A stretch of DNA of 64,000 nt, from assembly GCA_963674965.2 (NCBI GenBank), contig CAXXFL010000006.1:96001-160000 (forward strand). Reading direction: 5' to 3'. Below are positions 1 through 64,000 of this stretch, one piece after another (position 1 is the first letter of the stretch; each line of letters opens with the position of its first letter). The notes beneath the pieces were generated by a model that made no database searches, was not told the origin of the DNA, and worked only from the letters and a program-made list of their open reading frames with translations. This stretch comes from a bacterium (GTDB lineage: Bacteria; RBG-13-61-14; DATKZS01). A program made the translations under genes and the position numbers.

Positions 1-1
1 G

Positions 2-730
2 ATGGGCAACTATATCTTCAACCGCGACCTTCTGGGCTACGCCTTCTCGGAGGACGCCAGGAAGGAATACGTGAGCAAGGACAAGCTTTTCAAGCTGCTC
101 GAGATGGACGCCGACGCCCAGGACAAGTACTCGACCCACGACATCGGCTACGACATCATCCCCTTCCTTTTCAAGAGCGGTCTTCGCATATCGGTTTACG
201 ACCTGGTGAACAACCGGGTCCCGGGCATGACGCTGCGGGAGGTCGGCTATTGGAGGGACGTGGGAAACATCGAGGAATTCTACGACGCCAACATGGACGT
301 TTGCGCCGTGGACCCGACCTTTAACCTTTACAACATGGAGTGGCCCATCCGCACGAGCGACACCCTTTTGCCTCCGGCCAAGTTCACGCTCAACAGCCAG
401 GTCTACAACTCGATAGTGAGCGAGGGAAGCATTATAACGCGGGCCCGCGTTATCAACTCGGTCCTTGGGTACGAGGTTCGGGCGGAGGACGGATCGAAGA
501 TCGACTTCTCCGTCGTGTGTAACGGCGTGACCGTGGGGGACGGGGCCAAGATAACCCGGACCATCGTGGACAAGTACGTCAACGTTCCGCCCCGCACGGT
601 GATCGGATACGACAAGGACGAGGACAGACAAAGGGGCTTCACCGTCTCGCCCACCGGCATTACCGTGGTCCCCAAGCGCTACGACTTCAAGCGCCGCGGC
701 GGATTGAACTCCGAGCCAAAGCCAAAATAA
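2..730 (+). CDS. glgC: Glucose-1-phosphate adenylyltransferase, C-terminal part (gene begins before the window)
   Basis: Motifs GNYIF, STHDIGYDIIP, GYWRDVG, WPIRT, LPPAKF, followed by left-handed beta-helix repeats (NSIVSEGSII, NSVLG). Confidence 0.9.
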   Translation: MGNYIFNRDLLGYAFSEDARKEYVSKDKLFKLLEMDADAQDKYSTHDIGYDIIPFLFKSGLRISVYDLVNNRVPGMTLREVGYWRDVGNIEEFYDANMDVCAVDPTFNLYNMEWPIRTSDTLLPPAKFTLNSQVYNSIVSEGSIITRARVINSVLGYEVRAEDGSKIDFSVVCNGVTVGDGAKITRTIVDKYVNVPPRTVIGYDKDEDRQRGFTVSPTGITVVPKRYDFKRRGGLNSEPKPK

Positions 731-760
731 TCGGAAAAAACGGCCTGAAGGGGATGAGGC

Positions 761-1132
761 TCAGTCCGACTCGACGGGCTGTTCCTCCTTGAGAAGATTG
801 AACACGAACTCCCTGATTCTTTCCTGGTCTTCCCTGCCGGTCCTCTCGAACTGGACGCCCATGCCCGGCTGGCGGTTGGACGTCTCCCGGGCGCCCCGGC
901 TCCAGACCACGGTCCCTTCCGTCTCGATGGGCTTCGGGTCTCCGGGCAGGCTGAAGCTTATCTTCAGTTCCGTGCCCACGGGATAGGGTTCCTGGGTAAT
1001 AAGGAACATGCCGCCGGCGCTCACGTTCCCCGTCACGTAAAGGGGCACCCGCTCCAGGGTCTTGTTCTTGTCGAACACCTGGATACGGACGACCGCCCTT
1101 AAAGTTCCTCGCCGCTCGGCCATGGACGCCAC
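761..1132 (-). CDS. PilZ-domain protein (TIGR02266-like); start may be ATG at 1123
   Basis: RxxxR (ERRGTLR), NVSAGGMF (D/NxSxxG) and GMGVQF motifs. Confidence 0.85.
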   Translation of the reverse strand: MASMAERRGTLRAVVRIQVFDKNKTLERVPLYVTGNVSAGGMFLITQEPYPVGTELKISFSLPGDPKPIETEGTVVWSRGARETSNRQPGMGVQFERTGREDQERIREFVFNLLKEEQPVESD

Positions 1133-1221
1133 TCCCGATGGGCATTCATCGCCCGCCCGGTCCCCCGCGGGGAGCGTCGGGCGAGCGCGTGATTACAGTC
1201 TACGAGGCCATCAGGCCATAA

Positions 1222-1308
1222 TTACTTTTTATGACGCTGTTTCTTCAGCATTTTGCGCTTTTTGTGCTTGCGCATTTTTTTTCTTCGCTTTTTAATGACG
1301 CTTCCCAT
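1222..1308 (-). CDS. Small basic AURKAIP1/COX24-domain protein (bS22/mS38-like ribosomal protein), 28 aa
   Basis: Manual translation MGSVIKKRRKKMRKHKKRKMLKKQRHKK*, preceded by the RBS AAAGGAG; below the ORF-track size cut-off. Confidence 0.85.
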   Translation of the reverse strand: MGSVIKKRRKKMRKHKKRKMLKKQRHKK

Positions 1309-1469
1309 GTCGTCTCCTTTAAAATTTCAAGAGTTTAAAGACACATAAAAAATAACTGATTGCGCCGCGGCCGTCAAACGAGGCCATGACGCAATCATGA
1401 TTATTATAGTCCAGACTCTGGAAAAGGCAAAATCTCCCGCCAAAAGAAAGAACGCCGTGATGGAAAATC

Positions 1470-3053
1470 CTAGCGCCTTCTCCTTTTCCTGCCCTTTTTG
1501 GGCGGATGCGGATAGGGCCGGCCGGGCGCGTTATCATCCGGGGCCGCGCCATGGCCCGGCGCCTCGGGCGGCGCGGACCGCGAATCGCCGCCCGGAGGCC
1601 GCGACTCTTCCCCGTTTGGCCGCGCCGGCCGCTCGTGCCTTTTTTGTCCCTGATTCGCCGTATTCGATTCTTCCGGGGAGTCGCCCGGTCCCCTTTCTCC
1701 ACGCGTCTTTCTGGTATCCCGTCCCCTTCGGTCGTGCTTTCGGGGTCTTTTCTCCTTTTTGCCCGCGGGTTTATTCCTCTCTCCCTCGTGGGGGCGGCTT
1801 TTAGCCAGCACTTCGTCCTTTTCCGATCGATTCTCCTTTTGAGGATGGGGTTTTCTTCTCGCGTCCGCGCCGCCCCTGGGCCGGGGACCGCGTCGGTCGT
1901 CATAAGCCCTTCCCGGTTTGGGCGCCTCCCTGGACCCTATTTTCTCGAGCACGCTGGGGTCGTCGCTCTCGAGCAGGCTCGAGTCGATTCCGTCCATGGT
2001 GGACTCGTCCTCCTCGGGCGCTGGCGGTTCCTTGCCGGGGGGGAAAAGCTGGTCGGCCGGCAGGAACACGGTCTTGCCCGACTCGAGCTCGACCAGGGCG
2101 GTCTCGGCCAGGATGTTAAGATCGATTATCCGGCACGGTCCCTGATGGCTCGTCATCAACTTTCCCTTCTTGGGCATGCTTTTTATTTTTTCCCGATACA
2201 GCTTGTGCTCGTAGGCCAGGCAGCACATGAGCCTTCCGCAAAGACCGGAAACCTTGGAGGGGTTCATGGCCAGGTTCTGGTCCTTGGCCATCCTGACCGA
2301 CACGGGCGAGAAGTCGGAGAGGAAGGAAGAGCAGCAAACCTCGCGGCCGCAGGGTCCCAGCCCTCCTATCATCTTGGTTTCGTCCCGCACCCCGATCTGT
2401 CTCATCTCGATCCGGGTGTGAAGCTCGCGCGCAAGGTCCTTGACCAGTTCCCTGAAGTCGACCCGCTGCTCGGCGGTGAAATAAAAGATGGCCTTGCTCG
2501 CGTCGTGGAGATACTCGACCTTGACCAGCTTCATATCCATGCCCCGCTGACGAATCTTCCCCGAGCAGAAATCCTGGGCCTCCTGCTCGCGCTGCTTGTT
2601 CTTCCGGCTCCGCTCGAGGTCGTTCCAGTTGGCCTTGCGGATCACTCTTTTCAGCTCCTGCGTGAGCTGCGACTGGTCCAGCTCGACCACGGGCGTCACC
2701 ACCCGTACCAGCCCGAGGCCCCTGTCCGTCTCGACTATAAGCTGGTCGCCAATGTTGAAATTAAGGTGGCCGGCGTTGAAAAAGTAGGTCTTGCCCGCCC
2801 GACGAAACTTAACGCCCACCACTCGCGCCACGCCCGAGGCGTCCTCCGCGGCGGCCGCCTCATCGGGAGCGGCCCCGACCTCCGGGTCTTCCACGCCGTC
2901 CTCGTCGGGCGCGTGGGGCTCGGCCAAGGCGGCTTCCATGGCCGCGTCCTCGAGAGGCCGCTCCTCATCGCTCACGGCCAGGAGAGCGGCGTCCGCCGTC
3001 TCCTCGGTTTGCTCGTCCTGTTCCTCTTGCCTGGGTTCCAATTTATCGTTCAT
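1470..3053 (-). CDS. PSP1-domain protein (RicT/YaaT family) with acidic N-terminal and basic disordered C-terminal extensions
   Basis: VGVKFRRAGKTYFF, FYFTAEQRVDFRELVKDLA, IEMRQIGVRDE, GPCGREVCC and SGLCGRLMCCLAYE; lies downstream of holB as usual. Confidence 0.9.
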   Translation of the reverse strand: MNDKLEPRQEEQDEQTEETADAALLAVSDEERPLEDAAMEAALAEPHAPDEDGVEDPEVGAAPDEAAAAEDASGVARVVGVKFRRAGKTYFFNAGHLNFNIGDQLIVETDRGLGLVRVVTPVVELDQSQLTQELKRVIRKANWNDLERSRKNKQREQEAQDFCSGKIRQRGMDMKLVKVEYLHDASKAIFYFTAEQRVDFRELVKDLARELHTRIEMRQIGVRDETKMIGGLGPCGREVCCSSFLSDFSPVSVRMAKDQNLAMNPSKVSGLCGRLMCCLAYEHKLYREKIKSMPKKGKLMTSHQGPCRIIDLNILAETALVELESGKTVFLPADQLFPPGKEPPAPEEDESTMDGIDSSLLESDDPSVLEKIGSREAPKPGRAYDDRRGPRPRGGADARRKPHPQKENRSEKDEVLAKSRPHEGERNKPAGKKEKRPRKHDRRGRDTRKTRGERGPGDSPEESNTANQGQKRHERPARPNGEESRPPGGDSRSAPPEAPGHGAAPDDNAPGRPYPHPPKKGRKRRRR

Positions 3054-4036
3054 CGCGAGTTCATCTCCGCGCCGGCCACTCCCGCGAGGGTCATGGCGAG
3101 TATTTCCCAGTTGATCCTGGGATGAGCGTTTCCCAGCGCCCTTCTCCGCGCCAGGTTCACGGTTTCCATTTTTCCGATCACCTCGGCGAGACCGTTTCGT
3201 CTCGCTTCCCTTTTCACCAGCTCGAGAAGGTCCCGGCCCCTGACCTTCCCGGCGCCCGTCTTTTGATACATGACGTCGCGCAGGAACTCGCTTATGGCGT
3301 CAAGCGAGTCCTCGATCGGGTAGGGCCCCTTGGCCATGGCCTCGGCGAAGTTGAGGATGGGGGCCGCGTCGGACGGGCCGAACCCCATGAGACGTTCAAT
3401 CATCTCACGTCGGAAGGTCAGAACAAAATCGAGGTCCAACTGCATGGCCTTCCTGGCGTTGCCGTTGGCCAATGAGGCCACCAGGGCCGCGTCATCCCCG
3501 GACACGCCCCGGCCCTTGACCATCTCGGCCACGGCCTCGTCGGGCAGGGCCGAGAACTCGATCCTCTGGCACCTCGAGAGGATGGTGGGCAGGGCCCCGC
3601 TGGGGTTGGCGCTGGTAAGTATAAGCGCCGTGTCGTCGGGCGGTTCCTCGAGGGTCTTTAAAAAGGCATTCTGGGCCTCGAGGGTCATCCTCTCGGCCTC
3701 GATCACCACCGCCGCCTTGAAGCCGCCCTCGAAGCCGTGAAGCCTGAGGGACTGGCCAAGCGCCCTTATCTGGTCGATGCGTATGTTCCTGCCCTCGGCC
3801 TCGACCACGGTGAGGTCGGGGTGAGACCCGGCCCGGGCCCGTCGGCAGGGACCGCAGTCCCCGCAGGAGGGAAAGGACCTTTGGTCGCAGAGCAGGGAAT
3901 AACAGAACTCGAGGGCCATCTCCCGCTTGCCGCACCCCTCGGGCCCGCTGAAAAAGTAGGCGTGCGCCATCCTCTCGTTCGCGAGGGCCCGGGCGAGTAT
4001 CTTTCCAATCAGCGGGTGAGCCTCGATCAAATCCAC
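3050..4036 (-). CDS. holB: DNA polymerase III subunit delta'
   Basis: HAYFFSGPEGCGK, zinc module (CGDCGPC), HPD, QNAFLKTLEEPP, LPTILSRCQ. Confidence 0.92.
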   Translation of the reverse strand: MDLIEAHPLIGKILARALANERMAHAYFFSGPEGCGKREMALEFCYSLLCDQRSFPSCGDCGPCRRARAGSHPDLTVVEAEGRNIRIDQIRALGQSLRLHGFEGGFKAAVVIEAERMTLEAQNAFLKTLEEPPDDTALILTSANPSGALPTILSRCQRIEFSALPDEAVAEMVKGRGVSGDDAALVASLANGNARKAMQLDLDFVLTFRREMIERLMGFGPSDAAPILNFAEAMAKGPYPIEDSLDAISEFLRDVMYQKTGAGKVRGRDLLELVKREARRNGLAEVIGKMETVNLARRRALGNAHPRINWEILAMTLAGVAGAEMNSR

Positions 4037-4070
4037 GCGTCCTTTCCGGGAGCGCCCGAGCCGCTCCTTT

Positions 4071-4631
4071 TCATTCCTTCTCCCTGACTATGTGGGCGGA
4101 GAAAACCTCGATTCTTATTCCCTTGTGCCTCCAGGCGTCCCTGGGCAGGCCGGCCTTGATGCAGACGTGGTCCAGGAAAGTCTCCCGGTCCCATTTCTGC
4201 TCGACCGCCACCTGGGGAAGAAGCACTCCCCGTCGGCCTCCCTTGGTCACGAAAATCCCGTGCCTGCCCACCTCGATCTCGCTTACGTCGCTTATTTCCC
4301 GGAGGGGTGAAAGAACGGATATCTCGAGGTCCGTTCGGGGAAGCTCGTCCTCCGCCAGATTGGGGAAACGGGGATCGCCCCAGCCCGCGGAAATGGCCAT
4401 GTTCTGGACCGTGTGGGCCAGATCGCCCTCGCCGGTGAAGGTCCCGATGCAGCCGCGAAGGCGGCCATCCTTATGGATGGTCACGAAGGCCCCCTGGTCA
4501 CCGGATAGACGTGGGGGAAGAGCGGTGGGAAGGTCGGGTTTCCGACCGTTTTTCGCGTAAGAGTCGATGGCCTCGCGGGCTATGGCGATAAGGGTTTTGC
4601 CCTCTTCCGGGTCCAGTTTGAATTCAGTCAT
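4071..4631 (-). CDS. amrA: AMMECR1-family protein (AmmeMemoRadiSam system protein A)
   Basis: GAFVTI, LRGCIG, DPRF, EISVLS, GVLLPQV, KAGL motifs. Confidence 0.88.
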   Translation of the reverse strand: MTEFKLDPEEGKTLIAIAREAIDSYAKNGRKPDLPTALPPRLSGDQGAFVTIHKDGRLRGCIGTFTGEGDLAHTVQNMAISAGWGDPRFPNLAEDELPRTDLEISVLSPLREISDVSEIEVGRHGIFVTKGGRRGVLLPQVAVEQKWDRETFLDHVCIKAGLPRDAWRHKGIRIEVFSAHIVREKE

Positions 4632-4723
4632 GGTCGCTCCCCGGCGTACCGCGTCAACGCCGAATGATCTAAACGGCCGGGGCTTTCAGGAAAGAGGCCG
4701 GAAAAAGCGGCGGGAACAAGGCG

Positions 4724-5053
4724 TCAGTGGAGCGCGTTCTGGTTGACCATTATGGTCTTTTCGATCATCTGGAAATAAAGATAGATGATAACGTCCTGCA
4801 CTTCCTTGGGCAGGGACTCGATGAAGTCCTTTTTATCCTCGAAGTCGGGAATGGAAAGGACCTCGTTGATGGCCTCCCGAACCTCGCGGGCCATCTCCGC
4901 CCCCAGAGCGCTGAGCTCGACGTCGGTCTTGGAAAAGGCGTCCCTTATCCTGTCGTTGTCGAAAAGAACGTGGTTGCCGCGCGAGCCAAGGTTAAAAACG
5001 TACTCCAAGGGCGAGTACTCAACCTCGAATGTATCTTCAAACTTGATCGCCAT
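4724..5053 (-). CDS. Hypothetical protein, 109 aa
   Basis: Clean ORF with host-like codon usage and an upstream GGAGA; no recognised motif. Confidence 0.65.
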   Translation of the reverse strand: MAIKFEDTFEVEYSPLEYVFNLGSRGNHVLFDNDRIRDAFSKTDVELSALGAEMAREVREAINEVLSIPDFEDKKDFIESLPKEVQDVIIYLYFQMIEKTIMVNQNALH

Positions 5054-5259
5054 TTTTCAATGTCTCCCGATTTGGGCCGTTTTCCGCTTTTCGAGAATCA
5101 TTCCCTAGAGTGCCCCAATACTCTATGACTAAAGTATACATCCGACTTTGTCAAGCATCAAGATCGGCCGAAAAAATAACGGACCCTCACGGCCCGAGCC
5201 GGCGGCCTCTCCCCTCCTTCGCGGCCGGGAAAGGCCCCGGGCAATGGCCGCAAACAACC

Positions 5260-5760
5260 CTATTTCACCTCGAAGAACTTCGCCCTGGGCGCGCCGCAGA
5301 CGGGGCAGGTATCGGGCGGCTCGCCCACCTCGGTGTTCCCGCAGACATCGCAGACGTAAATGGGCGCGTCGGCCAAGTCCTTGCCCGACCGCACCGACTC
5401 GAGCGCCTCCGCGTAAAGGCCATGGTGGATTTCCTCGACCGCCAGGGCGTGCTTGAAGGAAAAGGTGGCCGCCTGGTTTTTCTCCTTCTCGGCTTCCTCG
5501 AGCATCTTGGGGTACATGTCCTGGAACTCGAAGCCCTCGCCCTCGATGGCCGCCTCGAGGTTGGCCGCCGTGTCCTTTATCCCCTTCATGGCGCGCAGAT
5601 GCGCGTGAGCGTGGACCGTCTCGGCCGCCGCCGCCGCCCGGAAGAGCCGGGCCACCTGGGGAAAGCCGTCCTTTTCCGCCTTCTCGGCGAAGGCCAGGTA
5701 CTTTCTATTAGCCTGACTCTCGCCCGCGAAGGCCTCCTTCAAGTTGTCCATGGTCGCCAT
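5260..5760 (-). CDS. rbr: Rubrerythrin
   Basis: AFAGESQANRKY, ETVHA, EEIHH diiron motifs; C-terminal rubredoxin-like CDVCG...CPVCG. Confidence 0.92.
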   Translation of the reverse strand: MATMDNLKEAFAGESQANRKYLAFAEKAEKDGFPQVARLFRAAAAAETVHAHAHLRAMKGIKDTAANLEAAIEGEGFEFQDMYPKMLEEAEKEKNQAATFSFKHALAVEEIHHGLYAEALESVRSGKDLADAPIYVCDVCGNTEVGEPPDTCPVCGAPRAKFFEVK

Positions 5761-5908
5761 CGTCGATTCCTCCTTAAATCGTTATAAAACTTTCGCGCTT
5801 TCGTTTAAAGTCCGCCGTAAGAATATAGATCGATCGGCGCCCGATTTCCACGAGGGCCGAGCCGGCCGGATATCCCTCGCCTATCTCCCCTCACCGGAAG
5901 GACCCGTC

Positions 5909-8556
5909 TTACTTCTCCTCCATGTTCTTTTCCCTTTCCTGCATTTGCTTTTCCATCTTATAGTCCAGTCCCATCTTCTCGTTCTTGCCAAAGGCCTGGG
6001 GATGAAGGTACGTGCCCTTCTCGTCCACCGACTTCTCCCGTTCAACGGGAATACGGTTGGCCTCGGCGAAGGCGTCCTTGCGGACGCCCGTCACCTGCCA
6101 TGAGACCTTCATGCCCGGGTCGCCGCCGGAGATAGCGAAGCGGTTGTCGGCTATCTCCTCGGCCACGTAGAGGCCGGGGCCGGCCGCGCCGATGGGGGTC
6201 AACTGATATCGGAAATCCTTGTTCAGGGCCTCGAACCACTCGGGCAGGACCACCTCGGCCCGGCCCGTCTCGTCCAGGACCGCGACCCCGTCGTAGATGT
6301 TCTTCATGTCCGGGCTTTCCACGAAGGAGTGATAAAGGTATTTGTTCTCCGGATCGAGGGGATGATCGATCTTGAACGATCCTGCCCCCTTGGACAGGGT
6401 ACCGGAAACCGTGACGTTGCCTGAGAAGTACCCCGCGTACCTGGTGGCCCCGCCGCCGGTACTGGCGTAAACGCCGTAGGCGGTCCCCGTGTCGGAGGTG
6501 GCGCGTCCGACCACGCCCCAGGCGTTGTCGTCGGCGTAAGCGGTGAAGTATCCTCCGTATCCGTCCGCGGTCGAGCCCGAGGACCCGTTACACAAAGCGT
6601 ATCCGTAAACGCCGTAGCCCGATACGTTCTCGGTGGTATTCATTTCCGCCCTTCCATAAACTCCATAACGGCTGAATAAGGTATGGCTGTTGGAGCCGTA
6701 GACGGCGTAGAGATTGGTATCGGTCACGACGCCCAGTTTCGCGCCGCCCACAACCTCGCTGATTCCGACATTGCCGGCATAGCCTATAACCATCGCGTCC
6801 GAGCCGCTAACGCTGAAAGAGAGGCCGTTAGTGGCGTGATCGTAACCGATATAACCGGGGGACCGGAAGTTATCCGAAAAGACGATCCCGCCGAGACTAT
6901 TGGAGCCGGAGATGATATTGATCATGTTGTCGCCGTCGTTCTCGACCGTCAACACGTCGGTGGCCGGGACTGGATTCGATCCTCCCCCCGAGCCGCCGAA
7001 CACGTGCAGCGTCGTCTCCGGAGCGCCCGTCCCGACTCCCACGTATCCGTTATCGCGGCGGATCGACATATGGGGGCCGTAAACGTTGGAGGACGATTTG
7101 CCATAGAAATAAAGATTGTTATCACCTCCGTCATATTTAAGGGAAATACCGAAAGTGCCGTCGTCGTCCTCGGCCAGGTAAAGCTCGGAGTCCGAGCCGC
7201 TCGAGGATTGAGCGGGGCCTATTATCATTCTCCCGGTGGTGGTCCCGCCGACCAACGTGGCGTTCCCTATCGAGTCGATGGTGAGGCGGGGCTGGGTTTG
7301 CGTATAAAACGACATCGAGTCCGCGGCGTGGTCGTATCTTATCATGCCGGAGTTTCTCATGTCGTCGCTGAACATTATGCCCGCGCCCGAGCTCGAGGTC
7401 GTGATGAGATTGATATATTCCCAGCCGTCGCTCTCGAGGGCCAGGGGATCGTAAGTGGGAAAAGGATTCTGACCGCCTCCCTCGCCCAGGTAAAGATGCA
7501 GCCGGGCCTCGGGAGAGGGCGTTCCCACTCCCACGTATCCGGTCTCGCTGATCCGCATGAGCTCGGCCGGAGCGCTCATCGAGTTCTTGCCGAACACGAT
7601 GCTCCTAAGGTCGGCGTCGTCGTTGTTGGAGTCCATGATGATGGACAGGTTGTCCTCGGCGGAAAGACGGAGGTCGCCGGAGTCGTCGAAAACGTCGCCG
7701 CCAGTTACCGCCACGTCCCCGCTTACGGTCACGTCGTCGGAAAAGAAGAAAAGGCCGTCGTCGTCGTCCCATTCAATATATTCGTCGTCGGCGTCGAAAA
7801 ACAGATAATCGTTATCGCCGTTGCCGCCGTATCCTATCGAAAGGTATCCGTAAAGGCGTCCCGACCACAGAGACGCCGGATCGAGGTAATAATTCCAGTT
7901 GTAAAGGTCGCGAAATTGATTGGCCAGAATCCAGTCCCCCCTGAACTCGGCGACGCCGTCGACCACCAGGTCGGAGGCGCACTGCAGGTCTCCCAGCACC
8001 GTGTCTCCATCCACCAGGACGTAAATGTCCTGAATATCGTCGGCGCCGAGGGAGTGGTCCTCGATTTGGTCCGAGTTGATGGAGCCGTTGGCGACGTTCG
8101 CGCCGGTTATCGTGAGAAGACCGATATCGTCTCCCGTTACCTCGCCGTCCCGGATCATGGCCGAGGTGATCGAGTCGTCGGCAAGACCGCCGGCCTTAAA
8201 GGCGTAGGGCACGCTGGTAAGGCGTTGCCGGGGCGTCATCGTGTCGCCGCCCACCACCAGCTCCATGAAGACGGTGGAGCCATTGAAAACGGAGGGAACC
8301 ATGGTTACCGAGTCTCCAAGAACGACCGAAAAAAGACCCGATTCCACCTCGACCAGCTTGGTTTCCGACCACAGCCTGGCGCCTCCCGCGTCCGAGTTAT
8401 ACAAGGAAAACTCCACCGGAACGCTCATGCCCGTGACGGGATTGCCCGCGGAATCCATAAGACGCCCCTGATAATTGATAGTGCCGGGAACGGACTGCGC
8501 CAAGGACGCGGTAGCCACCAACAAATTCCCCAAACATACAGCCAACCCCTTTTCAT
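5909..8556 (-). CDS. Large secreted fibre/adhesin-like protein with a C-terminal intramolecular-chaperone-like domain; probable frameshift within the signal peptide
   Basis: N-terminal INYQGRL...TSVPYA module, repeated GxVGVGT beta-repeats, YGVYG repeats, C-terminal GSFKIDHPLDPENKYLYHSFVESP. The best RBS (AGGAGG) and ATG at 8556 are out of frame with the long ORF 5909..8593. Confidence 0.7.
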
Positions 8557-8824
8557 TTTTTCCCCTCCTGTTTTGAATGCCCCTAAGAGCCAAGGCCCTT
8601 CCACCCGTCTTTGCAACCCCTATGAAGGACGCTTTAACTTACCACTTAAACTTTCGGAAAACAATGGTTAATTTCCTTTTCTCATTCCCGTAAAACTATT
8701 GATTTCCTAGGAAATATCCAGGGGTCGAGGCCGGATATTTCCGCGTTTTTTCCAATTGACGCGCAAAGCATTTACATTTGCCCGGCATATCTTTGGAAAA
8801 ATCGTATTAATAACGTAATGAGGT

Positions 8825-8853
8825 TTGCATTTTTTTACCAAGTGTGGTAATTT
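8825..8853 (+). promoter_or_regulatory. Putative sigma70 promoter for the acyl-CoA dehydrogenase gene
   Basis: TTGCAT (8825-8830), 17-bp spacer, TG-n-TAATTT (8845-8853). Confidence 0.45.
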
Positions 8854-8871
8854 TTGTATTCAGCCAGGTAA

Positions 8872-8891
8872 ATGAATGAGCGATCATTCAT
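8872..8891. promoter_or_regulatory. Palindromic operator, TetR-family FadR(YsiA)-like box
   Basis: ATGAATGA-GCGA-TCATTCAT, a perfect 8-bp inverted repeat upstream of a fatty-acid degradation gene; resembles the TGAATGA-N4-TCATTCA boxes of Bacillus-type FadR. Confidence 0.6.
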
Positions 8892-8995
8892 CATCCCGCG
8901 CGCGGCGATAATATCTCTTCAACAAGGAGCTCAACAAGGAGCGCGTTTTCGAGTTTTAATTAAGTTCATTTATTTTATATGCCAAGGAGGTAAAC

Positions 8996-10858
8996 ATGGC
9001 GAAGGTTATTGACGAAAGGGACGTCCAGTTCGTTATCTGGGAACAACTGGAGACGGAGAAGTACCTCGACGATCCGGTCTTCAAGGGCTTTGGCAAGGAA
9101 GACATCAACATGATCATCGAGGAGGCCAGGAAGTTCTCGGAGGGAGAGCTTTACCATGCCAACTTCGAGGGCGACAAGGCCGGCGTTCACATAGTCGACG
9201 GCCAGGTCAAGGTCCCCGAGTGCTTCAAGCCCATCTACGACACGCTCTGCGAGGGCGGCTGGATAGGGCTTGGCTCCGAGGAGGAGTACGGCGGCCAGGG
9301 TCTTCCCGACATTTGCGGGTTCCCCGTCACCGAGTACTGGATCGCCGCCGCCATGGCCTTCTCCATGTATCCCGGCCTTACCCGCGCCGCCTTGCATCTG
9401 ATGGAGAACTGCTGCACCAAGGAGCAGAAAGAGAAGTACATGCCCAACATGATCTCCGGCAAGTGGCAGGGCACCATGTGCCTGACCGAGCCCTCCGCCG
9501 GCAGCGCGGTGGGAGACAGCAAGTCCACCGCCAAGAAAAGGGACGACGGCCTCTGGGAAATCCAGGGTTCCAAGATATTCATCAGCGCCGGCGACCACGA
9601 CATGTGCGAGAACCACATCCACCTGGTCCTGGCCCGGGCGGAGGGATCGCCTCCCGGCATCAAGGGCATCTCGCTTTTCATCGTGCCCAAGTACATCATC
9701 AAGGAAGACGGCTCGATCGGCGAGTACAACAACGTCAAGTGCCCCAAGGTTGAGGAAAAGATGGGCATCCACGGCTCCTCCACCTGCGAGCTGGTCTTCG
9801 GCGACGAGGGGACCTGCGTGGGCGAGCTGGTGGGCGAGCTGGACAAGGGCATCAAGTACATGTTCTTCATGATGAACGAGGCCCGCATCGGCACCGGTCT
9901 TCAGGGTCACGGCACGGCCAGCGCCGCCTACCTTCACGCCCTGGCCTACTCCAAGGAGAGGGTGCAGGGAGTGGCCATCGAGAACATGCGCGACGTCAAC
10001 GCCCCCCGCGTCGAGATCATCAAGCACCCCGACGTGAGAAGGATGCTCCTTTCCATGAAGAGCATGACCGAGGGCATGAGGGCCCTCATTTACAAGTGCG
10101 TCATGTTCTCGACCCTCTCGCGCATGGCCAAGACGCCCGAGGAGAAGGAGAAGTATGAGGACAGCCTCGCCCTCCTCACCCCCGTGGTCAAGGCCTATTG
10201 CTCGGACGAGGGCTTCAAGGTCTGCCGCGACGCGGTCCAGGTATACGGCGGATACGGCTACACCTCGGAGTACCCGGTCGAGCAGTACATGAGGGACTGC
10301 AAGATCGCGTCCATTTACGAGGGCACCAACGCCATCCAGGCCCTCGACCTGATCGGAAGAAAGGTCCTCAACATCAAAAAGCAGATGAAGCCCTATAACG
10401 ACCTCGTGGCCGAGATGAAGGCCTTCGTCGACGCCAACAAGGGACACGCCAAGTACGGGAAGACCATCGAGAAGATCGGGGACGCCATCGACGAGCTCGA
10501 CGCCACCACCAAGTTCATCGCGGGCAAGGGCATGGCCGGCGACACGTCCTATCCGGTCATGTACGCCACCCCCTACATGGAGGCATTCGGACACGCCGTG
10601 GTCGGATTCCTCATGGGCGAGCAGCTCATCGTGGCCGATAAGGCCCTCACCGCCCTGGCCGAGTCCAAGGGCGTCAAGGACGACGCGGCCCTGGCCAAGC
10701 TGGTCGAGGACAACGACGACGCCGCCTTCTACCTGGGCAAGATTTACTCGACCACCTTCTTCACCGACTTCCATCTGCCCAACGTCTTCAGCATCTGCAA
10801 GACCATCAAGAGCGAGAACCGCGACATGATAAGCATACCCGAGAGGGCTTTCTCCTGA
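8996..10858 (+). CDS. Acyl-CoA dehydrogenase (long, ~600-aa type)
   Basis: GTMCLTEPSAGS, GSKIFISAG, EEKMGIHGSSTC, MNEARIG, QVYGGYGY, IYEGTNAIQALDL. Confidence 0.93.
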   Translation: MAKVIDERDVQFVIWEQLETEKYLDDPVFKGFGKEDINMIIEEARKFSEGELYHANFEGDKAGVHIVDGQVKVPECFKPIYDTLCEGGWIGLGSEEEYGGQGLPDICGFPVTEYWIAAAMAFSMYPGLTRAALHLMENCCTKEQKEKYMPNMISGKWQGTMCLTEPSAGSAVGDSKSTAKKRDDGLWEIQGSKIFISAGDHDMCENHIHLVLARAEGSPPGIKGISLFIVPKYIIKEDGSIGEYNNVKCPKVEEKMGIHGSSTCELVFGDEGTCVGELVGELDKGIKYMFFMMNEARIGTGLQGHGTASAAYLHALAYSKERVQGVAIENMRDVNAPRVEIIKHPDVRRMLLSMKSMTEGMRALIYKCVMFSTLSRMAKTPEEKEKYEDSLALLTPVVKAYCSDEGFKVCRDAVQVYGGYGYTSEYPVEQYMRDCKIASIYEGTNAIQALDLIGRKVLNIKKQMKPYNDLVAEMKAFVDANKGHAKYGKTIEKIGDAIDELDATTKFIAGKGMAGDTSYPVMYATPYMEAFGHAVVGFLMGEQLIVADKALTALAESKGVKDDAALAKLVEDNDDAAFYLGKIYSTTFFTDFHLPNVFSICKTIKSENRDMISIPERAFS

Positions 10859-10880
10859 TAGAAGCTCGCTATCGAGACCA

Positions 10881-10907
10881 AAGGGCCGGCTCGTTGCCGG
10901 CCCTTTT
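10881..10907 (+). terminator. Rho-independent terminator
   Basis: AAGGGCCGGC-TCGTT-GCCGGCCCTT followed by TT, just after the ACAD stop codon. Confidence 0.7.
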
Positions 10908-10921
10908 CGCTTTCGGCCTCG

Positions 10922-11044
10922 CCTGGGTGGCGGTTTGATTAATAACCGCCGGCGTCCAGCCAGGGACGGGCACTTCCAAGGGATATTCAATGATCACTTC
11001 ATAACCCCGGCTTGAAAGGCTTGATTATTGACGCGCCACCCAGG
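10922..11044. repeat. REP/REPIN-like inverted-repeat element
   Basis: Perfect 11-bp terminal IR CCTGGGTGGCG ... CGCCACCCAGG with an internal hairpin GGCGGTT/AACCGCC. Confidence 0.5.
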
Positions 11045-11045
11045 G

Positions 11046-11816
11046 TCAGTGACGTTTGTTTATAATGTCATGCGCCATTTTTTCCATCTCTTTAGCGTCT
11101 TCTTCTCTGCCCATCTTAATATATATGCCCGCCAGGAACTTGTATGACCTTGCCAAATCAGGGTGATCCTTGCCTAAGACGTTCCTGAAAATAGCTTGAG
11201 ACTTTATAAAGAGCTTCTCCGCTTCCTCATAATCACCCATTATTCCTTTCAGGCCTCCAAGGTTCTCCAGCGCAAGAGCATAGTCAAAGCCGTTCGAGCC
11301 AAAATGCTTTTCAAAAAGTTCCAAGGCGCGCCGAATCAATTTTTCAGCTTCGTCATACTTCTCCAGCTTTCTCAAAACCCCGGCAAGATTGTCCAGCGAC
11401 GTCGCGATCTCAGGGTGGTCCTTGCCGTGTATTTTTTCCTCTATATCAATGATCCTCCTGCAAAGAGTCTCCGCCTCGTTATATTTTTTTTGAAGCCAGT
11501 AGATATTGGCAAGGGCGCTCATGTAGCTGGCTACAACGGCGTTTTCAACTCCCAGAACCTTTGAACTGATTTGGATGGTCCTTTCGAAATATCGTTCCGC
11601 TTCGGAATACCTCCCCTGCTTTCTCAGGCAATGGCCTAAATCCTGCATCGCGTACACGACGTCAGGATGCTCCTCGCCATACTTCTCCTCTAAAAGTTCG
11701 TGTATTTCCGAATAGATTGGCTCGGCCTCATCGAACTTGCCCAGGGAGGATAACGCTGAAGCCCGTTTATGCAGTTCAGCGGCTTTTTTTAAAGATTTAT
11801 CTGATCCCATACTCAA
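11046..11816 (-). CDS. Tetratricopeptide-repeat protein (kinesin-light-chain-like TPR_10/12)
   Basis: Repeated GxxHPxxAxSLxNLA...GxYxEAE units; low GC. Confidence 0.85.
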   Translation of the reverse strand: MSMGSDKSLKKAAELHKRASALSSLGKFDEAEPIYSEIHELLEEKYGEEHPDVVYAMQDLGHCLRKQGRYSEAERYFERTIQISSKVLGVENAVVASYMSALANIYWLQKKYNEAETLCRRIIDIEEKIHGKDHPEIATSLDNLAGVLRKLEKYDEAEKLIRRALELFEKHFGSNGFDYALALENLGGLKGIMGDYEEAEKLFIKSQAIFRNVLGKDHPDLARSYKFLAGIYIKMGREEDAKEMEKMAHDIINKRH

Positions 11817-12322
11817 CCCAACGGGGCCTTTTCTTCATTTCTTGCGTCAGAGATGATTATGCCGTTCGCGCGTTCCTTTACTCTCCTCTTTCCAAAATAA
11901 TTATAGAAAAGAAGGCCAGTTTCCCCTAAAGACTCCCACTCATCACGCTCGTAGTTGTACATTAACTCCCAACGATAAGGCCCGTTGCCTGCGTACTTGG
12001 TTATCAACTTGGTTTTTCCATTGAAAAGAGTGACGATTCTCCCAATGAGGTCCGTGACTTTGCCTTGTTCATCAAATTTCAGTTCAAATTCATCATGCCA
12101 TTCATCACAGTAAATCACGTAAGTGTCTTTATAAAATATTATTTCAACTGAGAATTCAGCGTCACTTCGCGCCTCAAAGCGAAAAACAAGGCGCGTCTCG
12201 CCGCCTTCCTTCTCAACGCGAAGATGTCCCTCGTCAATGGGAAAAACATTAAATTCGGCAAGCGATAAAAATATTTCCCTTCGGCTTTGATCTAATTCAT
12301 CTATTGCCATCATTTCCTTCAC
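11813..12322 (-). CDS. Hypothetical protein
   Basis: 169-aa ORF overlapping the TPR start by 4 nt; low GC. Confidence 0.6.
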   Translation of the reverse strand: MKEMMAIDELDQSRREIFLSLAEFNVFPIDEGHLRVEKEGGETRLVFRFEARSDAEFSVEIIFYKDTYVIYCDEWHDEFELKFDEQGKVTDLIGRIVTLFNGKTKLITKYAGNGPYRWELMYNYERDEWESLGETGLLFYNYFGKRRVKERANGIIISDARNEEKAPLG

Positions 12323-12465
12323 TCAATCCCATCATGCTTGTCGAACATCGGGGACGTCCCCGCTGGGAAGGGAAGTCTCGGGCGAGGCCATTTTATGGTT
12401 GAAGACTGGTATAAACATAACTGGCGGTAACCGCCACCCCGCCTTTCTCTCCTTTAACCTCTCCA

Positions 12466-13188
12466 TTATGAAACTTGATTGATAAATTTAATGATACCGT
12501 CTAAGTCCTTCACCTTTTCATAGTCAATTGTCTTTTCTAAGAATTTCCCCAGGTTGACTGAAATATAACCGTAATGTCGATTGATTTCAGAATTCAAAAT
12601 CAAATAATAATCACGGTGCGCGTCAGGAGGCACTCCACAATTTAGAAAAAGACATGAAGGCGTCGTGTAGACCAGCAGTATATCCTTATTATCAATATTA
12701 TATTTACAAAACAAATCGAGATATTGCGCGTTAACCGCTTCACTTTCAGTCGTCCTGCCAATGAAAGGATTAACGACCGGTTGATTGGCCATGCACTCCG
12801 ATGCCTCTTTTGTAAAAGGCCAATTGTAACTTGGATAGGCTAGATAAAATATCCCGTTTGACTTCTTGCAAACAAATTCAAAATCATCCTCATTTAAATA
12901 CAAATAATGCTTGGCCGTGAATAAATGATAAGCCACGCCCATCTTTTTGCTACAGATTAAATACTCGGTATAATAGTCACTTAGTAGCTTATCTTTACAA
13001 TCTATCGGGCCGTATGTTTTAAATAATTTGCTATAACTGAATAATTTCAATAGGTAAGCGCAAAATAGCAAGGGGTCCCCGTTCTCGCTTCCTATAACCG
13101 CGAATGAATATGATCTTTGAAATTGCTTTTTTCTAAAAACGATCACGTTGAAACCCGGGAAAGTCAACCTGGGCCACCCATCCTGCAT
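12466..13188 (-). CDS. Hypothetical AT-rich protein (start uncertain)
   Basis: 240-aa open frame in strongly AT-rich DNA, where chance ORFs of this length are unlikely. Confidence 0.55.
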   Translation of the reverse strand: MQDGWPRLTFPGFNVIVFRKKQFQRSYSFAVIGSENGDPLLFCAYLLKLFSYSKLFKTYGPIDCKDKLLSDYYTEYLICSKKMGVAYHLFTAKHYLYLNEDDFEFVCKKSNGIFYLAYPSYNWPFTKEASECMANQPVVNPFIGRTTESEAVNAQYLDLFCKYNIDNKDILLVYTTPSCLFLNCGVPPDAHRDYYLILNSEINRHYGYISVNLGKFLEKTIDYEKVKDLDGIIKFINQVS

Positions 13189-13222
13189 GGTCGGTATAAG
13201 CCACAGGATGGGCGCCTCCCGT

Positions 13223-13349
13223 GGGTGGCGCGGATAGCTCGCCTATCCGCGAGGCGTAAGCCTTTGGATTAAATGTACGCTACCGTAGGATCGCGGCCCC
13301 CTTTCCCGCGCCTTCGGCGCCCAGATAGCAAAAGCTATCCGGGCCATCC
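13223..13349. repeat. REP/REPIN-like element
   Basis: GGGTGGCGCGGATAGC ... GCTATCCGGGCCATCC (14/16 inverted match); each arm carries a GATAG/CTATC hairpin. Confidence 0.55.
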
Positions 13350-13372
13350 GCCGACGCTTGGCTCCGGCTCGG

Positions 13373-14167
13373 TTATCCTCTCGATCCCAGTCTCAATCCT
13401 CCGTGGATAAAGTACACGTCGCCGGCCAGGGCCTCGTTGCGGAAAATTTCGCATACAAGGGACGCCACTTCCTCGGGCTCGATCAGTCGTCCGATGGGCA
13501 CGTCGCCGAGTATCTTGTCCAGGGCGCTCTGGTTCATGCCCTTGACCATGGGCGTGCCCACGTATCCCGGGGCCACGGCGGCGCAGCGGATTTTATCCGA
13601 CAGTCCCCTCCTGAAGAACTCGGCGGTGATGACCTTGGGCATGACCGACATGGCGGCCTTGGAGGAACTGTAATTGATCTGGCCCGCCGTGCCCAGGGAC
13701 CCGGTCGAGGAGATAAGGCAGATAAGTCCCTTACAGTCGTTGTCGATCATGCGCTGGGAACACTCCCGCACGGTCAGGAAAACCCCCGTCAGGTTGATGT
13801 CGATCACGGCCTTGAAGTTTTCCAGGCTCATTTTTTTCTTGACCTTGCCCGTCTCCTTGTCGGTGGCCACCATGAGGCCGTCCTTTATAATGCCGGCGAA
13901 GGGCGCCACCAGATCGATCCGGCCGAACTTCTCGATGGCCAGATCGGCCAGCTTGCCGTTGTCCTCCTCCTTGGTGACGTCGCAGACCATGGTCGCAACC
14001 TCGCCGCCCATGGCCTTGATCGCCTCGGCCGCCTTGTCCAGCGGCTCCTGGAAAACGTCGGCCAGGACCACCTTGCCGCCCCTCTCGACCCAGTACTTGG
14101 CCAGAGCAAGTCCGATGCCTCCACCACCTCCGGTTATTACCGCGACCGAACCCTTGATCTCAAGCAT
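13373..14167 (-). CDS. SDR-family oxidoreductase (3-oxoacyl reductase-like)
   Basis: TGGGGGIG, NLTG, YSSSK catalytic motif, APGYVGT; ATG at 14167 follows GGAGG. Confidence 0.9.
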   Translation of the reverse strand: MLEIKGSVAVITGGGGGIGLALAKYWVERGGKVVLADVFQEPLDKAAEAIKAMGGEVATMVCDVTKEEDNGKLADLAIEKFGRIDLVAPFAGIIKDGLMVATDKETGKVKKKMSLENFKAVIDINLTGVFLTVRECSQRMIDNDCKGLICLISSTGSLGTAGQINYSSSKAAMSVMPKVITAEFFRRGLSDKIRCAAVAPGYVGTPMVKGMNQSALDKILGDVPIGRLIEPEEVASLVCEIFRNEALAGDVYFIHGGLRLGSRG

Positions 14168-14258
14168 GTTAAAGCCTCCCAAGCGTTTATTTGCCCGGGA
14201 CCGATTATCCGTCCCGGTAATGAACTCGTTCAAGGGCAAAGGCGGCCCTTGCCTTGTG

Positions 14259-15440
14259 TTAAATGACCCGGTCCTTTCTCAGGCGCTCGATTTCCTTTTT
14301 ATTATAACCGACCGACTGAAGTATCTCGTCCGTGTGCTCTCCCAGCTTGGGGGCGGCGCGTGGCCCGTCGGGCTCGATGTCCGAGAATTTAATGGGCATG
14401 GCCACCTGCTTGACCGGTTCTCCGTCCGGCGAGGGACCTTCCACGAACATGCCGCGGCTATTCAGATGCTCGTCGTTCATGGCCTCCTCGATGGTGAGGA
14501 CGGGGGAGGCGCAGGCCTCGGCCCCCGCCAGGAGCTGGGTCCATTCGTCGCGCGTTTTGGTCTTGAATATCTTCTTCAGTTCCTTTTCCAATCGGTCGCG
14601 GTCCTTGCCCATGCCGCTCCAGTGGATTTCCATGAGGTCCATCCTGCCCGCCTTCAGGCAGAAGTTCTGCCAGAATTTTTCCTCGAGCCCCCCGATGGAA
14701 AAATACTTGCCGTCCTTGGTCTCGTATACGCCGTAAACCGGATACCCGCCGTTCAGCTCGCCCTCACCCGGGGCGGGCGACGCGCCCTGGGCCTGAAGCT
14801 CTCCGAAGAGCGTCTGGCCCACGGCCACCAGGCCGTCGAGCATGGACACGTCGATGTATTGGCCCCTCCCGGTCTTCTCGCGATGGTACAGGGCGGCCAT
14901 GACGGCGAAGGCCGCCATCAGCGCGCCGCCGGCTATGTCCGCCGCCTGGATGCCGAGGGGAACGACCGGTCCGCCGCGAAGGCCCGTGACCGAGCCGACG
15001 CCCGAGTAGCCCACGAAGTTGATGTCGTGTCCCGCCCTTCCCGAGTAGGGCCCGTCCTGGCCGTAGCCGGTCAGGGAGCAGTAAATCAACTTGCGATTGT
15101 CGCGGCGGAGCTGGTTATAGCCGATTCCAAGCTTTTCGGTCACGCCGGGCCGGAAGTTCTCGATCACCACGTCGGCTTTTCCGGAAAGGCGCCGGAAAAC
15201 CTCGACGCCGGCCTTGTCCTTCAGGTTCAGCATCACGCTCTTCTTCGAGCGGTTGAGCATGACGAAGGTCGAGCCGAACCGGCCAATACGAGTTGGTCCC
15301 GCCCGGCTGGGATCGCCCTCCGGCGGGGCCTCGATTTTTGTGACCTCCGCGCCGAGATCGGCCAGGATTTGAGTACAAAAGGGACCGGGATAAAATCTCG
15401 TCAGATCCAGCACCCGGATACCCACCAGCAACTGGGCCAT
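14259..15440 (-). CDS. CaiB/BaiF family III CoA-transferase (alpha-methylacyl-CoA racemase-like)
   Basis: RVLDLTR..PGP, LNRSKKS, DVVIENFRPG, GYGQDGP, AGHDIN, APKLGEHT. Confidence 0.9.
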   Translation of the reverse strand: MAQLLVGIRVLDLTRFYPGPFCTQILADLGAEVTKIEAPPEGDPSRAGPTRIGRFGSTFVMLNRSKKSVMLNLKDKAGVEVFRRLSGKADVVIENFRPGVTEKLGIGYNQLRRDNRKLIYCSLTGYGQDGPYSGRAGHDINFVGYSGVGSVTGLRGGPVVPLGIQAADIAGGALMAAFAVMAALYHREKTGRGQYIDVSMLDGLVAVGQTLFGELQAQGASPAPGEGELNGGYPVYGVYETKDGKYFSIGGLEEKFWQNFCLKAGRMDLMEIHWSGMGKDRDRLEKELKKIFKTKTRDEWTQLLAGAEACASPVLTIEEAMNDEHLNSRGMFVEGPSPDGEPVKQVAMPIKFSDIEPDGPRAAPKLGEHTDEILQSVGYNKKEIERLRKDRVI

Positions 15441-15642
15441 ATAAACACCTCCCGCGAGATTTTTATATCACAGGACAAAGCGGGGGGCAACGCCGAATTC
15501 TATACTCAGCGGAATACAAAGGAAAAAGACAAGCGAGGAAAGGCCGACGCTCTCGATTCGGCGTGATTCAAAGGACGCCTTGAGTTGTCCGGCGGCCGAT
15601 CCGCTGTTAAATTAAGATCGAAATCTATTAGTTGGAGTTGGC

Positions 15643-17214
15643 ATGGAAGAAAAACTTGGAGTGATGGCCAGGGCGGTTATGGACGCCTACGCTTCCGGTG
15701 AGGAAGACGAACAACTGCTTCCTCGGGTGCTGGTGAACGGCGATGGCAAAGCCGTAGGCAAGATAAAGGACGGCGACCCCGTGATATTTTACGATATCAG
15801 GGGCGAGCGCGAGATCGAGCTTACGCTCGCGTTTACCGATCCCGGTTTCCGCCATTTCGAGACTCGGGGCAAGACGGCCCGCTTCACGACCATGATCGAG
15901 TATCACTCGACGCTCGAGGCGGACGTGGCCTTTCCCCCCCTGGTGGCGCTCGAGGGCTCGCTTTGCGGGGCCGTCTCCGATGCGGGTATAAAGATGGTCA
16001 AGATAGTCGAAAGCGAGAAGGCCATCCACCTTTCCTACTTCCTTAACGGCAAGAGGGAGGAACCATTTCCAGGCGAGCGTCGCGTGACCATCGAGAGCGA
16101 CAAGACCGTGTCCAATTACGACGAGAAGCCCGAGATGAACGCGTCCGACGTGGCCGACGCCGTGATCGAGGAGATAGGCGGCGACTCCGACTTTATAGTG
16201 GTTAATTTCGCCAACGTGGACGTGGTGGCTCACATCGAGGACGAGAAGGCGGTAAAGGCCGCCGTCGAGGCCGCCGACCGGGAGCTTGGCCGCGTGATCG
16301 AGGCAGCTCGGCGGGCGGGAGTGACGGCGGTGGTGACGGCCGACCACGGCACGGCCGAGAAATGGTATTACCCGGACGGGACCATCGACACGGGCCATAC
16401 CGATTCTCCCGTTCCCTTCGTGATCGTGGACGAGGGGATGCGAGGCAAGAGACTTATCGGAGGCCAGTCCCTTACCGACGTGGCCCCTACCCTGCTTACC
16501 CTCATGGGCGTGAAGGTCCCGGAGCAAATGACCGGGAAGTCCATGGTGGGTCCGGACGACTTCGGAAGACGCGGCCGCCTCGTCTTCATCATCATGGACG
16601 GCTGGGGACACAATGAGGACGACTTCGGCAACGTCATCAAGAAAGCGAACACTCCGGTCATGGACGGTCTCGTGGCCGCGTACCCCTTCACCACCCTCGC
16701 CGCCAGCGGGGAGGCCGTGGGCATGCCCCAGGGCAAGGTGGGAAACTCCGAGAGCGGGCACCTTCACATCGGCGCCGGCCGCGTGATCCAGTCGGACCGG
16801 ATCATGATCGACGAGGCCATCTCGAGCGGGTCTTTCGCTAAAAACGAGGCCTTCCTGCGGGCCATGAAAACGGCGCGGGACGAGGGAAGGCCCCTTCATC
16901 TTCTGGGCATTGTCAGCTTCTACTCCAGCCACGGCTCGGTCAAGCATCTTTACGAGCTCCTCAAGATGGCCAAGGACGCGGGAGTAAAGGAGGTATACCA
17001 TCACGCTCTTCTGGGCCGGAGAGGAGAGAGGCCCGAGGCCGGGGCCAGGTACATTGACGACGTGGAAAAGTTTTGCGAGGAGTTGGGGCTCGGCCGCGTG
17101 GTAACGGTAATGGGCCGCTTCTGGGCGCTCGACCGTGAGGAAAACTGGGACCGGGTCGAGAAAGCCTATCGAGCCATGGTCGACGGCGTGGGCGTCGAGG
17201 TGGCGGACCGATGA
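15643..17214 (+). CDS. gpmI: 2,3-bisphosphoglycerate-independent phosphoglycerate mutase, circularly permuted
   Basis: All GpmI motifs are present, but the canonical C-terminal half (DGDPVIFY, ESEK, NFANVDVVAH, TADHG, TGHT, DVAPT) precedes the canonical N-terminal half (IIMDGWG, ASGEAVG, GNSESGH, GRFWALDR, WDRVEKAY). Confidence 0.85.
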   Translation: MEEKLGVMARAVMDAYASGEEDEQLLPRVLVNGDGKAVGKIKDGDPVIFYDIRGEREIELTLAFTDPGFRHFETRGKTARFTTMIEYHSTLEADVAFPPLVALEGSLCGAVSDAGIKMVKIVESEKAIHLSYFLNGKREEPFPGERRVTIESDKTVSNYDEKPEMNASDVADAVIEEIGGDSDFIVVNFANVDVVAHIEDEKAVKAAVEAADRELGRVIEAARRAGVTAVVTADHGTAEKWYYPDGTIDTGHTDSPVPFVIVDEGMRGKRLIGGQSLTDVAPTLLTLMGVKVPEQMTGKSMVGPDDFGRRGRLVFIIMDGWGHNEDDFGNVIKKANTPVMDGLVAAYPFTTLAASGEAVGMPQGKVGNSESGHLHIGAGRVIQSDRIMIDEAISSGSFAKNEAFLRAMKTARDEGRPLHLLGIVSFYSSHGSVKHLYELLKMAKDAGVKEVYHHALLGRRGERPEAGARYIDDVEKFCEELGLGRVVTVMGRFWALDREENWDRVEKAYRAMVDGVGVEVADR

Positions 17215-17231
17215 GACCGGCGCGAGGATAA

Positions 17232-18272
17232 ATGACCGAGGCAACGATAAGCGGAAAGGACCGGCTCTGGCCCACTCTCAAGCGGATACTTTTTCCCCAG
17301 TGGGTGAGGAACAGGCGGGTCAAGCACACGAAGGCGGGCTACGTTTTCGTTCTTCTCATGGTGGCGGTGGCGGGCGCTTCCTTCAACACGGGCAACAATC
17401 TTCTTTACATACTGCTCTCCGTCATGCTCTCGGGACTTTTCGCCTCCTTCTTGATATCGGAGTATATAATAATCTCGCTCGAAATCGAGAGGGACGCCCC
17501 CGAGGTCGTGACCGAGCGGACCCCTTTTCGCGTGACCTACTCGGTGAAAAACAAGAAAAAGGTCATGCCCACCATGGCCCTGGCCATCGAGGAAAAGCTG
17601 GGCACGCTGGATATTATGTCGCTCGTGTCCTTCGCCGGTCCCGGGACGGTGGTTAAGGCCAAGGCCCCGGCCATGACCGGCAAGAGGGGCCGGGTGAAGT
17701 TCGAGGACACCATAATAAGGACCACCGCCCCCTTCGGCTTTTTCGACAAGGCCAAGCGTGTGCCCCTTGGCGGCGAGGTGATATCTCTTCCCCGCACCGA
17801 CGAGGTGGCCGTGGACCTCGATGAAATCCAGGCCTCGGGGGAGGAAAGGCCGCGCTCGAAGCCGGGACAGGGCGACGAGCTTTTCGGGTTCCGTAGCTAC
17901 GTCAGGGGCGACCCGGTCAAGGACGTCCATTGGAAGACCTCGGCCCGCTCCGGAAAAATGATGGTCCGCCAGAGGGAGGCGGAGGAGGAAAGGAGACTTC
18001 GCCTGGTCCTGGCCGTGTCGGACTCGGGCCTGGACCCGTCCAGGGAGGAGGCGGTCAGGAAAGCGGCCTCATTGGCCTCCTCGGCCCTCGACCAGGGATG
18101 GCTGGTGAGGATTGAGCTTCCCGGAGGCAGAGGAGTGGACTTCGGAAGGGGGGGCGGACACCTCTACTCGATTTTAATGTTCCTGGCCCTGTTCGACGAC
18201 CCAAAGTCCCGAGAGGGGACCCAGCTTGCCCCCACTGACGTCGAAAGCGTGGCCATTGGAAACGCCGGATGA
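17232..18272 (+). CDS. DUF58-domain membrane-anchored protein
   Basis: N-terminal TM pair with NTGNNLLY, APFGFF, RSYVRGDPVKDVHWKTSAR. Confidence 0.85.
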   Translation: MTEATISGKDRLWPTLKRILFPQWVRNRRVKHTKAGYVFVLLMVAVAGASFNTGNNLLYILLSVMLSGLFASFLISEYIIISLEIERDAPEVVTERTPFRVTYSVKNKKKVMPTMALAIEEKLGTLDIMSLVSFAGPGTVVKAKAPAMTGKRGRVKFEDTIIRTTAPFGFFDKAKRVPLGGEVISLPRTDEVAVDLDEIQASGEERPRSKPGQGDELFGFRSYVRGDPVKDVHWKTSARSGKMMVRQREAEEERRLRLVLAVSDSGLDPSREEAVRKAASLASSALDQGWLVRIELPGGRGVDFGRGGGHLYSILMFLALFDDPKSREGTQLAPTDVESVAIGNAG

Positions 18273-18281
18273 AATGAGGTT

Positions 18282-18452
18282 TTACTTGCCCTCGATCTTG
18301 AGTTTGAACTCGGGATGTTCCTTTAAGTAATGGTCCCGGCAGTCGGGGCAGCAAAAATGATGGACGTAATCCGAGCCTTCCTCCGTTATGGCCACGGTCT
18401 GAGGAATCTCCTTTTTGCAAAGCTCGCATGAAATCTTCACTATGTCCGACAT
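18282..18452 (-). CDS. Small Cys-rich DUF3330/TRASH-like metal-binding protein
   Basis: MSDIVKISCELCKKEIP...EGSDYVHHFCCPDC. Confidence 0.7.
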   Translation of the reverse strand: MSDIVKISCELCKKEIPQTVAITEEGSDYVHHFCCPDCRDHYLKEHPEFKLKIEGK

Positions 18453-18726
18453 GATTTGTTTCCTCTCTGAAATGATAAGACGGCCGCAAAAGGTTTCGCT
18501 TAATGAAAAGAAGCCGTAAAAACCAGCGCCGTGTTTCAAGATAACAAATAGCGTAGTTTATGTCAAGATTATCGAGCATTTACCTTCTTATGCTTACGCG
18601 ATCGAGCCGATGATTCCATAATTGGCAAGGCCCGTCTCGAGCTTGGCGCCCATGACGAAAATTTCTATGCTATGATGGTTTGTAAGCCGCTTTCGCGGCG
18701 AATGTTCGAGGTCGGGGGCTGGCGAC

Positions 18727-19137
18727 ATGAAGAAGCGAAAAGACAAGAGAACCTCGCGTGATGGTTTTTCCATGCGCGTCAAGGTCTGGATCGAGGATCG
18801 AAACGGCGACATGGTCATGAGCATGGGACGGGTGGCCATGCTCGAGGCCATCGAGAGGACCGGCAGTCTCAACCGGGCGGCCCAGGAGATGAACATGAGT
18901 TATCGGGCCATCTGGCTCCGGCTGCGGAGCACCGAGGACCGCCTGGGTAAGAAGCTCATGGTTAGCACCACCGGCGGCAGCGAGGGTGGAGGCACCGAGT
19001 TGACCCCCCTTGCCCGGGCCATGATAATAAAGTTTCGAGAACTGAACTCGGATATCGCCGAAGCGGCCGACTCGCGCTTCATTGCCTATAGCGAAGAGTT
19101 TCTTGAAGACGACGACACGGAACCACCCCTGGAATAG
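18727..19137 (+). CDS. modE: ModE-family winged-helix regulator without TOBE domains
   Basis: GRVAMLEAIERTGSLNRAAQEMNMSYRAIW...GGSEGGGTELT; lies upstream of modABC. Confidence 0.85.
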   Translation: MKKRKDKRTSRDGFSMRVKVWIEDRNGDMVMSMGRVAMLEAIERTGSLNRAAQEMNMSYRAIWLRLRSTEDRLGKKLMVSTTGGSEGGGTELTPLARAMIIKFRELNSDIAEAADSRFIAYSEEFLEDDDTEPPLE

Positions 19138-19260
19138 TCCCATCCCATAGTTCTCTTGATCCATTTCATCCTATGCGGCCTTTTGCGGTGATTCTGAACG
19201 CCTATCTGTCCGGATACTTAAAAGTGATGTATTTCATTAATAAAATTGACATTTCCGCTC

Positions 19261-19284
19261 CGTTATGTTAAACATGATACAACG
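19261..19284. promoter_or_regulatory. Putative ModE operator next to a TTGACA -35 box (19246-19251)
   Basis: CGTTATGTTAAACATGATACAACG resembles the CGTTATAT-Nx-ATATAACG ModE palindrome and lies upstream of modA. Confidence 0.65.
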
Positions 19285-19389
19285 GGCGCAAGATTGATGG
19301 ATTTACCCCATCCGCTCGCGACGCGCCGGAAAATAAAGCGTTTTCTAAATTTATGCTCATTTCTCGAATGGATACGGAGGTCTTCAGTT

Positions 19390-20184
19390 TTGCTTGGCCA
19401 TAAAGGGAAACATCGCTATTCTTTACCGCTTCTTACTTTCTTCGCGGCCATTTTGTTTTCAAGCCCGGCTTCATGGGCGGATGGCCCGGAGAAGCTGACG
19501 GTTTACGCCGCGGCTTCCACCACCAACGCCATGACCGAGGTGGCGAAGCTTTACGAGAAGAAAACCGGGACCCAGGTGGCCTTGTCCTTTGCCTCCTCCT
19601 CGACCCTGGCCAAGCAGATCGAGATGGGAGCGCCGGCCCAGGTTTATCTTTCGGCCAATCCCGAGTGGATGGATTATCTCGAACAAAAGGGACTGATCGA
19701 GCCCGGTGGCCGCGCCGACGTGCTGGGAAACCGCATCGCCCTCATCGCTCCCGCGGATAGCGCGATCGAGGAAGTCAAGATCGAAAAGGGATTCGACCTG
19801 GCCAAAATCCTCGGGGACGGCTACCTGGCCATGGGCGATCCCGACCACGTGCCCGCGGGCATGTACGGCAAGGCGGCCCTCCAGGGCCTTGGCGCCTGGG
19901 AGGCGGTCGAGAAGAAAGTCGCCCGGGCCAAGGACGTGCGGGCGGCCCTGGCTTTGGTGGAAAGGGGCGAGTCCCCTCTCGGCCTCGTTTATACCACCGA
20001 CGCGGCCATCTCGGAAAAGGTCAAGGTGGTGGGATTGTTTCCCGAGGACTCCCATCCACCCATCGTCTACCCCGTCGCCATCGTGAAGGGCGCCGACCTC
20101 AAGGCCTCCATGCCCTTTATTGATTTCCTCAAGACGCCCGAGGCTTCGGCCTTGTTCACGAAATACGGCTTTATCGTCCGTTAA
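19390..20184 (+). CDS. modA: Molybdate/tungstate ABC transporter substrate-binding protein
   Basis: AAAS, FASSSTLAKQIE.GAPA, GDPDHVPAGMYG, VYTTDA; TTG start after GGAGG (19376-19380). Confidence 0.92.
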   Translation: MLGHKGKHRYSLPLLTFFAAILFSSPASWADGPEKLTVYAAASTTNAMTEVAKLYEKKTGTQVALSFASSSTLAKQIEMGAPAQVYLSANPEWMDYLEQKGLIEPGGRADVLGNRIALIAPADSAIEEVKIEKGFDLAKILGDGYLAMGDPDHVPAGMYGKAALQGLGAWEAVEKKVARAKDVRAALALVERGESPLGLVYTTDAAISEKVKVVGLFPEDSHPPIVYPVAIVKGADLKASMPFIDFLKTPEASALFTKYGFIVR

Positions 20185-20882
20185 TGGATTACCTTCGTTT
20201 CAGTCCCGCCGAGCTGGAGGCGCTGAGGCTCAGCTTCAAGGTCGCGAGCGTGGCCGTGATCTCCAGCCTCCCTTTCGGCGTCCTCTCGGCCTGGATAATT
20301 TCCCGGATGACCTTTCCCGGCAAGGCCGTGCTGAACGGGATCATCCACCTTCCCCTGGTCCTGCCGCCCGTGGTCACGGGATACGTTCTTCTGGTCCTCC
20401 TTGGCAGGAAGGGCGCCATCGGGGCGTTCCTGTACGATAAGCTCGGCCTGAGCTTCGCCTTCGACTGGAAAGGGGCAGCCCTGGCCGCGGCGGTCATGTC
20501 TTTTCCCCTCATGGTCCGATCGATACGGCTTTCCTTCGAGGCCCAGGACCGGGGACTTGAAAAGGCCGCCCGCACCCTGGGCGCGGGCCCGGTCAGGGTC
20601 TTCTTTACCGTCACCCTCCCCCTTATCACGCCGGGTATCATAACCGGCCTTATCCTTGCCTTCGCCCGGGGCCTGGGGGAGTTCGGGGCCACCATTACCC
20701 TGGTGTCCAACGTCGAGGGCGAAACCCGCACCCTGCCGCTGGCCCTGTATACTCTTATCCAGACCCCGGGAGGCGAGGACGGCGCCATGCGGCTGTGCCT
20801 GCTGGCGGTCATTCTTTCCATGGCCGCCCTGGCCGCGTCCGAGATCATCACCCATCGCTTCCTTTCCCGGATGGAGGGCTGA
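20184..20882 (+). CDS. modB: Molybdate ABC transporter permease
   Basis: HLPLVLPPVVTG, FPLMVRSIR, FARGLGEFGAT. Confidence 0.93.
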   Translation: MDYLRFSPAELEALRLSFKVASVAVISSLPFGVLSAWIISRMTFPGKAVLNGIIHLPLVLPPVVTGYVLLVLLGRKGAIGAFLYDKLGLSFAFDWKGAALAAAVMSFPLMVRSIRLSFEAQDRGLEKAARTLGAGPVRVFFTVTLPLITPGIITGLILAFARGLGEFGATITLVSNVEGETRTLPLALYTLIQTPGGEDGAMRLCLLAVILSMAALAASEIITHRFLSRMEG

Positions 20883-20885
20883 GCC

Positions 20886-21608
20886 GTGATCGAGGCCAGG
20901 TTAAAAAAGCGGCTCGGAAGCCTCGAGATCGACGCGTCCTTCTCGAGGCCCGGCCCGGGCGTCACGGCGCTCTTCGGCCGGTCGGGCGCGGGAAAAACCT
21001 CGATCGTCAACATGATCGCGGGCGTCCTCCGTCCCGACGCCGGCCGCGTTATCGTGAACGACAAGACCTTGTTCGACTCGGAGCGAAGGATCGACGTTCC
21101 TCCCGAGAAACGGAGAATAGGGTACGTGTTCCAGGACGGCCGCCTCTTCCCCCACGCGTCGGTCGAGAAAAACCTCACTTACGGCATGAAGCTGACGCCG
21201 GCCGGACTAAGGTACGTCGATCTTGGACAGATCGTCGCCCTCCTGGACCTGGGGCATCTCCTCGCCAGGAGGCCGGGCAAGCTCTCGGGCGGAGAGAAGC
21301 AAAGGGTCGCCATCGGCAGGGCCCTCCTCACCAGCCCCCGCCTGCTCCTGATGGACGAGCCACTCGCCTCGCTCGACGCGGCCCGCAAGGAGGAAGTCCT
21401 CCCCTTCATCGCCAGGATTTGCCGAGAGTTCGAAATTCCCATCATCTACGTCAGCCACATGATCGACGAGGTATCAAGACTCGCCGACAAGACCGTCGTC
21501 ATCCATAACGGCAAAGTGGATATTGAAGCCTCGCGCCGAATAGCCGGGAAAGACGGCCCGACGTCCGACTCCGATAAAACGGACGGGTCGCGTGAGAGGG
21601 TATGCTGA
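20886..21608 (+). CDS. modC: Molybdate ABC transporter ATP-binding protein (short, no TOBE domain)
   Basis: GRSGAGKT, VFQDGRLFPH, LSGGEKQRVAIGRAL, LLMDEP. Confidence 0.9.
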   Translation: MIEARLKKRLGSLEIDASFSRPGPGVTALFGRSGAGKTSIVNMIAGVLRPDAGRVIVNDKTLFDSERRIDVPPEKRRIGYVFQDGRLFPHASVEKNLTYGMKLTPAGLRYVDLGQIVALLDLGHLLARRPGKLSGGEKQRVAIGRALLTSPRLLLMDEPLASLDAARKEEVLPFIARICREFEIPIIYVSHMIDEVSRLADKTVVIHNGKVDIEASRRIAGKDGPTSDSDKTDGSRERVC

Positions 21609-21725
21609 TAACCGACGTCGTCCAGCGTCACGAAACGGGCTTGATTGCGGCAAGGTGGGTCCCTCGCCCCAAAGCTCCACGGCGCCATTACCGGCATCCA
21701 TAAACGTGATAACCGCTTAAAGTAC

Positions 21726-22415
21726 TTATTGGAGGTTTTCCAGGTTCAACAGGTTTGGCTTGATGGCGGAACGGGACCAATGTTCCCCTACCGACTGAAT
21801 AAACGCGGGACGAACCAGTTTAGCCCTTTGTTCGAGCCACTTGTCCTTGTCGAATCGAAGATATATCCCCTCCGCGGGCTGATCTGACAGCTTTGATTGT
21901 TGTAAGAGATTTTTAAGCTCAGGGATATTAAAACGACCGCGCGCGATAGTGGGTACTCGAGAGATTCCCATTTTAATTAATAGGCCGTCGCGACGATCGG
22001 ATGAAAAGAACCTTCCAGATTGCTTGTCATAGATATCGAAACCAAGGAACCAGTCCGGCAGCCGATTGTAAAACACCGAGTGCCGGGCGTAACACCATTC
22101 TCCAAAGAGAATGAATCGGTCGGAAAGATGCTCGAAAAGCGCGTCCGTCCGGAGTTCGAGCCATTCCCCAAGCTTCTTCCATTGGCCCGAACCCGGCAGG
22201 CGCAAATACTCGCCTCTATTATACGCCAGAAGACTGGCTTCCGAATCGAAGGATATCCCCAAATTTGCGCCGTCAACCTTCTCCTCGACAATAAGATCGC
22301 GTCGGAGGAAATCATCGCGCTCGGACTCGGACAGTACCTTATCGCCCCTGATATCGACTCCAGCCAACGTGGCCAGATGAGGCGTTGACGGGTATTTTAC
22401 GAAATCCTCGTTCAT
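21726..22415 (-). CDS. ATP-dependent RNA ligase family protein (nucleotidyltransferase domain only)
   Basis: KYPSTPHL, motif I EKVDGAN, FGEW, FDIY, EGIYLR, AKLVR. Confidence 0.85.
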   Translation of the reverse strand: MNEDFVKYPSTPHLATLAGVDIRGDKVLSESERDDFLRRDLIVEEKVDGANLGISFDSEASLLAYNRGEYLRLPGSGQWKKLGEWLELRTDALFEHLSDRFILFGEWCYARHSVFYNRLPDWFLGFDIYDKQSGRFFSSDRRDGLLIKMGISRVPTIARGRFNIPELKNLLQQSKLSDQPAEGIYLRFDKDKWLEQRAKLVRPAFIQSVGEHWSRSAIKPNLLNLENLQ

Positions 22416-22942
22416 GTCCCAATCTTCTTCTTAAATTTCTCTTCTGCATATTTAGGGCAGAGAAAATTAACGGTGATCCCTACTTGCTCTAAAGCGTCTT
22501 TCCATCCACACCATTTACTGTCCGTTGCCTGCAAGATGGGAGGTTTTTCATCGTGGGCGTTGGCAACGGCGACAAACTTCCGATCCGATATATCGAAATT
22601 AGCCAGTCCTTTATGGATTGGAAATTCCACGTATGAGTTTCCCCTTTTCGTGATGGTGACGCGATCGCAAACGCGAGAATCATAGCGATTGTCGTGCACC
22701 CATTTCAGGAAGCTGTCACCCACGCCGGGCTGTACACTCATGGAAAGCTGCCCTCGATATTCATCGAAAATTTCATCGCCGGCGTCAATTATCAATCCAC
22801 GCGTTTCAATGACGTGCTCGACGGCTTCAATACAGGAAAGGACGCAAGAGTAGGGAACGTCTGAGTCCGGGTCCGGTTGAGTGGCAAGGTTGGCCGTTTT
22901 TGGAACGTTCGTGTCCACGATACATTTCTTAGGCAATCTCAT
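22412..22942 (-). CDS. PIN-domain-like putative ribonuclease
   Basis: Four acidic positions with PIN-like spacing: IVDTNV, IFDEY, SDRKFVAVA, ATDSK. Confidence 0.65.
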   Translation of the reverse strand: MRLPKKCIVDTNVPKTANLATQPDPDSDVPYSCVLSCIEAVEHVIETRGLIIDAGDEIFDEYRGQLSMSVQPGVGDSFLKWVHDNRYDSRVCDRVTITKRGNSYVEFPIHKGLANFDISDRKFVAVANAHDEKPPILQATDSKWCGWKDALEQVGITVNFLCPKYAEEKFKKKIGT

Positions 22943-24348
22943 TCGGATGCCTCCGCATTTTCCGAACTCGTCCGCATCCTCTTTTTCGTCGCCGCTTTAG
23001 CGTGTTCGATGACGTCGTTCATTTCATCACCGAAAAAGTTCTCCGGCCAGTTCAGGACGTTGCCGAACATGTCAATTTCAAGCGGTTCCAACGTGGCAGG
23101 GTATCTGGAAATATTGGCAAAATAAGCGGATACGTTTTCTTTTGAGACAGCCTCCTCGGCAATGCGCCTTTGCAAGCGCCTCAGAAAATGTTCCGAATGG
23201 GTCTCGATGATTAACTGTATGTTTCTATCCGCTCCTTTTACTCTTGAGTTAATAACGTCGATCATCACGTCGGCCAGCGCGGACTGCGCGCTTGGGTGTA
23301 GATGTATCTCGGGTTGTTCCATGAGAATGATCGACCCGGGCGGCGCGTAGAAGCACTGCACTAAAACCGGCAGCACCTGAGATATACCGAAACCGACGTC
23401 CGGCAGGTCAACCAAGTCTTCTGAACCCTTGGTGCGAACCTTGACCTCGTATTCCTGCCTTTGCTCGGAAATCGATTTTACTTCAAAGTCATCGATCAGA
23501 CCCATTTCTTTTAACTTGATAGCAATAATTTCTCCGAAAAGTTTTGCATGTTTTCCGAAACTATGGGTGAGTTTTCGACCACGCGCCGCGAGGATTGTGG
23601 CAACGGTATTCTCTCCCGCATAGCCGACGCTTTCGGGAGCGATGCCCGTCCATGAATACAAACGCTCGGCTTTTGTGCGAAGAGGCCCAAGATAGCAAAG
23701 GGACCCGAATAATTTTTCATGCCTCAAATTCAGTTCCTGAACAAAATCCGCGTTTTGATGGTAAGCAACAACTTCGTCAGGGAAACCATAAAACCGAACG
23801 GGAGCTTCCGGCATTAATGCTCGTCCTACCTTGCGTTTGAGCTTGTATTTGTCAGCGAAAACTTCGTACCCAGACTTTCTGTCCGATTTAAGTTTCATGC
23901 CAATGGAAAGTATGCGTTTATCTTTATTCATCAAATCATATTTGAGATTATCTAGCGCGAGAGTGTGCTGATCTTTAGCACTGGATCCTACTTCCGCATG
24001 AAAGATTAAATTGTCACCGGAATAGTTGCGATTATTATTGATACGGTCTTTGAATTCCAATGATTCCGGCAGTTCCCATTTATATTCGAAGATAATTTTT
24101 CTTTTCGGGTTCCGGTGAAAGACCATTTCCTGGTAGGATCCGAGCTGAACGGCGGAGTTTCTTCCGCCTGGATAGAAAACCGCTTTCCTGTCGGGGGACT
24201 CGACGGTCTGTTTCAGCATCATCAGGAACTGGCCGATACTCGATTTTCCCGAACTGTTGGCGCCGAAGAACAGGGTAATCGGAGCCATGCGGATTTCTCC
24301 GGTGTCCTCCCAGCCCTTGAAGTTTTGTATTCGCAATTTCTTAAGCAT
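22939..24348 (-). CDS. ABC-type (AAA_15/AAA_21) ATPase with a C-terminal DUF3696-like domain
   Basis: Walker A GANSSGKS, signature DVGFGISQVLP, Walker B MEQPEIHLHP, ETHSE H-loop, C-terminal NWPENFF. Confidence 0.88.
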   Translation of the reverse strand: MLKKLRIQNFKGWEDTGEIRMAPITLFFGANSSGKSSIGQFLMMLKQTVESPDRKAVFYPGGRNSAVQLGSYQEMVFHRNPKRKIIFEYKWELPESLEFKDRINNNRNYSGDNLIFHAEVGSSAKDQHTLALDNLKYDLMNKDKRILSIGMKLKSDRKSGYEVFADKYKLKRKVGRALMPEAPVRFYGFPDEVVAYHQNADFVQELNLRHEKLFGSLCYLGPLRTKAERLYSWTGIAPESVGYAGENTVATILAARGRKLTHSFGKHAKLFGEIIAIKLKEMGLIDDFEVKSISEQRQEYEVKVRTKGSEDLVDLPDVGFGISQVLPVLVQCFYAPPGSIILMEQPEIHLHPSAQSALADVMIDVINSRVKGADRNIQLIIETHSEHFLRRLQRRIAEEAVSKENVSAYFANISRYPATLEPLEIDMFGNVLNWPENFFGDEMNDVIEHAKAATKKRMRTSSENAEASE

Positions 24349-24844
24349 TTTCTTCTTCTCCCGTTATTATCAAGGCTGAACTGGTCCGCTCTTTCGAACA
24401 CCGAGCGCTTTCCCTTTCAAGAGCCGTGAAATTCCAAACGCCGCTTCATGTACCGTCCTCGCGACTCACGGATGATTACGGACTCCACTTTCTCCAGCTA
24501 AATAATATCACCTTGAAGTAACCTAATAAAGCGTACTCTTGTGATCAAGCTTTTCGTGAAATGATTGAGGCATTCGCATATGCAACTTCAAGTCGAGGCA
24601 TTCAATCGTCCCCAGACTTGGTAGTAAGAAGAGTCGCTCACATGATATTAAAGGCAATCTCTGAGGGGCGCCCTTGGGACGGGCCGACCCACCACATTGC
24701 CGTTCATCGGTACAGGCAAGGAGCATGGAAATGATTCATGATGGTCGCGCCGGGTATACGTGGCACGTGGAAAGGGACGCCCGCGGTTCCGAAAAAAACC
24801 GCGGGCGCCCGGGGTTGTACGCGTTTTAGTCCCGGTCTCTTTGA

Positions 24845-26026
24845 TCAATAGGCCTTCTTCAAAAGCTCGAGGGCGTCCTCGTAGGTGACCTCCTCGGGGT
24901 TCATGATGATGGTGCCGTCGTTGATGGCGGTCTTGGCGATCTTCTCGAGGAGACCCTTGTCCACGCCCGCGTCCTTGAGGGTGATGGGCATGCCGGTCAT
25001 GGAGTTGAGCTTCCTGTTAAGGTCCCTTACGGCGTCGGCCACCGCCTTGGCGTCCTGCTCGGCCACTCCCGAGGAGTCCGTCACCCCCATCAGCGGCGCC
25101 AGCTCGGCGATTATGTCTCCCACTTTGCCGATATTGTACTCGATGCCATAGGGCAGGAAGATGGCGTTGGCTATGCCGTGGGGCACGTGGGCCACGCCGC
25201 CCGCGGCGTGGGCCAGGCCGTGGACAACTCCCACCAGGGAATTGGAGAAGCTGACGCCGGCCAAAAGCGCCGCGTTGGCCATGTAGAGCCGGGCCGCGGC
25301 GTCCTTGCCGTTCTCGACGCACTTTATCAGGTTGTCCATGATCAGCTTGATGGCCGTGATCGAGAAGGAGTCAGACACCGGGTTCTTCTGCAGGCAGTAA
25401 TATGCCTCGATGGAGTGGGTCAGGGCGTCCATGCCGGTGGCGGCCGTGATCTTGGGCGGCATGGTCAGGGTCATCTTGGGATCGAGCAGGGCCACGTCGG
25501 GAAGAATCTTATAGGAGGTAAAGGACATCTTGACGCCCTTCTCGACATTGGCGATGACGGCGGCGGAGGTGACCTCGGACCCGGTGCCGGCGGTGGTGGG
25601 AATGACGATAAAGGGCTCCATGTCCTTTTTCACCCGCTCGGCCCCCTGGAACTGGAGAAGGTCGTCCGTGTCCTCCGTGATCACGATGTTGACGCCCTTG
25701 GCCGTGTCGATGCTCGAGCCTCCGCCCACGGCCAGGAGGCAGTCGCAGCCCAGGTCGCGGTACATCCTGGCCACCTCGTTGCATATCTTGTCGCTCGAGT
25801 CGGGAGGCGTCTTGTCGTAGATGCCGCCTATCTCGCGGTCGGTCCCCTCAAAGACCGCCTTGACTTTCTCGATCAGGCCCGCGCCCACCACGCCCTGGTC
25901 CGTGACGATAAGGGGCTTTTTGGCCCCGAGCTGGTCAAGCTCGTGGATCAGGCAGGGCAGAGCGTCAATGCCGCTGACTATCTTGACGGGACAGAAGAAC
26001 TCGTAATAGTCGGGTACGTAAGACAT
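24845..26026 (-). CDS. Iron-containing alcohol dehydrogenase
   Basis: GGGSSIDTAK, IPTTAGTGSEVT, GMDALTHSIEA, HGLAH, PHGIAN. Confidence 0.92.
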   Translation of the reverse strand: MSYVPDYYEFFCPVKIVSGIDALPCLIHELDQLGAKKPLIVTDQGVVGAGLIEKVKAVFEGTDREIGGIYDKTPPDSSDKICNEVARMYRDLGCDCLLAVGGGSSIDTAKGVNIVITEDTDDLLQFQGAERVKKDMEPFIVIPTTAGTGSEVTSAAVIANVEKGVKMSFTSYKILPDVALLDPKMTLTMPPKITAATGMDALTHSIEAYYCLQKNPVSDSFSITAIKLIMDNLIKCVENGKDAAARLYMANAALLAGVSFSNSLVGVVHGLAHAAGGVAHVPHGIANAIFLPYGIEYNIGKVGDIIAELAPLMGVTDSSGVAEQDAKAVADAVRDLNRKLNSMTGMPITLKDAGVDKGLLEKIAKTAINDGTIIMNPEEVTYEDALELLKKAY

Positions 26027-26053
26027 TGTTTTTCTCCTTTATCTTTGCGGGGC

Positions 26054-26587
26054 CTACTTCATGGCGTTAATGGCTAAAAAGGGCGTCAGGGTCGCGTATA
26101 TCATGGCCTTGATCATAAGTTCCCGGCCCGTGAATTTGGCGGGCCTCTTGAAAAGGTAGTTGAGCATGAGGGAGGGGAAAAGATATTTCTGCACCACCGC
26201 CATGGCCCGGTTGGCCTGCATGGCGTCGTAAAGGCTGCCGTGCACGATGGCGCGGTGCTGGGCGAAGGCCGTATGGGCCGGCATGAGACCGATAAGCAGC
26301 TTGACCGCGGCGTCCATGTTCTTGAACAGGATTTTCAGGTCGGCCGCCCTCTCCTTCTTGCCCAGGTACTTTAGTCTTCCGCCTTCTTTCAACACGTAAA
26401 TCTCCGGCCCCGCGGGCAACACACCAAGGCATAAAACGAAGCCATCCTTGAAGTCGGAGACCTCCTCCATGATTTTCGGGTCGCTCTTGCTTATCAACTC
26501 GAAGGCGACGCCCAGGGCTAAAAGGGCCGTCGAGACCAGCGCCCTCTTCCCCTGGTAGACGGCCTTGGCCGCGGCTTTTGCTTCCAT
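26054..26587 (-). CDS. Hypothetical protein (possibly SCP2-like fold), co-oriented with the Fe-ADH
   Basis: 177-aa ORF with AGGAG RBS and host-like codon usage. Confidence 0.6.
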   Translation of the reverse strand: MEAKAAAKAVYQGKRALVSTALLALGVAFELISKSDPKIMEEVSDFKDGFVLCLGVLPAGPEIYVLKEGGRLKYLGKKERAADLKILFKNMDAAVKLLIGLMPAHTAFAQHRAIVHGSLYDAMQANRAMAVVQKYLFPSLMLNYLFKRPAKFTGRELMIKAMIYATLTPFLAINAMK

Positions 26588-27195
26588 ATCGTTTTCTCCT
26601 TTGCGAGTTTGAAAAATTCAAGAATACCGGCAATCTATCACATTAACGTGCAAGGCTCAAAGGGAAAAGAACCTTCAGGGCAATATTAACGATCGCCGCC
26701 GTCCAAAACGGGGCCGGCCTTTTCCCCATTATAAAACGGGGAGTATGTTCATGCCATATCCTGGTCGAGGTTATTCCACTTGGTCCCGCCGGGGCCGTCC
26801 AAGACCCTGGTTGCAGGGGCTTTGGGTACGGCCTCGGGGAGGTTTGGTCATTGCCTCGGCCATCAAAGCCACGCCTGTACGCTCGATTGAGATCATCCGG
26901 CCGATGTAGCCGACCGGAACGGCAGCGGGCTACAGGCTGGGTAAGCGCCTTCTCCGGAATTGGCTCCCGGACACCACGCTGATGGGTGGCGGACCGGCTA
27001 GGTGGGCCTCATTTGTTGCCCGGTCGAGATGGTAAACGCGGTGGGGATCACGATAAAAGATGGCGCCCGCGGACCAGCACCCGGCGCCGGGGATTTTTTT
27101 ACCCTTTGATTTTTCCGCAAATTGCAACGGCCAATAACCTGGCCCGCCAAATCGTGATATCATGGCCCGCGATCATAAATGGGAGGACTCGAGTC

Positions 27196-28593
27196 GTGAT
27201 GCTTACGATCAACAACGCGAGACGGCCGGCCGCGGACCTTGGCTTTCTGCTTCACAAACGGCCGGGAAAGGCCCAGTCCTTTTCCCTTCCCTTCGGCGGG
27301 GCCCACGTGTTTTATCCGGAGGCGGGGGAGGACTCCTGCACGGCCGCCCTTCTTTTGGAGGTGGACCCGATCGGGCTTGTCCGTAAAACGCGGGGGACCA
27401 GGGGGGACTCTCACGCCCTGGCCCAGTACGTGAACGACCGTCCTTACGCGGCCTCGTCTTTCATGTCCGTGGCCATCTCCCGCGTGTTCGGGTCGGCGCT
27501 GAACGGCAAATGCAAGGACCGTCCCGACCTCGTTGATACTCCCCTGCCCCTTACGGCCAGGATATCGGTGCTTCCCTGCAGGGGCGGCGAGCCATTTTTG
27601 CAAAGACTCTTCGAGCCGCTGGGCTACAAGGTCGAGGCGGAGCGCCATCGCCTCGACGAGAAGTTCCCCGAATGGGGCGAGAGTCCCTATTTCACGGTCA
27701 CCCTGAGCCAGGAGGTCAGGCTCATGGACCTTCTGACCCATATCTATGTCCTCGTGCCCGTGCTCGATAATGACAAGCACTATTGGGTGACTGAGGACGA
27801 GATCGATAAACTCCTGAGGCGCGGCGAGGGTTGGCTCGATTCGCATCCGGACAAGGAGGTCATCGCCCGCAGGTATTTCAAACACCAGCGCCGCCTGGTA
27901 CGTGACTTCCTCGCCCGCTTGGTCGACGAGACGGACGACCCCGACCGGGCCCTGGAGGAGCAGGCCGGAGAGGAAAACGATATCGAGAAGAAGATCGGCC
28001 TGAAGGACCTGCGCCTGGCCGAGGTCGTCTCGGCGGTCCAGGAAAGCGGGGCCTCGAGCGTTCTTGACCTTGGCTGCGGCGAGGGCATGCTCTTGCGGGA
28101 ACTTGTCAAGATCAGGCGACTGGAGCGGATAGTGGGCATGGACGTGTCCCACCTCGCCCTCGAGAGGGCCTCGAGCCGTCTTAAGATGGACCGTATGTCG
28201 GATAAGAGTCTGCAAAGAATAAACCTCATCCAGGGGTCCCTCATGTACAGGGACAAGCGCCTGTCGGGGTTTGACGCGGCATGCGTTATCGAGGTCATCG
28301 AGCACCTGGACCCGCCCAGGCTCCGGGCCTTCGAGCGCGTGCTCTTCGAGTTCGCCCGGCCCGAAACTATAGTGATAACCACTCCCAACGTGGAGTATAA
28401 CTCGAGGTTCGAGGACCTGCCGGCGGGCAGGCTTCGCCACCGCGACCACCGTTTCGAGTGGACCAGGAAGGAATTCGAGGACTGGGCGAATGAAGTGGCC
28501 GGCCGCCATGGATACTCCGCCGGCTTCAGGCCCATAGGAGAAATCGACCCCGACCTGGGCCCGCCCACGCAAATGGGAGTTTTCCAAAAATGA
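27196..28593 (+). CDS. hen1: 3'-terminal RNA ribose 2'-O-methyltransferase Hen1
   Basis: N-terminal ligase-activating domain (DLGFLLHK, YVNDRPY, KHYWV) and MTase domain (DLGCGEG, EVIEHL, TTPNVEYN, RHRDHRFEW); GGGAGG RBS before GTG at 27196. Confidence 0.93.
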   Translation: MMLTINNARRPAADLGFLLHKRPGKAQSFSLPFGGAHVFYPEAGEDSCTAALLLEVDPIGLVRKTRGTRGDSHALAQYVNDRPYAASSFMSVAISRVFGSALNGKCKDRPDLVDTPLPLTARISVLPCRGGEPFLQRLFEPLGYKVEAERHRLDEKFPEWGESPYFTVTLSQEVRLMDLLTHIYVLVPVLDNDKHYWVTEDEIDKLLRRGEGWLDSHPDKEVIARRYFKHQRRLVRDFLARLVDETDDPDRALEEQAGEENDIEKKIGLKDLRLAEVVSAVQESGASSVLDLGCGEGMLLRELVKIRRLERIVGMDVSHLALERASSRLKMDRMSDKSLQRINLIQGSLMYRDKRLSGFDAACVIEVIEHLDPPRLRAFERVLFEFARPETIVITTPNVEYNSRFEDLPAGRLRHRDHRFEWTRKEFEDWANEVAGRHGYSAGFRPIGEIDPDLGPPTQMGVFQK

Positions 28594-31145
28594 AGCTGAC
28601 CGTTCCCGAGCTTTCCCTGGTGGTGATGATAGGGGTTTCCGGGTCGGGCAAGTCCTCTTTCGCCAGGAGGCACTTTCTGCCCACGGAGATACTTTCGTCC
28701 GACTTCTGCCGGGGCCTGGTCTCGGACGACGAGACCGACCAGACGGCGACCGACGACGCCTTCGAGCTTCTCCACTACGTCGCCTCCAAGCGACTCGCCA
28801 GGGGAAAGCTCACGGTGATCGACGCGACCAACGTGCAGACGGAGGCCAGAAAGCCGCTTGTCCAACTGGCCAGGCAATACCACTGCCTGCCCGTGGCCAT
28901 CGTCCTCGACCTTCCTGAAAAGCTGTGCCGGGAGAGGAACAGGGCAAGGCCCGACCGCGACTTCGGCTCCCACGTGACGCGCGGGCAGGCGAGGAACCTG
29001 AAGCGCTCGATCAAGGGGCTCAAGCGCGAGGGGTTCAGGCGTATCCATATCCTGGACTCCCCCGACAAGATCGAGGCGGCCGAGATAGTACGGGAGCCTC
29101 TCTGGAACGACAAGAAAGAGGAGAAGGGTCCTTTCGATATTATCGGCGACGTCCACGGCTGTCTTGACGAGCTTATCGTCCTTCTCCGCAAACTGGGATA
29201 CAAGGTCGGCGGGCGCGATGGCGAAGAGGGATGGGAGGTTTCGCATCCGGAGGGCAGGAAAGCCGTGTTCCTGGGCGACCTGGCCGATCGGGGACCGGAC
29301 GTTCCCGGCGCGTTCCGGCTGGCCATGGACATGGTGGAGTCGGGAAAGGCCTACGCCGTGCCCGGCAACCACGACGTCAAGCTCCTTAAATATCTGGACG
29401 GAAAGAACGTCCAGGTCAGGCACGGCCTTCTCGAGTCCATCGAGGGACTCGAGAAGGAAAGCGAGGAATTCAGGCGGAGGGTCGGAGAATTTATCAGGGG
29501 CCTTATCAGCCATTACGTGTTCGACGGCGGCGGGCTGGTCGTGGCCCACGCGGGCATGAAGGAGGAGCTGCAGGGACGCGGTTCCGGCCAGGTCCGGGAG
29601 TTCGCCCTGTTCGGGGAGACCACGGGCGAGACCGACGAGTTCGGCCTGCCCGTCCGCTACGACTGGGCCTCGGAGTACCGGGGCAAGGCCATGGTCGCCT
29701 ATGGGCACACGCCCGTTCCGGAGCCGGAATGGCTGAACGGGACCATCAACCTGGACACGGGTTGCGTTTTCGGCGGCAGGCTCACGGCCCTTCGCTATCC
29801 GGAGCGGGAACTGGTCTGGGTGGAAGCGGCCAGGCAATACCACGAGCCGGTGAAACCCCTCGAGCGCGGGGCTCCCGATTTTACGGCGCAGCAGGAACAC
29901 GACGACGCGCTCGATATCGATGACGTTCTAGGCAAGCGCCTGATCGAGACCCGCCTTCGTCGCGGCGTGACCGTCAAGGAGGAGAACTCCATCGCGGCCC
30001 TCGAGGCCATGACGCGGTTCGCGATCGATCCCAAGTGGCTCATTTACCTTCCCCCCACCATGTCGCCCACGGAGACCTCGACCGAGCCCGGTCTCCTCGA
30101 GCACCCCGCCCAGGCCCTGGATTACTTTCGAAAGCATAATGTAAGCCGAGTGGTCTGCGAGGAGAAGCACATGGGGTCGCGGTGCGTGGCGATCGCGTGC
30201 CGGAACGAGAAGGCCGCTCGCGAACGCTTCGGCGTCAGGGATGACGAGACAGGGGCCTTATATACCCGCACGGGCCGGAGGTTCTTCGATAATGACGAGG
30301 TCGAGCGTGAGTTCCTCGCCAGGGTGAGAAACGCGGCCGGGGCGGCGGGCGTCTGGGAGAAGCTCGAGACGGACTGGATATGCCTGGACTGCGAGCTTAT
30401 GCCCTGGTCGGCCAAGGCCCAGGAGCTTTTGCGAAGCCAGTACGCGGCGGTGGGATCGGCCTCCCGGGCGGCCCTGGCCCAGGCGATTAATGCCCTGGGC
30501 CAGGCGAAAAAAAGCGGAACCGACGTTCATGATCTTCTATCGAAATATACGAACAAGTCCCACATGGCGGACGGCTTCGTCGAGGCCTATCGCCATTATT
30601 GCTGGAACGTGGAATCCATATCCGACCTGAAGCTGGCGCCCTTTCACGTCATGGCCTCGGAGGGGGCCGTCCACGCGGACAAGGACCACCTCTGGCACAT
30701 GGAGACCATCGCCGGGATTTGCGACAAGGACGAGGAAATACTGCTTGCCACTGACTTCAAGACGGTCGAGCCGGGAGACGAGAAAAGCGAGGCTGAAGGG
30801 ACCCGCTGGTGGGAGGAACTGACGGGAAAAGGCGGCGAAGGCATGGTGATAAAGCCCCTCGACTTCGTGGCCAGGGGCGAGAGGGGCCTCATCCAGCCCG
30901 CGATCAAATGCCGGGGCCGGGAATACCTCCGCATTATTTACGGCCAGGAATATACCTTGCCCGAAAACCTCGAGCGGCTAAAGAAAAGGGGCCTCTCCAC
31001 CAAGCGTTCCCTCGCGCTCCGGGAGTTCGCCCTCGGCCTCGAGGCCCTCGAGCGCTTCGTAAGGAAAGAGCCCCTGCGCCGCGTGCACGAGTGCGCTTTC
31101 GGAGTGCTGGCCCTGGAAAGCGAGCCCGTGGACCCGAGGCTGTAA
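28590..31145 (+). CDS. pnkp: Polynucleotide kinase-phosphatase-ligase Pnkp
   Basis: Kinase GVSGSGKS; metallophosphatase GDVHG, GDLADRG, GNHD; ligase EEKHMGSR, DCELMP, EGMVIKP, KCRG; ATGA overlap with hen1. Confidence 0.93.
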   Translation: MKLTVPELSLVVMIGVSGSGKSSFARRHFLPTEILSSDFCRGLVSDDETDQTATDDAFELLHYVASKRLARGKLTVIDATNVQTEARKPLVQLARQYHCLPVAIVLDLPEKLCRERNRARPDRDFGSHVTRGQARNLKRSIKGLKREGFRRIHILDSPDKIEAAEIVREPLWNDKKEEKGPFDIIGDVHGCLDELIVLLRKLGYKVGGRDGEEGWEVSHPEGRKAVFLGDLADRGPDVPGAFRLAMDMVESGKAYAVPGNHDVKLLKYLDGKNVQVRHGLLESIEGLEKESEEFRRRVGEFIRGLISHYVFDGGGLVVAHAGMKEELQGRGSGQVREFALFGETTGETDEFGLPVRYDWASEYRGKAMVAYGHTPVPEPEWLNGTINLDTGCVFGGRLTALRYPERELVWVEAARQYHEPVKPLERGAPDFTAQQEHDDALDIDDVLGKRLIETRLRRGVTVKEENSIAALEAMTRFAIDPKWLIYLPPTMSPTETSTEPGLLEHPAQALDYFRKHNVSRVVCEEKHMGSRCVAIACRNEKAARERFGVRDDETGALYTRTGRRFFDNDEVEREFLARVRNAAGAAGVWEKLETDWICLDCELMPWSAKAQELLRSQYAAVGSASRAALAQAINALGQAKKSGTDVHDLLSKYTNKSHMADGFVEAYRHYCWNVESISDLKLAPFHVMASEGAVHADKDHLWHMETIAGICDKDEEILLATDFKTVEPGDEKSEAEGTRWWEELTGKGGEGMVIKPLDFVARGERGLIQPAIKCRGREYLRIIYGQEYTLPENLERLKKRGLSTKRSLALREFALGLEALERFVRKEPLRRVHECAFGVLALESEPVDPRL

Positions 31146-31461
31146 AAACGGTCACGACTTTTATCAAGCGTCCCGTACTGAACCGCCGTGGAATGACGCG
31201 CTACCTGGATATCTTCGGACTCGGATGGCTCGCCGCATCCTACGGACATTTTGACCATTGGGGAACATTTGAGAAAGCGTCGACTTGATATTTTAACGAT
31301 CCATATCTCCTCGTCGAACTGGTATGGCCGATGGCAATTTCGAAAAGCCTCTTCCGATCCCGCATGATTGATTTATTATCGTTTGCGCGCGGATCATCTC
31401 AATGATAAGTTAGCTCACACAACGGGGAAAAAAAGGCAAACCGGATAGCAAAGCCAATATT

Positions 31462-32571
31462 ATGGAGCATAACAATATGCAGGAAATACGTTTACCTTCC
31501 GAGGAAAGATACAAGGAAGAACTGGCTGCTCTGACCGCGAATGATGACGGGCCCCGTCCGGCCCGGTGGCAGCTTTCCCCCCGCGCGGTCGAGACTTTCA
31601 TCATGGGCGCGGACAAGCCCGTCATGCACGATAAAAAGAAAGTCGAAATCACCCCCAAGTATTACGGTGACAAAAGCCTGGTCCAGGTGGCGATCGCCAC
31701 CCTGGCCTCGGATCGCGCCCTGCTCCTGGCGGGCGAGCCGGGCACGGCCAAGTCCTGGCTTTCGGAACATCTGGCCGCGGCCATATCGGGAGCCAGCCAG
31801 CCGGTGATACAAGGCACCGCCGGGACCACCGAGGACCAGATCAAGTACGGCTGGAACTACGCCATGCTCCTGGCGGAGGGACCCAGCGAGAAGTCCCTTG
31901 TCAAAAGCCCCATCTACCTGGCCATGGAACAAGGCCGGGTCGCGCGGTTCGAGGAAATCACCCGCTCGGCCTCCGAGGTGCAGGACGCGCTTATCTCGAT
32001 CCTTTCCGAGAAAAGCCTGGCGGTTCCCGAACTCAACCGCATGGTCTTTGCCCGGAAGGGGTTCAACGTCATCGCCACCGCCAACACCCGCGACCGGGGT
32101 ATCAACGACATGTCCAGCGCCCTTAAGCGCCGGTTCAATTTCGTTACCGTTCCCGTCGTTTCCGAGATCGAACTCGAGGTCAAGATCGTGACCAACCGAT
32201 CGGAGGAACTGATGGCCGACTACGAGTTGTCCACATCCCTGAACAAGGACCTGGTCGAGATGCTGGTCACCGTCTTCCAGGAACTGCGGGAAGGGAAAAC
32301 CAAGGACGGCAAAACCAAGGTCAAGCGGCTTTCCACCGTGCTCTCCACCGCCGAGGTAATTTCCGTCATGTTCGCTGGCAACCTGCTCGGGGCCCATTTC
32401 GGGAAGGGCGAGGCCGGAGCCGGTGAACTGGCCCGGAGCGTGATCGGGGCCATTGAAAAGGAGAACCCCGACGATAAAAAGCTCTTCCATGAATACCTTG
32501 AGAACGTGGTTAAGATCAGGAGAGGCCCACACTGGAAGGACTTCTATAATGAGGCCATAAAACTGGCGTGA
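31462..32571 (+). CDS. MoxR-type AAA+ ATPase (YehL-like)
   Basis: GEPGTAKSWLSEHL, GWNYAMLLA, RFEEITR, TANTRDRG..DMSSALKRRFN. Confidence 0.9.
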   Translation: MEHNNMQEIRLPSEERYKEELAALTANDDGPRPARWQLSPRAVETFIMGADKPVMHDKKKVEITPKYYGDKSLVQVAIATLASDRALLLAGEPGTAKSWLSEHLAAAISGASQPVIQGTAGTTEDQIKYGWNYAMLLAEGPSEKSLVKSPIYLAMEQGRVARFEEITRSASEVQDALISILSEKSLAVPELNRMVFARKGFNVIATANTRDRGINDMSSALKRRFNFVTVPVVSEIELEVKIVTNRSEELMADYELSTSLNKDLVEMLVTVFQELREGKTKDGKTKVKRLSTVLSTAEVISVMFAGNLLGAHFGKGEAGAGELARSVIGAIEKENPDDKKLFHEYLENVVKIRRGPHWKDFYNEAIKLA

Positions 32572-32598
32572 CCGCCCCCGGCCACGTACCGGACCAAG

Positions 32599-34815
32599 AT
32601 GGATAAGTCAATTATCAAAGCCGTATCCCATTTCCCGGCGCGCCATCACTCCCCCGCCTGCAGCCTTGCCCTGGCCGCGAGAATCCAGGAGGACCCGCCC
32701 GGCCTGATCTTGATCGAGGGGCCCTCTGACGCCGACGACCTGATCGAGGCGCTGGCCGACTCCGACACCATCCCGCCCGTGGCCATACTGGGCTACCATA
32801 TCGGCGAGACTCCCACTAGCGTCCTTTATCCACTGGCCGCTTACTCGCCCGAGTACGTCGCCCTTTCCCTGGCGGTCAAGCTGGAAATCCCGGTCCATTT
32901 TATCGATCTTCCCATCCCGGCGATACTCTCGCTAAAAGAGGAACAAGACCATATCGGCCGTCCGGCTTTTAACGAGGCGGCCGTTGCCCTGGGATACGGG
33001 TCCTTCGAGGAATTCTGGGAAGCGGGCTTTGAATGCCGGGGTTACGGCCCGGAGGAGTTCAGGACCGTGATGATGAGTTTCGGGGCCATGGTCAGAGCGC
33101 GGGAACGAGAGGTCATCGATACGCGTAACCGGCTCCGCGAGTCCTATATGGCTTACCAAATATCCAGGCGTCTCGAGGAGGGCGGAGTAGACCCGGCCAA
33201 GGCGCTGGTCGTGACGGGGGCCTTTCACGCGGCCGGCTTCATGGAGGAAGAGTTGGAGGCTTTCGAGGAAACCGTGTGGGATATCCCCTGCGACCGGACC
33301 GTGATCTCCTACAGCTATCCGCGCCTTAGCGAGCAACTGGGATACGGGGCGGGCAACCGGGCGCCCTTCTACTATCAACGCGCTTATGAATGCGGCGGCG
33401 ACTTCAAACGGGCCACCTTGCTCACCCTGATCGACCTCACCGATCACCTGAGGCAGAAAGGCTTCGAGGCCAGCCTGTCCCATACCATCGACGCCTTTAA
33501 CCTGGCCAGGACCCTGGCGGACATGCGGGAAAAGGCGGCCCCCTGCCTGGATGAGATAGCGGAATCCGTCCGCGCCTGCATGTTGAAGGGATCGGCCGAG
33601 GCCGCCGAGGCCATGCTCTGGGACGCGGTAATAGGTCGTAACGTGGGCAGGGTATCCAAGAGCATAGGCCGAGGTCCCCTGCAGGAGGAGTTCTATCAGG
33701 AACTGGGCAGGCGCCGCATACCGGTCACGGACGAGCCCGCTGAATTCACGCTTAACCTCAACGCCGATATCGAGCGCTCCACCAGCGGTTTCCTCCATCG
33801 GCTGAACCTGCTGGAGATTCCTTTCGGCGGATGCGTCACCACCGCCGAGTCCCCCGCCCAGCAGCTCAGGCGACTCCGCGAAAAATGGGAGGTCCGCTGG
33901 AGCCCCGCCACCGACGTGGCCCTGGTGGAGAAAGTCGTTTACGGAAACAACATCGCCCAGGCCTGCGAAAGACTGCTGCGGGAAAAGTTCCTCTCCATCA
34001 CCGACGTGGCCGCCGCCACCGACCTTTTACTCAAGGTCATCATCACCGGCCTGGGCGCATTCCTCGAGGAAGGCCTGTCCCTTTGCGAGTCCCAAAGCGC
34101 GGAGGATGAGGATTTTTATCGGCTGGCCCGGGCCGCCCAGAACCTGATGGCCGTGCACAGCTACGGCTCGGGGCGGGAGATCGAGGAGGACCGGCTGCGA
34201 GCGCTGCTCGATCACGTTATCAATCGGGCCGTGCTGGCCCTGCCTCAGGCCGCCCAGGTGGACGACGGCGGCATAGAAGAGGTATGCACTGGAATCAAGC
34301 TGATCCACGAGGTCGTAACCATTGACAAGGGAGAAGGGCTGAGGCTTTACCTTCGCGTGATCGAGGCCCTGATCGGCTCGGACGTGCCCCATCCCTCGGC
34401 CTGCGGTCTTTGCATGGGTCTGGCTCACGTTTCCGGGTCCATCGGCGAGCAGTTCCTGGTCACCGAGGTCAGCCGCCGCCTCTCGGCCGGAGAGGAACCG
34501 GTCCGGGCGGGACAGTTCCTGGAGGGCTTCCTGTCGGTAAACCGCCTGGCCCTGGTCAAGAACAGGCCCCTTATCAAATGGATAAACGACTTCCTGGCCG
34601 GAATCGAGCCCCGGGCGTTCATCGACCTCCTGCCTGTACTAAGGCGCGCCTTTTCGGACTTCACGCGCTCGGAAATCACCTATCTCATGGAAAACCTGTC
34701 CGCCCTCATCGGAGTCGAGGCCAGGGAGGAGGTCGTTAGCAATATCAACCAGACCGTGCTTGACGACCTCAAGGAAACCGACGAGGACCTGGACGACTTT
34801 GACGACCTCTTCTGA
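32599..34815 (+). CDS. DUF5682 (YehM-like) protein
   Basis: RHHSPAC, LIEGP, YSPEY, FIDLP, RESYMA, VTGAFH, GYGAG; follows the YehL-like ATPase. Confidence 0.85.
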   Translation: MDKSIIKAVSHFPARHHSPACSLALAARIQEDPPGLILIEGPSDADDLIEALADSDTIPPVAILGYHIGETPTSVLYPLAAYSPEYVALSLAVKLEIPVHFIDLPIPAILSLKEEQDHIGRPAFNEAAVALGYGSFEEFWEAGFECRGYGPEEFRTVMMSFGAMVRAREREVIDTRNRLRESYMAYQISRRLEEGGVDPAKALVVTGAFHAAGFMEEELEAFEETVWDIPCDRTVISYSYPRLSEQLGYGAGNRAPFYYQRAYECGGDFKRATLLTLIDLTDHLRQKGFEASLSHTIDAFNLARTLADMREKAAPCLDEIAESVRACMLKGSAEAAEAMLWDAVIGRNVGRVSKSIGRGPLQEEFYQELGRRRIPVTDEPAEFTLNLNADIERSTSGFLHRLNLLEIPFGGCVTTAESPAQQLRRLREKWEVRWSPATDVALVEKVVYGNNIAQACERLLREKFLSITDVAAATDLLLKVIITGLGAFLEEGLSLCESQSAEDEDFYRLARAAQNLMAVHSYGSGREIEEDRLRALLDHVINRAVLALPQAAQVDDGGIEEVCTGIKLIHEVVTIDKGEGLRLYLRVIEALIGSDVPHPSACGLCMGLAHVSGSIGEQFLVTEVSRRLSAGEEPVRAGQFLEGFLSVNRLALVKNRPLIKWINDFLAGIEPRAFIDLLPVLRRAFSDFTRSEITYLMENLSALIGVEAREEVVSNINQTVLDDLKETDEDLDDFDDLF

Positions 34816-34836
34816 GGCGGCGTAAAGGGAATAATC

Positions 34837-36522
34837 ATGAACGACGAGACGAGACTTCCCACGATAGACGACGTTGAAAAGGTTGATGATAAAACCATGA
34901 TCGAGCGCATGGAGGATTTCTGGGGCAACGCCTCCCTTACCCCGGCCATCGTGGCAAAGCTCAAGGGCCGGCCCAAGGAGGCGCTGAAAATGGTCCGGCT
35001 TGGCAAGGAGCTTGAACACAGGATAACGCACTACACGGCTATCGAGGTCTGCGCCGCCATCGGAAGCAAAGAGGCCTATAAAGTAATGCAAGAGCTCCCA
35101 GTCGGAAGCCCGTACGAATACTTCTTCAACGTGATCGATCTGGTGAGAAAATCGGGCAAAACAATTGGCGCGGCCATCAATGAGGCAATCCCCAAAGGAA
35201 ATAGAAGAATCAACGGATGGGGTTGGATTGCGTGGCATTACTTAAAGAAGGAGGCCGAGGTTTTCAGACCCAATAAAATGGAGAACTACCAGGCCTGCAT
35301 CAAAGCTTTCCTTTCCACCGCGCAAAATCATATTAAAGACTTAAACGCGTCAAAAAACGAACGGCGAAATGGAGCGGCGGAATATATGGCGACAACCGGC
35401 TGCCCCGGTTTTATTCCATTACTTCAAGAAACTCTCGCGCGTGAAAAGTCGAAAAAAACCAAAGTGTGCATTGTTCAAGCCCAGGCGTATTGCGGGGACA
35501 CTTCGATTATAGAACGGGCGTTATCAATCGCAATGAAGCCAAAAGCCGACAACGAGTCGCGACGAGCCTATTGCCGTGTCCTCACCCAGATAGGCGACGT
35601 GAGGGCCAAAGCCCCAATCCAGAGTTTAATAAAAGATGGGCTGAGCACCCAACCCCAGTGGTACGGGAAAACGATTTTTCCTTATATGCTCCAACTTGGC
35701 CTGGACCCGAAAGTGGCAAAAAGCGCGGCCTATAACTCCGCGATTTCATTTAATGAACATTTCTTTCCGCCCGAATATATCTATATGAAGGTGGATGACT
35801 TTTTATCCAACCCATTATCGGGTTATCAGCTTGCGGGAATACTTCCCGTGCTTTTATGGCATTTCCAGGATAAACCCAATGAAAAAAGGATGACTATCAA
35901 ACACGCGATAAGGCATATAAGAACCTACGACCCGGACGCGCAAAAAGACGTCATCAAGTCGTTAATAAGTGCCCGATATTGCATGTCCTTGATAACCGAA
36001 TGCTGGGATGACCTGGCCGACGAGGCCCGCGTGGAAACGGTCAGGCTGATTAGAAATGAAGCTAAATATGCCGATAAGTTTATTTTTTATTGGCCGGAGC
36101 CCATACTCCAGTTCATGCCCGAGGGCGCTGAAATCATCAAGTTGCTCCTTGCATGGAAAAATGATAAGGCGCTTGCGTCTCTTTTTAAGGCGATTGCCGC
36201 GGCCCCCGCGTATTTCTTTGCGCTTGACGATAAACCCATTATCGAGGCCTGTCATGAAGCGTTGGGCAATAAGTCCCAGCCGTTGAAGCTCGCGGCCCTC
36301 TCGGCGCTCTCGGAGCTTGGCTCTAAAGGGTCCATTAAAGTAATCAAAGAAATGGACGACGAAAGACCCAAGGTAAAAGAGGCCGCTAGTAAGGCGTTAG
36401 CCGACATTCCCGGAAATCAAGAACGGCGGGCAAAGCAAAAAAAAGAAATACATAAAGTCAAAACGCGAGTTATCAGGCAAAATTTAATTGAATCGACAAG
36501 GAGCTTGTTATGGAGGCGATAG
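34837..36522 (+). CDS. HEAT-repeat protein, lower-GC paralog of the next gene
   Basis: Alpha-helical HEAT-like repeats; shares WGNASLTP, YTAIEVC, EAEVFRP, ECWDDL and AW.NDKA with 36510..38531. Confidence 0.75.
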   Translation: MNDETRLPTIDDVEKVDDKTMIERMEDFWGNASLTPAIVAKLKGRPKEALKMVRLGKELEHRITHYTAIEVCAAIGSKEAYKVMQELPVGSPYEYFFNVIDLVRKSGKTIGAAINEAIPKGNRRINGWGWIAWHYLKKEAEVFRPNKMENYQACIKAFLSTAQNHIKDLNASKNERRNGAAEYMATTGCPGFIPLLQETLAREKSKKTKVCIVQAQAYCGDTSIIERALSIAMKPKADNESRRAYCRVLTQIGDVRAKAPIQSLIKDGLSTQPQWYGKTIFPYMLQLGLDPKVAKSAAYNSAISFNEHFFPPEYIYMKVDDFLSNPLSGYQLAGILPVLLWHFQDKPNEKRMTIKHAIRHIRTYDPDAQKDVIKSLISARYCMSLITECWDDLADEARVETVRLIRNEAKYADKFIFYWPEPILQFMPEGAEIIKLLLAWKNDKALASLFKAIAAAPAYFFALDDKPIIEACHEALGNKSQPLKLAALSALSELGSKGSIKVIKEMDDERPKVKEAASKALADIPGNQERRAKQKKEIHKVKTRVIRQNLIESTRSLLWRR

Positions 36523-38531
36523 AACGGATAATCCACATCCGCTCGGACCTGTCCGATTTTTTAAGCGGCGGTCTTGGCAACCTGGACCGCGCCCGCGTCG
36601 AGGAGATAGCCGGCGCCCTTTCAGACCTGAACCTGAAAAAACCCGCCAGGATGGTGTCGGACCTTTTGGAGACGACCGACCCGTCCTCCCGGTTCGAGGG
36701 CTTCGTAAAGGTCATCCAGACCCTTCGCCAGGTGGAACTGCGCTCGCTCAAGCCGGCCAGGGATGAGGCGCCCGACCTCGTTCCCCATCCCATGTACGGC
36801 GGCTTGTATATCGATCGCTCCCGCCTGCCGGACAAGTTTAGTGACGTTTCCGAGGTCATGTCCCTTCCCGACCGGTTCGTTAGGGACTACGCCCTCTTCA
36901 AGTACATGGAGGACGTGGATGACCAAACCATGGCCGAGCAAATGGAATACGTCTGGGGCAACGCGTCGCTGACTCCCATCGTGGCGTCCAAGCTCAGGGA
37001 CCGGCCCGAGGCCGCGCTGAAGCTTGTAAGTCGCGCCCTGACCATCCATCAAAAGATCGTTTATTACACGGCCATCGAGGTATGCTCGGCCTTGGGGGGA
37101 GAAGCGGCCTACAAGGCCATGAAGGAGCTTCCGGCCGAGATGCCGGAGGATTACTTTGAAGAAGTGGACTATGATGCGGTCGCCAGGGAGCACGAGATAA
37201 GCGTCGAGCAGGTCATGATGATTTGCGACGCCGAGCGCCGGATAGACGCCTCGGGCTGGGAATGGCTCGGGTACCATTTTCTGAGGAGGGAGGCCGAGGT
37301 TTTTCGCCCGGACCTCCTTGGTGAATACGAAAAGAAAATCAAGGTGACCCTCGCCGCCAATGAATCGCATATTAACGACCTGATGGCCTCGTCGTCGAAA
37401 AAGCGTTTCCAAGCGGCGGAATACCTCCGCGCCGCCGGCTATCCTGGATTTATCTCCCCCCTGCGGGCCGCCCTGGCCCGCGAAACCGATATAAAGGTGG
37501 AGCGTGAACTGATCATAGCCCTTGGGTCAAGCGGGGACTTCGCCATTATTGAGCAGGCCCTGGCGGCGGCTGACCCGGATGATGAAAAACATTACCTGCG
37601 CGGAGCCTACGCGGAGGCCCTGGCCAAGCTGGGCGACGTTAGAGGCAAAGGATTTATTCTCGATTCATTCAAGGAGGGCCTGTTCCACGAAATCGAGCAA
37701 TATGGATTGTCCATTCTGCCCGACTTCATCCGCGCGTGCGTGGATCCCGAGGTGGTCAAGAAAACCGCCACCCTTGGCGTCCTGGGGCGCAGGGGGGTTA
37801 TCCCCCCCAAGCTGGTTTACAAGGCGGTGGATGAGATCATGACTGAGCCTGTCCCGGCGGAACGCCTCGAGGGCATGCTGTATCTGTTTTCTCAATACTT
37901 CCGGAAGGGCCCGCCCCAGGAAGGTCTCGCGATGATTTTGGGTCACGCCTCAAGCCACGCGCGGGCCTATGAACCCGGGGACCAGGTCAGAGTGGTCAAG
38001 TCCCTTATAAAGTCCAGACCGATGACGCCGCTTGTCGTGGAGTGCTGGGATGACCTTTGCGAGGAGGCCCGCTTGGAATCCATCAAGCTCCTCAAAGCCG
38101 GCGCCAAGGACTTCCTCAAGCTTCAGGAAGGCTCGGCGAAGGACATAGAGGCGATCACTCCCGGCGCGGAGCGAATAGTCGCGCTCTTGTGCGCCTGGAG
38201 AAACGACAAGGCAGCCGCGGCCTTGATGAAGGCGGCCGCCTCCACGCCTTCTTATTTTATCGTCATGGGAGACCAGGCCCTGATCGAGCTTTGTATTGAC
38301 GCCCTTAACTCCGGCGGGCAGGCCCAGGTGATCGCGTCCCTCGGGGCCCTGGCCGAGCTGGCCGCCGAGGAGGCGAAACCCGTAATCGAGGCCCTGGACG
38401 TCTCGAAACCCAAGGTCAAATACGCGGTGGAAAAGGCCAAGATAGGCTACGCCTTGAACGAGGAAAGGCGAAAGAAACTTATACCGGAACCGAAGAAAGG
38501 CCTCATGAACTGGTTAAAGGATAAATTATGA
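36510..38531 (+). CDS. HEAT-repeat protein
   Basis: HEAT-like repeats (IIALGSSG, AEALAKLGD, LGALAEL); coupled to its neighbours by overlap. Confidence 0.78.
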   Translation: MEAIERIIHIRSDLSDFLSGGLGNLDRARVEEIAGALSDLNLKKPARMVSDLLETTDPSSRFEGFVKVIQTLRQVELRSLKPARDEAPDLVPHPMYGGLYIDRSRLPDKFSDVSEVMSLPDRFVRDYALFKYMEDVDDQTMAEQMEYVWGNASLTPIVASKLRDRPEAALKLVSRALTIHQKIVYYTAIEVCSALGGEAAYKAMKELPAEMPEDYFEEVDYDAVAREHEISVEQVMMICDAERRIDASGWEWLGYHFLRREAEVFRPDLLGEYEKKIKVTLAANESHINDLMASSSKKRFQAAEYLRAAGYPGFISPLRAALARETDIKVERELIIALGSSGDFAIIEQALAAADPDDEKHYLRGAYAEALAKLGDVRGKGFILDSFKEGLFHEIEQYGLSILPDFIRACVDPEVVKKTATLGVLGRRGVIPPKLVYKAVDEIMTEPVPAERLEGMLYLFSQYFRKGPPQEGLAMILGHASSHARAYEPGDQVRVVKSLIKSRPMTPLVVECWDDLCEEARLESIKLLKAGAKDFLKLQEGSAKDIEAITPGAERIVALLCAWRNDKAAAALMKAAASTPSYFIVMGDQALIELCIDALNSGGQAQVIASLGALAELAAEEAKPVIEALDVSKPKVKYAVEKAKIGYALNEERRKKLIPEPKKGLMNWLKDKL

Positions 38532-39724
38532 GCAAACCGTCGGAGTTCACGCGGGAGCAAAAGGACGCGCTGCTCCGGTGGCGTCTGGTCCTGGGCAAAA
38601 AAGCTCAGGAGACCGATGAAGGCCTTGCCCTTGGCGGCCTGGGCTCGGCCTGGGACGGCTTGCCCGGACTTCCGGGCCTGTCCGGCGTTGACGATTGCCT
38701 GGAGTTCGTTTACGGCGGTGGAGAAAGGAGCGCGGGCCTGGGAAGCGGCTCGCCCTATATCCCCAAGTGGCTCGGAGACCTTCGCGAGTATTTCAGCTCC
38801 GACACGGTGGCCCTGGTCCAAAAGGACGCCATCGAGAAACGGGGACTGACCAGACTCCTTTTCGAGCCCGAGACCATGGTCATGCTGGAGAAGAACGTGG
38901 AGCTCGTCTCCACCCTGGTGGCCATGAAAAACCTCGTGCCCGACGGGGCCAAACAGGCGGCGCGCGACATTATCAAGGAAGTCGTCGAGGACATTAAGAA
39001 GCGCCTGGAAAACGACGCGCGTCAGGCGGTGGTGGGAGCGCTCAGAAGGAACCGCCATTCGCCCCTGGCCGTGGCCAGGAACATCGACTGGAAGCGGACC
39101 ATCAGCCGGAACCTAAAGAACTACGACAAGGAGCGCAAGGTCATCGTGCCCGACCGTTTCTTCTTTTGGGCCAACGAACTGAAAAAACGCGAGTGGAGCG
39201 TGATTATCCTGGTGGACCAGAGCGGCTCCATGGGTCCCTCCGTGGTGTACTCGTCGATCATGGCCGCCATATTCGCGAGCCTGGGCGTTCTTAAAACCCA
39301 TCTGGTCTTTTTCGACACCGAGATAGCGGACGTAAGCGACATGTTACACGACCCGGTTGACGTCATCTTCGGCGCGCAGCTTGGAGGCGGCACGGACATT
39401 GCCCGGGCCGTGGCCTATGGCATGGACAAAATCGAGAGGCCCGACCGGACCATCTTCGTGGTAATCACCGACCTCTACGAGGGTGGAGACCAGGAGACGC
39501 TGTTGAATCATTTCGAGCGCCTGGCCGAGAGCAAGGTCACCTGCCTTTGTCTCCTGGCCCTGAATGAAGGAGGGACGCCGGGCTTTAATCACGATTTGGC
39601 CAAGCGGACCAGGGCCAGGGGCGTTCATACGTTTGGGTGCACGCCGAAAAAACTCACGGACGTCATGGAAAGGATTCTGTCCGGGAAGCCCTTCGACGAC
39701 CTGGCCAGGGAGGATATAAAATGA
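38528..39724 (+). CDS. vWA-domain protein (CoxE/YehP-like)
   Basis: RWRLVLG, IDWKRTI..NLKNY, MIDAS VDQSGSM, QLGGGTDI, ITDLYEG. Confidence 0.9.
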   Translation: MSKPSEFTREQKDALLRWRLVLGKKAQETDEGLALGGLGSAWDGLPGLPGLSGVDDCLEFVYGGGERSAGLGSGSPYIPKWLGDLREYFSSDTVALVQKDAIEKRGLTRLLFEPETMVMLEKNVELVSTLVAMKNLVPDGAKQAARDIIKEVVEDIKKRLENDARQAVVGALRRNRHSPLAVARNIDWKRTISRNLKNYDKERKVIVPDRFFFWANELKKREWSVIILVDQSGSMGPSVVYSSIMAAIFASLGVLKTHLVFFDTEIADVSDMLHDPVDVIFGAQLGGGTDIARAVAYGMDKIERPDRTIFVVITDLYEGGDQETLLNHFERLAESKVTCLCLLALNEGGTPGFNHDLAKRTRARGVHTFGCTPKKLTDVMERILSGKPFDDLAREDIK

Positions 39725-41070
39725 GCGGGGAATCCAAGCCCAAAAAGCTGACCATGGATGAGATCGGGAAAATCACCGATCCGGATTATCTGCGCCGGGG
39801 CCTCGAGTATCATGACGGCAAAATGGTGCTCAACCCCGCCAGGCACGGGAACAAGCTCTACGCCGAGGTCAAGGGCGGCGGGAAGAGCAACTACAAGGTA
39901 ACCATCACCTTCGAGGAAAAAATAAGCGCCAAGTGTACGTGTATCTCCGCCCGCCGGACCGCCTACTGCAAGCACGCCATCGCGGTGATGGTGGGATGGA
40001 GCAAAACCCCCGAGGCCTTCGTGGAATCCGAGGCCCCGCCTTTCACCGAGGCGGCCGCGGGCGGAAAAAAGAAGAAGGCGAGCGTGAAAAAGGGCAAGAC
40101 CGAGACCAGGGAAATCCAGGAGAAGGGAATCGTCGCCATCGAGAACCTCTTGACGGACGCGGCCATGGCAGGCCTTTCCGCCATCACCAGGGAGCGCGTC
40201 GAGCTGGTCCGCGAGCTTGCCGAGGAAACCAGGAACTACAAGCTGGTCCGATTATCCGCCGCGCTCCTGAAATTCGCGGACGGGCTTTCCGGGGCGTCCG
40301 GCGGGTCGGACTTTTCATTGTCCCGCTACGCCGAGGACATGACCGATATCCTTTTCACGGCCAAGGCTATTCGCAAATACTGGAAGGAAGGCGCGGAGGA
40401 CGAGAGGGTCCTGGAGGACCTGATCGGAAAGACCTGGCAAAAGAAAAGCCTTCCAATTAAAAAGGGCCTGAAAATGATCGAGGTCGAGTACAAAAGCTAT
40501 GAAACCCCCGATAACTTCCGCATAGATCAAAGCGTCTTCTTCTGCCTTGGCGACGGCTCCTTCTATTCCGAGAAACAGATACTGCCTCCCCATCTGAAAA
40601 ATCGCGAGGCCCCCAAGCAAAGCTACGCCGGAAAGGTGATACGCGCGGGAGCGGCTTACTTTTATCCGGGGTATCCTCCCGCCCGGATAAGGATCGAGGA
40701 GGTGGAGGAAAACCCGGTGGACGACGAAACCATGGCGACCCTGGAGGGAATGGCCGAGAAAGACTGGGACAAGCTGATAGATGATTACATGGAAGGAAGA
40801 CGGGACGTCTTCGCTCCCCTCTTCAGGCCGGCGCTGCTTCGCCCCGCCAGGGTCATATGCAAAGAATCGGGGCTCGCGCTGAGCGATTCAAATGGGACTC
40901 TCCTTCCCATGCCGCTCTCCTCCGAGCGCTCGGCCGGCCTGTGCCGGGAACTTAGCGGTGGAGAACTTATAACGCTGTTCGGGAATATCGTCGTCGGCGA
41001 CCTCGGACTTGAATTCGAACTTATGTCAGCCGCGATCGAAAGTTACTCCGGCCCAAGGATTGCGTATTAA
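39721..41070 (+). CDS. SWIM zinc-finger protein (YehQ-like)
   Basis: RG.EY...V.G....Y.V followed by CTC...YCKH; ATGA overlap with the vWA gene. Confidence 0.85.
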   Translation: MSGESKPKKLTMDEIGKITDPDYLRRGLEYHDGKMVLNPARHGNKLYAEVKGGGKSNYKVTITFEEKISAKCTCISARRTAYCKHAIAVMVGWSKTPEAFVESEAPPFTEAAAGGKKKKASVKKGKTETREIQEKGIVAIENLLTDAAMAGLSAITRERVELVRELAEETRNYKLVRLSAALLKFADGLSGASGGSDFSLSRYAEDMTDILFTAKAIRKYWKEGAEDERVLEDLIGKTWQKKSLPIKKGLKMIEVEYKSYETPDNFRIDQSVFFCLGDGSFYSEKQILPPHLKNREAPKQSYAGKVIRAGAAYFYPGYPPARIRIEEVEENPVDDETMATLEGMAEKDWDKLIDDYMEGRRDVFAPLFRPALLRPARVICKESGLALSDSNGTLLPMPLSSERSAGLCRELSGGELITLFGNIVVGDLGLEFELMSAAIESYSGPRIAY

Positions 41071-41145
41071 TATCGACAAGGCGCGCGCGTTTGCCGTCAA
41101 CGGGGATCAGGCACGCTATGAAAGAAAAGATTGAGGAGGAATGAG

Positions 41146-41610
41146 ATGGGTATAGATTATCGTATCTACTCGGCGTCTGAAGCGGAGTTGGAGAAAGTGG
41201 TCAAAGGAGAACAAGACATTTATGAATGGTTTCATGAATGGAGAAACCGCCGTGACAAGGAGGATGAGATCGACCTGGACAAGGACGGATGCATAGCTTA
41301 TGAAGTGGTGCGTAACGTTGCCGAGCTTTTCAATATCAAGGCGCTCGACGGTTTTCCCCATAAGGGCTCAATACCGTTGGAAGAATACAACGCGTTGAGA
41401 CCTGAAAAGGTCCGGGAACTGGCCGCTTGTCTCGCCGGGCTCGGCCGGAAGGAATTCGATAGAGGTTTTGCCGCGGCCGATAAGCGTGATGACGATTATT
41501 ATTTCACCGAGGAAGGAAGTGAGGACTTCTATAGATGTTTTTATCGGCCCATGATAGATTTTTACCTGAGGGCCGCCGAGCGGGGCAAAGCCATATTGAT
41601 GTTTCCCTGA
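41146..41610 (+). CDS. DUF1877/YfbM-like protein, paralog 1
   Basis: MGIDY start, IDLDK, PEKVRELA, DFYLRAAERGKAIL; GAGGAGG RBS. Confidence 0.65.
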   Translation: MGIDYRIYSASEAELEKVVKGEQDIYEWFHEWRNRRDKEDEIDLDKDGCIAYEVVRNVAELFNIKALDGFPHKGSIPLEEYNALRPEKVRELAACLAGLGRKEFDRGFAAADKRDDDYYFTEEGSEDFYRCFYRPMIDFYLRAAERGKAILMFP

Positions 41611-41655
41611 AACACGGCGAGGTAGCCATGAATGAGCGAGTCAGTGAGAAAATAA

Positions 41656-42135
41656 ATGGGTATTGATTATGAATTGTATATCATTTCCATGGAAGAATTC
41701 GATAAGATTATGGCCGATCCGGATGATTGGAAGGTATATGGTGAGATTTACCGGGAAAAATGGAGCACGGAATCGCATCTCGACATGGTAAGAGTTATGG
41801 CCCGGACCATGTTCGACGTAATGAACAACTTAAGCGAGTTGTATGGCCTCGATGCCTTAAAGGATTTCCCCCATTTCAAGGAACGAGTCCTTTTGGATAA
41901 GGAAAGCTGCAATTCTTTCTATAAGCCGGACAAGGTCCAGGCGGTGGCGGAAGACCTGAAGCGGGTCACAAGGAACCAGTTCGACAAGGCCTACGCGGAC
42001 GCCGATAAATTCTTTGACGATGACTACACCGAGCAAGGGCGGGAACGTTTCTTTAAATTGTTTTTTTCCGAAGCGGTCCAGTTATTCAAAAGGGCCGCGG
42101 AAAAGGAAGCGGGCGTTATATATTTCCGCGGCTGA
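41656..42135 (+). CDS. DUF1877/YfbM-like protein, paralog 2
   Basis: MGIDY, HLDM, KPDKVQAVA, LFKRAAEKEAGVI. Confidence 0.65.
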   Translation: MGIDYELYIISMEEFDKIMADPDDWKVYGEIYREKWSTESHLDMVRVMARTMFDVMNNLSELYGLDALKDFPHFKERVLLDKESCNSFYKPDKVQAVAEDLKRVTRNQFDKAYADADKFFDDDYTEQGRERFFKLFFSEAVQLFKRAAEKEAGVIYFRG

Positions 42136-42594
42136 CGATTCTCCCGTTCGGCGTCCGAGTTTCACTCCGGCTTTAAATAGCCTTTTATCAGCCGCCCGAT
42201 CGTCACGAGCCGTTATGGACAAGCCCCATTTGGAGTTGTTTGAAACGGTCGGCGCCTTGGGAGACATGAAGGGCGAGCCGGCCCTTGAACATGCCATATG
42301 AGGGATTGAACGAAAAGATGGCGATGAAAAGCCGGGAGAGTCCATTCTTCCTCACCTTGTAAAGAAGATAGCCGCGACCTTCGCGAACGCGACCGCTGAG
42401 GAATTCGCGCGGGTCCACGAAAAACATGGCCCCAAGGAGTATGAACTGGACAATGACCATCGCGCTTCCTATCTTGATGATCTTTCGAAACGCCGCCGAA
42501 AAAGGTCCCCGTATTATATCTGTGATGGAGTGAGGAAGTATCTCAGGCGAAAAGGAAACGGACCGACGCTAAGCCAAAAGTAAGGAGCGAGGCA

Positions 42595-43074
42595 ATGGGT
42601 ATTGAACACGATTTGTATATCATTTCAATGGAAGAATTCGACAAGATGATGGCCGATCCGGATGATTGGGACGTATATGGTGAGATTGTCGAGATCAAAC
42701 GGAATACTGAATTGCACCTTGACATGGGCAAAAGTTCCGCCCTGACGCTGTTTTGCGTAATGGAAAATTTAAGCGAGTTGTATGGCCTCGACTCCTTGAA
42801 GGATTTCCCCTATTTCAAGGAACGGGTGCTTATGGATAAGGAGCACTACCATTCTTTCTATAAGCCGGACAAGGTCCAAGCGGCGGCGGAAGACCTGAAG
42901 CGGGTGAACGGGAAACGGTTCGACAAGGCCTACGCGGGCGCCGATAAATTCCATGACGACGATTACACCGAGGAAGGGCGCGAACGTTTCTTTGAATACG
43001 ATTTTTCCGGAGCGGTCGAGTTTTTCAAAATGGCCGCCGAAAAGGGAGCGGGCGTCATGTACACCTCGGGATGA
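42595..43074 (+). CDS. DUF1877/YfbM-like protein, paralog 3 (recent duplicate of paralog 2)
   Basis: Same length as paralog 2 with long identical stretches (LYIISMEEFDK, NLSELYGLD, FYKPDKVQA). Confidence 0.65.
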   Translation: MGIEHDLYIISMEEFDKMMADPDDWDVYGEIVEIKRNTELHLDMGKSSALTLFCVMENLSELYGLDSLKDFPYFKERVLMDKEHYHSFYKPDKVQAAAEDLKRVNGKRFDKAYAGADKFHDDDYTEEGRERFFEYDFSGAVEFFKMAAEKGAGVMYTSG

Positions 43075-43096
43075 TGCTCCACTTAGCGTCCGCGAC

Positions 43097-44140
43097 TCAT
43101 GCCGGTTTTAAATATCCTTTTATCAGCCGCCAGATCATGACGTCCCGGTTGTGTTTTTCGTCGCGGGTACGTATGGCCAGGATCGGCTCGGAGGGGTGGA
43201 AGCTTATTCCCACTCCCGGCCAATTGGCCACATAACCGGGAATCGGGGGGAGGGGCTCGAAGTTTTCGCATTCCCACGTCAGGACCTCGTCACCCTTGTC
43301 GGGGTTCGATCGGTCACGCGAACCCGCCGCGAGGAACCCGCCGTCCGAAGAAACGGCCGCGGTCCTTAACGTCACGTTCTCCAGTTCGATATTCCTGATA
43401 CAGTCTCCCGATTCAACGTCCAGAATTTTTATCGCGCCCTTGCTCGAGCAAAAGGCCAACCTCTTGCCGTCCGGAAACCAGTGCAGACAGTTCTCGCCCC
43501 TCGCGTGTCCTTTCAGTTTACATATTTGCTCGCCGGTCTTCGCGTCCCAAAGCCTCGCGTCCACCTCCTGGGAACAAGACGCGATCGTCGCGCCATCGGG
43601 CGACCACTTGACGCATAACGGACCGTCCAGGTGACCTTCCAACTCGCCAAAAAGCTCGCCGCTCAGGGGGGCCTTCAACTTGACGCAGGCGTCTTTATGG
43701 ACGCAGGCAATAACCTTCCCGTCGGGCGACCACTCGATCTCATCAACGCCCTGATGACGGGCGACCGTCTCGCCCGACGCGACGTCATATATGTGGAGAC
43801 TTTCCGCCTTGAAGTCGGACCCGACGGCCGAGGCGGCCACGTATTTTCCGTCCGGGCTCCATTCGACCCATCCTATGGAATCCGCCCAACTGGCGCCCTC
43901 CCGCTCGAGGAATCGAACCAGTCCTCCGATCTCGCAGTCCCAGATACCCACCCTCGCGTCACCCGAGGCCGTTGCCAGCATGACGCCGTCGGGCGACCAG
44001 GAAATGGCGTTCACCCGGGTCCCCGGGGAGAAGAAGACGCCGTCCGGCTCCCATCCGGTCGCGCTTTTATAATTGCCGTGATCGGCCAGGGTCTTGATCA
44101 GCTTATGCCGAATATTCTTTCTTCCTTTGTCAGCGGTCAT
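43097..44140 (-). CDS. WD40-repeat beta-propeller protein
   Basis: Repeated WSPDG...ASxSxD...WD and LxGH motifs. Confidence 0.88.
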   Translation of the reverse strand: MTADKGRKNIRHKLIKTLADHGNYKSATGWEPDGVFFSPGTRVNAISWSPDGVMLATASGDARVGIWDCEIGGLVRFLEREGASWADSIGWVEWSPDGKYVAASAVGSDFKAESLHIYDVASGETVARHQGVDEIEWSPDGKVIACVHKDACVKLKAPLSGELFGELEGHLDGPLCVKWSPDGATIASCSQEVDARLWDAKTGEQICKLKGHARGENCLHWFPDGKRLAFCSSKGAIKILDVESGDCIRNIELENVTLRTAAVSSDGGFLAAGSRDRSNPDKGDEVLTWECENFEPLPPIPGYVANWPGVGISFHPSEPILAIRTRDEKHNRDVMIWRLIKGYLKPA

Positions 44141-44174
44141 AGTTTGCTCCCGATCGAGTTAAGCAAGCGGCTTG

Positions 44175-44636
44175 TCATGAGATAATATAGCCCATCCCGT
44201 CGCCGCCGTCAGCCGCCTTTATGAACAGGTCCATCATGGGACGGAAGTAATCGTCATAGAGCTGCCGTCCATCGTTTTCCAAAAGGAACCCATAACTGTG
44301 TGGGTCGGCGGTCAATATGGCCTTCTTGTACATGTCGATCGTGATTTTTTTAAAAGCCGCCGCGACCTCCTGGACTTTTTCCGGGCTGAAATAGTAACCG
44401 TCGTTCTTGACATGGATGAAGTCCACGTGGGTAAACAACACAAGCGGTCCCAATCCATACAGTTCGCCTATCTCGTGCGCCACGTTGAAGGCCACGTCTC
44501 CGTACTTGTAAAGGTCGACTTTACGTTCTTCAGGTATGGGGTAAGTGCCCTCCAGATATACAACGGGCTTTTCTCCATCGTATCCCTCGGTGACCTGGTC
44601 CTCACTGACCCTGTAGAACATGTAGGTTATTGACAT
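44175..44636 (-). CDS. DUF1877/YfbM-like protein, paralog 4
   Basis: MSITY, VDLYK, ELYGL, SPEKVQEVA, RPMMDLFIKAADGG, matching paralogs 1-3. Confidence 0.6.
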   Translation of the reverse strand: MSITYMFYRVSEDQVTEGYDGEKPVVYLEGTYPIPEERKVDLYKYGDVAFNVAHEIGELYGLGPLVLFTHVDFIHVKNDGYYFSPEKVQEVAAAFKKITIDMYKKAILTADPHSYGFLLENDGRQLYDDYFRPMMDLFIKAADGGDGMGYIIS

Positions 44637-44790
44637 CTACAATCCCTCGTTAGCAGTATAGTTTATCGAGGAGCATCTTCCAAAGTCCCATATTGCACGG
44701 CCTCCGAATATTTTCACTCTCCCCAGCGAGCATACCGCCTGGACAAATCCGTTATGGTTAGGGTGAGTTCGAATCCCTGATATAAAAGGA

Positions 44791-45221
44791 CTAAATCTTT
44801 CTGTCCAACGTCCGGTACCGCGCGGCCTCGGATAGGTGGGCGACCTGGATATCCTCGGCGCCCTCGAGGTCGGCGATGGTGCGGGCGACTTTGAGGACGC
44901 GGGAGTGGGCGCGGGCGGACATGCCGAGCTTGTCGACGCACCGCTGCAATAGCGCGTGTTCGGCGTCGTCCACTTTGCAGTAGGTCCGTATCTGCCTCGA
45001 GGCCATCTCGGCGTTGCACCTGGCCCGGGAGCGGGCGAAGCGATTCTTCTGGACGTTCCGGGCCGCGTTGACCCTGGCCCGAACCGACTCGGAGGGCTCG
45101 CCGCCTCGCTCGTCCGACAGCTCGCGATAGTTGACGGCCGGGACCTCGACGTGGAGGTCCACCCGGTCGAGCAGAGGCCCCGAGACGCGCGAGTGGTAGC
45201 TCCCGATCCGGCGGGTCGAGC
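44791..45221 (-). pseudogene. Duplicated 3' fragment of yifB/comM (direct repeat of 48042..48472)
   Basis: Offset 3251 bp; 44961-45171 is identical to 48212-48422; the flanks are diverged; no start codon or N-terminal region. Confidence 0.9.
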
Positions 45222-48200
45222 GGGGGAAATCGCTCTGCTAAGATATTGAAAGAATTTAAAGATTACTTCGATTCGATTTCGCAAGATGAGCCGTAAAGTA
45301 TCTTGAATATGAAACTTGCCCCGCTCGAGATTAATGGAAACCTTGATGGCCTCCAATTGAAGATCATTTGGCAATGAGGTCGTTGCACGAATTTGTTCAA
45401 CGAAAACATTACGGTTATTCTGGTTTTGAGGGTAATATATATTAGAGACTGAATGAACCCAACGGCTGGGGCCAAATTTGTGAACGCGTGGTTAGTCGGA
45501 TCAATTAATAAAAAAGATTGAACTCGGGGTTTTTCATGAATGAAATAAAACCAGTGGTATGTAGCATGTGCGACCTCGCCTGCACTCTGGAGGCCCACGT
45601 GAAGGACGGGAAGCTGGATCGATTGGCCGGCTTCAAGGATCATCCGCTCTGGCCGAACGTATTCTGTATTAAACCCGCGAACGCGCAAGACTGGTTTTAT
45701 AATAAACATCGTCTTCAGCATCCAATGAAGAGGAAAGGAAAAAGGGGCGCTGATAATTGGACCCGGGTAAGCTGGGAGCAGGCGCTCGACGAAATTTCTG
45801 AACGCCTGAAAAAGATAGTTGACGAGCATGGACCTGAATCCTTCGCCTGCGCGACCTCGGAACATAACTGCCAGGTAGCGAGCGGCGCGACGCGTCGTTT
45901 TATGAATCTTCTGGGAAGTCCGAATTACATCAGTGGGACCTCGATGTGCATGGGAAATACGGCCGCCGTCAACGGCATGACCTATGGGGGGTATCCTTTC
46001 TCGGATTTTGAACATACCCGCTGCATCGTGTATTTCGGGCATAATCCCAAGCCGAACGTCTGGGCCGGGGAATATAAGCGGCTCAAGGCCGCCCTTGACC
46101 GGGGCGCGAAACTGATCGTCATGGACCCACGTAAAAGCCACTCCGCGAAAATGGCCCACCTGCACCTTCAGCTAAGGGCGGGCACGGACGCCGCGATGTC
46201 TCTGGGATGGTTGAACGTGATCGTCTCGGAGGAGCTTTATGATAAACGATTTGTCTCGGAGTGGTGTACCGGTTTTGATGATTTAAAGAAACGGGTGGAG
46301 GAGTATCCGCCCCCGCGCGTGGAAAAAATAACGGGCGTTTCCAAAGACCTAATACGTGAAGCCGCCATAATGTACGCCACGAATACCCCGGGAGTCATCC
46401 CCTGGACGTGCATCACCGACCAGCAGAAAAACAGCACCTCCGCGCTTCGTTGCCAGGCCATTTTGAGAGCATTGACCGGAAACCTCAACGCTCCGGGAGG
46501 CGACGTTATCCTTTCGCCCAACCCGTTGATAATCTCCGAGTCGGAACTGGAACTTCACGAAGTACTTCCCCAGGATAAAAAAGACCTGCAACTCGGCGCA
46601 CAGGCTCACCCGGTAATGACTTACCGCGGCCAGAAGGCGCTTAACGATCCTCGTGGCAAAGTTTTCGGCATGCCATATATCAACATCTGCAAAGGACAAT
46701 ACATGGCCCATCCACCCGCGGTATTCAGGGCCATGCGAGAAGGCGATCCCTATCCTGTAAAAGCCTTTTTCTCCGTTGCCAACAACACGCTCATGCAGTT
46801 CGCCAACCAGCGGGGCATTTATGAAGCGCTCAACAATCTCGACTTGTTCGTGGTCAATGAAATATTCATGACGCCCACCGCGCAACTGGCCGATTACGTG
46901 CTTCCTGGAGACAGCTTCCTGGAACGTGACGCTCTATACGGGGCGTGGGACTGGGTCAGCAGTTACATGGTTTCCCGGAAAGCCATTGATCCCCCCGGTG
47001 AATGCAGGGACGTTTATTACTTCTGGCGCGAGATCGCTGTTCGTATGGGGATGGAGGAGCGCTTCCCCTGGAAGAACCTTGAGGAACTCTACGATTACAG
47101 GGTTCACAAAACAGGTTTGACCTGGAAACAGTTGTCCGATAATTTCCCCTTGTTTCCCTCTGTGCCGCCAACTGCGGCTAAATTCGCGCCCCTTGTTTTA
47201 AAAACGCTGAATGGAATGGGCCTACTCGGGAAAATTCAATCCCTGGCCACGTCCGTGATGCGAGGCAAGAGAAAAAAATGGGAAACCTTCGAGCGCGCCG
47301 GCGACAGGAAGCGAGCGGAAAAATATCTGGACAAGGCTTCCTTCGCGCCGTATCCCCACAAGAAGCTCGGCTTTGCCACTCCCAGCGGAAAGGTCGAGTT
47401 ATCTTCCAGCATCCTCGCGGACCTCGGATTCGATCCGCTGCCTTATTGGTCGGATATTGATGATACCGGCGACCCCTCCACCGATGAGTTCCCCTTGCAA
47501 CTCTTTATCGGTTTGCGTGAGGACGGATATTTCAACACCGTGGGACGCCATGTCGATAAATTGCGGGAGCGCAATCCCGAGCCGCGGGCCATTTTGCACG
47601 CCGAGACCGCGCGCAAGTTCGGAATCGAGGACGGCGCCTGGATTTATGTCGAAACCAGTTGGGGCAAGGTGCAGATGAAGGCTAAATTAAGCGATGACAT
47701 TCTGCCGGACCTTGTCAGGGTGCCCCATGGATGGTGGAAACCGGAAGAGGCCAAGGGCGAGCCGGGACTTTCCGGCGCATGGAAATATTCCGACGGCATC
47801 CTCCTCGATGATAACCCCGCCCACCTGGACCCCGAGCAGGGACTGCCGGATTTGCGCGGCGGCAGAAGATGTCGAGTGCGCCTGATGGAACAGTAAGGAC
47901 AATTTTCATAGGAATTACTTTTCTTGCGGAAATAAAGTTGTGAATAAAAATGACGTCTGAAGAAATTTTATGCGGCAACATTGGAAATCGGCCAAGATTC
48001 GGGGAGAGATCATAGATTTCCAGAACCTTGGATAACCGACCTTACATTTTCCTGTCCAGCGTTCTGTATTGCACGGCCTCCGACAAATGGGCGACCTGAA
48101 TGCTTTCTGAGGCTTCGAGGTCGGCGATGGTGCGGGCGACTTTGAGAATCCTGGAGTGGGCGCGGGCGCTCATGCCCAGGCGGTCCACGCATTTCTGGAG

Positions 48201-48472
48201 GAGGGCGTGTCCGGCGTCGTCCACTTTGCAGTAGGTCCGTATCTGCCTCGAGGCCATCTCGGCGTTGCACCTGGCCCGGGAGCGGGCGAAGCGATTCTTC
48301 TGGACGTTCCGGGCCGCGTTGACCCTGGCCCGAACCGACTCGGAGGGCTCGCCGCCTCGCTCGTCCGACAGCTCGCGATAGTTGACGGCCGGGACCTCGA
48401 CGTGGAGGTCCACCCGGTCGAGGAGAGGCCCCGAGATGCGCGAGCGGTAGTTCTCGATCTGGCGGGTCGAGC
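45222..48472. mobile_element. Small integrase-free island/cassette inserted at the yifB/comM 3' end
   Basis: Bounded by a ~430-bp direct repeat of the yifB 3' end; carries one cargo gene with AT-rich flanks. Confidence 0.6.
45536..47896 (+). CDS. Acetylene-hydratase-like W/Mo-bisPGD enzyme (DMSO reductase superfamily)
   Basis: C9-x2-C12-D13-x2-C16 and later FCIK for the [4Fe-4S] cluster; RRFMNLLGSPN...MCMGNTA, IPW...TDQQKNS, ATPSGKVEL, GLRED, RVPHG.W, LDPEQGLPDLRGG. Confidence 0.8.
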   Translation: MNEIKPVVCSMCDLACTLEAHVKDGKLDRLAGFKDHPLWPNVFCIKPANAQDWFYNKHRLQHPMKRKGKRGADNWTRVSWEQALDEISERLKKIVDEHGPESFACATSEHNCQVASGATRRFMNLLGSPNYISGTSMCMGNTAAVNGMTYGGYPFSDFEHTRCIVYFGHNPKPNVWAGEYKRLKAALDRGAKLIVMDPRKSHSAKMAHLHLQLRAGTDAAMSLGWLNVIVSEELYDKRFVSEWCTGFDDLKKRVEEYPPPRVEKITGVSKDLIREAAIMYATNTPGVIPWTCITDQQKNSTSALRCQAILRALTGNLNAPGGDVILSPNPLIISESELELHEVLPQDKKDLQLGAQAHPVMTYRGQKALNDPRGKVFGMPYINICKGQYMAHPPAVFRAMREGDPYPVKAFFSVANNTLMQFANQRGIYEALNNLDLFVVNEIFMTPTAQLADYVLPGDSFLERDALYGAWDWVSSYMVSRKAIDPPGECRDVYYFWREIAVRMGMEERFPWKNLEELYDYRVHKTGLTWKQLSDNFPLFPSVPPTAAKFAPLVLKTLNGMGLLGKIQSLATSVMRGKRKKWETFERAGDRKRAEKYLDKASFAPYPHKKLGFATPSGKVELSSSILADLGFDPLPYWSDIDDTGDPSTDEFPLQLFIGLREDGYFNTVGRHVDKLRERNPEPRAILHAETARKFGIEDGAWIYVETSWGKVQMKAKLSDDILPDLVRVPHGWWKPEEAKGEPGLSGAWKYSDGILLDDNPAHLDPEQGLPDLRGGRRCRVRLMEQ

Positions 48473-49571
48473 AGGTGCAAGAGTGTTTCGGGTCCCCCAG
48501 ATATCCGCAGGGACAGGGGTTCATGGCGGCCACCAGCATGAAGCGGGAGGGATAGGTGATCGAGGCCACGGCCCGGCTGATGGTAACCAGGCCGTCCTCG
48601 AGCGGCTGCCGCATCACCTCGAGCACCTGCTTTTTGAACTCGGGAAGCTCGTCCAGGAAAAGGACGCCGTTGTGGGCGAGGCTTATCTCTCCCGGCTTGG
48701 GTATCTGTCCGCCCCCGATCAGGCCCGCGTCCGAGATGGTATGGTGGGGCGACCGAAAGGCCCTGGTGGCGATAAAGGGCTTGTCCTTCGAGAGGCGCCC
48801 GGCCACCGAGTAAATCTTGGTCGTCTCGAGTGATTCCTCGAAGGACAGGTCGGGCAGGATGGTGGGCAGCCTCTTGGAGAGCATGGTCTTGCCCGAGCCG
48901 GGAGGACCTATCATAAGAAGGTTGTGCCCTCCCGCCGCGGCTATCTCGAGCGCCCTTTTGGCGTGCTCCTGACCCCGCACGTCCGCGAGGTCGTGCTCGT
49001 AAACCCGCGAGGAATCGAACAGGGCGTCCACGTCCACCTTGGCCGGCTCGATTTGTGTCTCACCCCGGAAAAAACCCACCGCCTGGGCCAGGGTCGCGAC
49101 CGGATATACGGCCAGGCCGCCTACCACCGCCGCCTCGCTCGCGTTCTCATGCGGGACTAAAAGGCCCTTGACGTTTCTTTTCTTCGCCTCCACCGCCGCG
49201 GGCAACACCCCGGGAATGGAGCGAACCACGCCGTCAAGCGCCAGCTCGCCCAGCACCCAATAATCATGGAGGGCCGAGGCGTCGATCATGCCGTAGGCCC
49301 CCAAAACCCCGAGGGCGATGGGCAGGTCGTAGGAGGCCCCTTCCTTCTTGACGTCGGCGGGCGCCAGATTGGCCGCAATCTGAAAGGAGGTGGGGAAAGG
49401 ATACTCGCTGTTGGTGATGGCCGAGCGCACGCGGATGCGGCTTTCCTTTACCGCCGCGTCGGGCAGGCCGACGAGCTGGAACAGGAAGTTGCCCGGTACC
49501 AGGTCAACCTCGACGTCCACGGGAATGGCGTCCACCCCTAGGACCGCCGCGCTCTGGACCCGGCTCAGCAC
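48042..49571 (-). CDS. comM: YifB/ComM Mg-chelatase-like AAA ATPase
   Basis: [72 protein letters not shown]. Confidence 0.93.
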
Positions 49572-49702
49572 GATTTGTATTCCTTGCTCAATATTTCCAA
49601 CCCATACTAATACTTATCACTTTCAGCCGCGTTTGCCAAACGCCCAAAACTTTGGCCGCCGCCTCGGCTTTTCCCGTCCTTGTTAAGGGGGACTCTTCTG
49701 GT

Positions 49703-51466
49703 ATGATCTTGGAAATGGACTTGAATGAAAAAATTGAGTCTATACCCGTCCGCCACCGGGCCGCGCTCACCTCGGCCGGACTGGCGGCCGTGTTTCTGTC
49801 CCTCGTGGCCTGGATATTCCACTACGGAGCGACGCTCATTAACGACGAATACGCGGCCATCGACTATATTTACCGCGTTATGGACCAGGGCTTTTTCCCC
49901 ACGCCTCACAAGCTGCATAAGCCCTTGTCCCTCGTCATGGGCCTCGCCTCGCGAGTAACCGAGTCGCCTTTGGGCTACGAGATACTCGTGGCGGCCTTCG
50001 CGGCCGTCTTCGTCTTTTTTCTTTACCTGGCCGCTAAAGAGACGATCGGGAAATGGCCCGCCCTGGCCGCCGCCATGGCCGTCGCCGCTCATCCCGACCT
50101 CATGTACTACTCATGCCGGGGATCGACCATCCTGCCTTTTTGCGCGCTTTGTTTCGCGGGGCTTTACGCCGCTATATTAAAGGACAAAATTCCGCGGGCG
50201 CTTTTTATTTACGCCGTCTGTTTTTTTCTGGCCGGACTGATACGCCCGGAGGCGTGGCTGTTCGGCGGTCCTCCCGTCATCTGGTGGTGGCCGGGCCTCA
50301 AGGACAAAAAGGGACTCATCCGTCTTTTCGCGGCCCTTTGCATTATCGGCATGGGCCCGGTCATCTGGTTCGGCAAGGACCTCCTGATCAACGGCGACTT
50401 AATGCACGGCATCCACGTGGCCACCAGGGACAAGGCGGTGGGAACGGGCGCGCCTTTCACGGCGCTGACCACGCTGAACTTCTTCCGGGTAAGGATACCC
50501 AACAAGATTTCCTGGCCCTTGGCGTGGGCGGGCCTGGCGGGAGCGGCCTGGTTTTTCCTGGACCTCTGCCGGGAAAGCGGAGGTGGGCTGAAGGGCGCGG
50601 CCAAGGCCGTCCTCCACCCCTTCATCGTCTCGCCCATCGTGGTCAGCTTCTACGTGTGGCTTATCGTCTATATGGGCGTTTATCCGGTCCAGCGTTACTG
50701 GTATTTCGACGCCGTCTTCGCCGTTATTTTCGCGGCCTACCTGGCCGGCAGGCTGCTTCCTCTCGTTTCGGCCGGGTATCCGGCGGCCTTGAAAATGGTC
50801 GTGATCGCCGCCTCCCTGGCCGGCGCCTTCTCCTTCGCCGTTTCCGGCCCCCGGGCGAGCGACCAGGACGGCTACTGGCTTCTCGCGGTGGCCGGGTTCT
50901 TCAGCCTTTTCCTGGCCTCCGCCATGCTCTGGGGCAGGGAAGCCGTCACAAGGTACAAGGAGTTTTCAATCGTCGCCCTGCTCGTGGTCATGGCCGGGTC
51001 CTATCTGGCTTTCCTCGGCATCCTTTACCCCAAGCTTTACACGGAACTTGAAGAGGAGGCCAAAGTGCAAAAAGAGATCACCCGAACGGCCACGTTCCTT
51101 ATGAACGAGATACCGCCGGGGCGCGGCGACAGGGTCCTCATCCCCAGCCGTCGCAACGAGCAGCTCAACTGGGAGTTCAGGGACCGGGAGATACCGGACG
51201 TGGTCATGTTCCGGGAGGCCTTTTATCTTAACGAGTTCAAGGGGGTTGATTTCCTCGACCTTCATCCCGACTGGATCGTCTACATCGACAAGGACTATCA
51301 GTTTTGGGGACCGGACAAGATGTTCAAATGGCTCTCGGTGCAGGACCACGCGAATCTGGGCGGAGTCAAGATCGACCTCGCCACCGAACTGGACCGGGTC
51401 AGGGTGTTCTCGGTCGATTACCCGCCGGGTCATCCGGCCAAGGCCCCTCTTCCCCCGATTCCATGA
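49703..51466 (+). CDS. Polytopic membrane protein, possible GT-C-fold glycosyltransferase
   Basis: Many TM segments, an early acidic DE loop, HKPL, GLIRPEAW, RY motif and a soluble C-terminal domain; start uncertain. Confidence 0.55.
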   Translation: MILEMDLNEKIESIPVRHRAALTSAGLAAVFLSLVAWIFHYGATLINDEYAAIDYIYRVMDQGFFPTPHKLHKPLSLVMGLASRVTESPLGYEILVAAFAAVFVFFLYLAAKETIGKWPALAAAMAVAAHPDLMYYSCRGSTILPFCALCFAGLYAAILKDKIPRALFIYAVCFFLAGLIRPEAWLFGGPPVIWWWPGLKDKKGLIRLFAALCIIGMGPVIWFGKDLLINGDLMHGIHVATRDKAVGTGAPFTALTTLNFFRVRIPNKISWPLAWAGLAGAAWFFLDLCRESGGGLKGAAKAVLHPFIVSPIVVSFYVWLIVYMGVYPVQRYWYFDAVFAVIFAAYLAGRLLPLVSAGYPAALKMVVIAASLAGAFSFAVSGPRASDQDGYWLLAVAGFFSLFLASAMLWGREAVTRYKEFSIVALLVVMAGSYLAFLGILYPKLYTELEEEAKVQKEITRTATFLMNEIPPGRGDRVLIPSRRNEQLNWEFRDREIPDVVMFREAFYLNEFKGVDFLDLHPDWIVYIDKDYQFWGPDKMFKWLSVQDHANLGGVKIDLATELDRVRVFSVDYPPGHPAKAPLPPIP

Positions 51467-51549
51467 GCCTGATTTTCCACCCTCGCCGGCAAAGATTATA
51501 ATAAGACCGGCTATCGTCATTCACCCAACGAAGAAAAAGGAGACGGAGG

Positions 51550-52329
51550 ATGTCCAAAAAGTTTATCGCTTTTGTAATTCTTATACTGGCGGCCGCCGCC
51601 ATGGCCAGGGGCGACGCGCCCGATCCCCGGGCGATACTCGATAAGACCCTTGCCCGCGAGTACAAGGACATGAACATGAAGGTCCACCTGGTCAAGATCA
51701 GCAAAAGCGGCAAGGAGCGCCCCATGGACCTCGAGGTGTGGCTGAAGAAGACGGACGAGGTGACCAAGACCCTGGCCGAGTTCACGGCCCCGGCCGAGGT
51801 GGCGGGCATGAGGAGCCTGTCGTGGGACTACGCCGACCCCGAGAAAAAGTCGGACCGCTGGTTCAAGCTGGCGGGCATGCCCTACACTAAATGCGTGGGC
51901 AAGGCCTGCTCGAGGATGGAGGAGCGTTTCGGGTTCTCGATGGATATTTTCGCCCTTGACGTCAACGACGCGGATCACGCCCTCCTCGGGGAGGACGAGG
52001 TTAACGGCTCCCCCTGCTACAAGATCGAGAGCGTGGCCAAGGACAAGGACAACGCCAACGGCGTCCGCTTCGTCACCCTGGTGGACAAGGAAAAGCTGGT
52101 GGCCCACAAGATCGAGTCCTTTGACAAGGACGGGAACGCCCTGGCCGTCTCGACCTTCACGGAGTTCAAGACGCTGGGAAACCACTGGTGGGAGACCAAG
52201 GGAGAGCTGGACAAGCTCGACTCGGGCAAGAAGCTCAGGTTCGAGATATCGGAGACCAAGGTGGACGAGGGGATAGACGACGCTATGTTCGAGCCGCCCA
52301 AGATTTTCTCGGTGGAGGAAAATGAATGA
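51550..52329 (+). CDS. Outer-membrane lipoprotein-sorting (LolA-like) protein
   Basis: Signal peptide, FTAPAEVAG, CYKIES, EFK..G..W, GIDDAMF.P. Confidence 0.7.
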   Translation: MSKKFIAFVILILAAAAMARGDAPDPRAILDKTLAREYKDMNMKVHLVKISKSGKERPMDLEVWLKKTDEVTKTLAEFTAPAEVAGMRSLSWDYADPEKKSDRWFKLAGMPYTKCVGKACSRMEERFGFSMDIFALDVNDADHALLGEDEVNGSPCYKIESVAKDKDNANGVRFVTLVDKEKLVAHKIESFDKDGNALAVSTFTEFKTLGNHWWETKGELDKLDSGKKLRFEISETKVDEGIDDAMFEPPKIFSVEENE

Positions 52330-53476
52330 CCGGAATACCGGCGCCGGGCGGTCGGGTAAGTCTTCTCTGACCCGCCCTCTCCTCCTCGCGGGCCTGGGCC
52401 TTATCATGGCCGCGTCGTTCCATTGCCGCGACAAGGAGAAAACTTCCGCCGCGCCAAAACGGATCAAGGTGCAAAGGGGGCCGCTCGAGCTTTTCATCTC
52501 GGCCCCCGGACGCGTGGTCCCCCGCCGCCAGGTGACGATCAAGACCAGGGCCGCCGGCGAGGTCGCCGAAATACTCGTCAAGGCGGGAGACTCGGTTTCA
52601 ATGGGATCGATACTCCTTCGTCTCGATCCCGAGGCGGAGAAGGCAAGGCTGGCCAAAACCGAGGCCGAGTACAAGGCGGCCGAGGCCCTGGTCAGACAAG
52701 AGCGCGTGAAGCTGGCCCAGGAGCGGGACAACCTGAGCCGGGCCCAGTCTCTTTTTGATGACGGCCTTATAAGCCGGGCCGATTACGACGCGATAAGGCG
52801 AAGTCGCTCGCTGGCTCGGGACAACCTCGAGATAGCCCGAAGCCGCGAGGCGGCGACCGCTCGCGACCTTGACGAGGCTCGAGACCGCTTCTCCTATACC
52901 GAGGTCAAGTCTCCCTTGACCGGTATAGTCATCGGCCTCTCGGTCGAGAAAGGCCAGGTGGTGACCTCGGGCACCAGCGGCCTCGATTCCGGGACCCCCC
53001 TCATGACCGTGGCCGACCTTTCGTCTCTCTTGGTCGAGGCGTATATCGAGGAATCGGACGTGGCCGGCGTGAAAAGCGGCCAGGCGGCCCGCGTGACGGT
53101 GGACGCCTTCCCGGGCCTTCTTCTCGCGGGAGAGGTGAAAGAGGTCTCGCCCCAGGCTGAAAAGGACGGCTCGATTACGGTGGTGCGGGCGCTCATAGCC
53201 ATCAGGGACGACTGGCCCGATTCCCTCCGGCCCGGCATGAGCGCGTCCGTCGAGATCGTGACCCACGAGGTGGAGGACGCCCTGCTCGCTCCCGTTTCGG
53301 CCATACTCGAGAGAAGGGGCAAACCCGGGGCCGTGGTGATAAGGGACGGCGCCACCGCCTGGCGGGAGGTAACCCTGGGTCCGGGCGACTGGGAGAAGGT
53401 GACCATCGAGTCGGGACTGACGGCCGGAGACTATGTAACGCTTCCGCCCGAGGCTATCGGGCCTTATGGTTATTGA
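52322..53476 (+). CDS. Efflux RND/MacA-type periplasmic adaptor subunit
   Basis: Lipoyl-like halves (VKAGDSV, VKSPLTG..VEKGQVV) flanking a coiled coil; LRPGMSA. Confidence 0.88.
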   Translation: MNDRNTGAGRSGKSSLTRPLLLAGLGLIMAASFHCRDKEKTSAAPKRIKVQRGPLELFISAPGRVVPRRQVTIKTRAAGEVAEILVKAGDSVSMGSILLRLDPEAEKARLAKTEAEYKAAEALVRQERVKLAQERDNLSRAQSLFDDGLISRADYDAIRRSRSLARDNLEIARSREAATARDLDEARDRFSYTEVKSPLTGIVIGLSVEKGQVVTSGTSGLDSGTPLMTVADLSSLLVEAYIEESDVAGVKSGQAARVTVDAFPGLLLAGEVKEVSPQAEKDGSITVVRALIAIRDDWPDSLRPGMSASVEIVTHEVEDALLAPVSAILERRGKPGAVVIRDGATAWREVTLGPGDWEKVTIESGLTAGDYVTLPPEAIGPYGY

Positions 53477-54468
53477 TGGCTATGGACTTCCATAATACAA
53501 AGGTCTTATCCGTGCCGCTGGATTCCATTGACGACTCGAGGCGGCTTTTCCGGACTTCCATGTGCCGGGATGAAAAGCCGCTTATAAGGTCGATCGAGAC
53601 GGCGGGGATACTGTGCCCGGTGATCGTGAGAACCCTCGGGAACTCGGACCGCCGAGAGCTTGTTCACGGACACCGCCGAGTCGCGGCCGCGCGGGAGTTG
53701 GGGCTTGCATCCATTCCCGCGGCGGAACTGACGGGCGAAGAGGCCGATGACTCCCGGGCTTTCGACCTGGCCTTCTGGGACAACTGCGTCACCAGGGGCT
53801 TCAACCTTGCCGAGGCCTCGATGGCGGTCCGTAGCCTGATCCTGATCCGGGGCAAGGACGATCAATCCATCATCAAGACATATCTGCCCGCCATGGGGTT
53901 CCAGCCCTCGAAAAAGGTGCTCGACAATCTGGCCGCGCTTATCGAGCTTTCCCCCGGATGGCTCGAATATTTTATCGAGCGGGGCGTGTCGCTTAAGGTT
54001 GCCGGACAGATACTTAAGCTCCCCGAGGATGACGCGGGGGCCCTGTTTATGCTGGTCCAGTCCATCCGGCCCAACCAGAACCATCTTCGCGAGCTGGTTC
54101 TCCTCCTGGCCGAGGTGGCGGCGCGGGAAAAGCTCTCGACGCGGGGATTGATCGAGACTAAAGAAATCTCGGACCTTGTGGACCCGTCATGGGCCGACGC
54201 GAGGGCCCGGCACGACGCGGTCATGTCGCATCTCCGGAAAAGGAGAAACCCCGAGCTTGCGAGGTTCGACACCGGGGCCCGAGAACTGGCCGATCGATCG
54301 GGCCTTCCCTCCTCGGTCAGCATGAATACCCCGGCCCTGACCGACAAGCCCGTTCTTCGCTTTTCCCTCGAGTTAGCCTCGACAAGCGACGCGGCGTCCG
54401 CGGCCAAGGCCCTTTCGGACGAGGACTTTCTCGCACGTCTTCAAGAGTTTCTCGACGAGTGGAGCTGA
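53476..54468 (+). CDS. ParB/Srx N-terminal-domain protein
   Basis: LIRSIETAGILCPVIV and VHGHRRVAAA (GxRR Box II-like). Confidence 0.75.
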   Translation: MAMDFHNTKVLSVPLDSIDDSRRLFRTSMCRDEKPLIRSIETAGILCPVIVRTLGNSDRRELVHGHRRVAAARELGLASIPAAELTGEEADDSRAFDLAFWDNCVTRGFNLAEASMAVRSLILIRGKDDQSIIKTYLPAMGFQPSKKVLDNLAALIELSPGWLEYFIERGVSLKVAGQILKLPEDDAGALFMLVQSIRPNQNHLRELVLLLAEVAAREKLSTRGLIETKEISDLVDPSWADARARHDAVMSHLRKRRNPELARFDTGARELADRSGLPSSVSMNTPALTDKPVLRFSLELASTSDAASAAKALSDEDFLARLQEFLDEWS

Positions 54469-55535
54469 TGATCGAGCGGGTGTACATCAGTGAGGAGGCC
54501 GCCGCCCTTGATCGGTCTCGAACGGTGGCTGATGCCTTCGAGGCCGCCGGGGCGAAAATATTCGAGGGCCGTCCGGACCCCTCCGAGCTGGAAGGACGGT
54601 CCCTTGGCAAGAAGGCCCTTACCCTCGAGGTCTTCAAGGGCCCGTTTTATAAGCCCTGCCCTTGCTCGCGAGGAGTCTTCGGCTGCGGCTATAAAATTAT
54701 TTCACCACTTATCGGCTGCCCTTTCGACTGCTCCTATTGCGTGCTGAGGGAATATCTTAACGCGCCCACCATCGTGGCCTACGTGAACTACGAGGACATG
54801 CTCCTACGGCTCGAGCGGGAATTAGCACGACGGGGACCCGGACTTATCCGGGTGGGCACGGGAGAGCTTGGCGACAGCCTGGGCCTCGAGCCCGAGCTTG
54901 GCGTGGCCCAGACCTTGGTCTCCTTTTTCGCCGACAAGAAAAACGCGCTGTTCGAGCTGAAGACCAAGAGCGACCGCGTGTCCTCCCTTTTAAAACTGGA
55001 TCACGGCGGCCGGACTGTCATAGGCTTTTCCATCGGTCCCTCCCTGGTCGCCGAGGAGGAGGAAACGGGGTCAGCCCCCTTGTCCAAAAGGATCGAGGCC
55101 GCGTCTCTCTCGGCCCGGTCGGGCTATAAGACGGCCTTCCATTTCGACCCGATCATTGACCTCGATCCCCTGGCCGAGCCCGAGGAGTCGGTCGCCCCCT
55201 ACCTGGAGCCGGTCCGGATGATTTACGAGAGCGTCCCGCCCTCCTCGATCGCATGGATCAGCCTCGGCGCCCTCCGTTTCAGCCGCGGCCTTTATAGCGC
55301 GATCCGGGAGAGGGTCCCCGGCGGAAGGCTGGCCATGGGAGAGTTTTATCCCGGCTTCGACGGCAAGGCGCGCTATACGAGAATAAGAAGAAGACGCATG
55401 CTGGCGGCCGCGGCCGGGATGATTCTCGAGCGCCACCGCGACGCGCCCCTCTACCTTTGCATGGAGGACGCGGAGATGGTCGAAAAAGTCCTGGGCCGCG
55501 CCAGGCTTCCCTTTGACCCTCTGAGGCAAGGATAA
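54468..55535 (+). CDS. Spore-photoproduct-lyase-like radical SAM protein
   Basis: GCPFDCSYC (CxxxCxxC), KPCPC...CGY, GTGELGDSL, ELKTK, FHFDPII, YLCME; TGATG overlap with the ParB-like gene. Confidence 0.8.
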   Translation: MIERVYISEEAAALDRSRTVADAFEAAGAKIFEGRPDPSELEGRSLGKKALTLEVFKGPFYKPCPCSRGVFGCGYKIISPLIGCPFDCSYCVLREYLNAPTIVAYVNYEDMLLRLERELARRGPGLIRVGTGELGDSLGLEPELGVAQTLVSFFADKKNALFELKTKSDRVSSLLKLDHGGRTVIGFSIGPSLVAEEEETGSAPLSKRIEAASLSARSGYKTAFHFDPIIDLDPLAEPEESVAPYLEPVRMIYESVPPSSIAWISLGALRFSRGLYSAIRERVPGGRLAMGEFYPGFDGKARYTRIRRRRMLAAAAGMILERHRDAPLYLCMEDAEMVEKVLGRARLPFDPLRQG

Positions 55536-55811
55536 GTAGCTGGGGTGAACACTCGAGTTCCCGCCGCGTGGCCGTTCAGGTTTTTTGGCCCGTCCAGTTT
55601 CGCGGAAACCGCGCGGGTCCCGCGCGGCGGGATGGGTACAGGTTCCCGCATCTCTCGTGACCACGTCTTTTCACCGTTCTCCTTCATACGTATCCCACGA
55701 AAAAATCGAGATGGGGGCCGAAAATGTCCGAATGGGCCAACTCGGCCGAGGCCGGCGACGTAGGCAGGCCAAAGGTTGACGATTAAGGCGGGCGGAGAAG
55801 GGGTTGTCGAG

Positions 55812-56273
55812 CTAACTCGGGGCCGCGAGTTCGAGGATGTTAAGCCTCGCCGACAGAGGTAACGGAAACGAAGGATGGCCCTCGGCCAGGCGCGCTTTCA
55901 GACGGCGGGAGCCGCTCGCCACCCGGCCGGGCAAGTTGATCAGGTGGAAGCGGACGGCCTTCATCCGCCGGCGCCGAAAGCCTTGGCCGAGCGCCAGGCC
56001 CTTCATGGCCGCGTTAAGGTTGTAGGCCAGGATCATGAACATCCACCAGGCCGCGTTCTCGCCGAAATCGCCGGAGGGGAGTTTGCCCCCGGCCAGGTCG
56101 CCTTTCATCACCGAGCGCGCCTGCTCGCCTCGAGCGCCAACGTGACGGTCGAGAGACTCGCGAAGGCCGAACGCCTCGAAAAGATCAAGGTAGACCGGAA
56201 GCCCCGCATGGGAAGTCGAGCCCTCGTCAACTTTTGCCTACTCGTAATGGAAAGGAAGAACGCCTTGTGTCAT
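55812..56273 (-). mobile_element. Internally deleted IS1380-family transposase pseudogene
   Basis: N-terminus MTQGVLPFHYE*...AGLPVYLDL (in-frame TAG at 56238-56240) fused in frame to the C-terminus VMKGDLAGGKLPSGDFGENAAW...AYNL...INLPGRV; AAGGAGG RBS. Confidence 0.75.
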
Positions 56274-56413
56274 AATGGTTTCACCTCCTTAGTGATGGTT
56301 ATTGTGATTGATAACATTATAACGTCCCGTTCTCACGGGACTAACGAGGTTTTTTATTTTTTAGGCGGTGGGTTAGGGGGAAAAGTAACGATTATTATTG
56401 GAATAGGGACCGA

Positions 56414-56845
56414 TCAGACGTCTATGGCCGTCGGCATGCCCTCGCAGGTCACCTCGATGACCGTCTCCCCGCCGGGGTTCACGCCGGTGGTCACGTAAAC
56501 TATCCGGCCGCCCCCCCTGTCCACCTCCGTTACGCGAGCGGTAAAGGTGATCTCCTCCCCCACGTAGACGGGCCTAAGAAATCTCGCGTTGGCGCCAAGG
56601 GCGAGGATGGCGGGACCGGGGAAGAAATCCCCTCCAAAGTGAGTGAAAGCCGAGGCCACCAGCATGCCGTGCACGATGGGCTTTTTGAATCTGCCCTTTT
56701 CGGCGAAACCCGGATGCAGGTGGTAGGGGTTATGGTCCCAGGTCAGGTCGGCGAAGGCCTTGACCTCATCGGCCGTGAATATCCTGGTAAAGACGGCCTC
56801 CTGGCCGACCTCGATCTCGTCTATCGATCGTCCTATAACGGTCAT
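56414..56845 (-). CDS. MaoC-family dehydratase (hotdog fold)
   Basis: FADLTWDHNPYH, IVHGML, FLRPVYVGE. Confidence 0.88.
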   Translation of the reverse strand: MTVIGRSIDEIEVGQEAVFTRIFTADEVKAFADLTWDHNPYHLHPGFAEKGRFKKPIVHGMLVASAFTHFGGDFFPGPAILALGANARFLRPVYVGEEITFTARVTEVDRGGGRIVYVTTGVNPGGETVIEVTCEGMPTAIDV

Positions 56846-56878
56846 TTTACCAGTTCGCCCGGCGGGCCATGACGAGCA

Positions 56879-57322
56879 TTATTCAACCTCGCCAAAACGG
56901 ACCGAGCGAGGACCGGCCAGAAGGTAATAAACGAACAGGACCGTGAAAAGAGAGTCTCCCGAGGCCGCGAAAACGGCGAACCAGGTGGCCTTGCCGATAT
57001 GGAAAAGATAGAACCAGTTCACGGCCACCACCGTCTTGCCGATGATCCCCATCACGATTATGCCCCATTGCCTGGCCGGATCCAGGGCGATGATCAAGTA
57101 GCCGATCCCAAAGAAAAGCACGGCCCACCAAAGGCCGCGATTGAGAAATAAAGTCATGTAATCGGCGCCGGCCAAGCCGTAGAAAAGCCTCAAGTTTATC
57201 TCGGGAAAAATTATCGCCGGTATCGAGCCCAGAAGGTTCCACAGAGCGGCCACGAGAAAGAAACGCCGCCAACCCTCATACGACCATTGGGCCGGGTTCG
57301 GGTTTTTGCCATTCGATTCCAT
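56879..57322 (-). CDS. Hypothetical four-TM membrane protein
   Basis: Four hydrophobic segments; AALWN, FGIGY and GK motifs. Confidence 0.65.
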   Translation of the reverse strand: MESNGKNPNPAQWSYEGWRRFFLVAALWNLLGSIPAIIFPEINLRLFYGLAGADYMTLFLNRGLWWAVLFFGIGYLIIALDPARQWGIIVMGIIGKTVVAVNWFYLFHIGKATWFAVFAASGDSLFTVLFVYYLLAGPRSVRFGEVE

Positions 57323-57386
57323 GGGGAGTATCTTATATCAACGCGATCGCCGAATCAAAGCCCGGTGATCGGACCGGAGAGTAATC

Positions 57387-58178
57387 ATGAAAGCAATTTT
57401 TAAGGTCGTTCTTCTCTTCGTCGTAGTGATAATGGCCTTGCCCGCGGCTTCTTACGCCCTTCCACAGGGCGACCTTCTCGACGGCGTCGCTCCCGGAACG
57501 GACGGCATGATCGACGTGGTGACCGTTTTCGCCCACCCCGACGACGAGGTCGTCTACGGCGGCGGAACGCTTATCAAGCTCAGCCGCGACCCTCGCGTGA
57601 GGATTCACGTGGTTTGCCTCACCTTGGGCGACATGAGCGAGGCCAAGGACAGGCTTAAGATAACGCCCGAGCTACTCGGCCGGATTCGGACTCAAGAGCT
57701 CGAGACGGCGGCCTCGGTGTACGGCGCGGCTGACGTGGTCCAACTCGGCTATCGCGACCAGGGACTCGAGTCCGCCGACCCGAGGGAACTCGCCTCCAGG
57801 ATCGAAGAACAACTGGATGAATTCGGCGCCGAAATCGTGATCACCCACGACCCTCTCGGGATTACCGGCCACCCGGACCACGTCGCGTGCAGCGCGGCGG
57901 CGAAAGAGGCCTTTTCCTCGAGCCGGGCGCGAAGACTCTATTACGTCACCTATCCGAGGCGCCTTTACTGGTTTACTCCCATCCTGGCCTCGGGCGGCAA
58001 AAGGCCGGACCCGGAGTATCCCCGGTTCAAGGTCAACGTGGCCAAGGAACGCAAACTTAAAAAAATGGCCATGTACGCCCATGCCAGCCAGAAGCATTTC
58101 TCCGGGGTGGGCGCGGCCATGACCGTAACGGCCGCCTTCAGGTGGGAATGGTTCGCCCTGGCCGAGGAAAAGGATTGA
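57387..58178 (+). CDS. PIG-L/LmbE-family deacetylase with an N-terminal signal peptide
   Basis: AHPDDE, R..E, THDP.G..GHPDH, HASQ. Confidence 0.88.
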   Translation: MKAIFKVVLLFVVVIMALPAASYALPQGDLLDGVAPGTDGMIDVVTVFAHPDDEVVYGGGTLIKLSRDPRVRIHVVCLTLGDMSEAKDRLKITPELLGRIRTQELETAASVYGAADVVQLGYRDQGLESADPRELASRIEEQLDEFGAEIVITHDPLGITGHPDHVACSAAAKEAFSSSRARRLYYVTYPRRLYWFTPILASGGKRPDPEYPRFKVNVAKERKLKKMAMYAHASQKHFSGVGAAMTVTAAFRWEWFALAEEKD

Positions 58179-58332
58179 ACCTTTTTCACCAAGAGGGGCC
58201 GGCGGACATACTTTTGACCGATTTTGATGAAGTTGAATTCCGGGGCCGAGTCATACCAGAGAGGACCAAAAGGCACGAGCCGAGTCGTTCCCATTGTATT
58301 TAATCCAGAATAACCGTATATTGTCCTTGTAG

Positions 58333-58517
58333 GAGCTTCTTGCAAAAGTCCTTTTCTTTGCGGCATAGCCGCTTTGGAGTGCGGTCGCTTGAGACCGCTT
58401 TCGAGGGCCTTGGCTTGACAAGGCCTATTATTACACCGGCTTGCCTCGCGTCAAGCCGCTCGGAAGAAAAGCGGCGTCGAGTGCCGCACTCCAAAGCGGG
58501 AATTTTGCAAGAGGCTC
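58333..58517. mobile_element. MITE-like element with nested REP-like inverted repeats and a 5-bp target-site duplication
   Basis: TIRs GAGCTTCTTGCAAAA / TTTTGCAAGAGGCTC; perfect inner 16-bp IR CCGCTTTGGAGTGCGG (58369-58384, 58484-58499); TGTAG on both flanks. Confidence 0.75.
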
Positions 58518-58539
58518 TGTAGAATTTTGTTTTTAATCA

Positions 58540-60414
58540 TTGCAAACGGATAAGAAATTGGACCTGGCCTGGAAATACTACCTTAAAGCCCTGGGAAGCA
58601 TCGTCCTGGTTGGAATTCTTCAAATACTGGGCATGCTTTATTACGCCAAACTGGTCATGAACCTGTCGGCCGACGACTTCTCGGAACTCTCCCTGAATCT
58701 GGTGGCGATAGTCATCCTGTTACTGCTCGTTTTCGTCGCTATCTGTCTTTATATTTTCAGGGACCTTATCAGGTTTCTCCGCGCCCTTCCGGAGGAATCT
58801 TCATATTCCGACGAGGAACTTCTTGGTCTGCAGAAAAAACTCGTAAACCTGGGCTACTGGATAGCGGGCGTCTCCTTTCTATTCTATCTTCTCTCCACTC
58901 CGATCATAGTGCAGATATTTTCCGCGCGGGTATCCGAGTGGACGCCGGTCCAGATATCTTACGGCGTCGCCGGGGGATTCATCGCCGGCCTGTTGAACGT
59001 TCCCCTGGCTTTGCTGATCACGAACATGATCGCGAAGCCCGTTCTTTACCGCGCCTTCGAGTTTTCGAGCACCCTGCCCCGGGCGGCGCGGGTGGGCCTG
59101 AGGATGAGCGTCCGGACGAAGCTTATAATCTCCATGTTCATCCTGATCCTGACATCTCTTCTTTACACGTCCATCGTCAGCTACTCGAGGTCGCGGGAGA
59201 TACTCGAGTCGGGCAAGTCCATCGAGTCCGAGTTGTTAAGGCTGGGCGGAGCGGTCAAGGAGGGCGCGAAAAACGAGGACGGCTTCCAGGTCCACTCGAT
59301 GGAATACTTCGAGTCCAAGACGGGAAGCATGCTCGCCTTCCATGGCATAGTTATCGCCGTCTGCGCCGTTCTCGGCCTCATCATCGCCTACATGTCGGCC
59401 GAGGAGATAACCAGGCCCGTCCGGGAACTGGCGGCCAAGACCGAGGGCATAATCCATGGCGACCTGGACCAGGAGATCATGCTGGTCGGCAACGACGAGT
59501 TGGCCAAGCTGGGCGCGGTGTACAACTTGATGCTGAACCGGATCAAGGACCAGGTCTACTCGGTCGAGGTCCTACGCGAGAGCATCACCCAGGCCATCCA
59601 CCAGTTGAACCAGACCTCCAAGCTCATCCTCGAGGTCTCCAAGGAACAATCCACCGGCGCCACCGAGCAGGCCGCCGCCATGCAACAGACCTCATCCATC
59701 TCCGCCGAGATCGTGGCCACGGCCAAGCAAATCGCCGAGCGGGCCAGGCACATGGACGAGGCCGCCGGCTCGACCCTCGGGGCCTGCAAGGACGGGAACT
59801 CCAGACTGGACGGGGCCGTCGGCGGCTACGAGAACGTGCGCTCCCAAATGCTGGCCCTTTCCGTTTTTCTGAAGGGACTTTCCGAGCGCTACCAGGAGAT
59901 GTTCAAGGTCGTGGACATGATCGAGTACATCGTCGAGCAGACCGAGCTGTTGGCCCTTAACGCGTCCCTCGAGGCCGCCGGCGCGGGAGAGGCGGGCAGG
60001 CGCTTCGAGATAGTGGCGTCCGCCACCAGGCGCCTGGCCGCCCGCACGGGGGAGGCCGCCTCCGACATCAGGTCCATCATCGAGTCCATCAAGGTGGACA
60101 CGGATCGGGCCTCGGTCATGGCCGGCGAGGGCGAGCAGGTGGTGGACCAGGGAAGAGGACTCATCAACCAGGTGATCGTAGCCCTGGACGATATCTCAAA
60201 CAAGGCCAGGGACACCTCGACCACGGTGACCGAGATAACCATGAGCACCCGGCAGCAGACCACCGCCAGCGAGCAGATGGCGGCCTCGGTGGGAGAGGTC
60301 AGCGAGGTGGCCGAAAAGATGCTCGAGGGCGCCAGGGAAATCGAGGCATCCATCGCCCAGCTTAACGCCCTGACCGTCGAGCTGACCAGGATGGTCGACG
60401 AAAGATGGGATTGA
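58540..60414 (+). CDS. Methyl-accepting chemotaxis protein (multi-TM N-terminus, HAMP, MA domain)
   Basis: ITRPV...[39 protein letters not shown] signalling hairpin. Confidence 0.9.
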
Positions 60415-60469
60415 GCGCCTTCATCCACTCCGCCCCCCTTCTCCCCTTCGGATTTATCAGAGGCCGTCA

Positions 60470-60979
60470 TTGAGGATAGCCGACTCGATGGATCCGGACC
60501 GGATGGAAATCCGGGCGCAAAGGCAAGGCTGTCAGACCCTTTCGGGATTGCCCCTCCTGGTGGGAGGCGTCTTTATCCTCGCCGCCTCCATCGGGGTCCT
60601 CCGCGTGGAGGTCATGCCTCCCAAGTGGGCCGCCCTGCCCTTCGGCGCCATGGCCGCCGCGGCCGGCTACGTCATCGCCTTCGGCTCCCGTACCGTCACC
60701 ATAAATCGCGCCGACTTTCTTGTCTCGTCCTGGTGGGGGGCCGCTTTTCCCCTCCGGATCAAGTACGACTCCCTCGAGGACTTCAGCGAGGTGGCGGTGG
60801 AGAAGCTTGCCGACCCGCGAGAGTCCAATATCGTCACCTTTTATTTAAACCTTGAAGGCAAAGGCGAAGACGGCGACCCGGCCGTTCTGGAACTGGGCGA
60901 AACCATGAACGAGACCGAGGCCGAGCGAGTGGCCGAGGAAATAGCCGAGTTCCTCGGCTTCCCTGTCCGCTATCGGTAA
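60470..60979 (+). CDS. Hypothetical two-TM membrane protein
   Basis: Two TM helices followed by a soluble beta-rich domain; start uncertain. Confidence 0.55.
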   Translation: MRIADSMDPDRMEIRAQRQGCQTLSGLPLLVGGVFILAASIGVLRVEVMPPKWAALPFGAMAAAAGYVIAFGSRTVTINRADFLVSSWWGAAFPLRIKYDSLEDFSEVAVEKLADPRESNIVTFYLNLEGKGEDGDPAVLELGETMNETEAERVAEEIAEFLGFPVRYR

Positions 60980-61226
60980 GCTCCCGCCCGGGCGCGGCTT
61001 GAATCAAAGCCCCTTAGAGATTATCATAATGGCAAGTTATTTTATGACGGATCTTGTCTCATAACGCTTTCGAGCGGTCCTTTTCCGGGCGCCAAGCCGG
61101 GGACAATACACGATTGTCCCGACGGTTGACGGCGTTTTCCGGGTCCCGTATCTCTTCAGATATTATCGGTATCGCGTCCCGCCCGCCTCCATGGCAGGCC
61201 GGATCGCTTGTTCGACGGAGTAAATT

Positions 61227-62309
61227 ATGAGCGGATCGAGAATCATTGGATGGAATGAAAGGCTGGAGATGGATTTCATGTCCATTTCCAACGACAACGT
61301 CGAGCCGGGCAGGATAGTCTCGGCCGACCGAGGCAAATACCTCGTCCTGACGGAAGGCGGGACGTTTCAAGCCGCTCCGGCGGGAAAGCTTCTTCACGAG
61401 GCGGCAAGCTCCCTGGACATGCCGGCGGTGGGCGACTGGGCGGCCATAAGACGCGAGGCGGACAAGGCGGTCATCGAGCGCGTAATGCCCCGGACCTCCT
61501 GCTTCACGCGCAAGACCTCGGGCCGCGATTACGAGACCCAGGTGATAGCCGCGAACCTGGACAAGGTCTTCATCGTCACCGCCGCGGGCAGAGACCTGAA
61601 TCCCAGGAGGATTCAAAGATATTTGGCGTCCTCCTACAGCGCGGGCGCGAATCCGGTCGTGGTTATAAACAAGCGGGACTTGGCGCCCAATCCCGAGGAG
61701 ATCATAAAGGAGCTTGACGACGCGTATATCTCCGCGCCCATCATCATGACCAGCACCATCACGGAGGACGGCCTGGAAGAGATGACTCCGCATTTGACTC
61801 CGGGCGAGACGGTGGCCCTGGTCGGCTCCTCGGGCGTGGGCAAATCGAGCATCGTCAATCTTCTGCTTGGACGGGACAGACAGTCCACCAAGTCGGTGAG
61901 AGAGTCGGACCAGAAGGGACGCCACTCGACCACGCGCCGCGAGCTTATCGTCGCGCCCGGGGGTTTTTGCGTCATCGACACGCCGGGCATGAGGGAGTTC
62001 GGTCTTATCGGGATGGAGGACGGCCTGGAGGAGGTCTTTTCCGAGATAGCGGAATTGGCCGCGAGATGCAGGTTCCGCGATTGCTCTCACCGCGAGGAGC
62101 CGGGGTGCGCCGTTGTCCGCGCCGTGGAAAGCGGCCTGTTGCCCCGGACGAGGCTTGAAAGCTACCTCAGGTTGCGGGCCGAGTTGGAGCGAAGCGCCGA
62201 GATGACCATGGAACGCGACGGCAAGAATACGAAAAGATGGAAGCAGATCAGCAAGGAAGTGAAGAGGATGCGCAAGATGAACAAGAAGCTTGGTCTCAAG
62301 CATGATTGA
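61227..62309 (+). CDS. rsgA: Ribosome small-subunit-dependent GTPase A
   Basis: PAVGDW, AANLD, NKRDL, GSSGVGKSS, GRHSTT, DTPGMRE, CRFRDCSH.EPGCAV. Confidence 0.93.
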   Translation: MSGSRIIGWNERLEMDFMSISNDNVEPGRIVSADRGKYLVLTEGGTFQAAPAGKLLHEAASSLDMPAVGDWAAIRREADKAVIERVMPRTSCFTRKTSGRDYETQVIAANLDKVFIVTAAGRDLNPRRIQRYLASSYSAGANPVVVINKRDLAPNPEEIIKELDDAYISAPIIMTSTITEDGLEEMTPHLTPGETVALVGSSGVGKSSIVNLLLGRDRQSTKSVRESDQKGRHSTTRRELIVAPGGFCVIDTPGMREFGLIGMEDGLEEVFSEIAELAARCRFRDCSHREEPGCAVVRAVESGLLPRTRLESYLRLRAELERSAEMTMERDGKNTKRWKQISKEVKRMRKMNKKLGLKHD

Positions 62310-62311
62310 CG

Positions 62312-62347
62312 AAAGGCCGAGCCCGTTTGGGCTCGGCCTTTTATTTT
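62312..62347. terminator. Bidirectional Rho-independent terminator
   Basis: AAAGGCCGAGCCC-GTTT-GGGCTCGGCCTTT followed by TATTTT, between convergent genes. Confidence 0.8.
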
Positions 62348-62364
62348 ACAAGCGCGTTATATCT

Positions 62365-63243
62365 TTATTTGGTCTCGAGCCAGGCCTTGACTTTGTCAGG
62401 GTGTTTCTCGATCCATTTTCTCGCGTTCTTGGCCGGGTCGGCGCCCGGCTCCTGATCCCATCCCATCAGTTCCTCGCAGTCCGCCACCGTCCAGTGGAAG
62501 TTGTCCAGGATACGGTATGCCTCGGGCATGTCCTTTTTCAGGCCCTTGCGGACGATGGTATCGACCCTTTCGGAGCCACCGTAAATCTTTTTGGGGTCGT
62601 CCAGGTACTTCAAGTCCCACCTGGAGAACATCCAGTGGGGGGTCCATCCCGTCACCACTATCCACTTCTTGTCGCGGACGGCCCCGGCCAGGGTGGCTAT
62701 CATGGTGGCGTCGCTTCCCTCGACGAGCTCGAGGTCCTTTAGCTTGTATTCCTCCATGACCTTCTCGGTCTTGCTCATGAGACCGGCGCCGGGGTCTATC
62801 CCGATTATTTCCTCGTCGAACTTCCTGGCGTTGGCGTTCAAATCCTCGATGGAGTCGATAGTGACGTAAGTGGGAACCACCAGTCCGATGCGGGTCCCCT
62901 CCAGGTTGGGACCCAGGTCCTCGACCTTGTCCTTGACCGCCTCGAGGTAATGGCCGTGGGTCGTGTCCAGCCAGGCCGCCACCATGCCGTCGGCGTCGCC
63001 CGTCGCCACCGCCTGCCACATGGCCGCGGCGCTCACCGGCGTAATTTCCACCTCGTAACCCGCGTCCTCGAGCACGGCCTTGACCACGTTGGTACTGGCC
63101 ACCTCGGTGGCCCACTCGACGTAGACCAACTCGATCTCGCCTTTTTTCGAGCTCGCCGGAGAAATCGACGCCGCCATGAAAACCATGACGGATATGACGG
63201 CCAGCGCGGCCGCCCGAATCGTTCTTTTCCTATTACCGAACAT
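62365..63243 (-). CDS. Glycine betaine/proline ABC transporter substrate-binding protein (OpuAC/ProX)
   Basis: Signal peptide; YVEWA, AAWL..TH, GIDPGAG, TGWTPHWMF, DPK. Confidence 0.9.
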   Translation of the reverse strand: MFGNRKRTIRAAALAVISVMVFMAASISPASSKKGEIELVYVEWATEVASTNVVKAVLEDAGYEVEITPVSAAAMWQAVATGDADGMVAAWLDTTHGHYLEAVKDKVEDLGPNLEGTRIGLVVPTYVTIDSIEDLNANARKFDEEIIGIDPGAGLMSKTEKVMEEYKLKDLELVEGSDATMIATLAGAVRDKKWIVVTGWTPHWMFSRWDLKYLDDPKKIYGGSERVDTIVRKGLKKDMPEAYRILDNFHWTVADCEELMGWDQEPGADPAKNARKWIEKHPDKVKAWLETK

Positions 63244-63252
63244 TTCAGCCTC

Positions 63253-64000
63253 CTAGTTAGCCTCGCTTTTTCTTCCTATTCTTTGAGTAACCCGGTCCAG
63301 GATCATGGCCAGAACGACCACGGCCAGACCGGCCTCGAAACCCATGCCCGGCTTCAGGCGTTGGATGGCCTTCCACACCTCGCCTCCCAATCCCTTGGCC
63401 CCGATCATGGCCGCGATGACCACCATGGAAAGCGCCAGCATGATGGTCTGGTTGACGCCGGCCATGATGGTCGGCTTGGCCAGCGGCAACTGGACCTTGA
63501 CCAGCTTTTGCCACCTGGTCGAGCCAAAGGCGTCGGCCGCCTCGATCAGGTCCTCCGAGACCTGGGTAATCCCCAGGCAGGTGAGCCGGATGGCGGGTGG
63601 CATGGAAAAGATCACCGTCGAGAAAATGGCCGACACCGGACCCAGCCCGAAAAAGGGGATAGCCGGAATCAGGTAGACGAAGGCGGGCATGGTCTGCATG
63701 AAGTCGAGCACGGGCATGATGACCTTGTTGAAGCGCCTGGACAGGGAAGCCAGTATGCCGAGAGGCATTCCAAGGGAGACGGCGACAAGGGTCGAGATCA
63801 TGACCAGGGTCAGGGTCTGCATGGTCGGCTCCCACAGGCCCAGGTCCCACAATAGGCTCATGCCTGCCATGATAAACAGGGACACGCGCTTCCCGGCCAG
63901 CCTCCACCCCAGGGCCGCGAAGACCAGGATGAGCGCGGGAGGAGGAAGATAGGTCAGCCCGTCGACGATGAGGTCGATGCCGTCGTCGGTCAGGTCGCTC
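63253..64000 (-). CDS. Glycine betaine/proline ABC permease (OpuAB/ProW), 5' end beyond the window
   Basis: PVLDFMQTMPAFVYLIP, EAADAFG, MAGVNQTIMLALSMVVIAAMIGA.GLG. Confidence 0.9.
   Translation of the reverse strand, partial: SDLTDDGIDLIVDGLTYLPPPALILVFAALGWRLAGKRVSLFIMAGMSLLWDLGLWEPTMQTLTLVMISTLVAVSLGMPLGILASLSRRFNKVIMPVLDFMQTMPAFVYLIPAIPFFGLGPVSAIFSTVIFSMPPAIRLTCLGITQVSEDLIEAADAFGSTRWQKLVKVQLPLAKPTIMAGVNQTIMLALSMVVIAAMIGAKGLGGEVWKAIQRLKPGMGFEAGLAVVVLAMILDRVTQRIGRKSEAN

Follow-up and report, generated by a model that had tools for sequence, protein, structure and literature searches.

An apparent three-gene variant of the HEC-03 anti-phage cassette with a putative RNA-resealing ligase

The window analysed here is a stretch of 64,000 nucleotides of bacterial DNA. 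Three minus-strand genes, predicted to encode an ABC-type ATPase, a PIN-fold nuclease and an RNA ligase, lie within it between modC and an Fe-ADH gene (Table 1); ModA, ModB and a ModE-like repressor precede ModC. The GC content is 0.43-0.53 over about 21600-24800, compared with 0.60-0.66 in the flanks on both sides (400-nt windows). An earlier note on this DNA had described three ATGA-coupled minus-strand genes of low GC with modC and Fe-ADH as flanks, and this layout was confirmed on the sequence.

Table 1. Features of the three-gene cassette and its flanks in the window.
Feature	Position	Strand	Basis
ABC-type ATPase gene, 469 aa	22939-24348	minus	open reading frame, Pfam and PADLOC matches
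PIN-fold nuclease gene, 176 aa, predicted RNase effector	22412-22942	minus	fold and PADLOC model
Putative stand-alone ATP-dependent RNA ligase gene, 229 aa	21726-22415	minus	open reading frame and PF09414 match
ATGA stop/start overlap, ATPase/PIN	22939-22942	minus	sequence reads ...gaATGAgat...
ATGA stop/start overlap, PIN/ligase	22412-22415	minus	sequence reads ...gacATGAacg...
Low-GC spacer 5' of the ATPase gene, 496 nt, presumed promoter region	24349-24844	.	GC 0.47-0.50
Terminator-like hairpin of Fe-ADH, within the spacer	24775-24810		inverted repeat I7: 14-nt arms, 8-nt loop
ModC gene	20886-21608		TIGR02142, 322 bits against a cut-off of 285
Fe-ADH gene	24845-26026		PF00465 and PF25137

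A 4-nt stop/start overlap also joins the ATPase and PIN genes in most orthologous loci, and in most other loci the ligase start codon, GTG or ATG, overlaps the PIN stop. Since identical gene order and 4-nt overlaps recur in dozens of unrelated genomes, the arrangement of the trio is not a product of chance. Promoter-like sites in the spacer upstream of the ATPase gene occur at chance frequency (4 found, 3.5 expected from shuffles), the search for regulatory signals returned no terminator above chance, and Rfam gave no match at E<=0.1 across 18000-32000. Nucleotide similarity with other loci ends at 24377. There are no notable direct repeats flanking the cassette ends and no tRNA gene within 10000-40000. 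Among listed sequencing runs, the stretch is contained in two DNA runs from a single study and in no RNA run.

The ATPase matches the Pfam families AAA_15 (7.6e-26), AAA_21 (3.8e-20) and DUF3696 (6.3e-09). Its best PADLOC model is PDLC04148, 'HEC-03B' (E 1.1e-126, 421.6 bits), which aligns protein residues 1-461 with model positions 1-456 of 458. The runner-up models are NsnB (7.8e-59) and AriA (5.8e-28), the latter covering just the C-terminal ATPase part (282-389). Among 18 orthologues, G29, N31, S32, G34, K35 and S37, which we take to be the P-loop, are invariant, as are E344-Q345-P346-E347 and H384.

The middle protein matches PADLOC model PDLC04147 over model positions 3-156 of 159 (E 1.6e-29). 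It has no Pfam match at E<=0.1, PF13470 (PIN_3) included, and a profile search of the PDB returned chance-level rows only. Its predicted structure has a PIN fold, and the best structural matches are VapC RNases, not FEN-type enzymes. In 22 sequences, D53, E61, D117, D120 and D141 are invariant, while D10 is kept in at least 90%. When placed against the predicted strands, the acidic residues fall at strand ends and helix starts; the available text of Matelska et al. 2017 describes the PIN-like active site as four conserved acidic residues at such positions. Each of them would presumably have a catalytic role. With fold and PADLOC model as the sole basis of assignment, the protein is a PIN/VapC-like nuclease that is apparently active. 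PIN enzymes require metal, and departure of the 3'-O leaving group is aided by a metal ion (Matelska 2017, available text); the 5'-phosphate/3'-OH end chemistry of the present PIN is assumed from the superfamily. No VapB-type antitoxin gene adjoins the PIN gene, whose operon neighbours are the ATPase and ligase genes only.

The product of the third gene matches PF09414 (RNA_ligase) over residues 40-200 (2.3e-31, 109.6 bits against a cut-off of 27) and none of the PADLOC models. Residues E44, E45, K46, D48, G49, E106, D127, E182, G183, R197 and K199 are invariant in 18 orthologues, and the motif blocks E44-E45-K46-V-D48-G49, F104-G105-E106-W107, F126-D127, E182-G183, R197 and K199 are likewise invariant; K46, within KxDG, is presumably the motif I lysine of nucleotidyltransferases. 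The gene thus appears to encode an intact ATP-dependent RNA ligase, with RNA sealing as its predicted activity. The protein consists of the nucleotidyltransferase domain alone and lacks the additional domain, N- or C-terminal, by which Rnl1, Rnl2, Rnl3 or Rnl5 is defined. Its score with the Rnl3 model TIGR01209 is 19.3 bits, where the cut-off is 136.9, and by sequence the ligase is not assignable to any named Rnl subfamily. A structure model (pLDDT 77) matches T. brucei REL1, Pab1020/PpaRnl (Rnl3), Naegleria Rnl (Rnl5) and T4 Rnl2 in Foldseek at E ~1e-7; several further matches are DNA ligases (E 1e-5 to 2e-4). A profile search of the PDB returned Aquifex 3qwu (9.6e-05) and Palaeococcus 8uce (1.9e-04). 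The C-terminal tail is conserved (F205, Q207, H212, W213 and N221) and of low confidence in the structure model.

The relatives of this ligase comprise 4093 representatives at E<=0.001; many long proteins are found among the best 150, and 25 long ones were scanned. Next to the ligase domain, an AAA_33 kinase is present in 17 of these 25, and a 2H-SAK and/or PTP-SAK phosphoesterase in 9. In addition, a more distant relative on a plasmid adjoins an HD + AAA_33 protein. Because its nearest relatives outside the trio are fused to RNA end-healing domains, the ligase belongs with RNA-repair ligases. The guess that ligase proteins of ~874 or 400 aa are ATPase-PIN-ligase or PIN-ligase fusions was rejected: among the 25 long proteins a HEC-03 ATPase fragment occurs in P0019 only and a PIN in none, and those other than P0019 are kinase/phosphoesterase-ligase repair proteins. 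The earlier note had read the three genes as an ABC-ATPase, a PIN-fold protein and an RNA ligase with an EKVDG lysine. These readings are borne out, respectively, by the AAA_15, AAA_21 and DUF3696 matches, by the fold matches and conserved acidic residues, and by PF09414 and the invariant lysine in EEKVDG. Its further suggestion that the ligase makes a nucleotide signal gained nothing, the nearest relatives being RNA-repair ligases fused to kinases or phosphatases.

The association of the three genes was followed from two seeds. In the search seeded with the PIN, a ligase match lies directly downstream in 23 of 31 loci, full length in 20; five loci with an intact PIN have no ligase despite room for one, and three are uninformative. 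In the search seeded with the ligase, a sample biased towards loci that bear it, ATPase and PIN matches lie upstream in 70 of 79 new loci. The PIN of one locus, L093, was detected by the HEC-03 model only, and four of the eight remaining loci end at contig ends. The ligase is conserved beside the ATPase-PIN pair elsewhere, and so the idea survives at one of the points on which the earlier note had made it depend. Across both seeds, all three genes are full length in 77 of 103 unique loci. The trio is also inherited together: comparison of the three proteins' pairwise distance matrices gives Spearman coefficients of 0.77-0.83, and the observed value was reached in none of 200 permutations. In nine close pairs, substitutions fall mainly at third codon positions in all three genes, which indicates purifying selection.

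There are exceptions on both sides. At L003 only a remnant of the ligase with a stop codon is left, and two ligase-less loci are nested within ligase-bearing clades of the ATPase+PIN tree. Since two-gene forms and a decayed ligase exist, the ligase is dispensable for keeping the ATPase-PIN pair. Conversely, L038, L053, L100 and L110 have kept the ligase without an intact pair.

The trio is a conserved mobile unit. Its loci span many phyla, one archaeon and one conjugative plasmid, and by the ATPase+PIN tree its spread has been horizontal and has not followed taxonomy. Among ~87 loci examined, the cassette follows a DNA methylase in 13 and precedes an SNF2 helicase in 10 and PglZ in another 10 cases, and elsewhere it is often embedded in Hma-like or BREX loci. 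On the conjugative Aeromonas plasmid it adjoins AbiEii and Hok genes (Hok/Gef). In the present window it stands alone, outside any restriction-like system. A blastn search of E. coli genomes with the enterobacterial copy L108 found nothing. Among 41 related genomes, the ligase is present in one, the window's own, and this together with the low GC content identifies the cassette as foreign and horizontally acquired here. The Fe-ADH/orf177 pair is conserved in nine relatives, with neither modC nor the trio within 1.5 kb, and none of 12 relatives has a ModC above the cut-off; the insertion point is therefore not reconstructable.

By sequence, the ATPase-PIN half of the cassette is the known system HEC-03, Hma-embedded candidate 03 (Payne, Hughes, Fineran and Jackson, bioRxiv 10.1101/2024.01.29.577857; PADLOC PDLC04147 and PDLC04148), and the whole appears to be a three-gene variant of it. 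The two share an ATPase with a DUF3696 tail and a small VapC-like PIN, adjacent and co-oriented. Both proteins here match their models nearly end to end and are encoded on the same strand with a 4-nt overlap, and the location of other genomes' cassettes inside Hma-like and BREX loci is as in Payne et al. However, HEC-03 has two genes as described and modelled, whereas here and in most close relatives it is followed by a coupled third gene, that of the RNA ligase. According to the available text of the preprint (10.1101/2024.01.29.577857), the HEC-03 representative tested there protected E. coli, with plaquing down by orders of magnitude for two or more phages, protection required both genes, induction looked toxic and there is no VapB-like antitoxin; the preprint text never uses the word 'ligase'. 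The view that the genes match no named system is thus not borne out, as the ATPase-PIN pair is PADLOC's HEC-03 (at the E-values given above), which is phage-tested. The A and B labels are swapped between the sources: A is the ATPase in the preprint and the PIN model in PADLOC-DB.

A conflict system of PIN, ATP-grasp RNA ligase, ATPase and HNH was proposed by Burroughs and Aravind in 2016 (NAR 44:8525), as summarised by Matelska et al. 2017. Compared via that summary only, its PINs are PIN_3/COG1569 and its operon includes an HNH nuclease, whereas the PIN here has no PF13470 match at E<=0.1. No HNH gene is named among the Pfam-scanned clusters of flanking genes, three of which are without a Pfam match. 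HARP, a PIN_5 protein-only RNase P, is genomically linked to Rnl3 RNA ligase (Seshadri and Gopalan, mBio 2025; earlier Matelska 2017) and thus resembles the trio in pairing a PIN-like RNase with an ATP-dependent RNA ligase. In the available text of these papers it differs in its PIN and ligase families, its mostly divergent orientation, its lack of an ATPase, its housekeeping tRNA-processing context and its occurrence in extremophiles only. An ATPase-PIN pair accompanied by an Rnl-type ligase is described nowhere in the main texts of the literature searched.

PARIS (AriA/AriB), Menshen (NsnABC) and PrrC/RloC likewise combine an ABC-type ATPase sensor with an RNA-directed nuclease; to our knowledge, none of them carries a ligase, and where PrrC is concerned the ligase comes from the phage. 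Their effectors also differ from the stand-alone, apparently active PIN found here, as AriB is a Toprim protein, with no Toprim gene at this locus, and the effector of PrrC and RloC is HEPN. In Menshen, NsnC is an inactive PIN fused to another toxin (NAR 2025, available text), whereas the PIN here keeps its acidic residues; there is no NsnA-like DUF262 gene and no NsnA or NsnC match here, and the NsnB match falls far below that of HEC-03. Pnkp-Hen1 RNA repair genes also lie in this window (26986-31145), and they too form a dedicated, horizontally spread RNA ligase module tied to RNA-damage conflict. The kinase, phosphatase and methyltransferase activities of Pnkp-Hen1 serve for the healing of 2',3'-cyclic-phosphate/5'-OH ends and for protection of the junction, whereas the trio ligase is without partners for either task and is coupled to a nuclease of its own.

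The reading that we regard as the most probable, with about even confidence, is that of a horizontally acquired three-gene anti-phage cassette of the HEC-03 type, in which the ligase reseals the breaks that the PIN makes in the cell's own RNA. With roles as in the two-gene relatives, the ABC ATPase would be the infection sensor and the switch that releases the VapC-like PIN as an RNase effector. The ligase, free of healing domains and translated from the same message as the ATPase and PIN, would then reseal the 5'-phosphate/3'-OH breaks left by the metal-dependent PIN, and would thereby limit the damage from leaks or allow recovery once the threat is gone. Which RNA is cut, what ends are left and in which direction the ligase acts are inferred. 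The trio is without a kinase, phosphatase or cyclic phosphodiesterase, in agreement with a nuclease that leaves ends for which healing is unnecessary. Since unrestrained reversal of the effector by the ligase would cancel the defence, extra regulation must be assumed.

A more specific version, which we put forward only tentatively, is a 'pause-and-resume' module. On infection the ATPase would unleash the PIN, essential RNA would be cut and translation frozen; the threat would be removed by a DNA-targeting neighbour (Hma, BREX or restriction) or the ATPase reset, and the ligase, needing no end-healing since the PIN cuts would be directly ligatable, would restore the RNA pool. In a bolder form, coupled cutting and resealing would excise or rearrange nucleotides, such that phage repair enzymes could not mend the RNA.

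It is rather unlikely that the ligase is instead part of the weapon, leaving misjoined ends, circularised fragments or adenylylated 5' ends as damage to host or phage RNA beyond phage-encoded repair. Its closest solved relatives by sequence are of the Rnl3 type (3qwu, 8uce and Pab1020), and Pyrococcus abyssi Rnl3 circularises RNA (mBio 2025, available text); a nucleotidyltransferase domain with none of the additional domains seen in Rnl1-5, and a conserved tail modelled at low confidence, would also suit such a role. Nevertheless, outside the trio the nearest relatives carry fused end-healing domains characteristic of repair, two-gene forms work without the ligase in the preprint text available, so that it is not needed for killing, and nothing in this analysis indicates aberrant products. 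The same poorly modelled tail could be a docking peptide, and the strict translational coupling, the co-evolution of the three proteins and the absence of a VapB-like antitoxin from HEC-03, as the preprint describes it, would agree with a ligase that serves as a regulator or sensor, either as an antitoxin-like brake on the PIN or ATPase or as a reader of broken RNA ends that signals to the ATPase. We consider this unlikely, as a mere brake would not need the invariance of all catalytic residues, and the persistence of ligase-less loci means that the ligase is not an obligatory antitoxin.

Two further alternatives concern the cassette as a whole and its substrate. Rampant horizontal spread against taxonomy, the plasmid copy next to Hok/Gef and AbiEii genes and the solitary position in this window could indicate that phage defence is not the main function and that the cassette, spreading on mobile DNA, is a selfish toxin-antidote (addiction) module or else serves RNA processing linked to stress. 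This is quite unlikely given that the two-gene homologue protected against phages (per the available preprint text) and that many copies lie inside Hma-like or BREX loci; moreover, the 'antidote' and the 'toxin' are both lost at low frequency, a poor fit to strict addiction. Finally, the PIN and ligase might act on DNA, the former cutting flaps or nicks in phage DNA and the latter sealing nicks in host DNA, as some members of the PIN-like superfamily are nucleases that act on DNA flaps (Matelska 2017, available text) and DNA ligases are among the Foldseek matches of the ligase model. Such a role is very unlikely: the PIN is structurally closest to VapC RNases rather than FEN-type enzymes, and the ligase, which is without an OB domain, matches PF09414 and RNA ligases first and has relatives fused to RNA end-healing domains.

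Defences that rely on RNases are commonly regarded as suicidal, and it is mostly the phage that answers with RNA repair, as with T4 Pnkp and Rnl1 against PrrC. A nuclease and a matching ligase on one widespread host message suggest that survival of the cell is part of the design of some RNase defences, and if the pause-and-resume module is real, abortive infection becomes reversible dormancy. Since the ATPase-PIN half is not new and comparable reasoning was put forward in 2016, as far as the summary of that proposal goes, the value of the present locus lies in the putative role of the ligase. The trio offers a compact, clonable three-gene system for testing survivable RNase defence, and its ligase, seemingly a natural minimal RNA ligase of 229 aa and one domain, may itself be a useful tool.

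The three genes of the cassette lie on the minus strand. Both junctions (22939-22942 and 22412-22415) read ATGA, the stop of each gene and the start of the next overlapping by four bases. In 400-nt windows, the GC content of the cassette region (approximately 21600-24800) is 0.43-0.53, versus 0.60-0.66 on either flank. A molybdate transporter operon (ModE-like repressor, ModA, ModB and ModC) is found downstream, and an Fe-containing alcohol dehydrogenase (Fe-ADH) gene upstream. The ORFs, sequence, GC content and neighbours all agree with the layout given in the earlier note, namely three minus-strand genes with ATGA overlaps and low GC between modC and Fe-ADH. Given its low GC, and since among 41 related genomes the ligase was found in the window's own only, the cassette is foreign to the present genome. 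Here it stands alone and is not embedded in another defence system.

Features of the cassette and its neighbourhood (window positions)
Feature	Position	Strand	Length
ModC	20886-21608	plus	240 aa
RNA ligase gene	21726-22415	minus	229 aa
PIN-fold protein gene	22412-22942	minus	176 aa
ABC-type ATPase gene	22939-24348	minus	469 aa
Protein upstream of Fe-ADH	26054-26587	minus	177 aa
Hen1/Pnkp operon	26986-31145	plus	
MoxR-type ATPase and DUF5682 protein	31462-34815	plus	

The first protein of the cassette is an ABC-type ATPase. It matches AAA_15, AAA_21 and a DUF3696 tail in Pfam and, over nearly its full length, PDLC04148 (‘HEC-03B’) in PADLOC-DB (E 1.1e-126); much lower-scoring matches are to Menshen NsnB (7.8e-59) and, partially, to PARIS AriA (5.8e-28). 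Its P-loop and further nucleotide-site residues are invariant among 18 orthologues. The middle protein has no match in Pfam or NCBIfam and matches PDLC04147 (‘HEC-03A’) at 1.6e-29. Its model, folded with 22 orthologues, is confident (pLDDT 94) and retrieves weak rows only in Foldseek (best E 0.024), for the most part PIN domains. The acids D10, D53, E61, D117, D120 and D141 are fully or almost fully conserved and sit at the expected places of a PIN active site, unlike in Menshen NsnC, whose PIN-like domains are inactive. The HEC-03A match, model and conserved acids bear out the PIN fold proposed for this protein.

HEC-03 (Hma-embedded candidate 03) pairs an ABC ATPase with a VapC-like PIN protein and was discovered within Hma systems; it lowers the plaquing of at least two phages in E. 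coli by orders of magnitude, requires both genes for protection and appears toxic upon induction (Payne et al., bioRxiv 2024). Judging from the model matches, the ATPase-PIN half of the cassette is a member of HEC-03. The earlier view that no named system applies thus fails for this half; the three-gene form is absent from the PADLOC definition. HEC-03 is described without a ligase both in that definition and in the preprint text, which makes no mention of one, whereas the cassette carries a ligase as its third gene. A similar logic is already in print, in a possibly identical conflict system proposed in 2016 (Burroughs and Aravind) and summarised by Matelska et al. 2017, which combines PIN_3, an ATP-grasp RNA ligase, an ATPase and HNH; the present PIN has no PIN_3 match, and no HNH partner was seen. 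HARP, in which a PIN-like protein is linked to Rnl3, offers a further parallel, in a housekeeping setting. Full-text searching found no description of this trio in the literature.

The ligase was examined as a partner of the pair from two independent seeds. Among 31 loci seeded with the PIN protein, a ligase match follows the PIN immediately in 23 (20 full length, one cut by the contig end, one shortened and one a remnant with a stop codon), five have none despite an intact PIN and downstream room, and three are uninformative. Seeding with the ligase alignment (best 80 of at least 569 relatives) gave 79 new loci; in 70 the ligase is preceded by ATPase and PIN matches in the same order, and one more has a PIN detected by the PADLOC model alone; four are cut by contig ends, and in four (L038, L053, L100 and L110) an intact pair is truly absent. 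All three genes are full length in 77 of 103 unique loci (7 duplicates removed). The ligase is therefore a true partner of the pair, and its conservation beside ATPase and PIN, which the earlier note had proposed to check, is confirmed. Hosts include Pseudomonadota, Thermodesulfobacteriota, Chlorobiota, Planctomycetota, Bacillota, Bacteroidota, Spirochaetota and others, as well as the archaeon Methanolobus. The trio is also carried by an Aeromonas salmonicida conjugative plasmid, adjoining AbiEii and Hok/Gef genes and annotated as ‘DUF3696 domain-containing protein / hypothetical protein / RNA ligase family protein’.

Two single frames without PIN are apparent deletion fusions: L110:3256-6678 (Klebsiella pneumoniae MAG), which joins the C-terminal half of a HEC-03 ATPase to a ligase domain and whose first 670 aa match nothing in Pfam or PADLOC, and the long ligase relative P0019, which joins the N-terminal 140 aa of the ATPase to the ligase domain.

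The trio moves and evolves as a single unit. Distance matrices of its proteins correlate pairwise (Spearman 0.77-0.83; observed value reached in 0 of 200 permutations), and nucleotide similarity to other loci is confined to 21735-24377, i.e. the three genes and no more. In nine close pairs, third codon positions take most differences in all three genes, the ATPase being the most constrained. A deep side branch (L093, L098, L104, L107 and L108) has ligases 51-54% identical to the window copy and ATPase and PIN proteins at ~26-34%. In a FastTree of ATPase and PIN (84 rows, a sample enriched for ligase-bearing loci by design), such loci fall on both sides of the midpoint root, which serves for drawing only. 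The ligase-less L015 and L025 sit inside clades of ligase-bearing loci, suggesting ligase loss.

Clustering of the flanking ORFs of ~87 loci revealed a DNA methylase upstream in 13 and, downstream, an SNF2 helicase in 10 and a PglZ protein in 10. A TOTE primase-helicase comes after the ligase-less locus L025, and an SNF2 helicase after L014. In L098:20-4300 and L108:81-5468, no stop separates the HEC-03-type ATPase from the restriction/methylase-like protein of type IIG that lies upstream of it (PADLOC REase_MTase_IIG, E 9e-244 and 3e-280); the two are read in one open frame, representing either a true fusion or an internal ATPase start. Embedding in other defence systems, as reported for HEC-03 by Payne et al., is thus also seen among trio loci elsewhere.

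The 229-aa protein is an RNA ligase, matching PF09414 RNA_ligase at 109.6 bits (cut-off 27). Across 18 orthologues, the lysine of its EEKVDG motif (K46) does not vary, nor do the other nucleotidyltransferase residues. Its model (pLDDT 77) is similar in structure, at E ~1e-7, to T. brucei REL1, archaeal Rnl3, Naegleria Rnl5 and T4 Rnl2; the protein is a bare catalytic domain that no named Rnl subfamily fits. Among 1.84 billion representatives searched by profile, 4093 relatives reach E<=0.001 (766 reach E<=1e-30), with many long proteins among the best 150. In 25 long relatives scanned, 17 have an AAA_33 polynucleotide-kinase-type domain, nine have 2H phosphoesterase and/or DSP-phosphatase domains of the ‘Swiss Army Knife’ type, others have a histidine phosphatase, or AKAP7-2H and MJ1316 end-recognition domains, one (P0019) has a HEC-03 ATPase fragment, and none has a PIN. 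A more distant ligase, 34% identical, is encoded on a Pseudomonas aeruginosa plasmid (L124:4971-6989) beside an HD/AAA_33 (kinase-type) protein. Flanked by two copies of IS21, the two form a compact ligase/end-healing cassette distinct from the trio. Because the long and plasmid relatives pair it with kinase/phosphatase-type domains, the ligase domain stems from the RNA-repair world, where its usual company is end-healing enzymes; these are missing from the trio. In a phage collection, distant relatives (<60% identity; 25-31% among matches listed) occur in 197 records, 180 of them Staphylococcus phages and several jumbo phages, and are probably phage RNA-repair ligases.

The protein families, intact catalytic residues, gene coupling and conservation are shown directly. 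A testable question is how a nuclease-based immune system benefits from a ligase of its own. We propose, at roughly even odds, that the ATPase would restrain the PIN and set it free upon infection, the PIN would then cleave essential RNA, and the ligase would rejoin the cuts without a healing step, clearing leak damage or permitting recovery. This presumes cuts with 5'-phosphate/3'-OH ends, the substrates of classic ATP-dependent ligases. PIN enzymes in general depend on metal ions, one of which helps the 3'-O to leave (Matelska et al. 2017). Two points count against resealing: the ligase can be dispensed with in evolution, five loci lacking it and one keeping a decayed copy, and a freely acting ligase would weaken the defence. 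The ligase might instead render the damage irreparable, which we consider unlikely, or act as a regulator or sensor, for which the chances seem slightly poorer. It is doubtful, a shade more so, that the cassette as a whole is a selfish addiction module, and action on DNA rather than RNA seems quite improbable.

Several neighbours of the cassette deserve mention. ModC matches only model positions 1-213 of 353, its C-terminal third being missing, and ends 118 nt from the cassette, whose insertion may have truncated it; no modC remnant ORF was found beyond the cassette in the window, and none of 12 relatives searched has a ModC above the cut-off. The 177-aa protein, with no match in Pfam or NCBIfam, is conserved (43-53% identity) and immediately precedes the Fe-ADH gene in each of the nine relatives examined. 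Hen1 (TIGR04074, 709.6 bits) and Pnkp (TIGR04075, 1431.6 bits) form a complete bacterial RNA repair operon of overlapping genes and native GC (~0.60-0.64), 2.6 kb from the trio, so that the genome holds two separate RNA-ligase modules within 10 kb: Hen1/Pnkp for cyclic-phosphate/5'-OH damage, and that of the trio without healing functions. Beyond it, a MoxR-type AAA_5 ATPase (1.6e-35), then a DUF5682 protein (2.5e-126) and further co-oriented ORFs to ~41 kb make up a multi-gene MoxR-associated system.

Follow-up and report, generated by a model that had tools for sequence, protein, structure and literature searches.

A putative stand-alone enzyme of the acetylene hydratase subfamily encoded by a probable one-gene insert in comM

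Introduction

To our knowledge, only one acetylene hydratase (AH) has ever been purified, AhyA of Syntrophotalea (Pelobacter) acetylenica (PDB 2E7Z), and we know of no other enzyme of the whole AH family that has been characterised. AH (EC 4.2.1.112) is a cytoplasmic monomer that hydrates acetylene to acetaldehyde, depends on tungsten and works only in the reduced state; its access funnel opens between domains I, II and III. The protein described here (P0001) belongs to the AH family, a large group that earlier papers have already recognised and that has thousands of uncharacterised members. As Seiffert reportedly described in 2007, the substrate pocket of AH is bounded by a hydrophobic ring of six residues, Ile14, Ile113, Ile142, Trp179, Trp293 and Trp472. 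Five of the six ring residues are named in PMC7970554. The active-site passages of PMC12096430 name Cys9, Cys12, Cys16 and Cys46 as the cluster cysteines of AH, describe Asp13 as specific to the AH subfamily and Cys141 as strictly conserved, and give the D13A variant as inactive. How far acetylene use has spread among microbes is treated as an open question in sections of PMC7858054 and PMC10100899.

Catechol dehydroxylases and the ergothioneine synthase MES are MopB enzymes for which AH is the nearest characterised relative, according to the passages on their relationships in PMC7028382 and PMC9516567. MES is much more distant, the latter source giving 27% identity to AH in its comparison of the two, and at that identity it was set aside as a model for P0001. 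The reactions of these more distant MopB relatives are redox reactions or sulfur transfers, and the enzymes work with partner subunits or contain fused domains.

Some integrative elements insert at the 3' ends of genes and bring a replacement tail with them, and their recombinase-less derivatives are known as cis-mobilisable elements. Genomic islands, among them AbaR in Acinetobacter, are known to insert into comM. Here we describe an AH-like gene next to comM in a window of 64,000 nucleotides from an uncultured anaerobe, the whole stretch of DNA that was analysed.

Results

The AH-like gene and its product

The AH-family gene lies at 45536..47896 on the + strand of the window, in an open frame for a protein of 786 residues (P0001) with the Pfam domains Fe4S4 (PF04879), molybdopterin (PF00384) and MGD-binding (PF01568). 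The top match of P0001 in a phmmer search of the PDB was AH (2e7z_A; E 4.3e-213, 713 bits), followed by 2vpw_A as the second-best entry (E 3.5e-63). BLASTP against P0404, a near-identical copy of the crystallised AH (1708 bits to 2e7z over 727 residues), gave 335 identities in 786 columns including 74 gap columns, i.e. about 43% with gaps included. The AF2 model of P0001 has a pLDDT of 94 and was matched by Foldseek to 2e7z with TM 0.89 on the query and 0.96 on the target at an rmsd of 1.8 Å, while the remaining Foldseek matches have TM of at most 0.75 on the query and rmsd above 5 Å. The Pfam domains and the comparison of the model with 2e7z thus give P0001 the four-domain MopB fold, and we regard its membership of the AH subfamily as very likely.

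Only eight residues precede the first cluster cysteine (residue 9) in P0001, and a Tat leader therefore has no room. No FeS or membrane partner gene adjoins the AH-like gene in 10 loci. The original prediction had claimed both the missing leader and the lack of partner subunits, and these features are shared with AhyA, which likewise has no signal peptide and no partner subunit. From its sequence, P0001 is predicted to be a soluble, cytoplasmic, single-subunit enzyme of the AH subfamily in the DMSO-reductase (MopB) family. It differs from AhyA by other residues at positions 14, 113 and 142 and by a 60-residue helical insert that AhyA lacks.

Signature residues and substrate pocket

The numbering of P0001 equals that of AH at the N-terminus, and residue n of P0001 corresponds to n+3 of AH from about 105 to 330. 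Cys9, Cys12, Cys16 and Cys44 of P0001 align with the cluster cysteines Cys9, Cys12, Cys16 and Cys46 of AH, Asp13 with Asp13, and Lys46 with Lys48. Further along the alignments, Cys138 and Met139 correspond to Cys141 and Ile142, Trp176 to Trp179, Trp290 to Trp293 and Trp471 to Trp472, with the ligand Cys138 standing in SMCMGNT where AH has YMCIGNT. The blocks on which the original prediction was built are all present, namely C9-S-M-C12-D13-L-A-C16, FCIK (43), RRFMNLLGSPN, SMCMGNTA (136), NVW (174), IPW (288), TDQQKNS, GAWDW (469), LFIGLRED and LDPEQGLPDLRGG, and the alignment to 2E7Z that it proposed places Asp13, the ligand Cys141 and Trp179/293/472 opposite their counterparts. The expected Met at the position of Ile142 is M139.

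Asp13 is found in 10/10 rows of the query clade and in 107/108 rows of P0012-P0120 (the one exception being a gap), i.e. in 117/118 family rows, and in just 6/135 more distant representatives. The Cys141 column holds Cys in all 118 family rows; Trp179 and Trp293 are likewise present in 118/118, with 9/135 and 36/135, respectively, among the distant representatives.

Three of the six ring positions are changed in P0001 (I14L, I113H by His110, and I142M) and Trp179, Trp293 and Trp472 are kept. I14L and I142M are conservative and I113H is a non-conservative change; the His at position 113 had no mention in the original prediction. Within the query clade AH position 472 is occupied by W, M, V, Q, S, A or H, a variability that argues against one fixed small substrate. 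The best 120 matches to P0001 display 36 different pocket signatures, and of all the sequences examined P0404 alone has the exact AH pocket (Ile14, Ile113, Ile142, Trp472). In P0405, a protein with 81% identity to AH, position 113 is Tyr, showing that a polar aromatic residue at this place occurs beside the genuine enzyme.

A clade-specific insert

The codons at 47168..47353 (+ strand) specify about 60 residues (about 545-606) that fall in a gap of the AH alignment; these residues have no counterpart in AH and are placed after AH residue ~543. The segment 540-612 measures 71-73 residues in 16/16 clade members, and outside the clade 11-13 residues in 14/15 other family members and 35 in the remaining one. 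The AF2 model predicts four helices for the insert (545-548, 551-560, 564-587 and 591-596), the block having pLDDT 86-96. As judged from the alignments, this helical insert marks the whole query subclade; like the His at position 113, it was absent from the original prediction.

Family tree

In a quick IQ-TREE tree that includes the genuine enzyme (P0404) and carries SH-aLRT support only, the query clade falls inside the Asp13 family (support 100) and inside a 34-row branch (support 95) that also holds AH. Within this branch three lineages, namely the query clade, the clade with AH and a third group, part from a single trichotomous node. The stem of the query clade is 0.36 and the path to AH, as the sum of tree branch lengths, is about 1.7 changes per site. 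The sequences thus place the query clade as a well-supported lineage of its own, beside and not within the branch holding the characterised AH. The description of P0001 as a true AH-clade enzyme accordingly holds for the Asp13/Cys141 subfamily and fails for the smallest supported clade that contains the characterised enzyme. AH itself was absent from the best 120 matches to P0001, from the 150 representatives and from the 80 genome loci retained out of 593, and subclade members were at first gauged by their PDB scores in its place; a later search with P0065 returned P0404.

The AH-like proteins of the same major branch are uncharacterised and comprise P0012-P0018 (with 'Deltaproteobacteria bacterium' as one source) and the Clostridiaceae, Coriobacteriia and Acidaminococcus types. 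They share with P0001 Asp13, Cys141, Trp179/293, a hydrophobic residue (Met or other) at 142 and anaerobic hosts, and P0012-P0016 have Tyr113/Met142 as does most of the query clade. In contrast to P0001 they are without the 60-residue insert, although the Clostridiaceae type is longer by about 23 residues at that point. A large 'aerobe-type' group with Asp13-Ile14-Trp113-Ala142, found for example in Maricurvus, Trinickia, Cupriavidus, Zavarzinia and Bradyrhizobium, is also uncharacterised. Its members have Asp13, Cys141 and Trp179/293 as in P0001, to which they are 45-50% identical, but belong to the other main branch, have the Trp113/Ala142 pocket and lack the insert. One member of the AH family, P0400 (919 residues), carries flavodoxin-like/FMN-reductase Pfam domains, which means that redox chemistry exists in the family.

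The insert in comM

Downstream of the AH-like gene lies an intact comM/yifB gene at 48042..49571 (− strand), which encodes a Mg-chelatase-like AAA ATPase (Pfam PF13541, PF01078, PF13335) and is the insertion target; comM orthologues 71-75% identical are present in 4/4 genomes of the same family. The 3' end of this gene forms the right direct repeat (48042..48480, − strand, by alignment). The left direct repeat (44791..45229, − strand), recognised by tblastn to the ComM C-termini of relatives, corresponds to the final 438 bp of comM (codons ~365-509) in a displaced and truncated form. It has no start of its own, its 5' edge has lost the conserved cysteines, and 112/123 residues are identical to resident ComM. 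The two 438-bp repeats are 3251 bp apart and share an identical core of 211 bp (48212-48422 = 44961-45171) between diverged flanks.

The AH-like frame is the only gene in the 2.8-kb insert. Two AT-rich spacers complete the insert, one from the displaced comM fragment to the gene start (45230..45535, GC 0.39), which presumably holds the promoter of the AH-like gene, and one from the gene stop to the comM stop (47897..48041, GC 0.38), which has a fold z-score of -2.5. The AH-like gene has GC 0.546 and GC3 0.65, the corresponding values for comM being 0.64 and 0.84 and those of the spacers 0.38-0.39. A promoter scan of the + strand of 45230..45535 gave nothing, promoter and terminator scans did not exceed shuffle expectation, and no Rfam family, and so no Moco riboswitch, was found in 44600-48200. 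In the ten loci of close relatives, 83-90% identical, the ORF at ~45531-47912 is all that they share with the window. Among four genomes of the same family, synteny around comM was limited to comM itself, and the ORF at 39637-41070 was not found.

The insert resembles integrative and cis-mobilisable elements in its direct repeats of the target 3' end, intact target, foreign composition and content of cargo only, and is unlike typical integrative elements in carrying a single gene and no integrase, transposase or relaxase. Neither the insert nor its surroundings encode a recombinase, integrase, transposase or relaxase according to a domain scan of the 18 ORFs in 34.8-55.5 kb, and we therefore infer the insertion mechanism from the scar alone. 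The repeat is unusually long, with its 438 bp and identical 211-bp core, and this length fits homologous (Campbell-type) as well as site-specific recombination. Between the left and right tails, dN is 0.148 and dS 1.13 in the terminal zone, which indicates that each tail belonged to a working gene in a separate lineage while they diverged; the 5' zone has dN 0.223 and dS 0.067. The right tail is nearer to the relatives in both diverged zones, and the left tail has the higher, host-like GC (0.66 vs 0.60). We tentatively favour the left tail as the original tail of the host, now decaying, and the right tail as the one brought in. The insert itself is in all probability real. The repeats of the comM tail, the foreign GC and the lack of any other ORF support the original proposal of a horizontal acquisition in which a small insert brought the AH-like gene and no other.

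Selection and read evidence

Compared with five relatives, the AH-like gene has dN/dS of 0.08-0.15, values that indicate purifying selection. An RNA library from sediment contains a 266-nt contig that matches 47632-47897 exactly; it stands for presence in that library and not for transcription, and is a weak hint of a functional gene.

In run X1 the 211-nt repeat core is a separate unitig of about double depth (42 vs 18-23), and the AH unitig has depth 23 in X1 and 15.3 in X2 against flanks of 18/16.2 and 17.6/15.3. Short-word unitigs alone cannot tell whether the element is integrated or a 3251-bp circle. An empty site would give a joint that skips 3251 bp, and none was seen in four runs, in which the short-word contigs break at the repeat and the uncovered parts of X3 and X4 carry no meaning. 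Joints from 44886, 44901 and 45174 to ~48500-48634 were rejected as an empty site, as they skip 3459-3618 bp instead of 3251; with this length and sides of 20-41 letters they were taken as comM of other organisms.

Gene content of the host

The search of the host genome for aldehyde oxidoreductases, recommended with the original prediction, yielded four aldehyde:ferredoxin oxidoreductase (AFOR) genes. The genome also has four full-length matches and one partial match to the aldehyde dehydrogenase family and at least five other MopB genes, and modA is located within the 64-kb window. The tungstate binding protein WtpA had no match in the host genome, and the best match to MobA there was under the curated cut-off. 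No host match to nifH was above cut-off, so that protection of nitrogenase from acetylene has no support here. In none of the loci was an acetaldehyde-handling gene linked to the AH-like gene.

Discussion

The conserved residues suggest how P0001 may work. Cys9, Cys12, Cys16 and Cys44 would bind one [4Fe-4S] cluster and Cys138 a W- or Mo-bis-MGD cofactor, and Asp13, beside the cluster ligand Cys12, would hold and activate a metal-bound water as in AH. Water would then be added across a small unsaturated substrate in a pocket formed by Leu14, His110, Met139, Trp176, Trp290 and Trp471. Acetylene to acetaldehyde would be the single most likely conversion, and the resulting aldehyde could be used by the four AFORs or by the aldehyde dehydrogenases of the host. 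Horizontal transfer may have brought the gene in on some 3.25 kb of DNA that included a truncated comM 3' end, and recombination with the resident comM inside the 211-bp stretch would have duplicated the comM tail on both sides and left comM intact. As a whole, a stand-alone AH-subfamily enzyme that hydrates acetylene and arrived by recombination at comM is a tentative reading, to which we give somewhat less than an even chance. With one characterised enzyme in the family, function is transferred to P0001 by inference, and the thousands of uncharacterised members make acetylene hydration by P0001 plausible but unproven.

The same fold and water-adding chemistry might serve a physiological substrate other than acetylene, such as a substituted alkyne, a nitrile or isonitrile, cyanide or an allene, with His/Tyr at 113 and the clade-specific insert adapting the pocket or funnel. 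This is rather unlikely in our estimation, and it draws on the three ring positions unlike AH, among which His110 supplies a hydrogen-bonding group, on the variation at 472 within the query clade, on an insert present in every clade member and in none outside, on the separate lineage with its long stem, and on the diversity of pocket signatures, which suggests many substrates. Against it, Asp13, Cys141, Trp179 and Trp293 are kept, as is Trp472 in P0001 itself, Leu14 and Met139 are conservative, the aromatic polar residue at 113 has its parallel in P0405, and the neighbouring genes point to no alternative substrate. A redox enzyme, e.g. a dehydroxylase or reductase resembling the catechol dehydroxylases, with electrons supplied by a partner encoded elsewhere and a likeness to AH that reflects ancestry only, is considered very unlikely. 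Its [4Fe-4S] cluster would be redox-capable and Lys46 (AH Lys48) is kept, the nearest characterised relatives of AH are catechol dehydroxylases in the comparison given in PMC7028382, P0400 has its flavodoxin-like/FMN-reductase domains, and a recent review (PMC12096430) argues that the reaction of AH itself may conceal redox steps. An electron-transfer partner, however, adjoins the gene in 0/10 loci, solo transfer into unrelated genomes is easier to explain without need of a dedicated partner, and Asp13 is rare beyond the AH subfamily.

With regard to the locus, the integrated island might be an assembly artefact, in which an AH gene on a free 3251-bp circle or in another strain was threaded into comM via the shared 211-bp stretch. 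Runs X1 and X2 do split the locus at the repeat, and since the core is one double-depth node the graph allows either path. But the window is part of a 1.25-Mb contig in a 7-contig assembly, which suggests reads long enough for 438 bp, the AH unitig is as deeply covered as its flanks in both runs, and a circle would still carry the comM tail, implying integration at comM. We therefore judge an artefact to be highly improbable.

P0001 is a further member of an already known enzyme family and a good candidate for acetylene use. Its gene offers a clean test case, with all catalytic and metal-binding residues kept, with a signature of purifying selection, with no need of neighbours and in a host equipped with tungsten enzymes that oxidise aldehydes, and it bears on whether the Asp13 signature predicts acetylene hydration beyond the reference lineage. 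The comM scar is a tidy natural one-gene island without a recombinase and by itself adds no new principle. In a bolder reading, which we find quite unlikely, the insert-bearing clade would be a self-sufficient one-gene 'alkyne hydratase cassette' moving between unrelated sediment anaerobes, in this genome by recombination with the comM tail. The 60-residue insert would act as a clade-specific gate or docking surface over the funnel, and the cassette would be retained because trace amounts of acetylene, or of a similar small alkyne, would serve the host as food or would be kept away from its metalloenzymes. Turnover of acetylene would in that case be an accessory trait that moves between genomes and is much more widespread than one would expect from the small number of acetylenotrophs in culture. 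PMC7858054 describes putative AHs encoded in a Coriobacteriales genome that was obtained from an enrichment fed with acetylene.

Sequence and predicted structure

The open frame of 786 codons at 45536-47896 (+) encodes an acetylene-hydratase-like protein (P0001), and all the sequence blocks quoted in the original prediction are present in it at the positions assigned to them. The best match of P0001 among all PDB chains (phmmer) was acetylene hydratase (AH) of Syntrophotalea acetylenica (2e7z_A, E 4.3e-213, 713 bits), followed by thiosulfate/polysulfide reductase (2vpw_A, E 3.5e-63), and all three MopB domains were detected with Pfam. A curated equivalog is lacking, since no NCBIfam model reached its own cut-off. 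In the alignment with AH, C9, C12, D13 and C16 have identical numbers in both proteins, C44 and K46 correspond to Cys46 and Lys48, C138-M139 to Cys141-Ile142, and W176, W290 and W471 to Trp179, Trp293 and Trp472. The alignment to 2E7Z thus bears out Asp13 and the Cys ligand (C138), as well as the proposed Met (M139) at the Ile that follows this ligand. As the first cluster cysteine is residue 9, the protein is also, as predicted, without a Tat leader. Two features were absent from the original prediction, namely the replacement of AH Ile113 by His110 and about 60 residues (545-606) without counterpart in AH. The signature of P0001 at AH positions 13, 14, 48, 113, 141, 142, 179, 293 and 472 is D-L-K-H-C-M-W-W-W.

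An AlphaFold2 model of P0001 made from a 59-row alignment (mean pLDDT 94, pTM 0.94) superimposed on 2e7z with TM 0.89 on the query, 0.96 on the target and an rmsd of 1.8 Å, while all other MopB structures in the PDB gave TM values of at most 0.75 on the query and rmsd above 5 Å (Foldseek). The insert is modelled as four helices with block pLDDT 86-96. The segment corresponding to 540-612 has 71-73 residues in 16/16 rows of the query clade (P0001 and its insert-bearing close relatives), and outside this clade 11-13 residues in 14 of 15 rows and 35 in the other; the 60-residue insert is a mark of the query lineage.

Family size and phylogenetic placement

A word-indexed search with P0001 (8000 scored candidates) gave 3489 proteins at E <= 0.001. 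Among the best 120 of these, ten (P0002-P0011, of which P0011 is partial) are 67-88% identical to P0001 and about 790 aa long, and below P0011 the identity falls to 54% or less. Exhaustive search of 50%-identity representatives gave 1780 proteins at E <= 1e-30. When 254 of the then 270 proteins, those of 640-860 aa, were aligned, signature conservation showed a sharp divide between the close family and the distant representatives: Asp13 was found in 10/10 proteins of the query clade, 107/108 of P0012-P0120 (one gap) and 6/135 distant representatives, Trp179 in 10/10, 108/108 and 9/135, and Trp293 in 10/10, 108/108 and 36/135, respectively. This divide fits a 2025 review (PMC12096430), which describes Asp13 as specific to the AH subfamily, Cys141 as strictly conserved and a D13A variant as inactive. 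Asp13 is thus a family mark common to thousands of sequences, and no rarity. The remaining pocket positions are variable; the commonest signature, D-I-K-W-C-A-W-W-[F/L/W/Y], is carried by named aerobes, e.g. Maricurvus, Trinickia, Cupriavidus and Zavarzinia. That many phyla contain AH-like families has already been described (PMC10100899, PMC7858054).

A genuine AH sequence was missing among the first match lists for P0001. The PDB scores of subclade members placed a Clostridiaceae-type group nearest AH, with 951 bits to 2e7z for both P0065 and L012, 838 for P0012, 762 for P0017, 713 for P0001 and P0019, 646 for P0121 and 607 for P0123. With P0065 as search query we retrieved P0404 (730 aa), whose alignment to 2e7z spans all 727 residues with 1708 bits. 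As this equals the self-score of a 724-aa protein, P0404 is essentially the crystallised AH. Its signature, D-I-K-I-C-I-W-W-W, was unique among the sequences examined; in P0405, 81% identical to P0404, positions 113 and 472 are Tyr and Cys.

The main tree was a quick IQ-TREE run (LG+C20, SH-aLRT only) of 52 rows, hand-picked from about 230 family sequences so that each subgroup is covered. The Asp13 family (support 100) comprises an 'aerobe-type' clade of 12 rows (98) and a 34-row branch (95), the latter being an unresolved trichotomy of the P0012-P0018 group, the query clade (8 rows, support 100, stem 0.36) and a 21-row clade (100) that contains AH. Within the 21-row clade, AH and P0405 (stem 0.51) are sister to Clostridiaceae-, Coriobacteriia- and Acidaminococcus-type proteins. 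The query clade and its neighbours were identical in a FastTree of 172 rows and in a 40-row quick tree without P0404. From this placement, P0001 truly belongs to the AH subfamily, and within it to the half that holds AH, yet to a separate lineage; the original prediction of a true AH-clade enzyme holds for the subfamily and the half, and not for the lineage.

P0400, a 919-aa protein of the AH family that is 59% identical to P0065, retains Asp13, Cys141 and Trp179/293 and has flavodoxin-like/FMN-reductase Pfam domains (PF02525, PF03358), N-terminal judging by its start. These domains hint at redox chemistry in some members of AH's own branch.

Insertion at comM

A 123-codon ORF at 44791-45162 (-) matches the ComM C-terminus of four related genomes and is identical to the resident ComM (48042-49571, -) at 112 of 123 positions. 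The final 438 bp of comM are present both at 44791-45229 and, offset by 3251 bp, at 48042-48480, as direct repeats, and the genome has no further copy of this tail. The repeat has a core of 211 nt (44961-45171 = 48212-48422) that is 100% identical (dN 0, dS 0), flanked by a 5'-proximal zone of 57 nt with 84% identity (dN 0.223, dS 0.067), in which conserved cysteines have been lost from the left copy, and by a 3'-terminal zone of 170 nt with 75% identity (dN 0.148, dS 1.13). In the terminal zone, dS above 1 and a dN/dS of 0.13 mean divergence of the two tails as working genes in separate lineages, and not through decay of a local duplicate.

The interval between the repeats holds nothing but the AH-like gene and one AT-rich spacer on each side of it, with GC 0.39 upstream and 0.38 downstream. 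The gene has GC 0.546, and its GC3 is 0.65 versus 0.84 for comM, which is intact and has orthologues of 71-75% identity in 4/4 genomes of the same family. The simplest explanation is recombination, within the 211-nt core, between the host comM and a roughly 3.25-kb segment made up of a truncated comM tail and the AH-like gene, either by a Campbell-type single crossover or in a site-specific event that would be catalysed in trans; no recombinase or transposase domains were found in the insert or among 18 ORFs scanned at 34.8-55.5 kb. This anatomy puts the claim that the gene is the sole cargo of a mini-island, which was therefore right, on a firmer basis than composition alone.

The stretch is present in two runs of one sample. 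In run X1 the 211-nt core forms a unitig of its own, with roughly twice the depth of the other unitigs there (42 vs 18-23), and the depth of the AH-gene unitig equals that of the flanks. No joints skipping the 3251 bp were seen in the short-word contigs, which are neutral on integration because they are unable to link across the repeat; the 1.25-Mb assembly contig argues for integration.

The wider GC dip at 41-44.8 kb is not part of the island, being located outside the repeats. In the low-GC stretch 41131-44636 (0.47-0.57), three DUF1877 paralogues of 159 aa stand in tandem (+), with 82% identity over 300 nt between two of them, accompanied by a weak fourth DUF1877-like ORF (44175-44636, -) and a WD40 beta-propeller protein (43097-44140, -). 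This stretch may form a variable region of its own, downstream of where comM originally ended. Upstream of it, at 34837-41070, are two large HEAT-repeat proteins, a CoxE-like VWA protein and a 477-aa ORF with no Pfam family and no match in the four related genomes. The comM orthologue of G003, a genome of the same family, has two in-frame TAG codons (G003:C154:42879-44405 = L086 12001-13527), which could be due to a pseudogene, assembly error or recoding.

Mobility of the gene

The dN/dS of the AH-like gene was 0.08-0.15 against five relatives with measurable dS. Ten query-clade loci were compared, i.e. the window, G003 (71% identical), a Spirochaetota MAG (67%) and seven metagenome contigs (70-90%). 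The neighbours differed in each (valyl-tRNA synthetase, nadC and birA; kdpAB; a TetR regulator and nitroreductase; a histidine kinase), and none was common to the window and the other loci. The closest relatives (proteins 83-90%, DNA 80-88% identical) resemble the window at the DNA level over about 45531-47912 only, plus 67 bp further upstream in one of them. Among 41 genomes sampled around the host, the query clade was found in the host and G003 only. The gene moves as a single unit.

Recurring neighbours are limited to transposases, apart from alpha-L-fucosidase genes that adjoin the AH-like gene in two metagenome loci unrelated in other respects (L090 3364-4296, L094 4631-5956). IS200-like Y1 homologues lie 0.3-7 kb from the gene in L097 (8706-9674, also with a DnaA-C helix-turn-helix domain) and L085 (2279-3238); an ORF 59 bp upstream of it in L093 (785-1282) matches the L097 protein weakly and in part (30%), without a Pfam match, and in the Spirochaetota MAG the gene is preceded, at 2 kb, by an IS91-type Y2 transposase (L009 2-1186). 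Such transposases are possible vehicles for single-gene movement, and their association with the gene may also be due to chance. The L090 fucosidase ORF starts 57 bp past the end of the AH-like ORF and covers Pfam profile positions 151-345 of 345, an arrangement suggestive of insertion of the AH-like gene into a fucosidase gene.

Host capacity and function

Aldehyde oxidoreductases had been suggested for a genome search, and four AFOR-family genes were found in the host, together with four full-length and one partial aldehyde dehydrogenase family matches and at least 5 further MopB genes, one with an in-frame TGA. A modABC operon of the molybdate/tungstate ABC transporter type (19246-21608, +; binding protein over the modA cut-off, permease, ATPase) lies 24 kb upstream of the AH-like gene, unlinked to the insert, and none of the AFOR, aldehyde dehydrogenase, other MopB or transporter genes is linked to the AH-like gene. 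A MobA-like gene scored under its cut-off, WtpA had no match and nifH none above cut-off in the host genome. From its gene content, the host can make the cofactor and could oxidise acetaldehyde. The best Pfam 'Molybdopterin' match of the genome, outside the window at G000:C3:524187-525695, is in a 905-codon frame with one in-frame TGA and is probably a selenocysteine formate-dehydrogenase-type enzyme.

The tests of AH-subfamily membership came out positive, and P0001 is likely to be most like AH in its working. As a functional acetylene hydratase it is only a candidate, because half of the six ring residues are not those of AH (one change being non-conservative), the residue at 472 is variable among query-clade members, the clade insert may have an effect, and a single family member has ever been assayed. 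Among the listed literature titles on acetylene hydratase, covering its homologues, its horizontal transfer and comM, none concerned the insert-bearing clade or a comM-linked AH gene, which is no proof of absence, the key reviews being outside this coverage. Expression of the AH-like gene is weakly hinted at by a 266-nt contig that matches 47632-47897 exactly and comes from another study's sediment RNA library.
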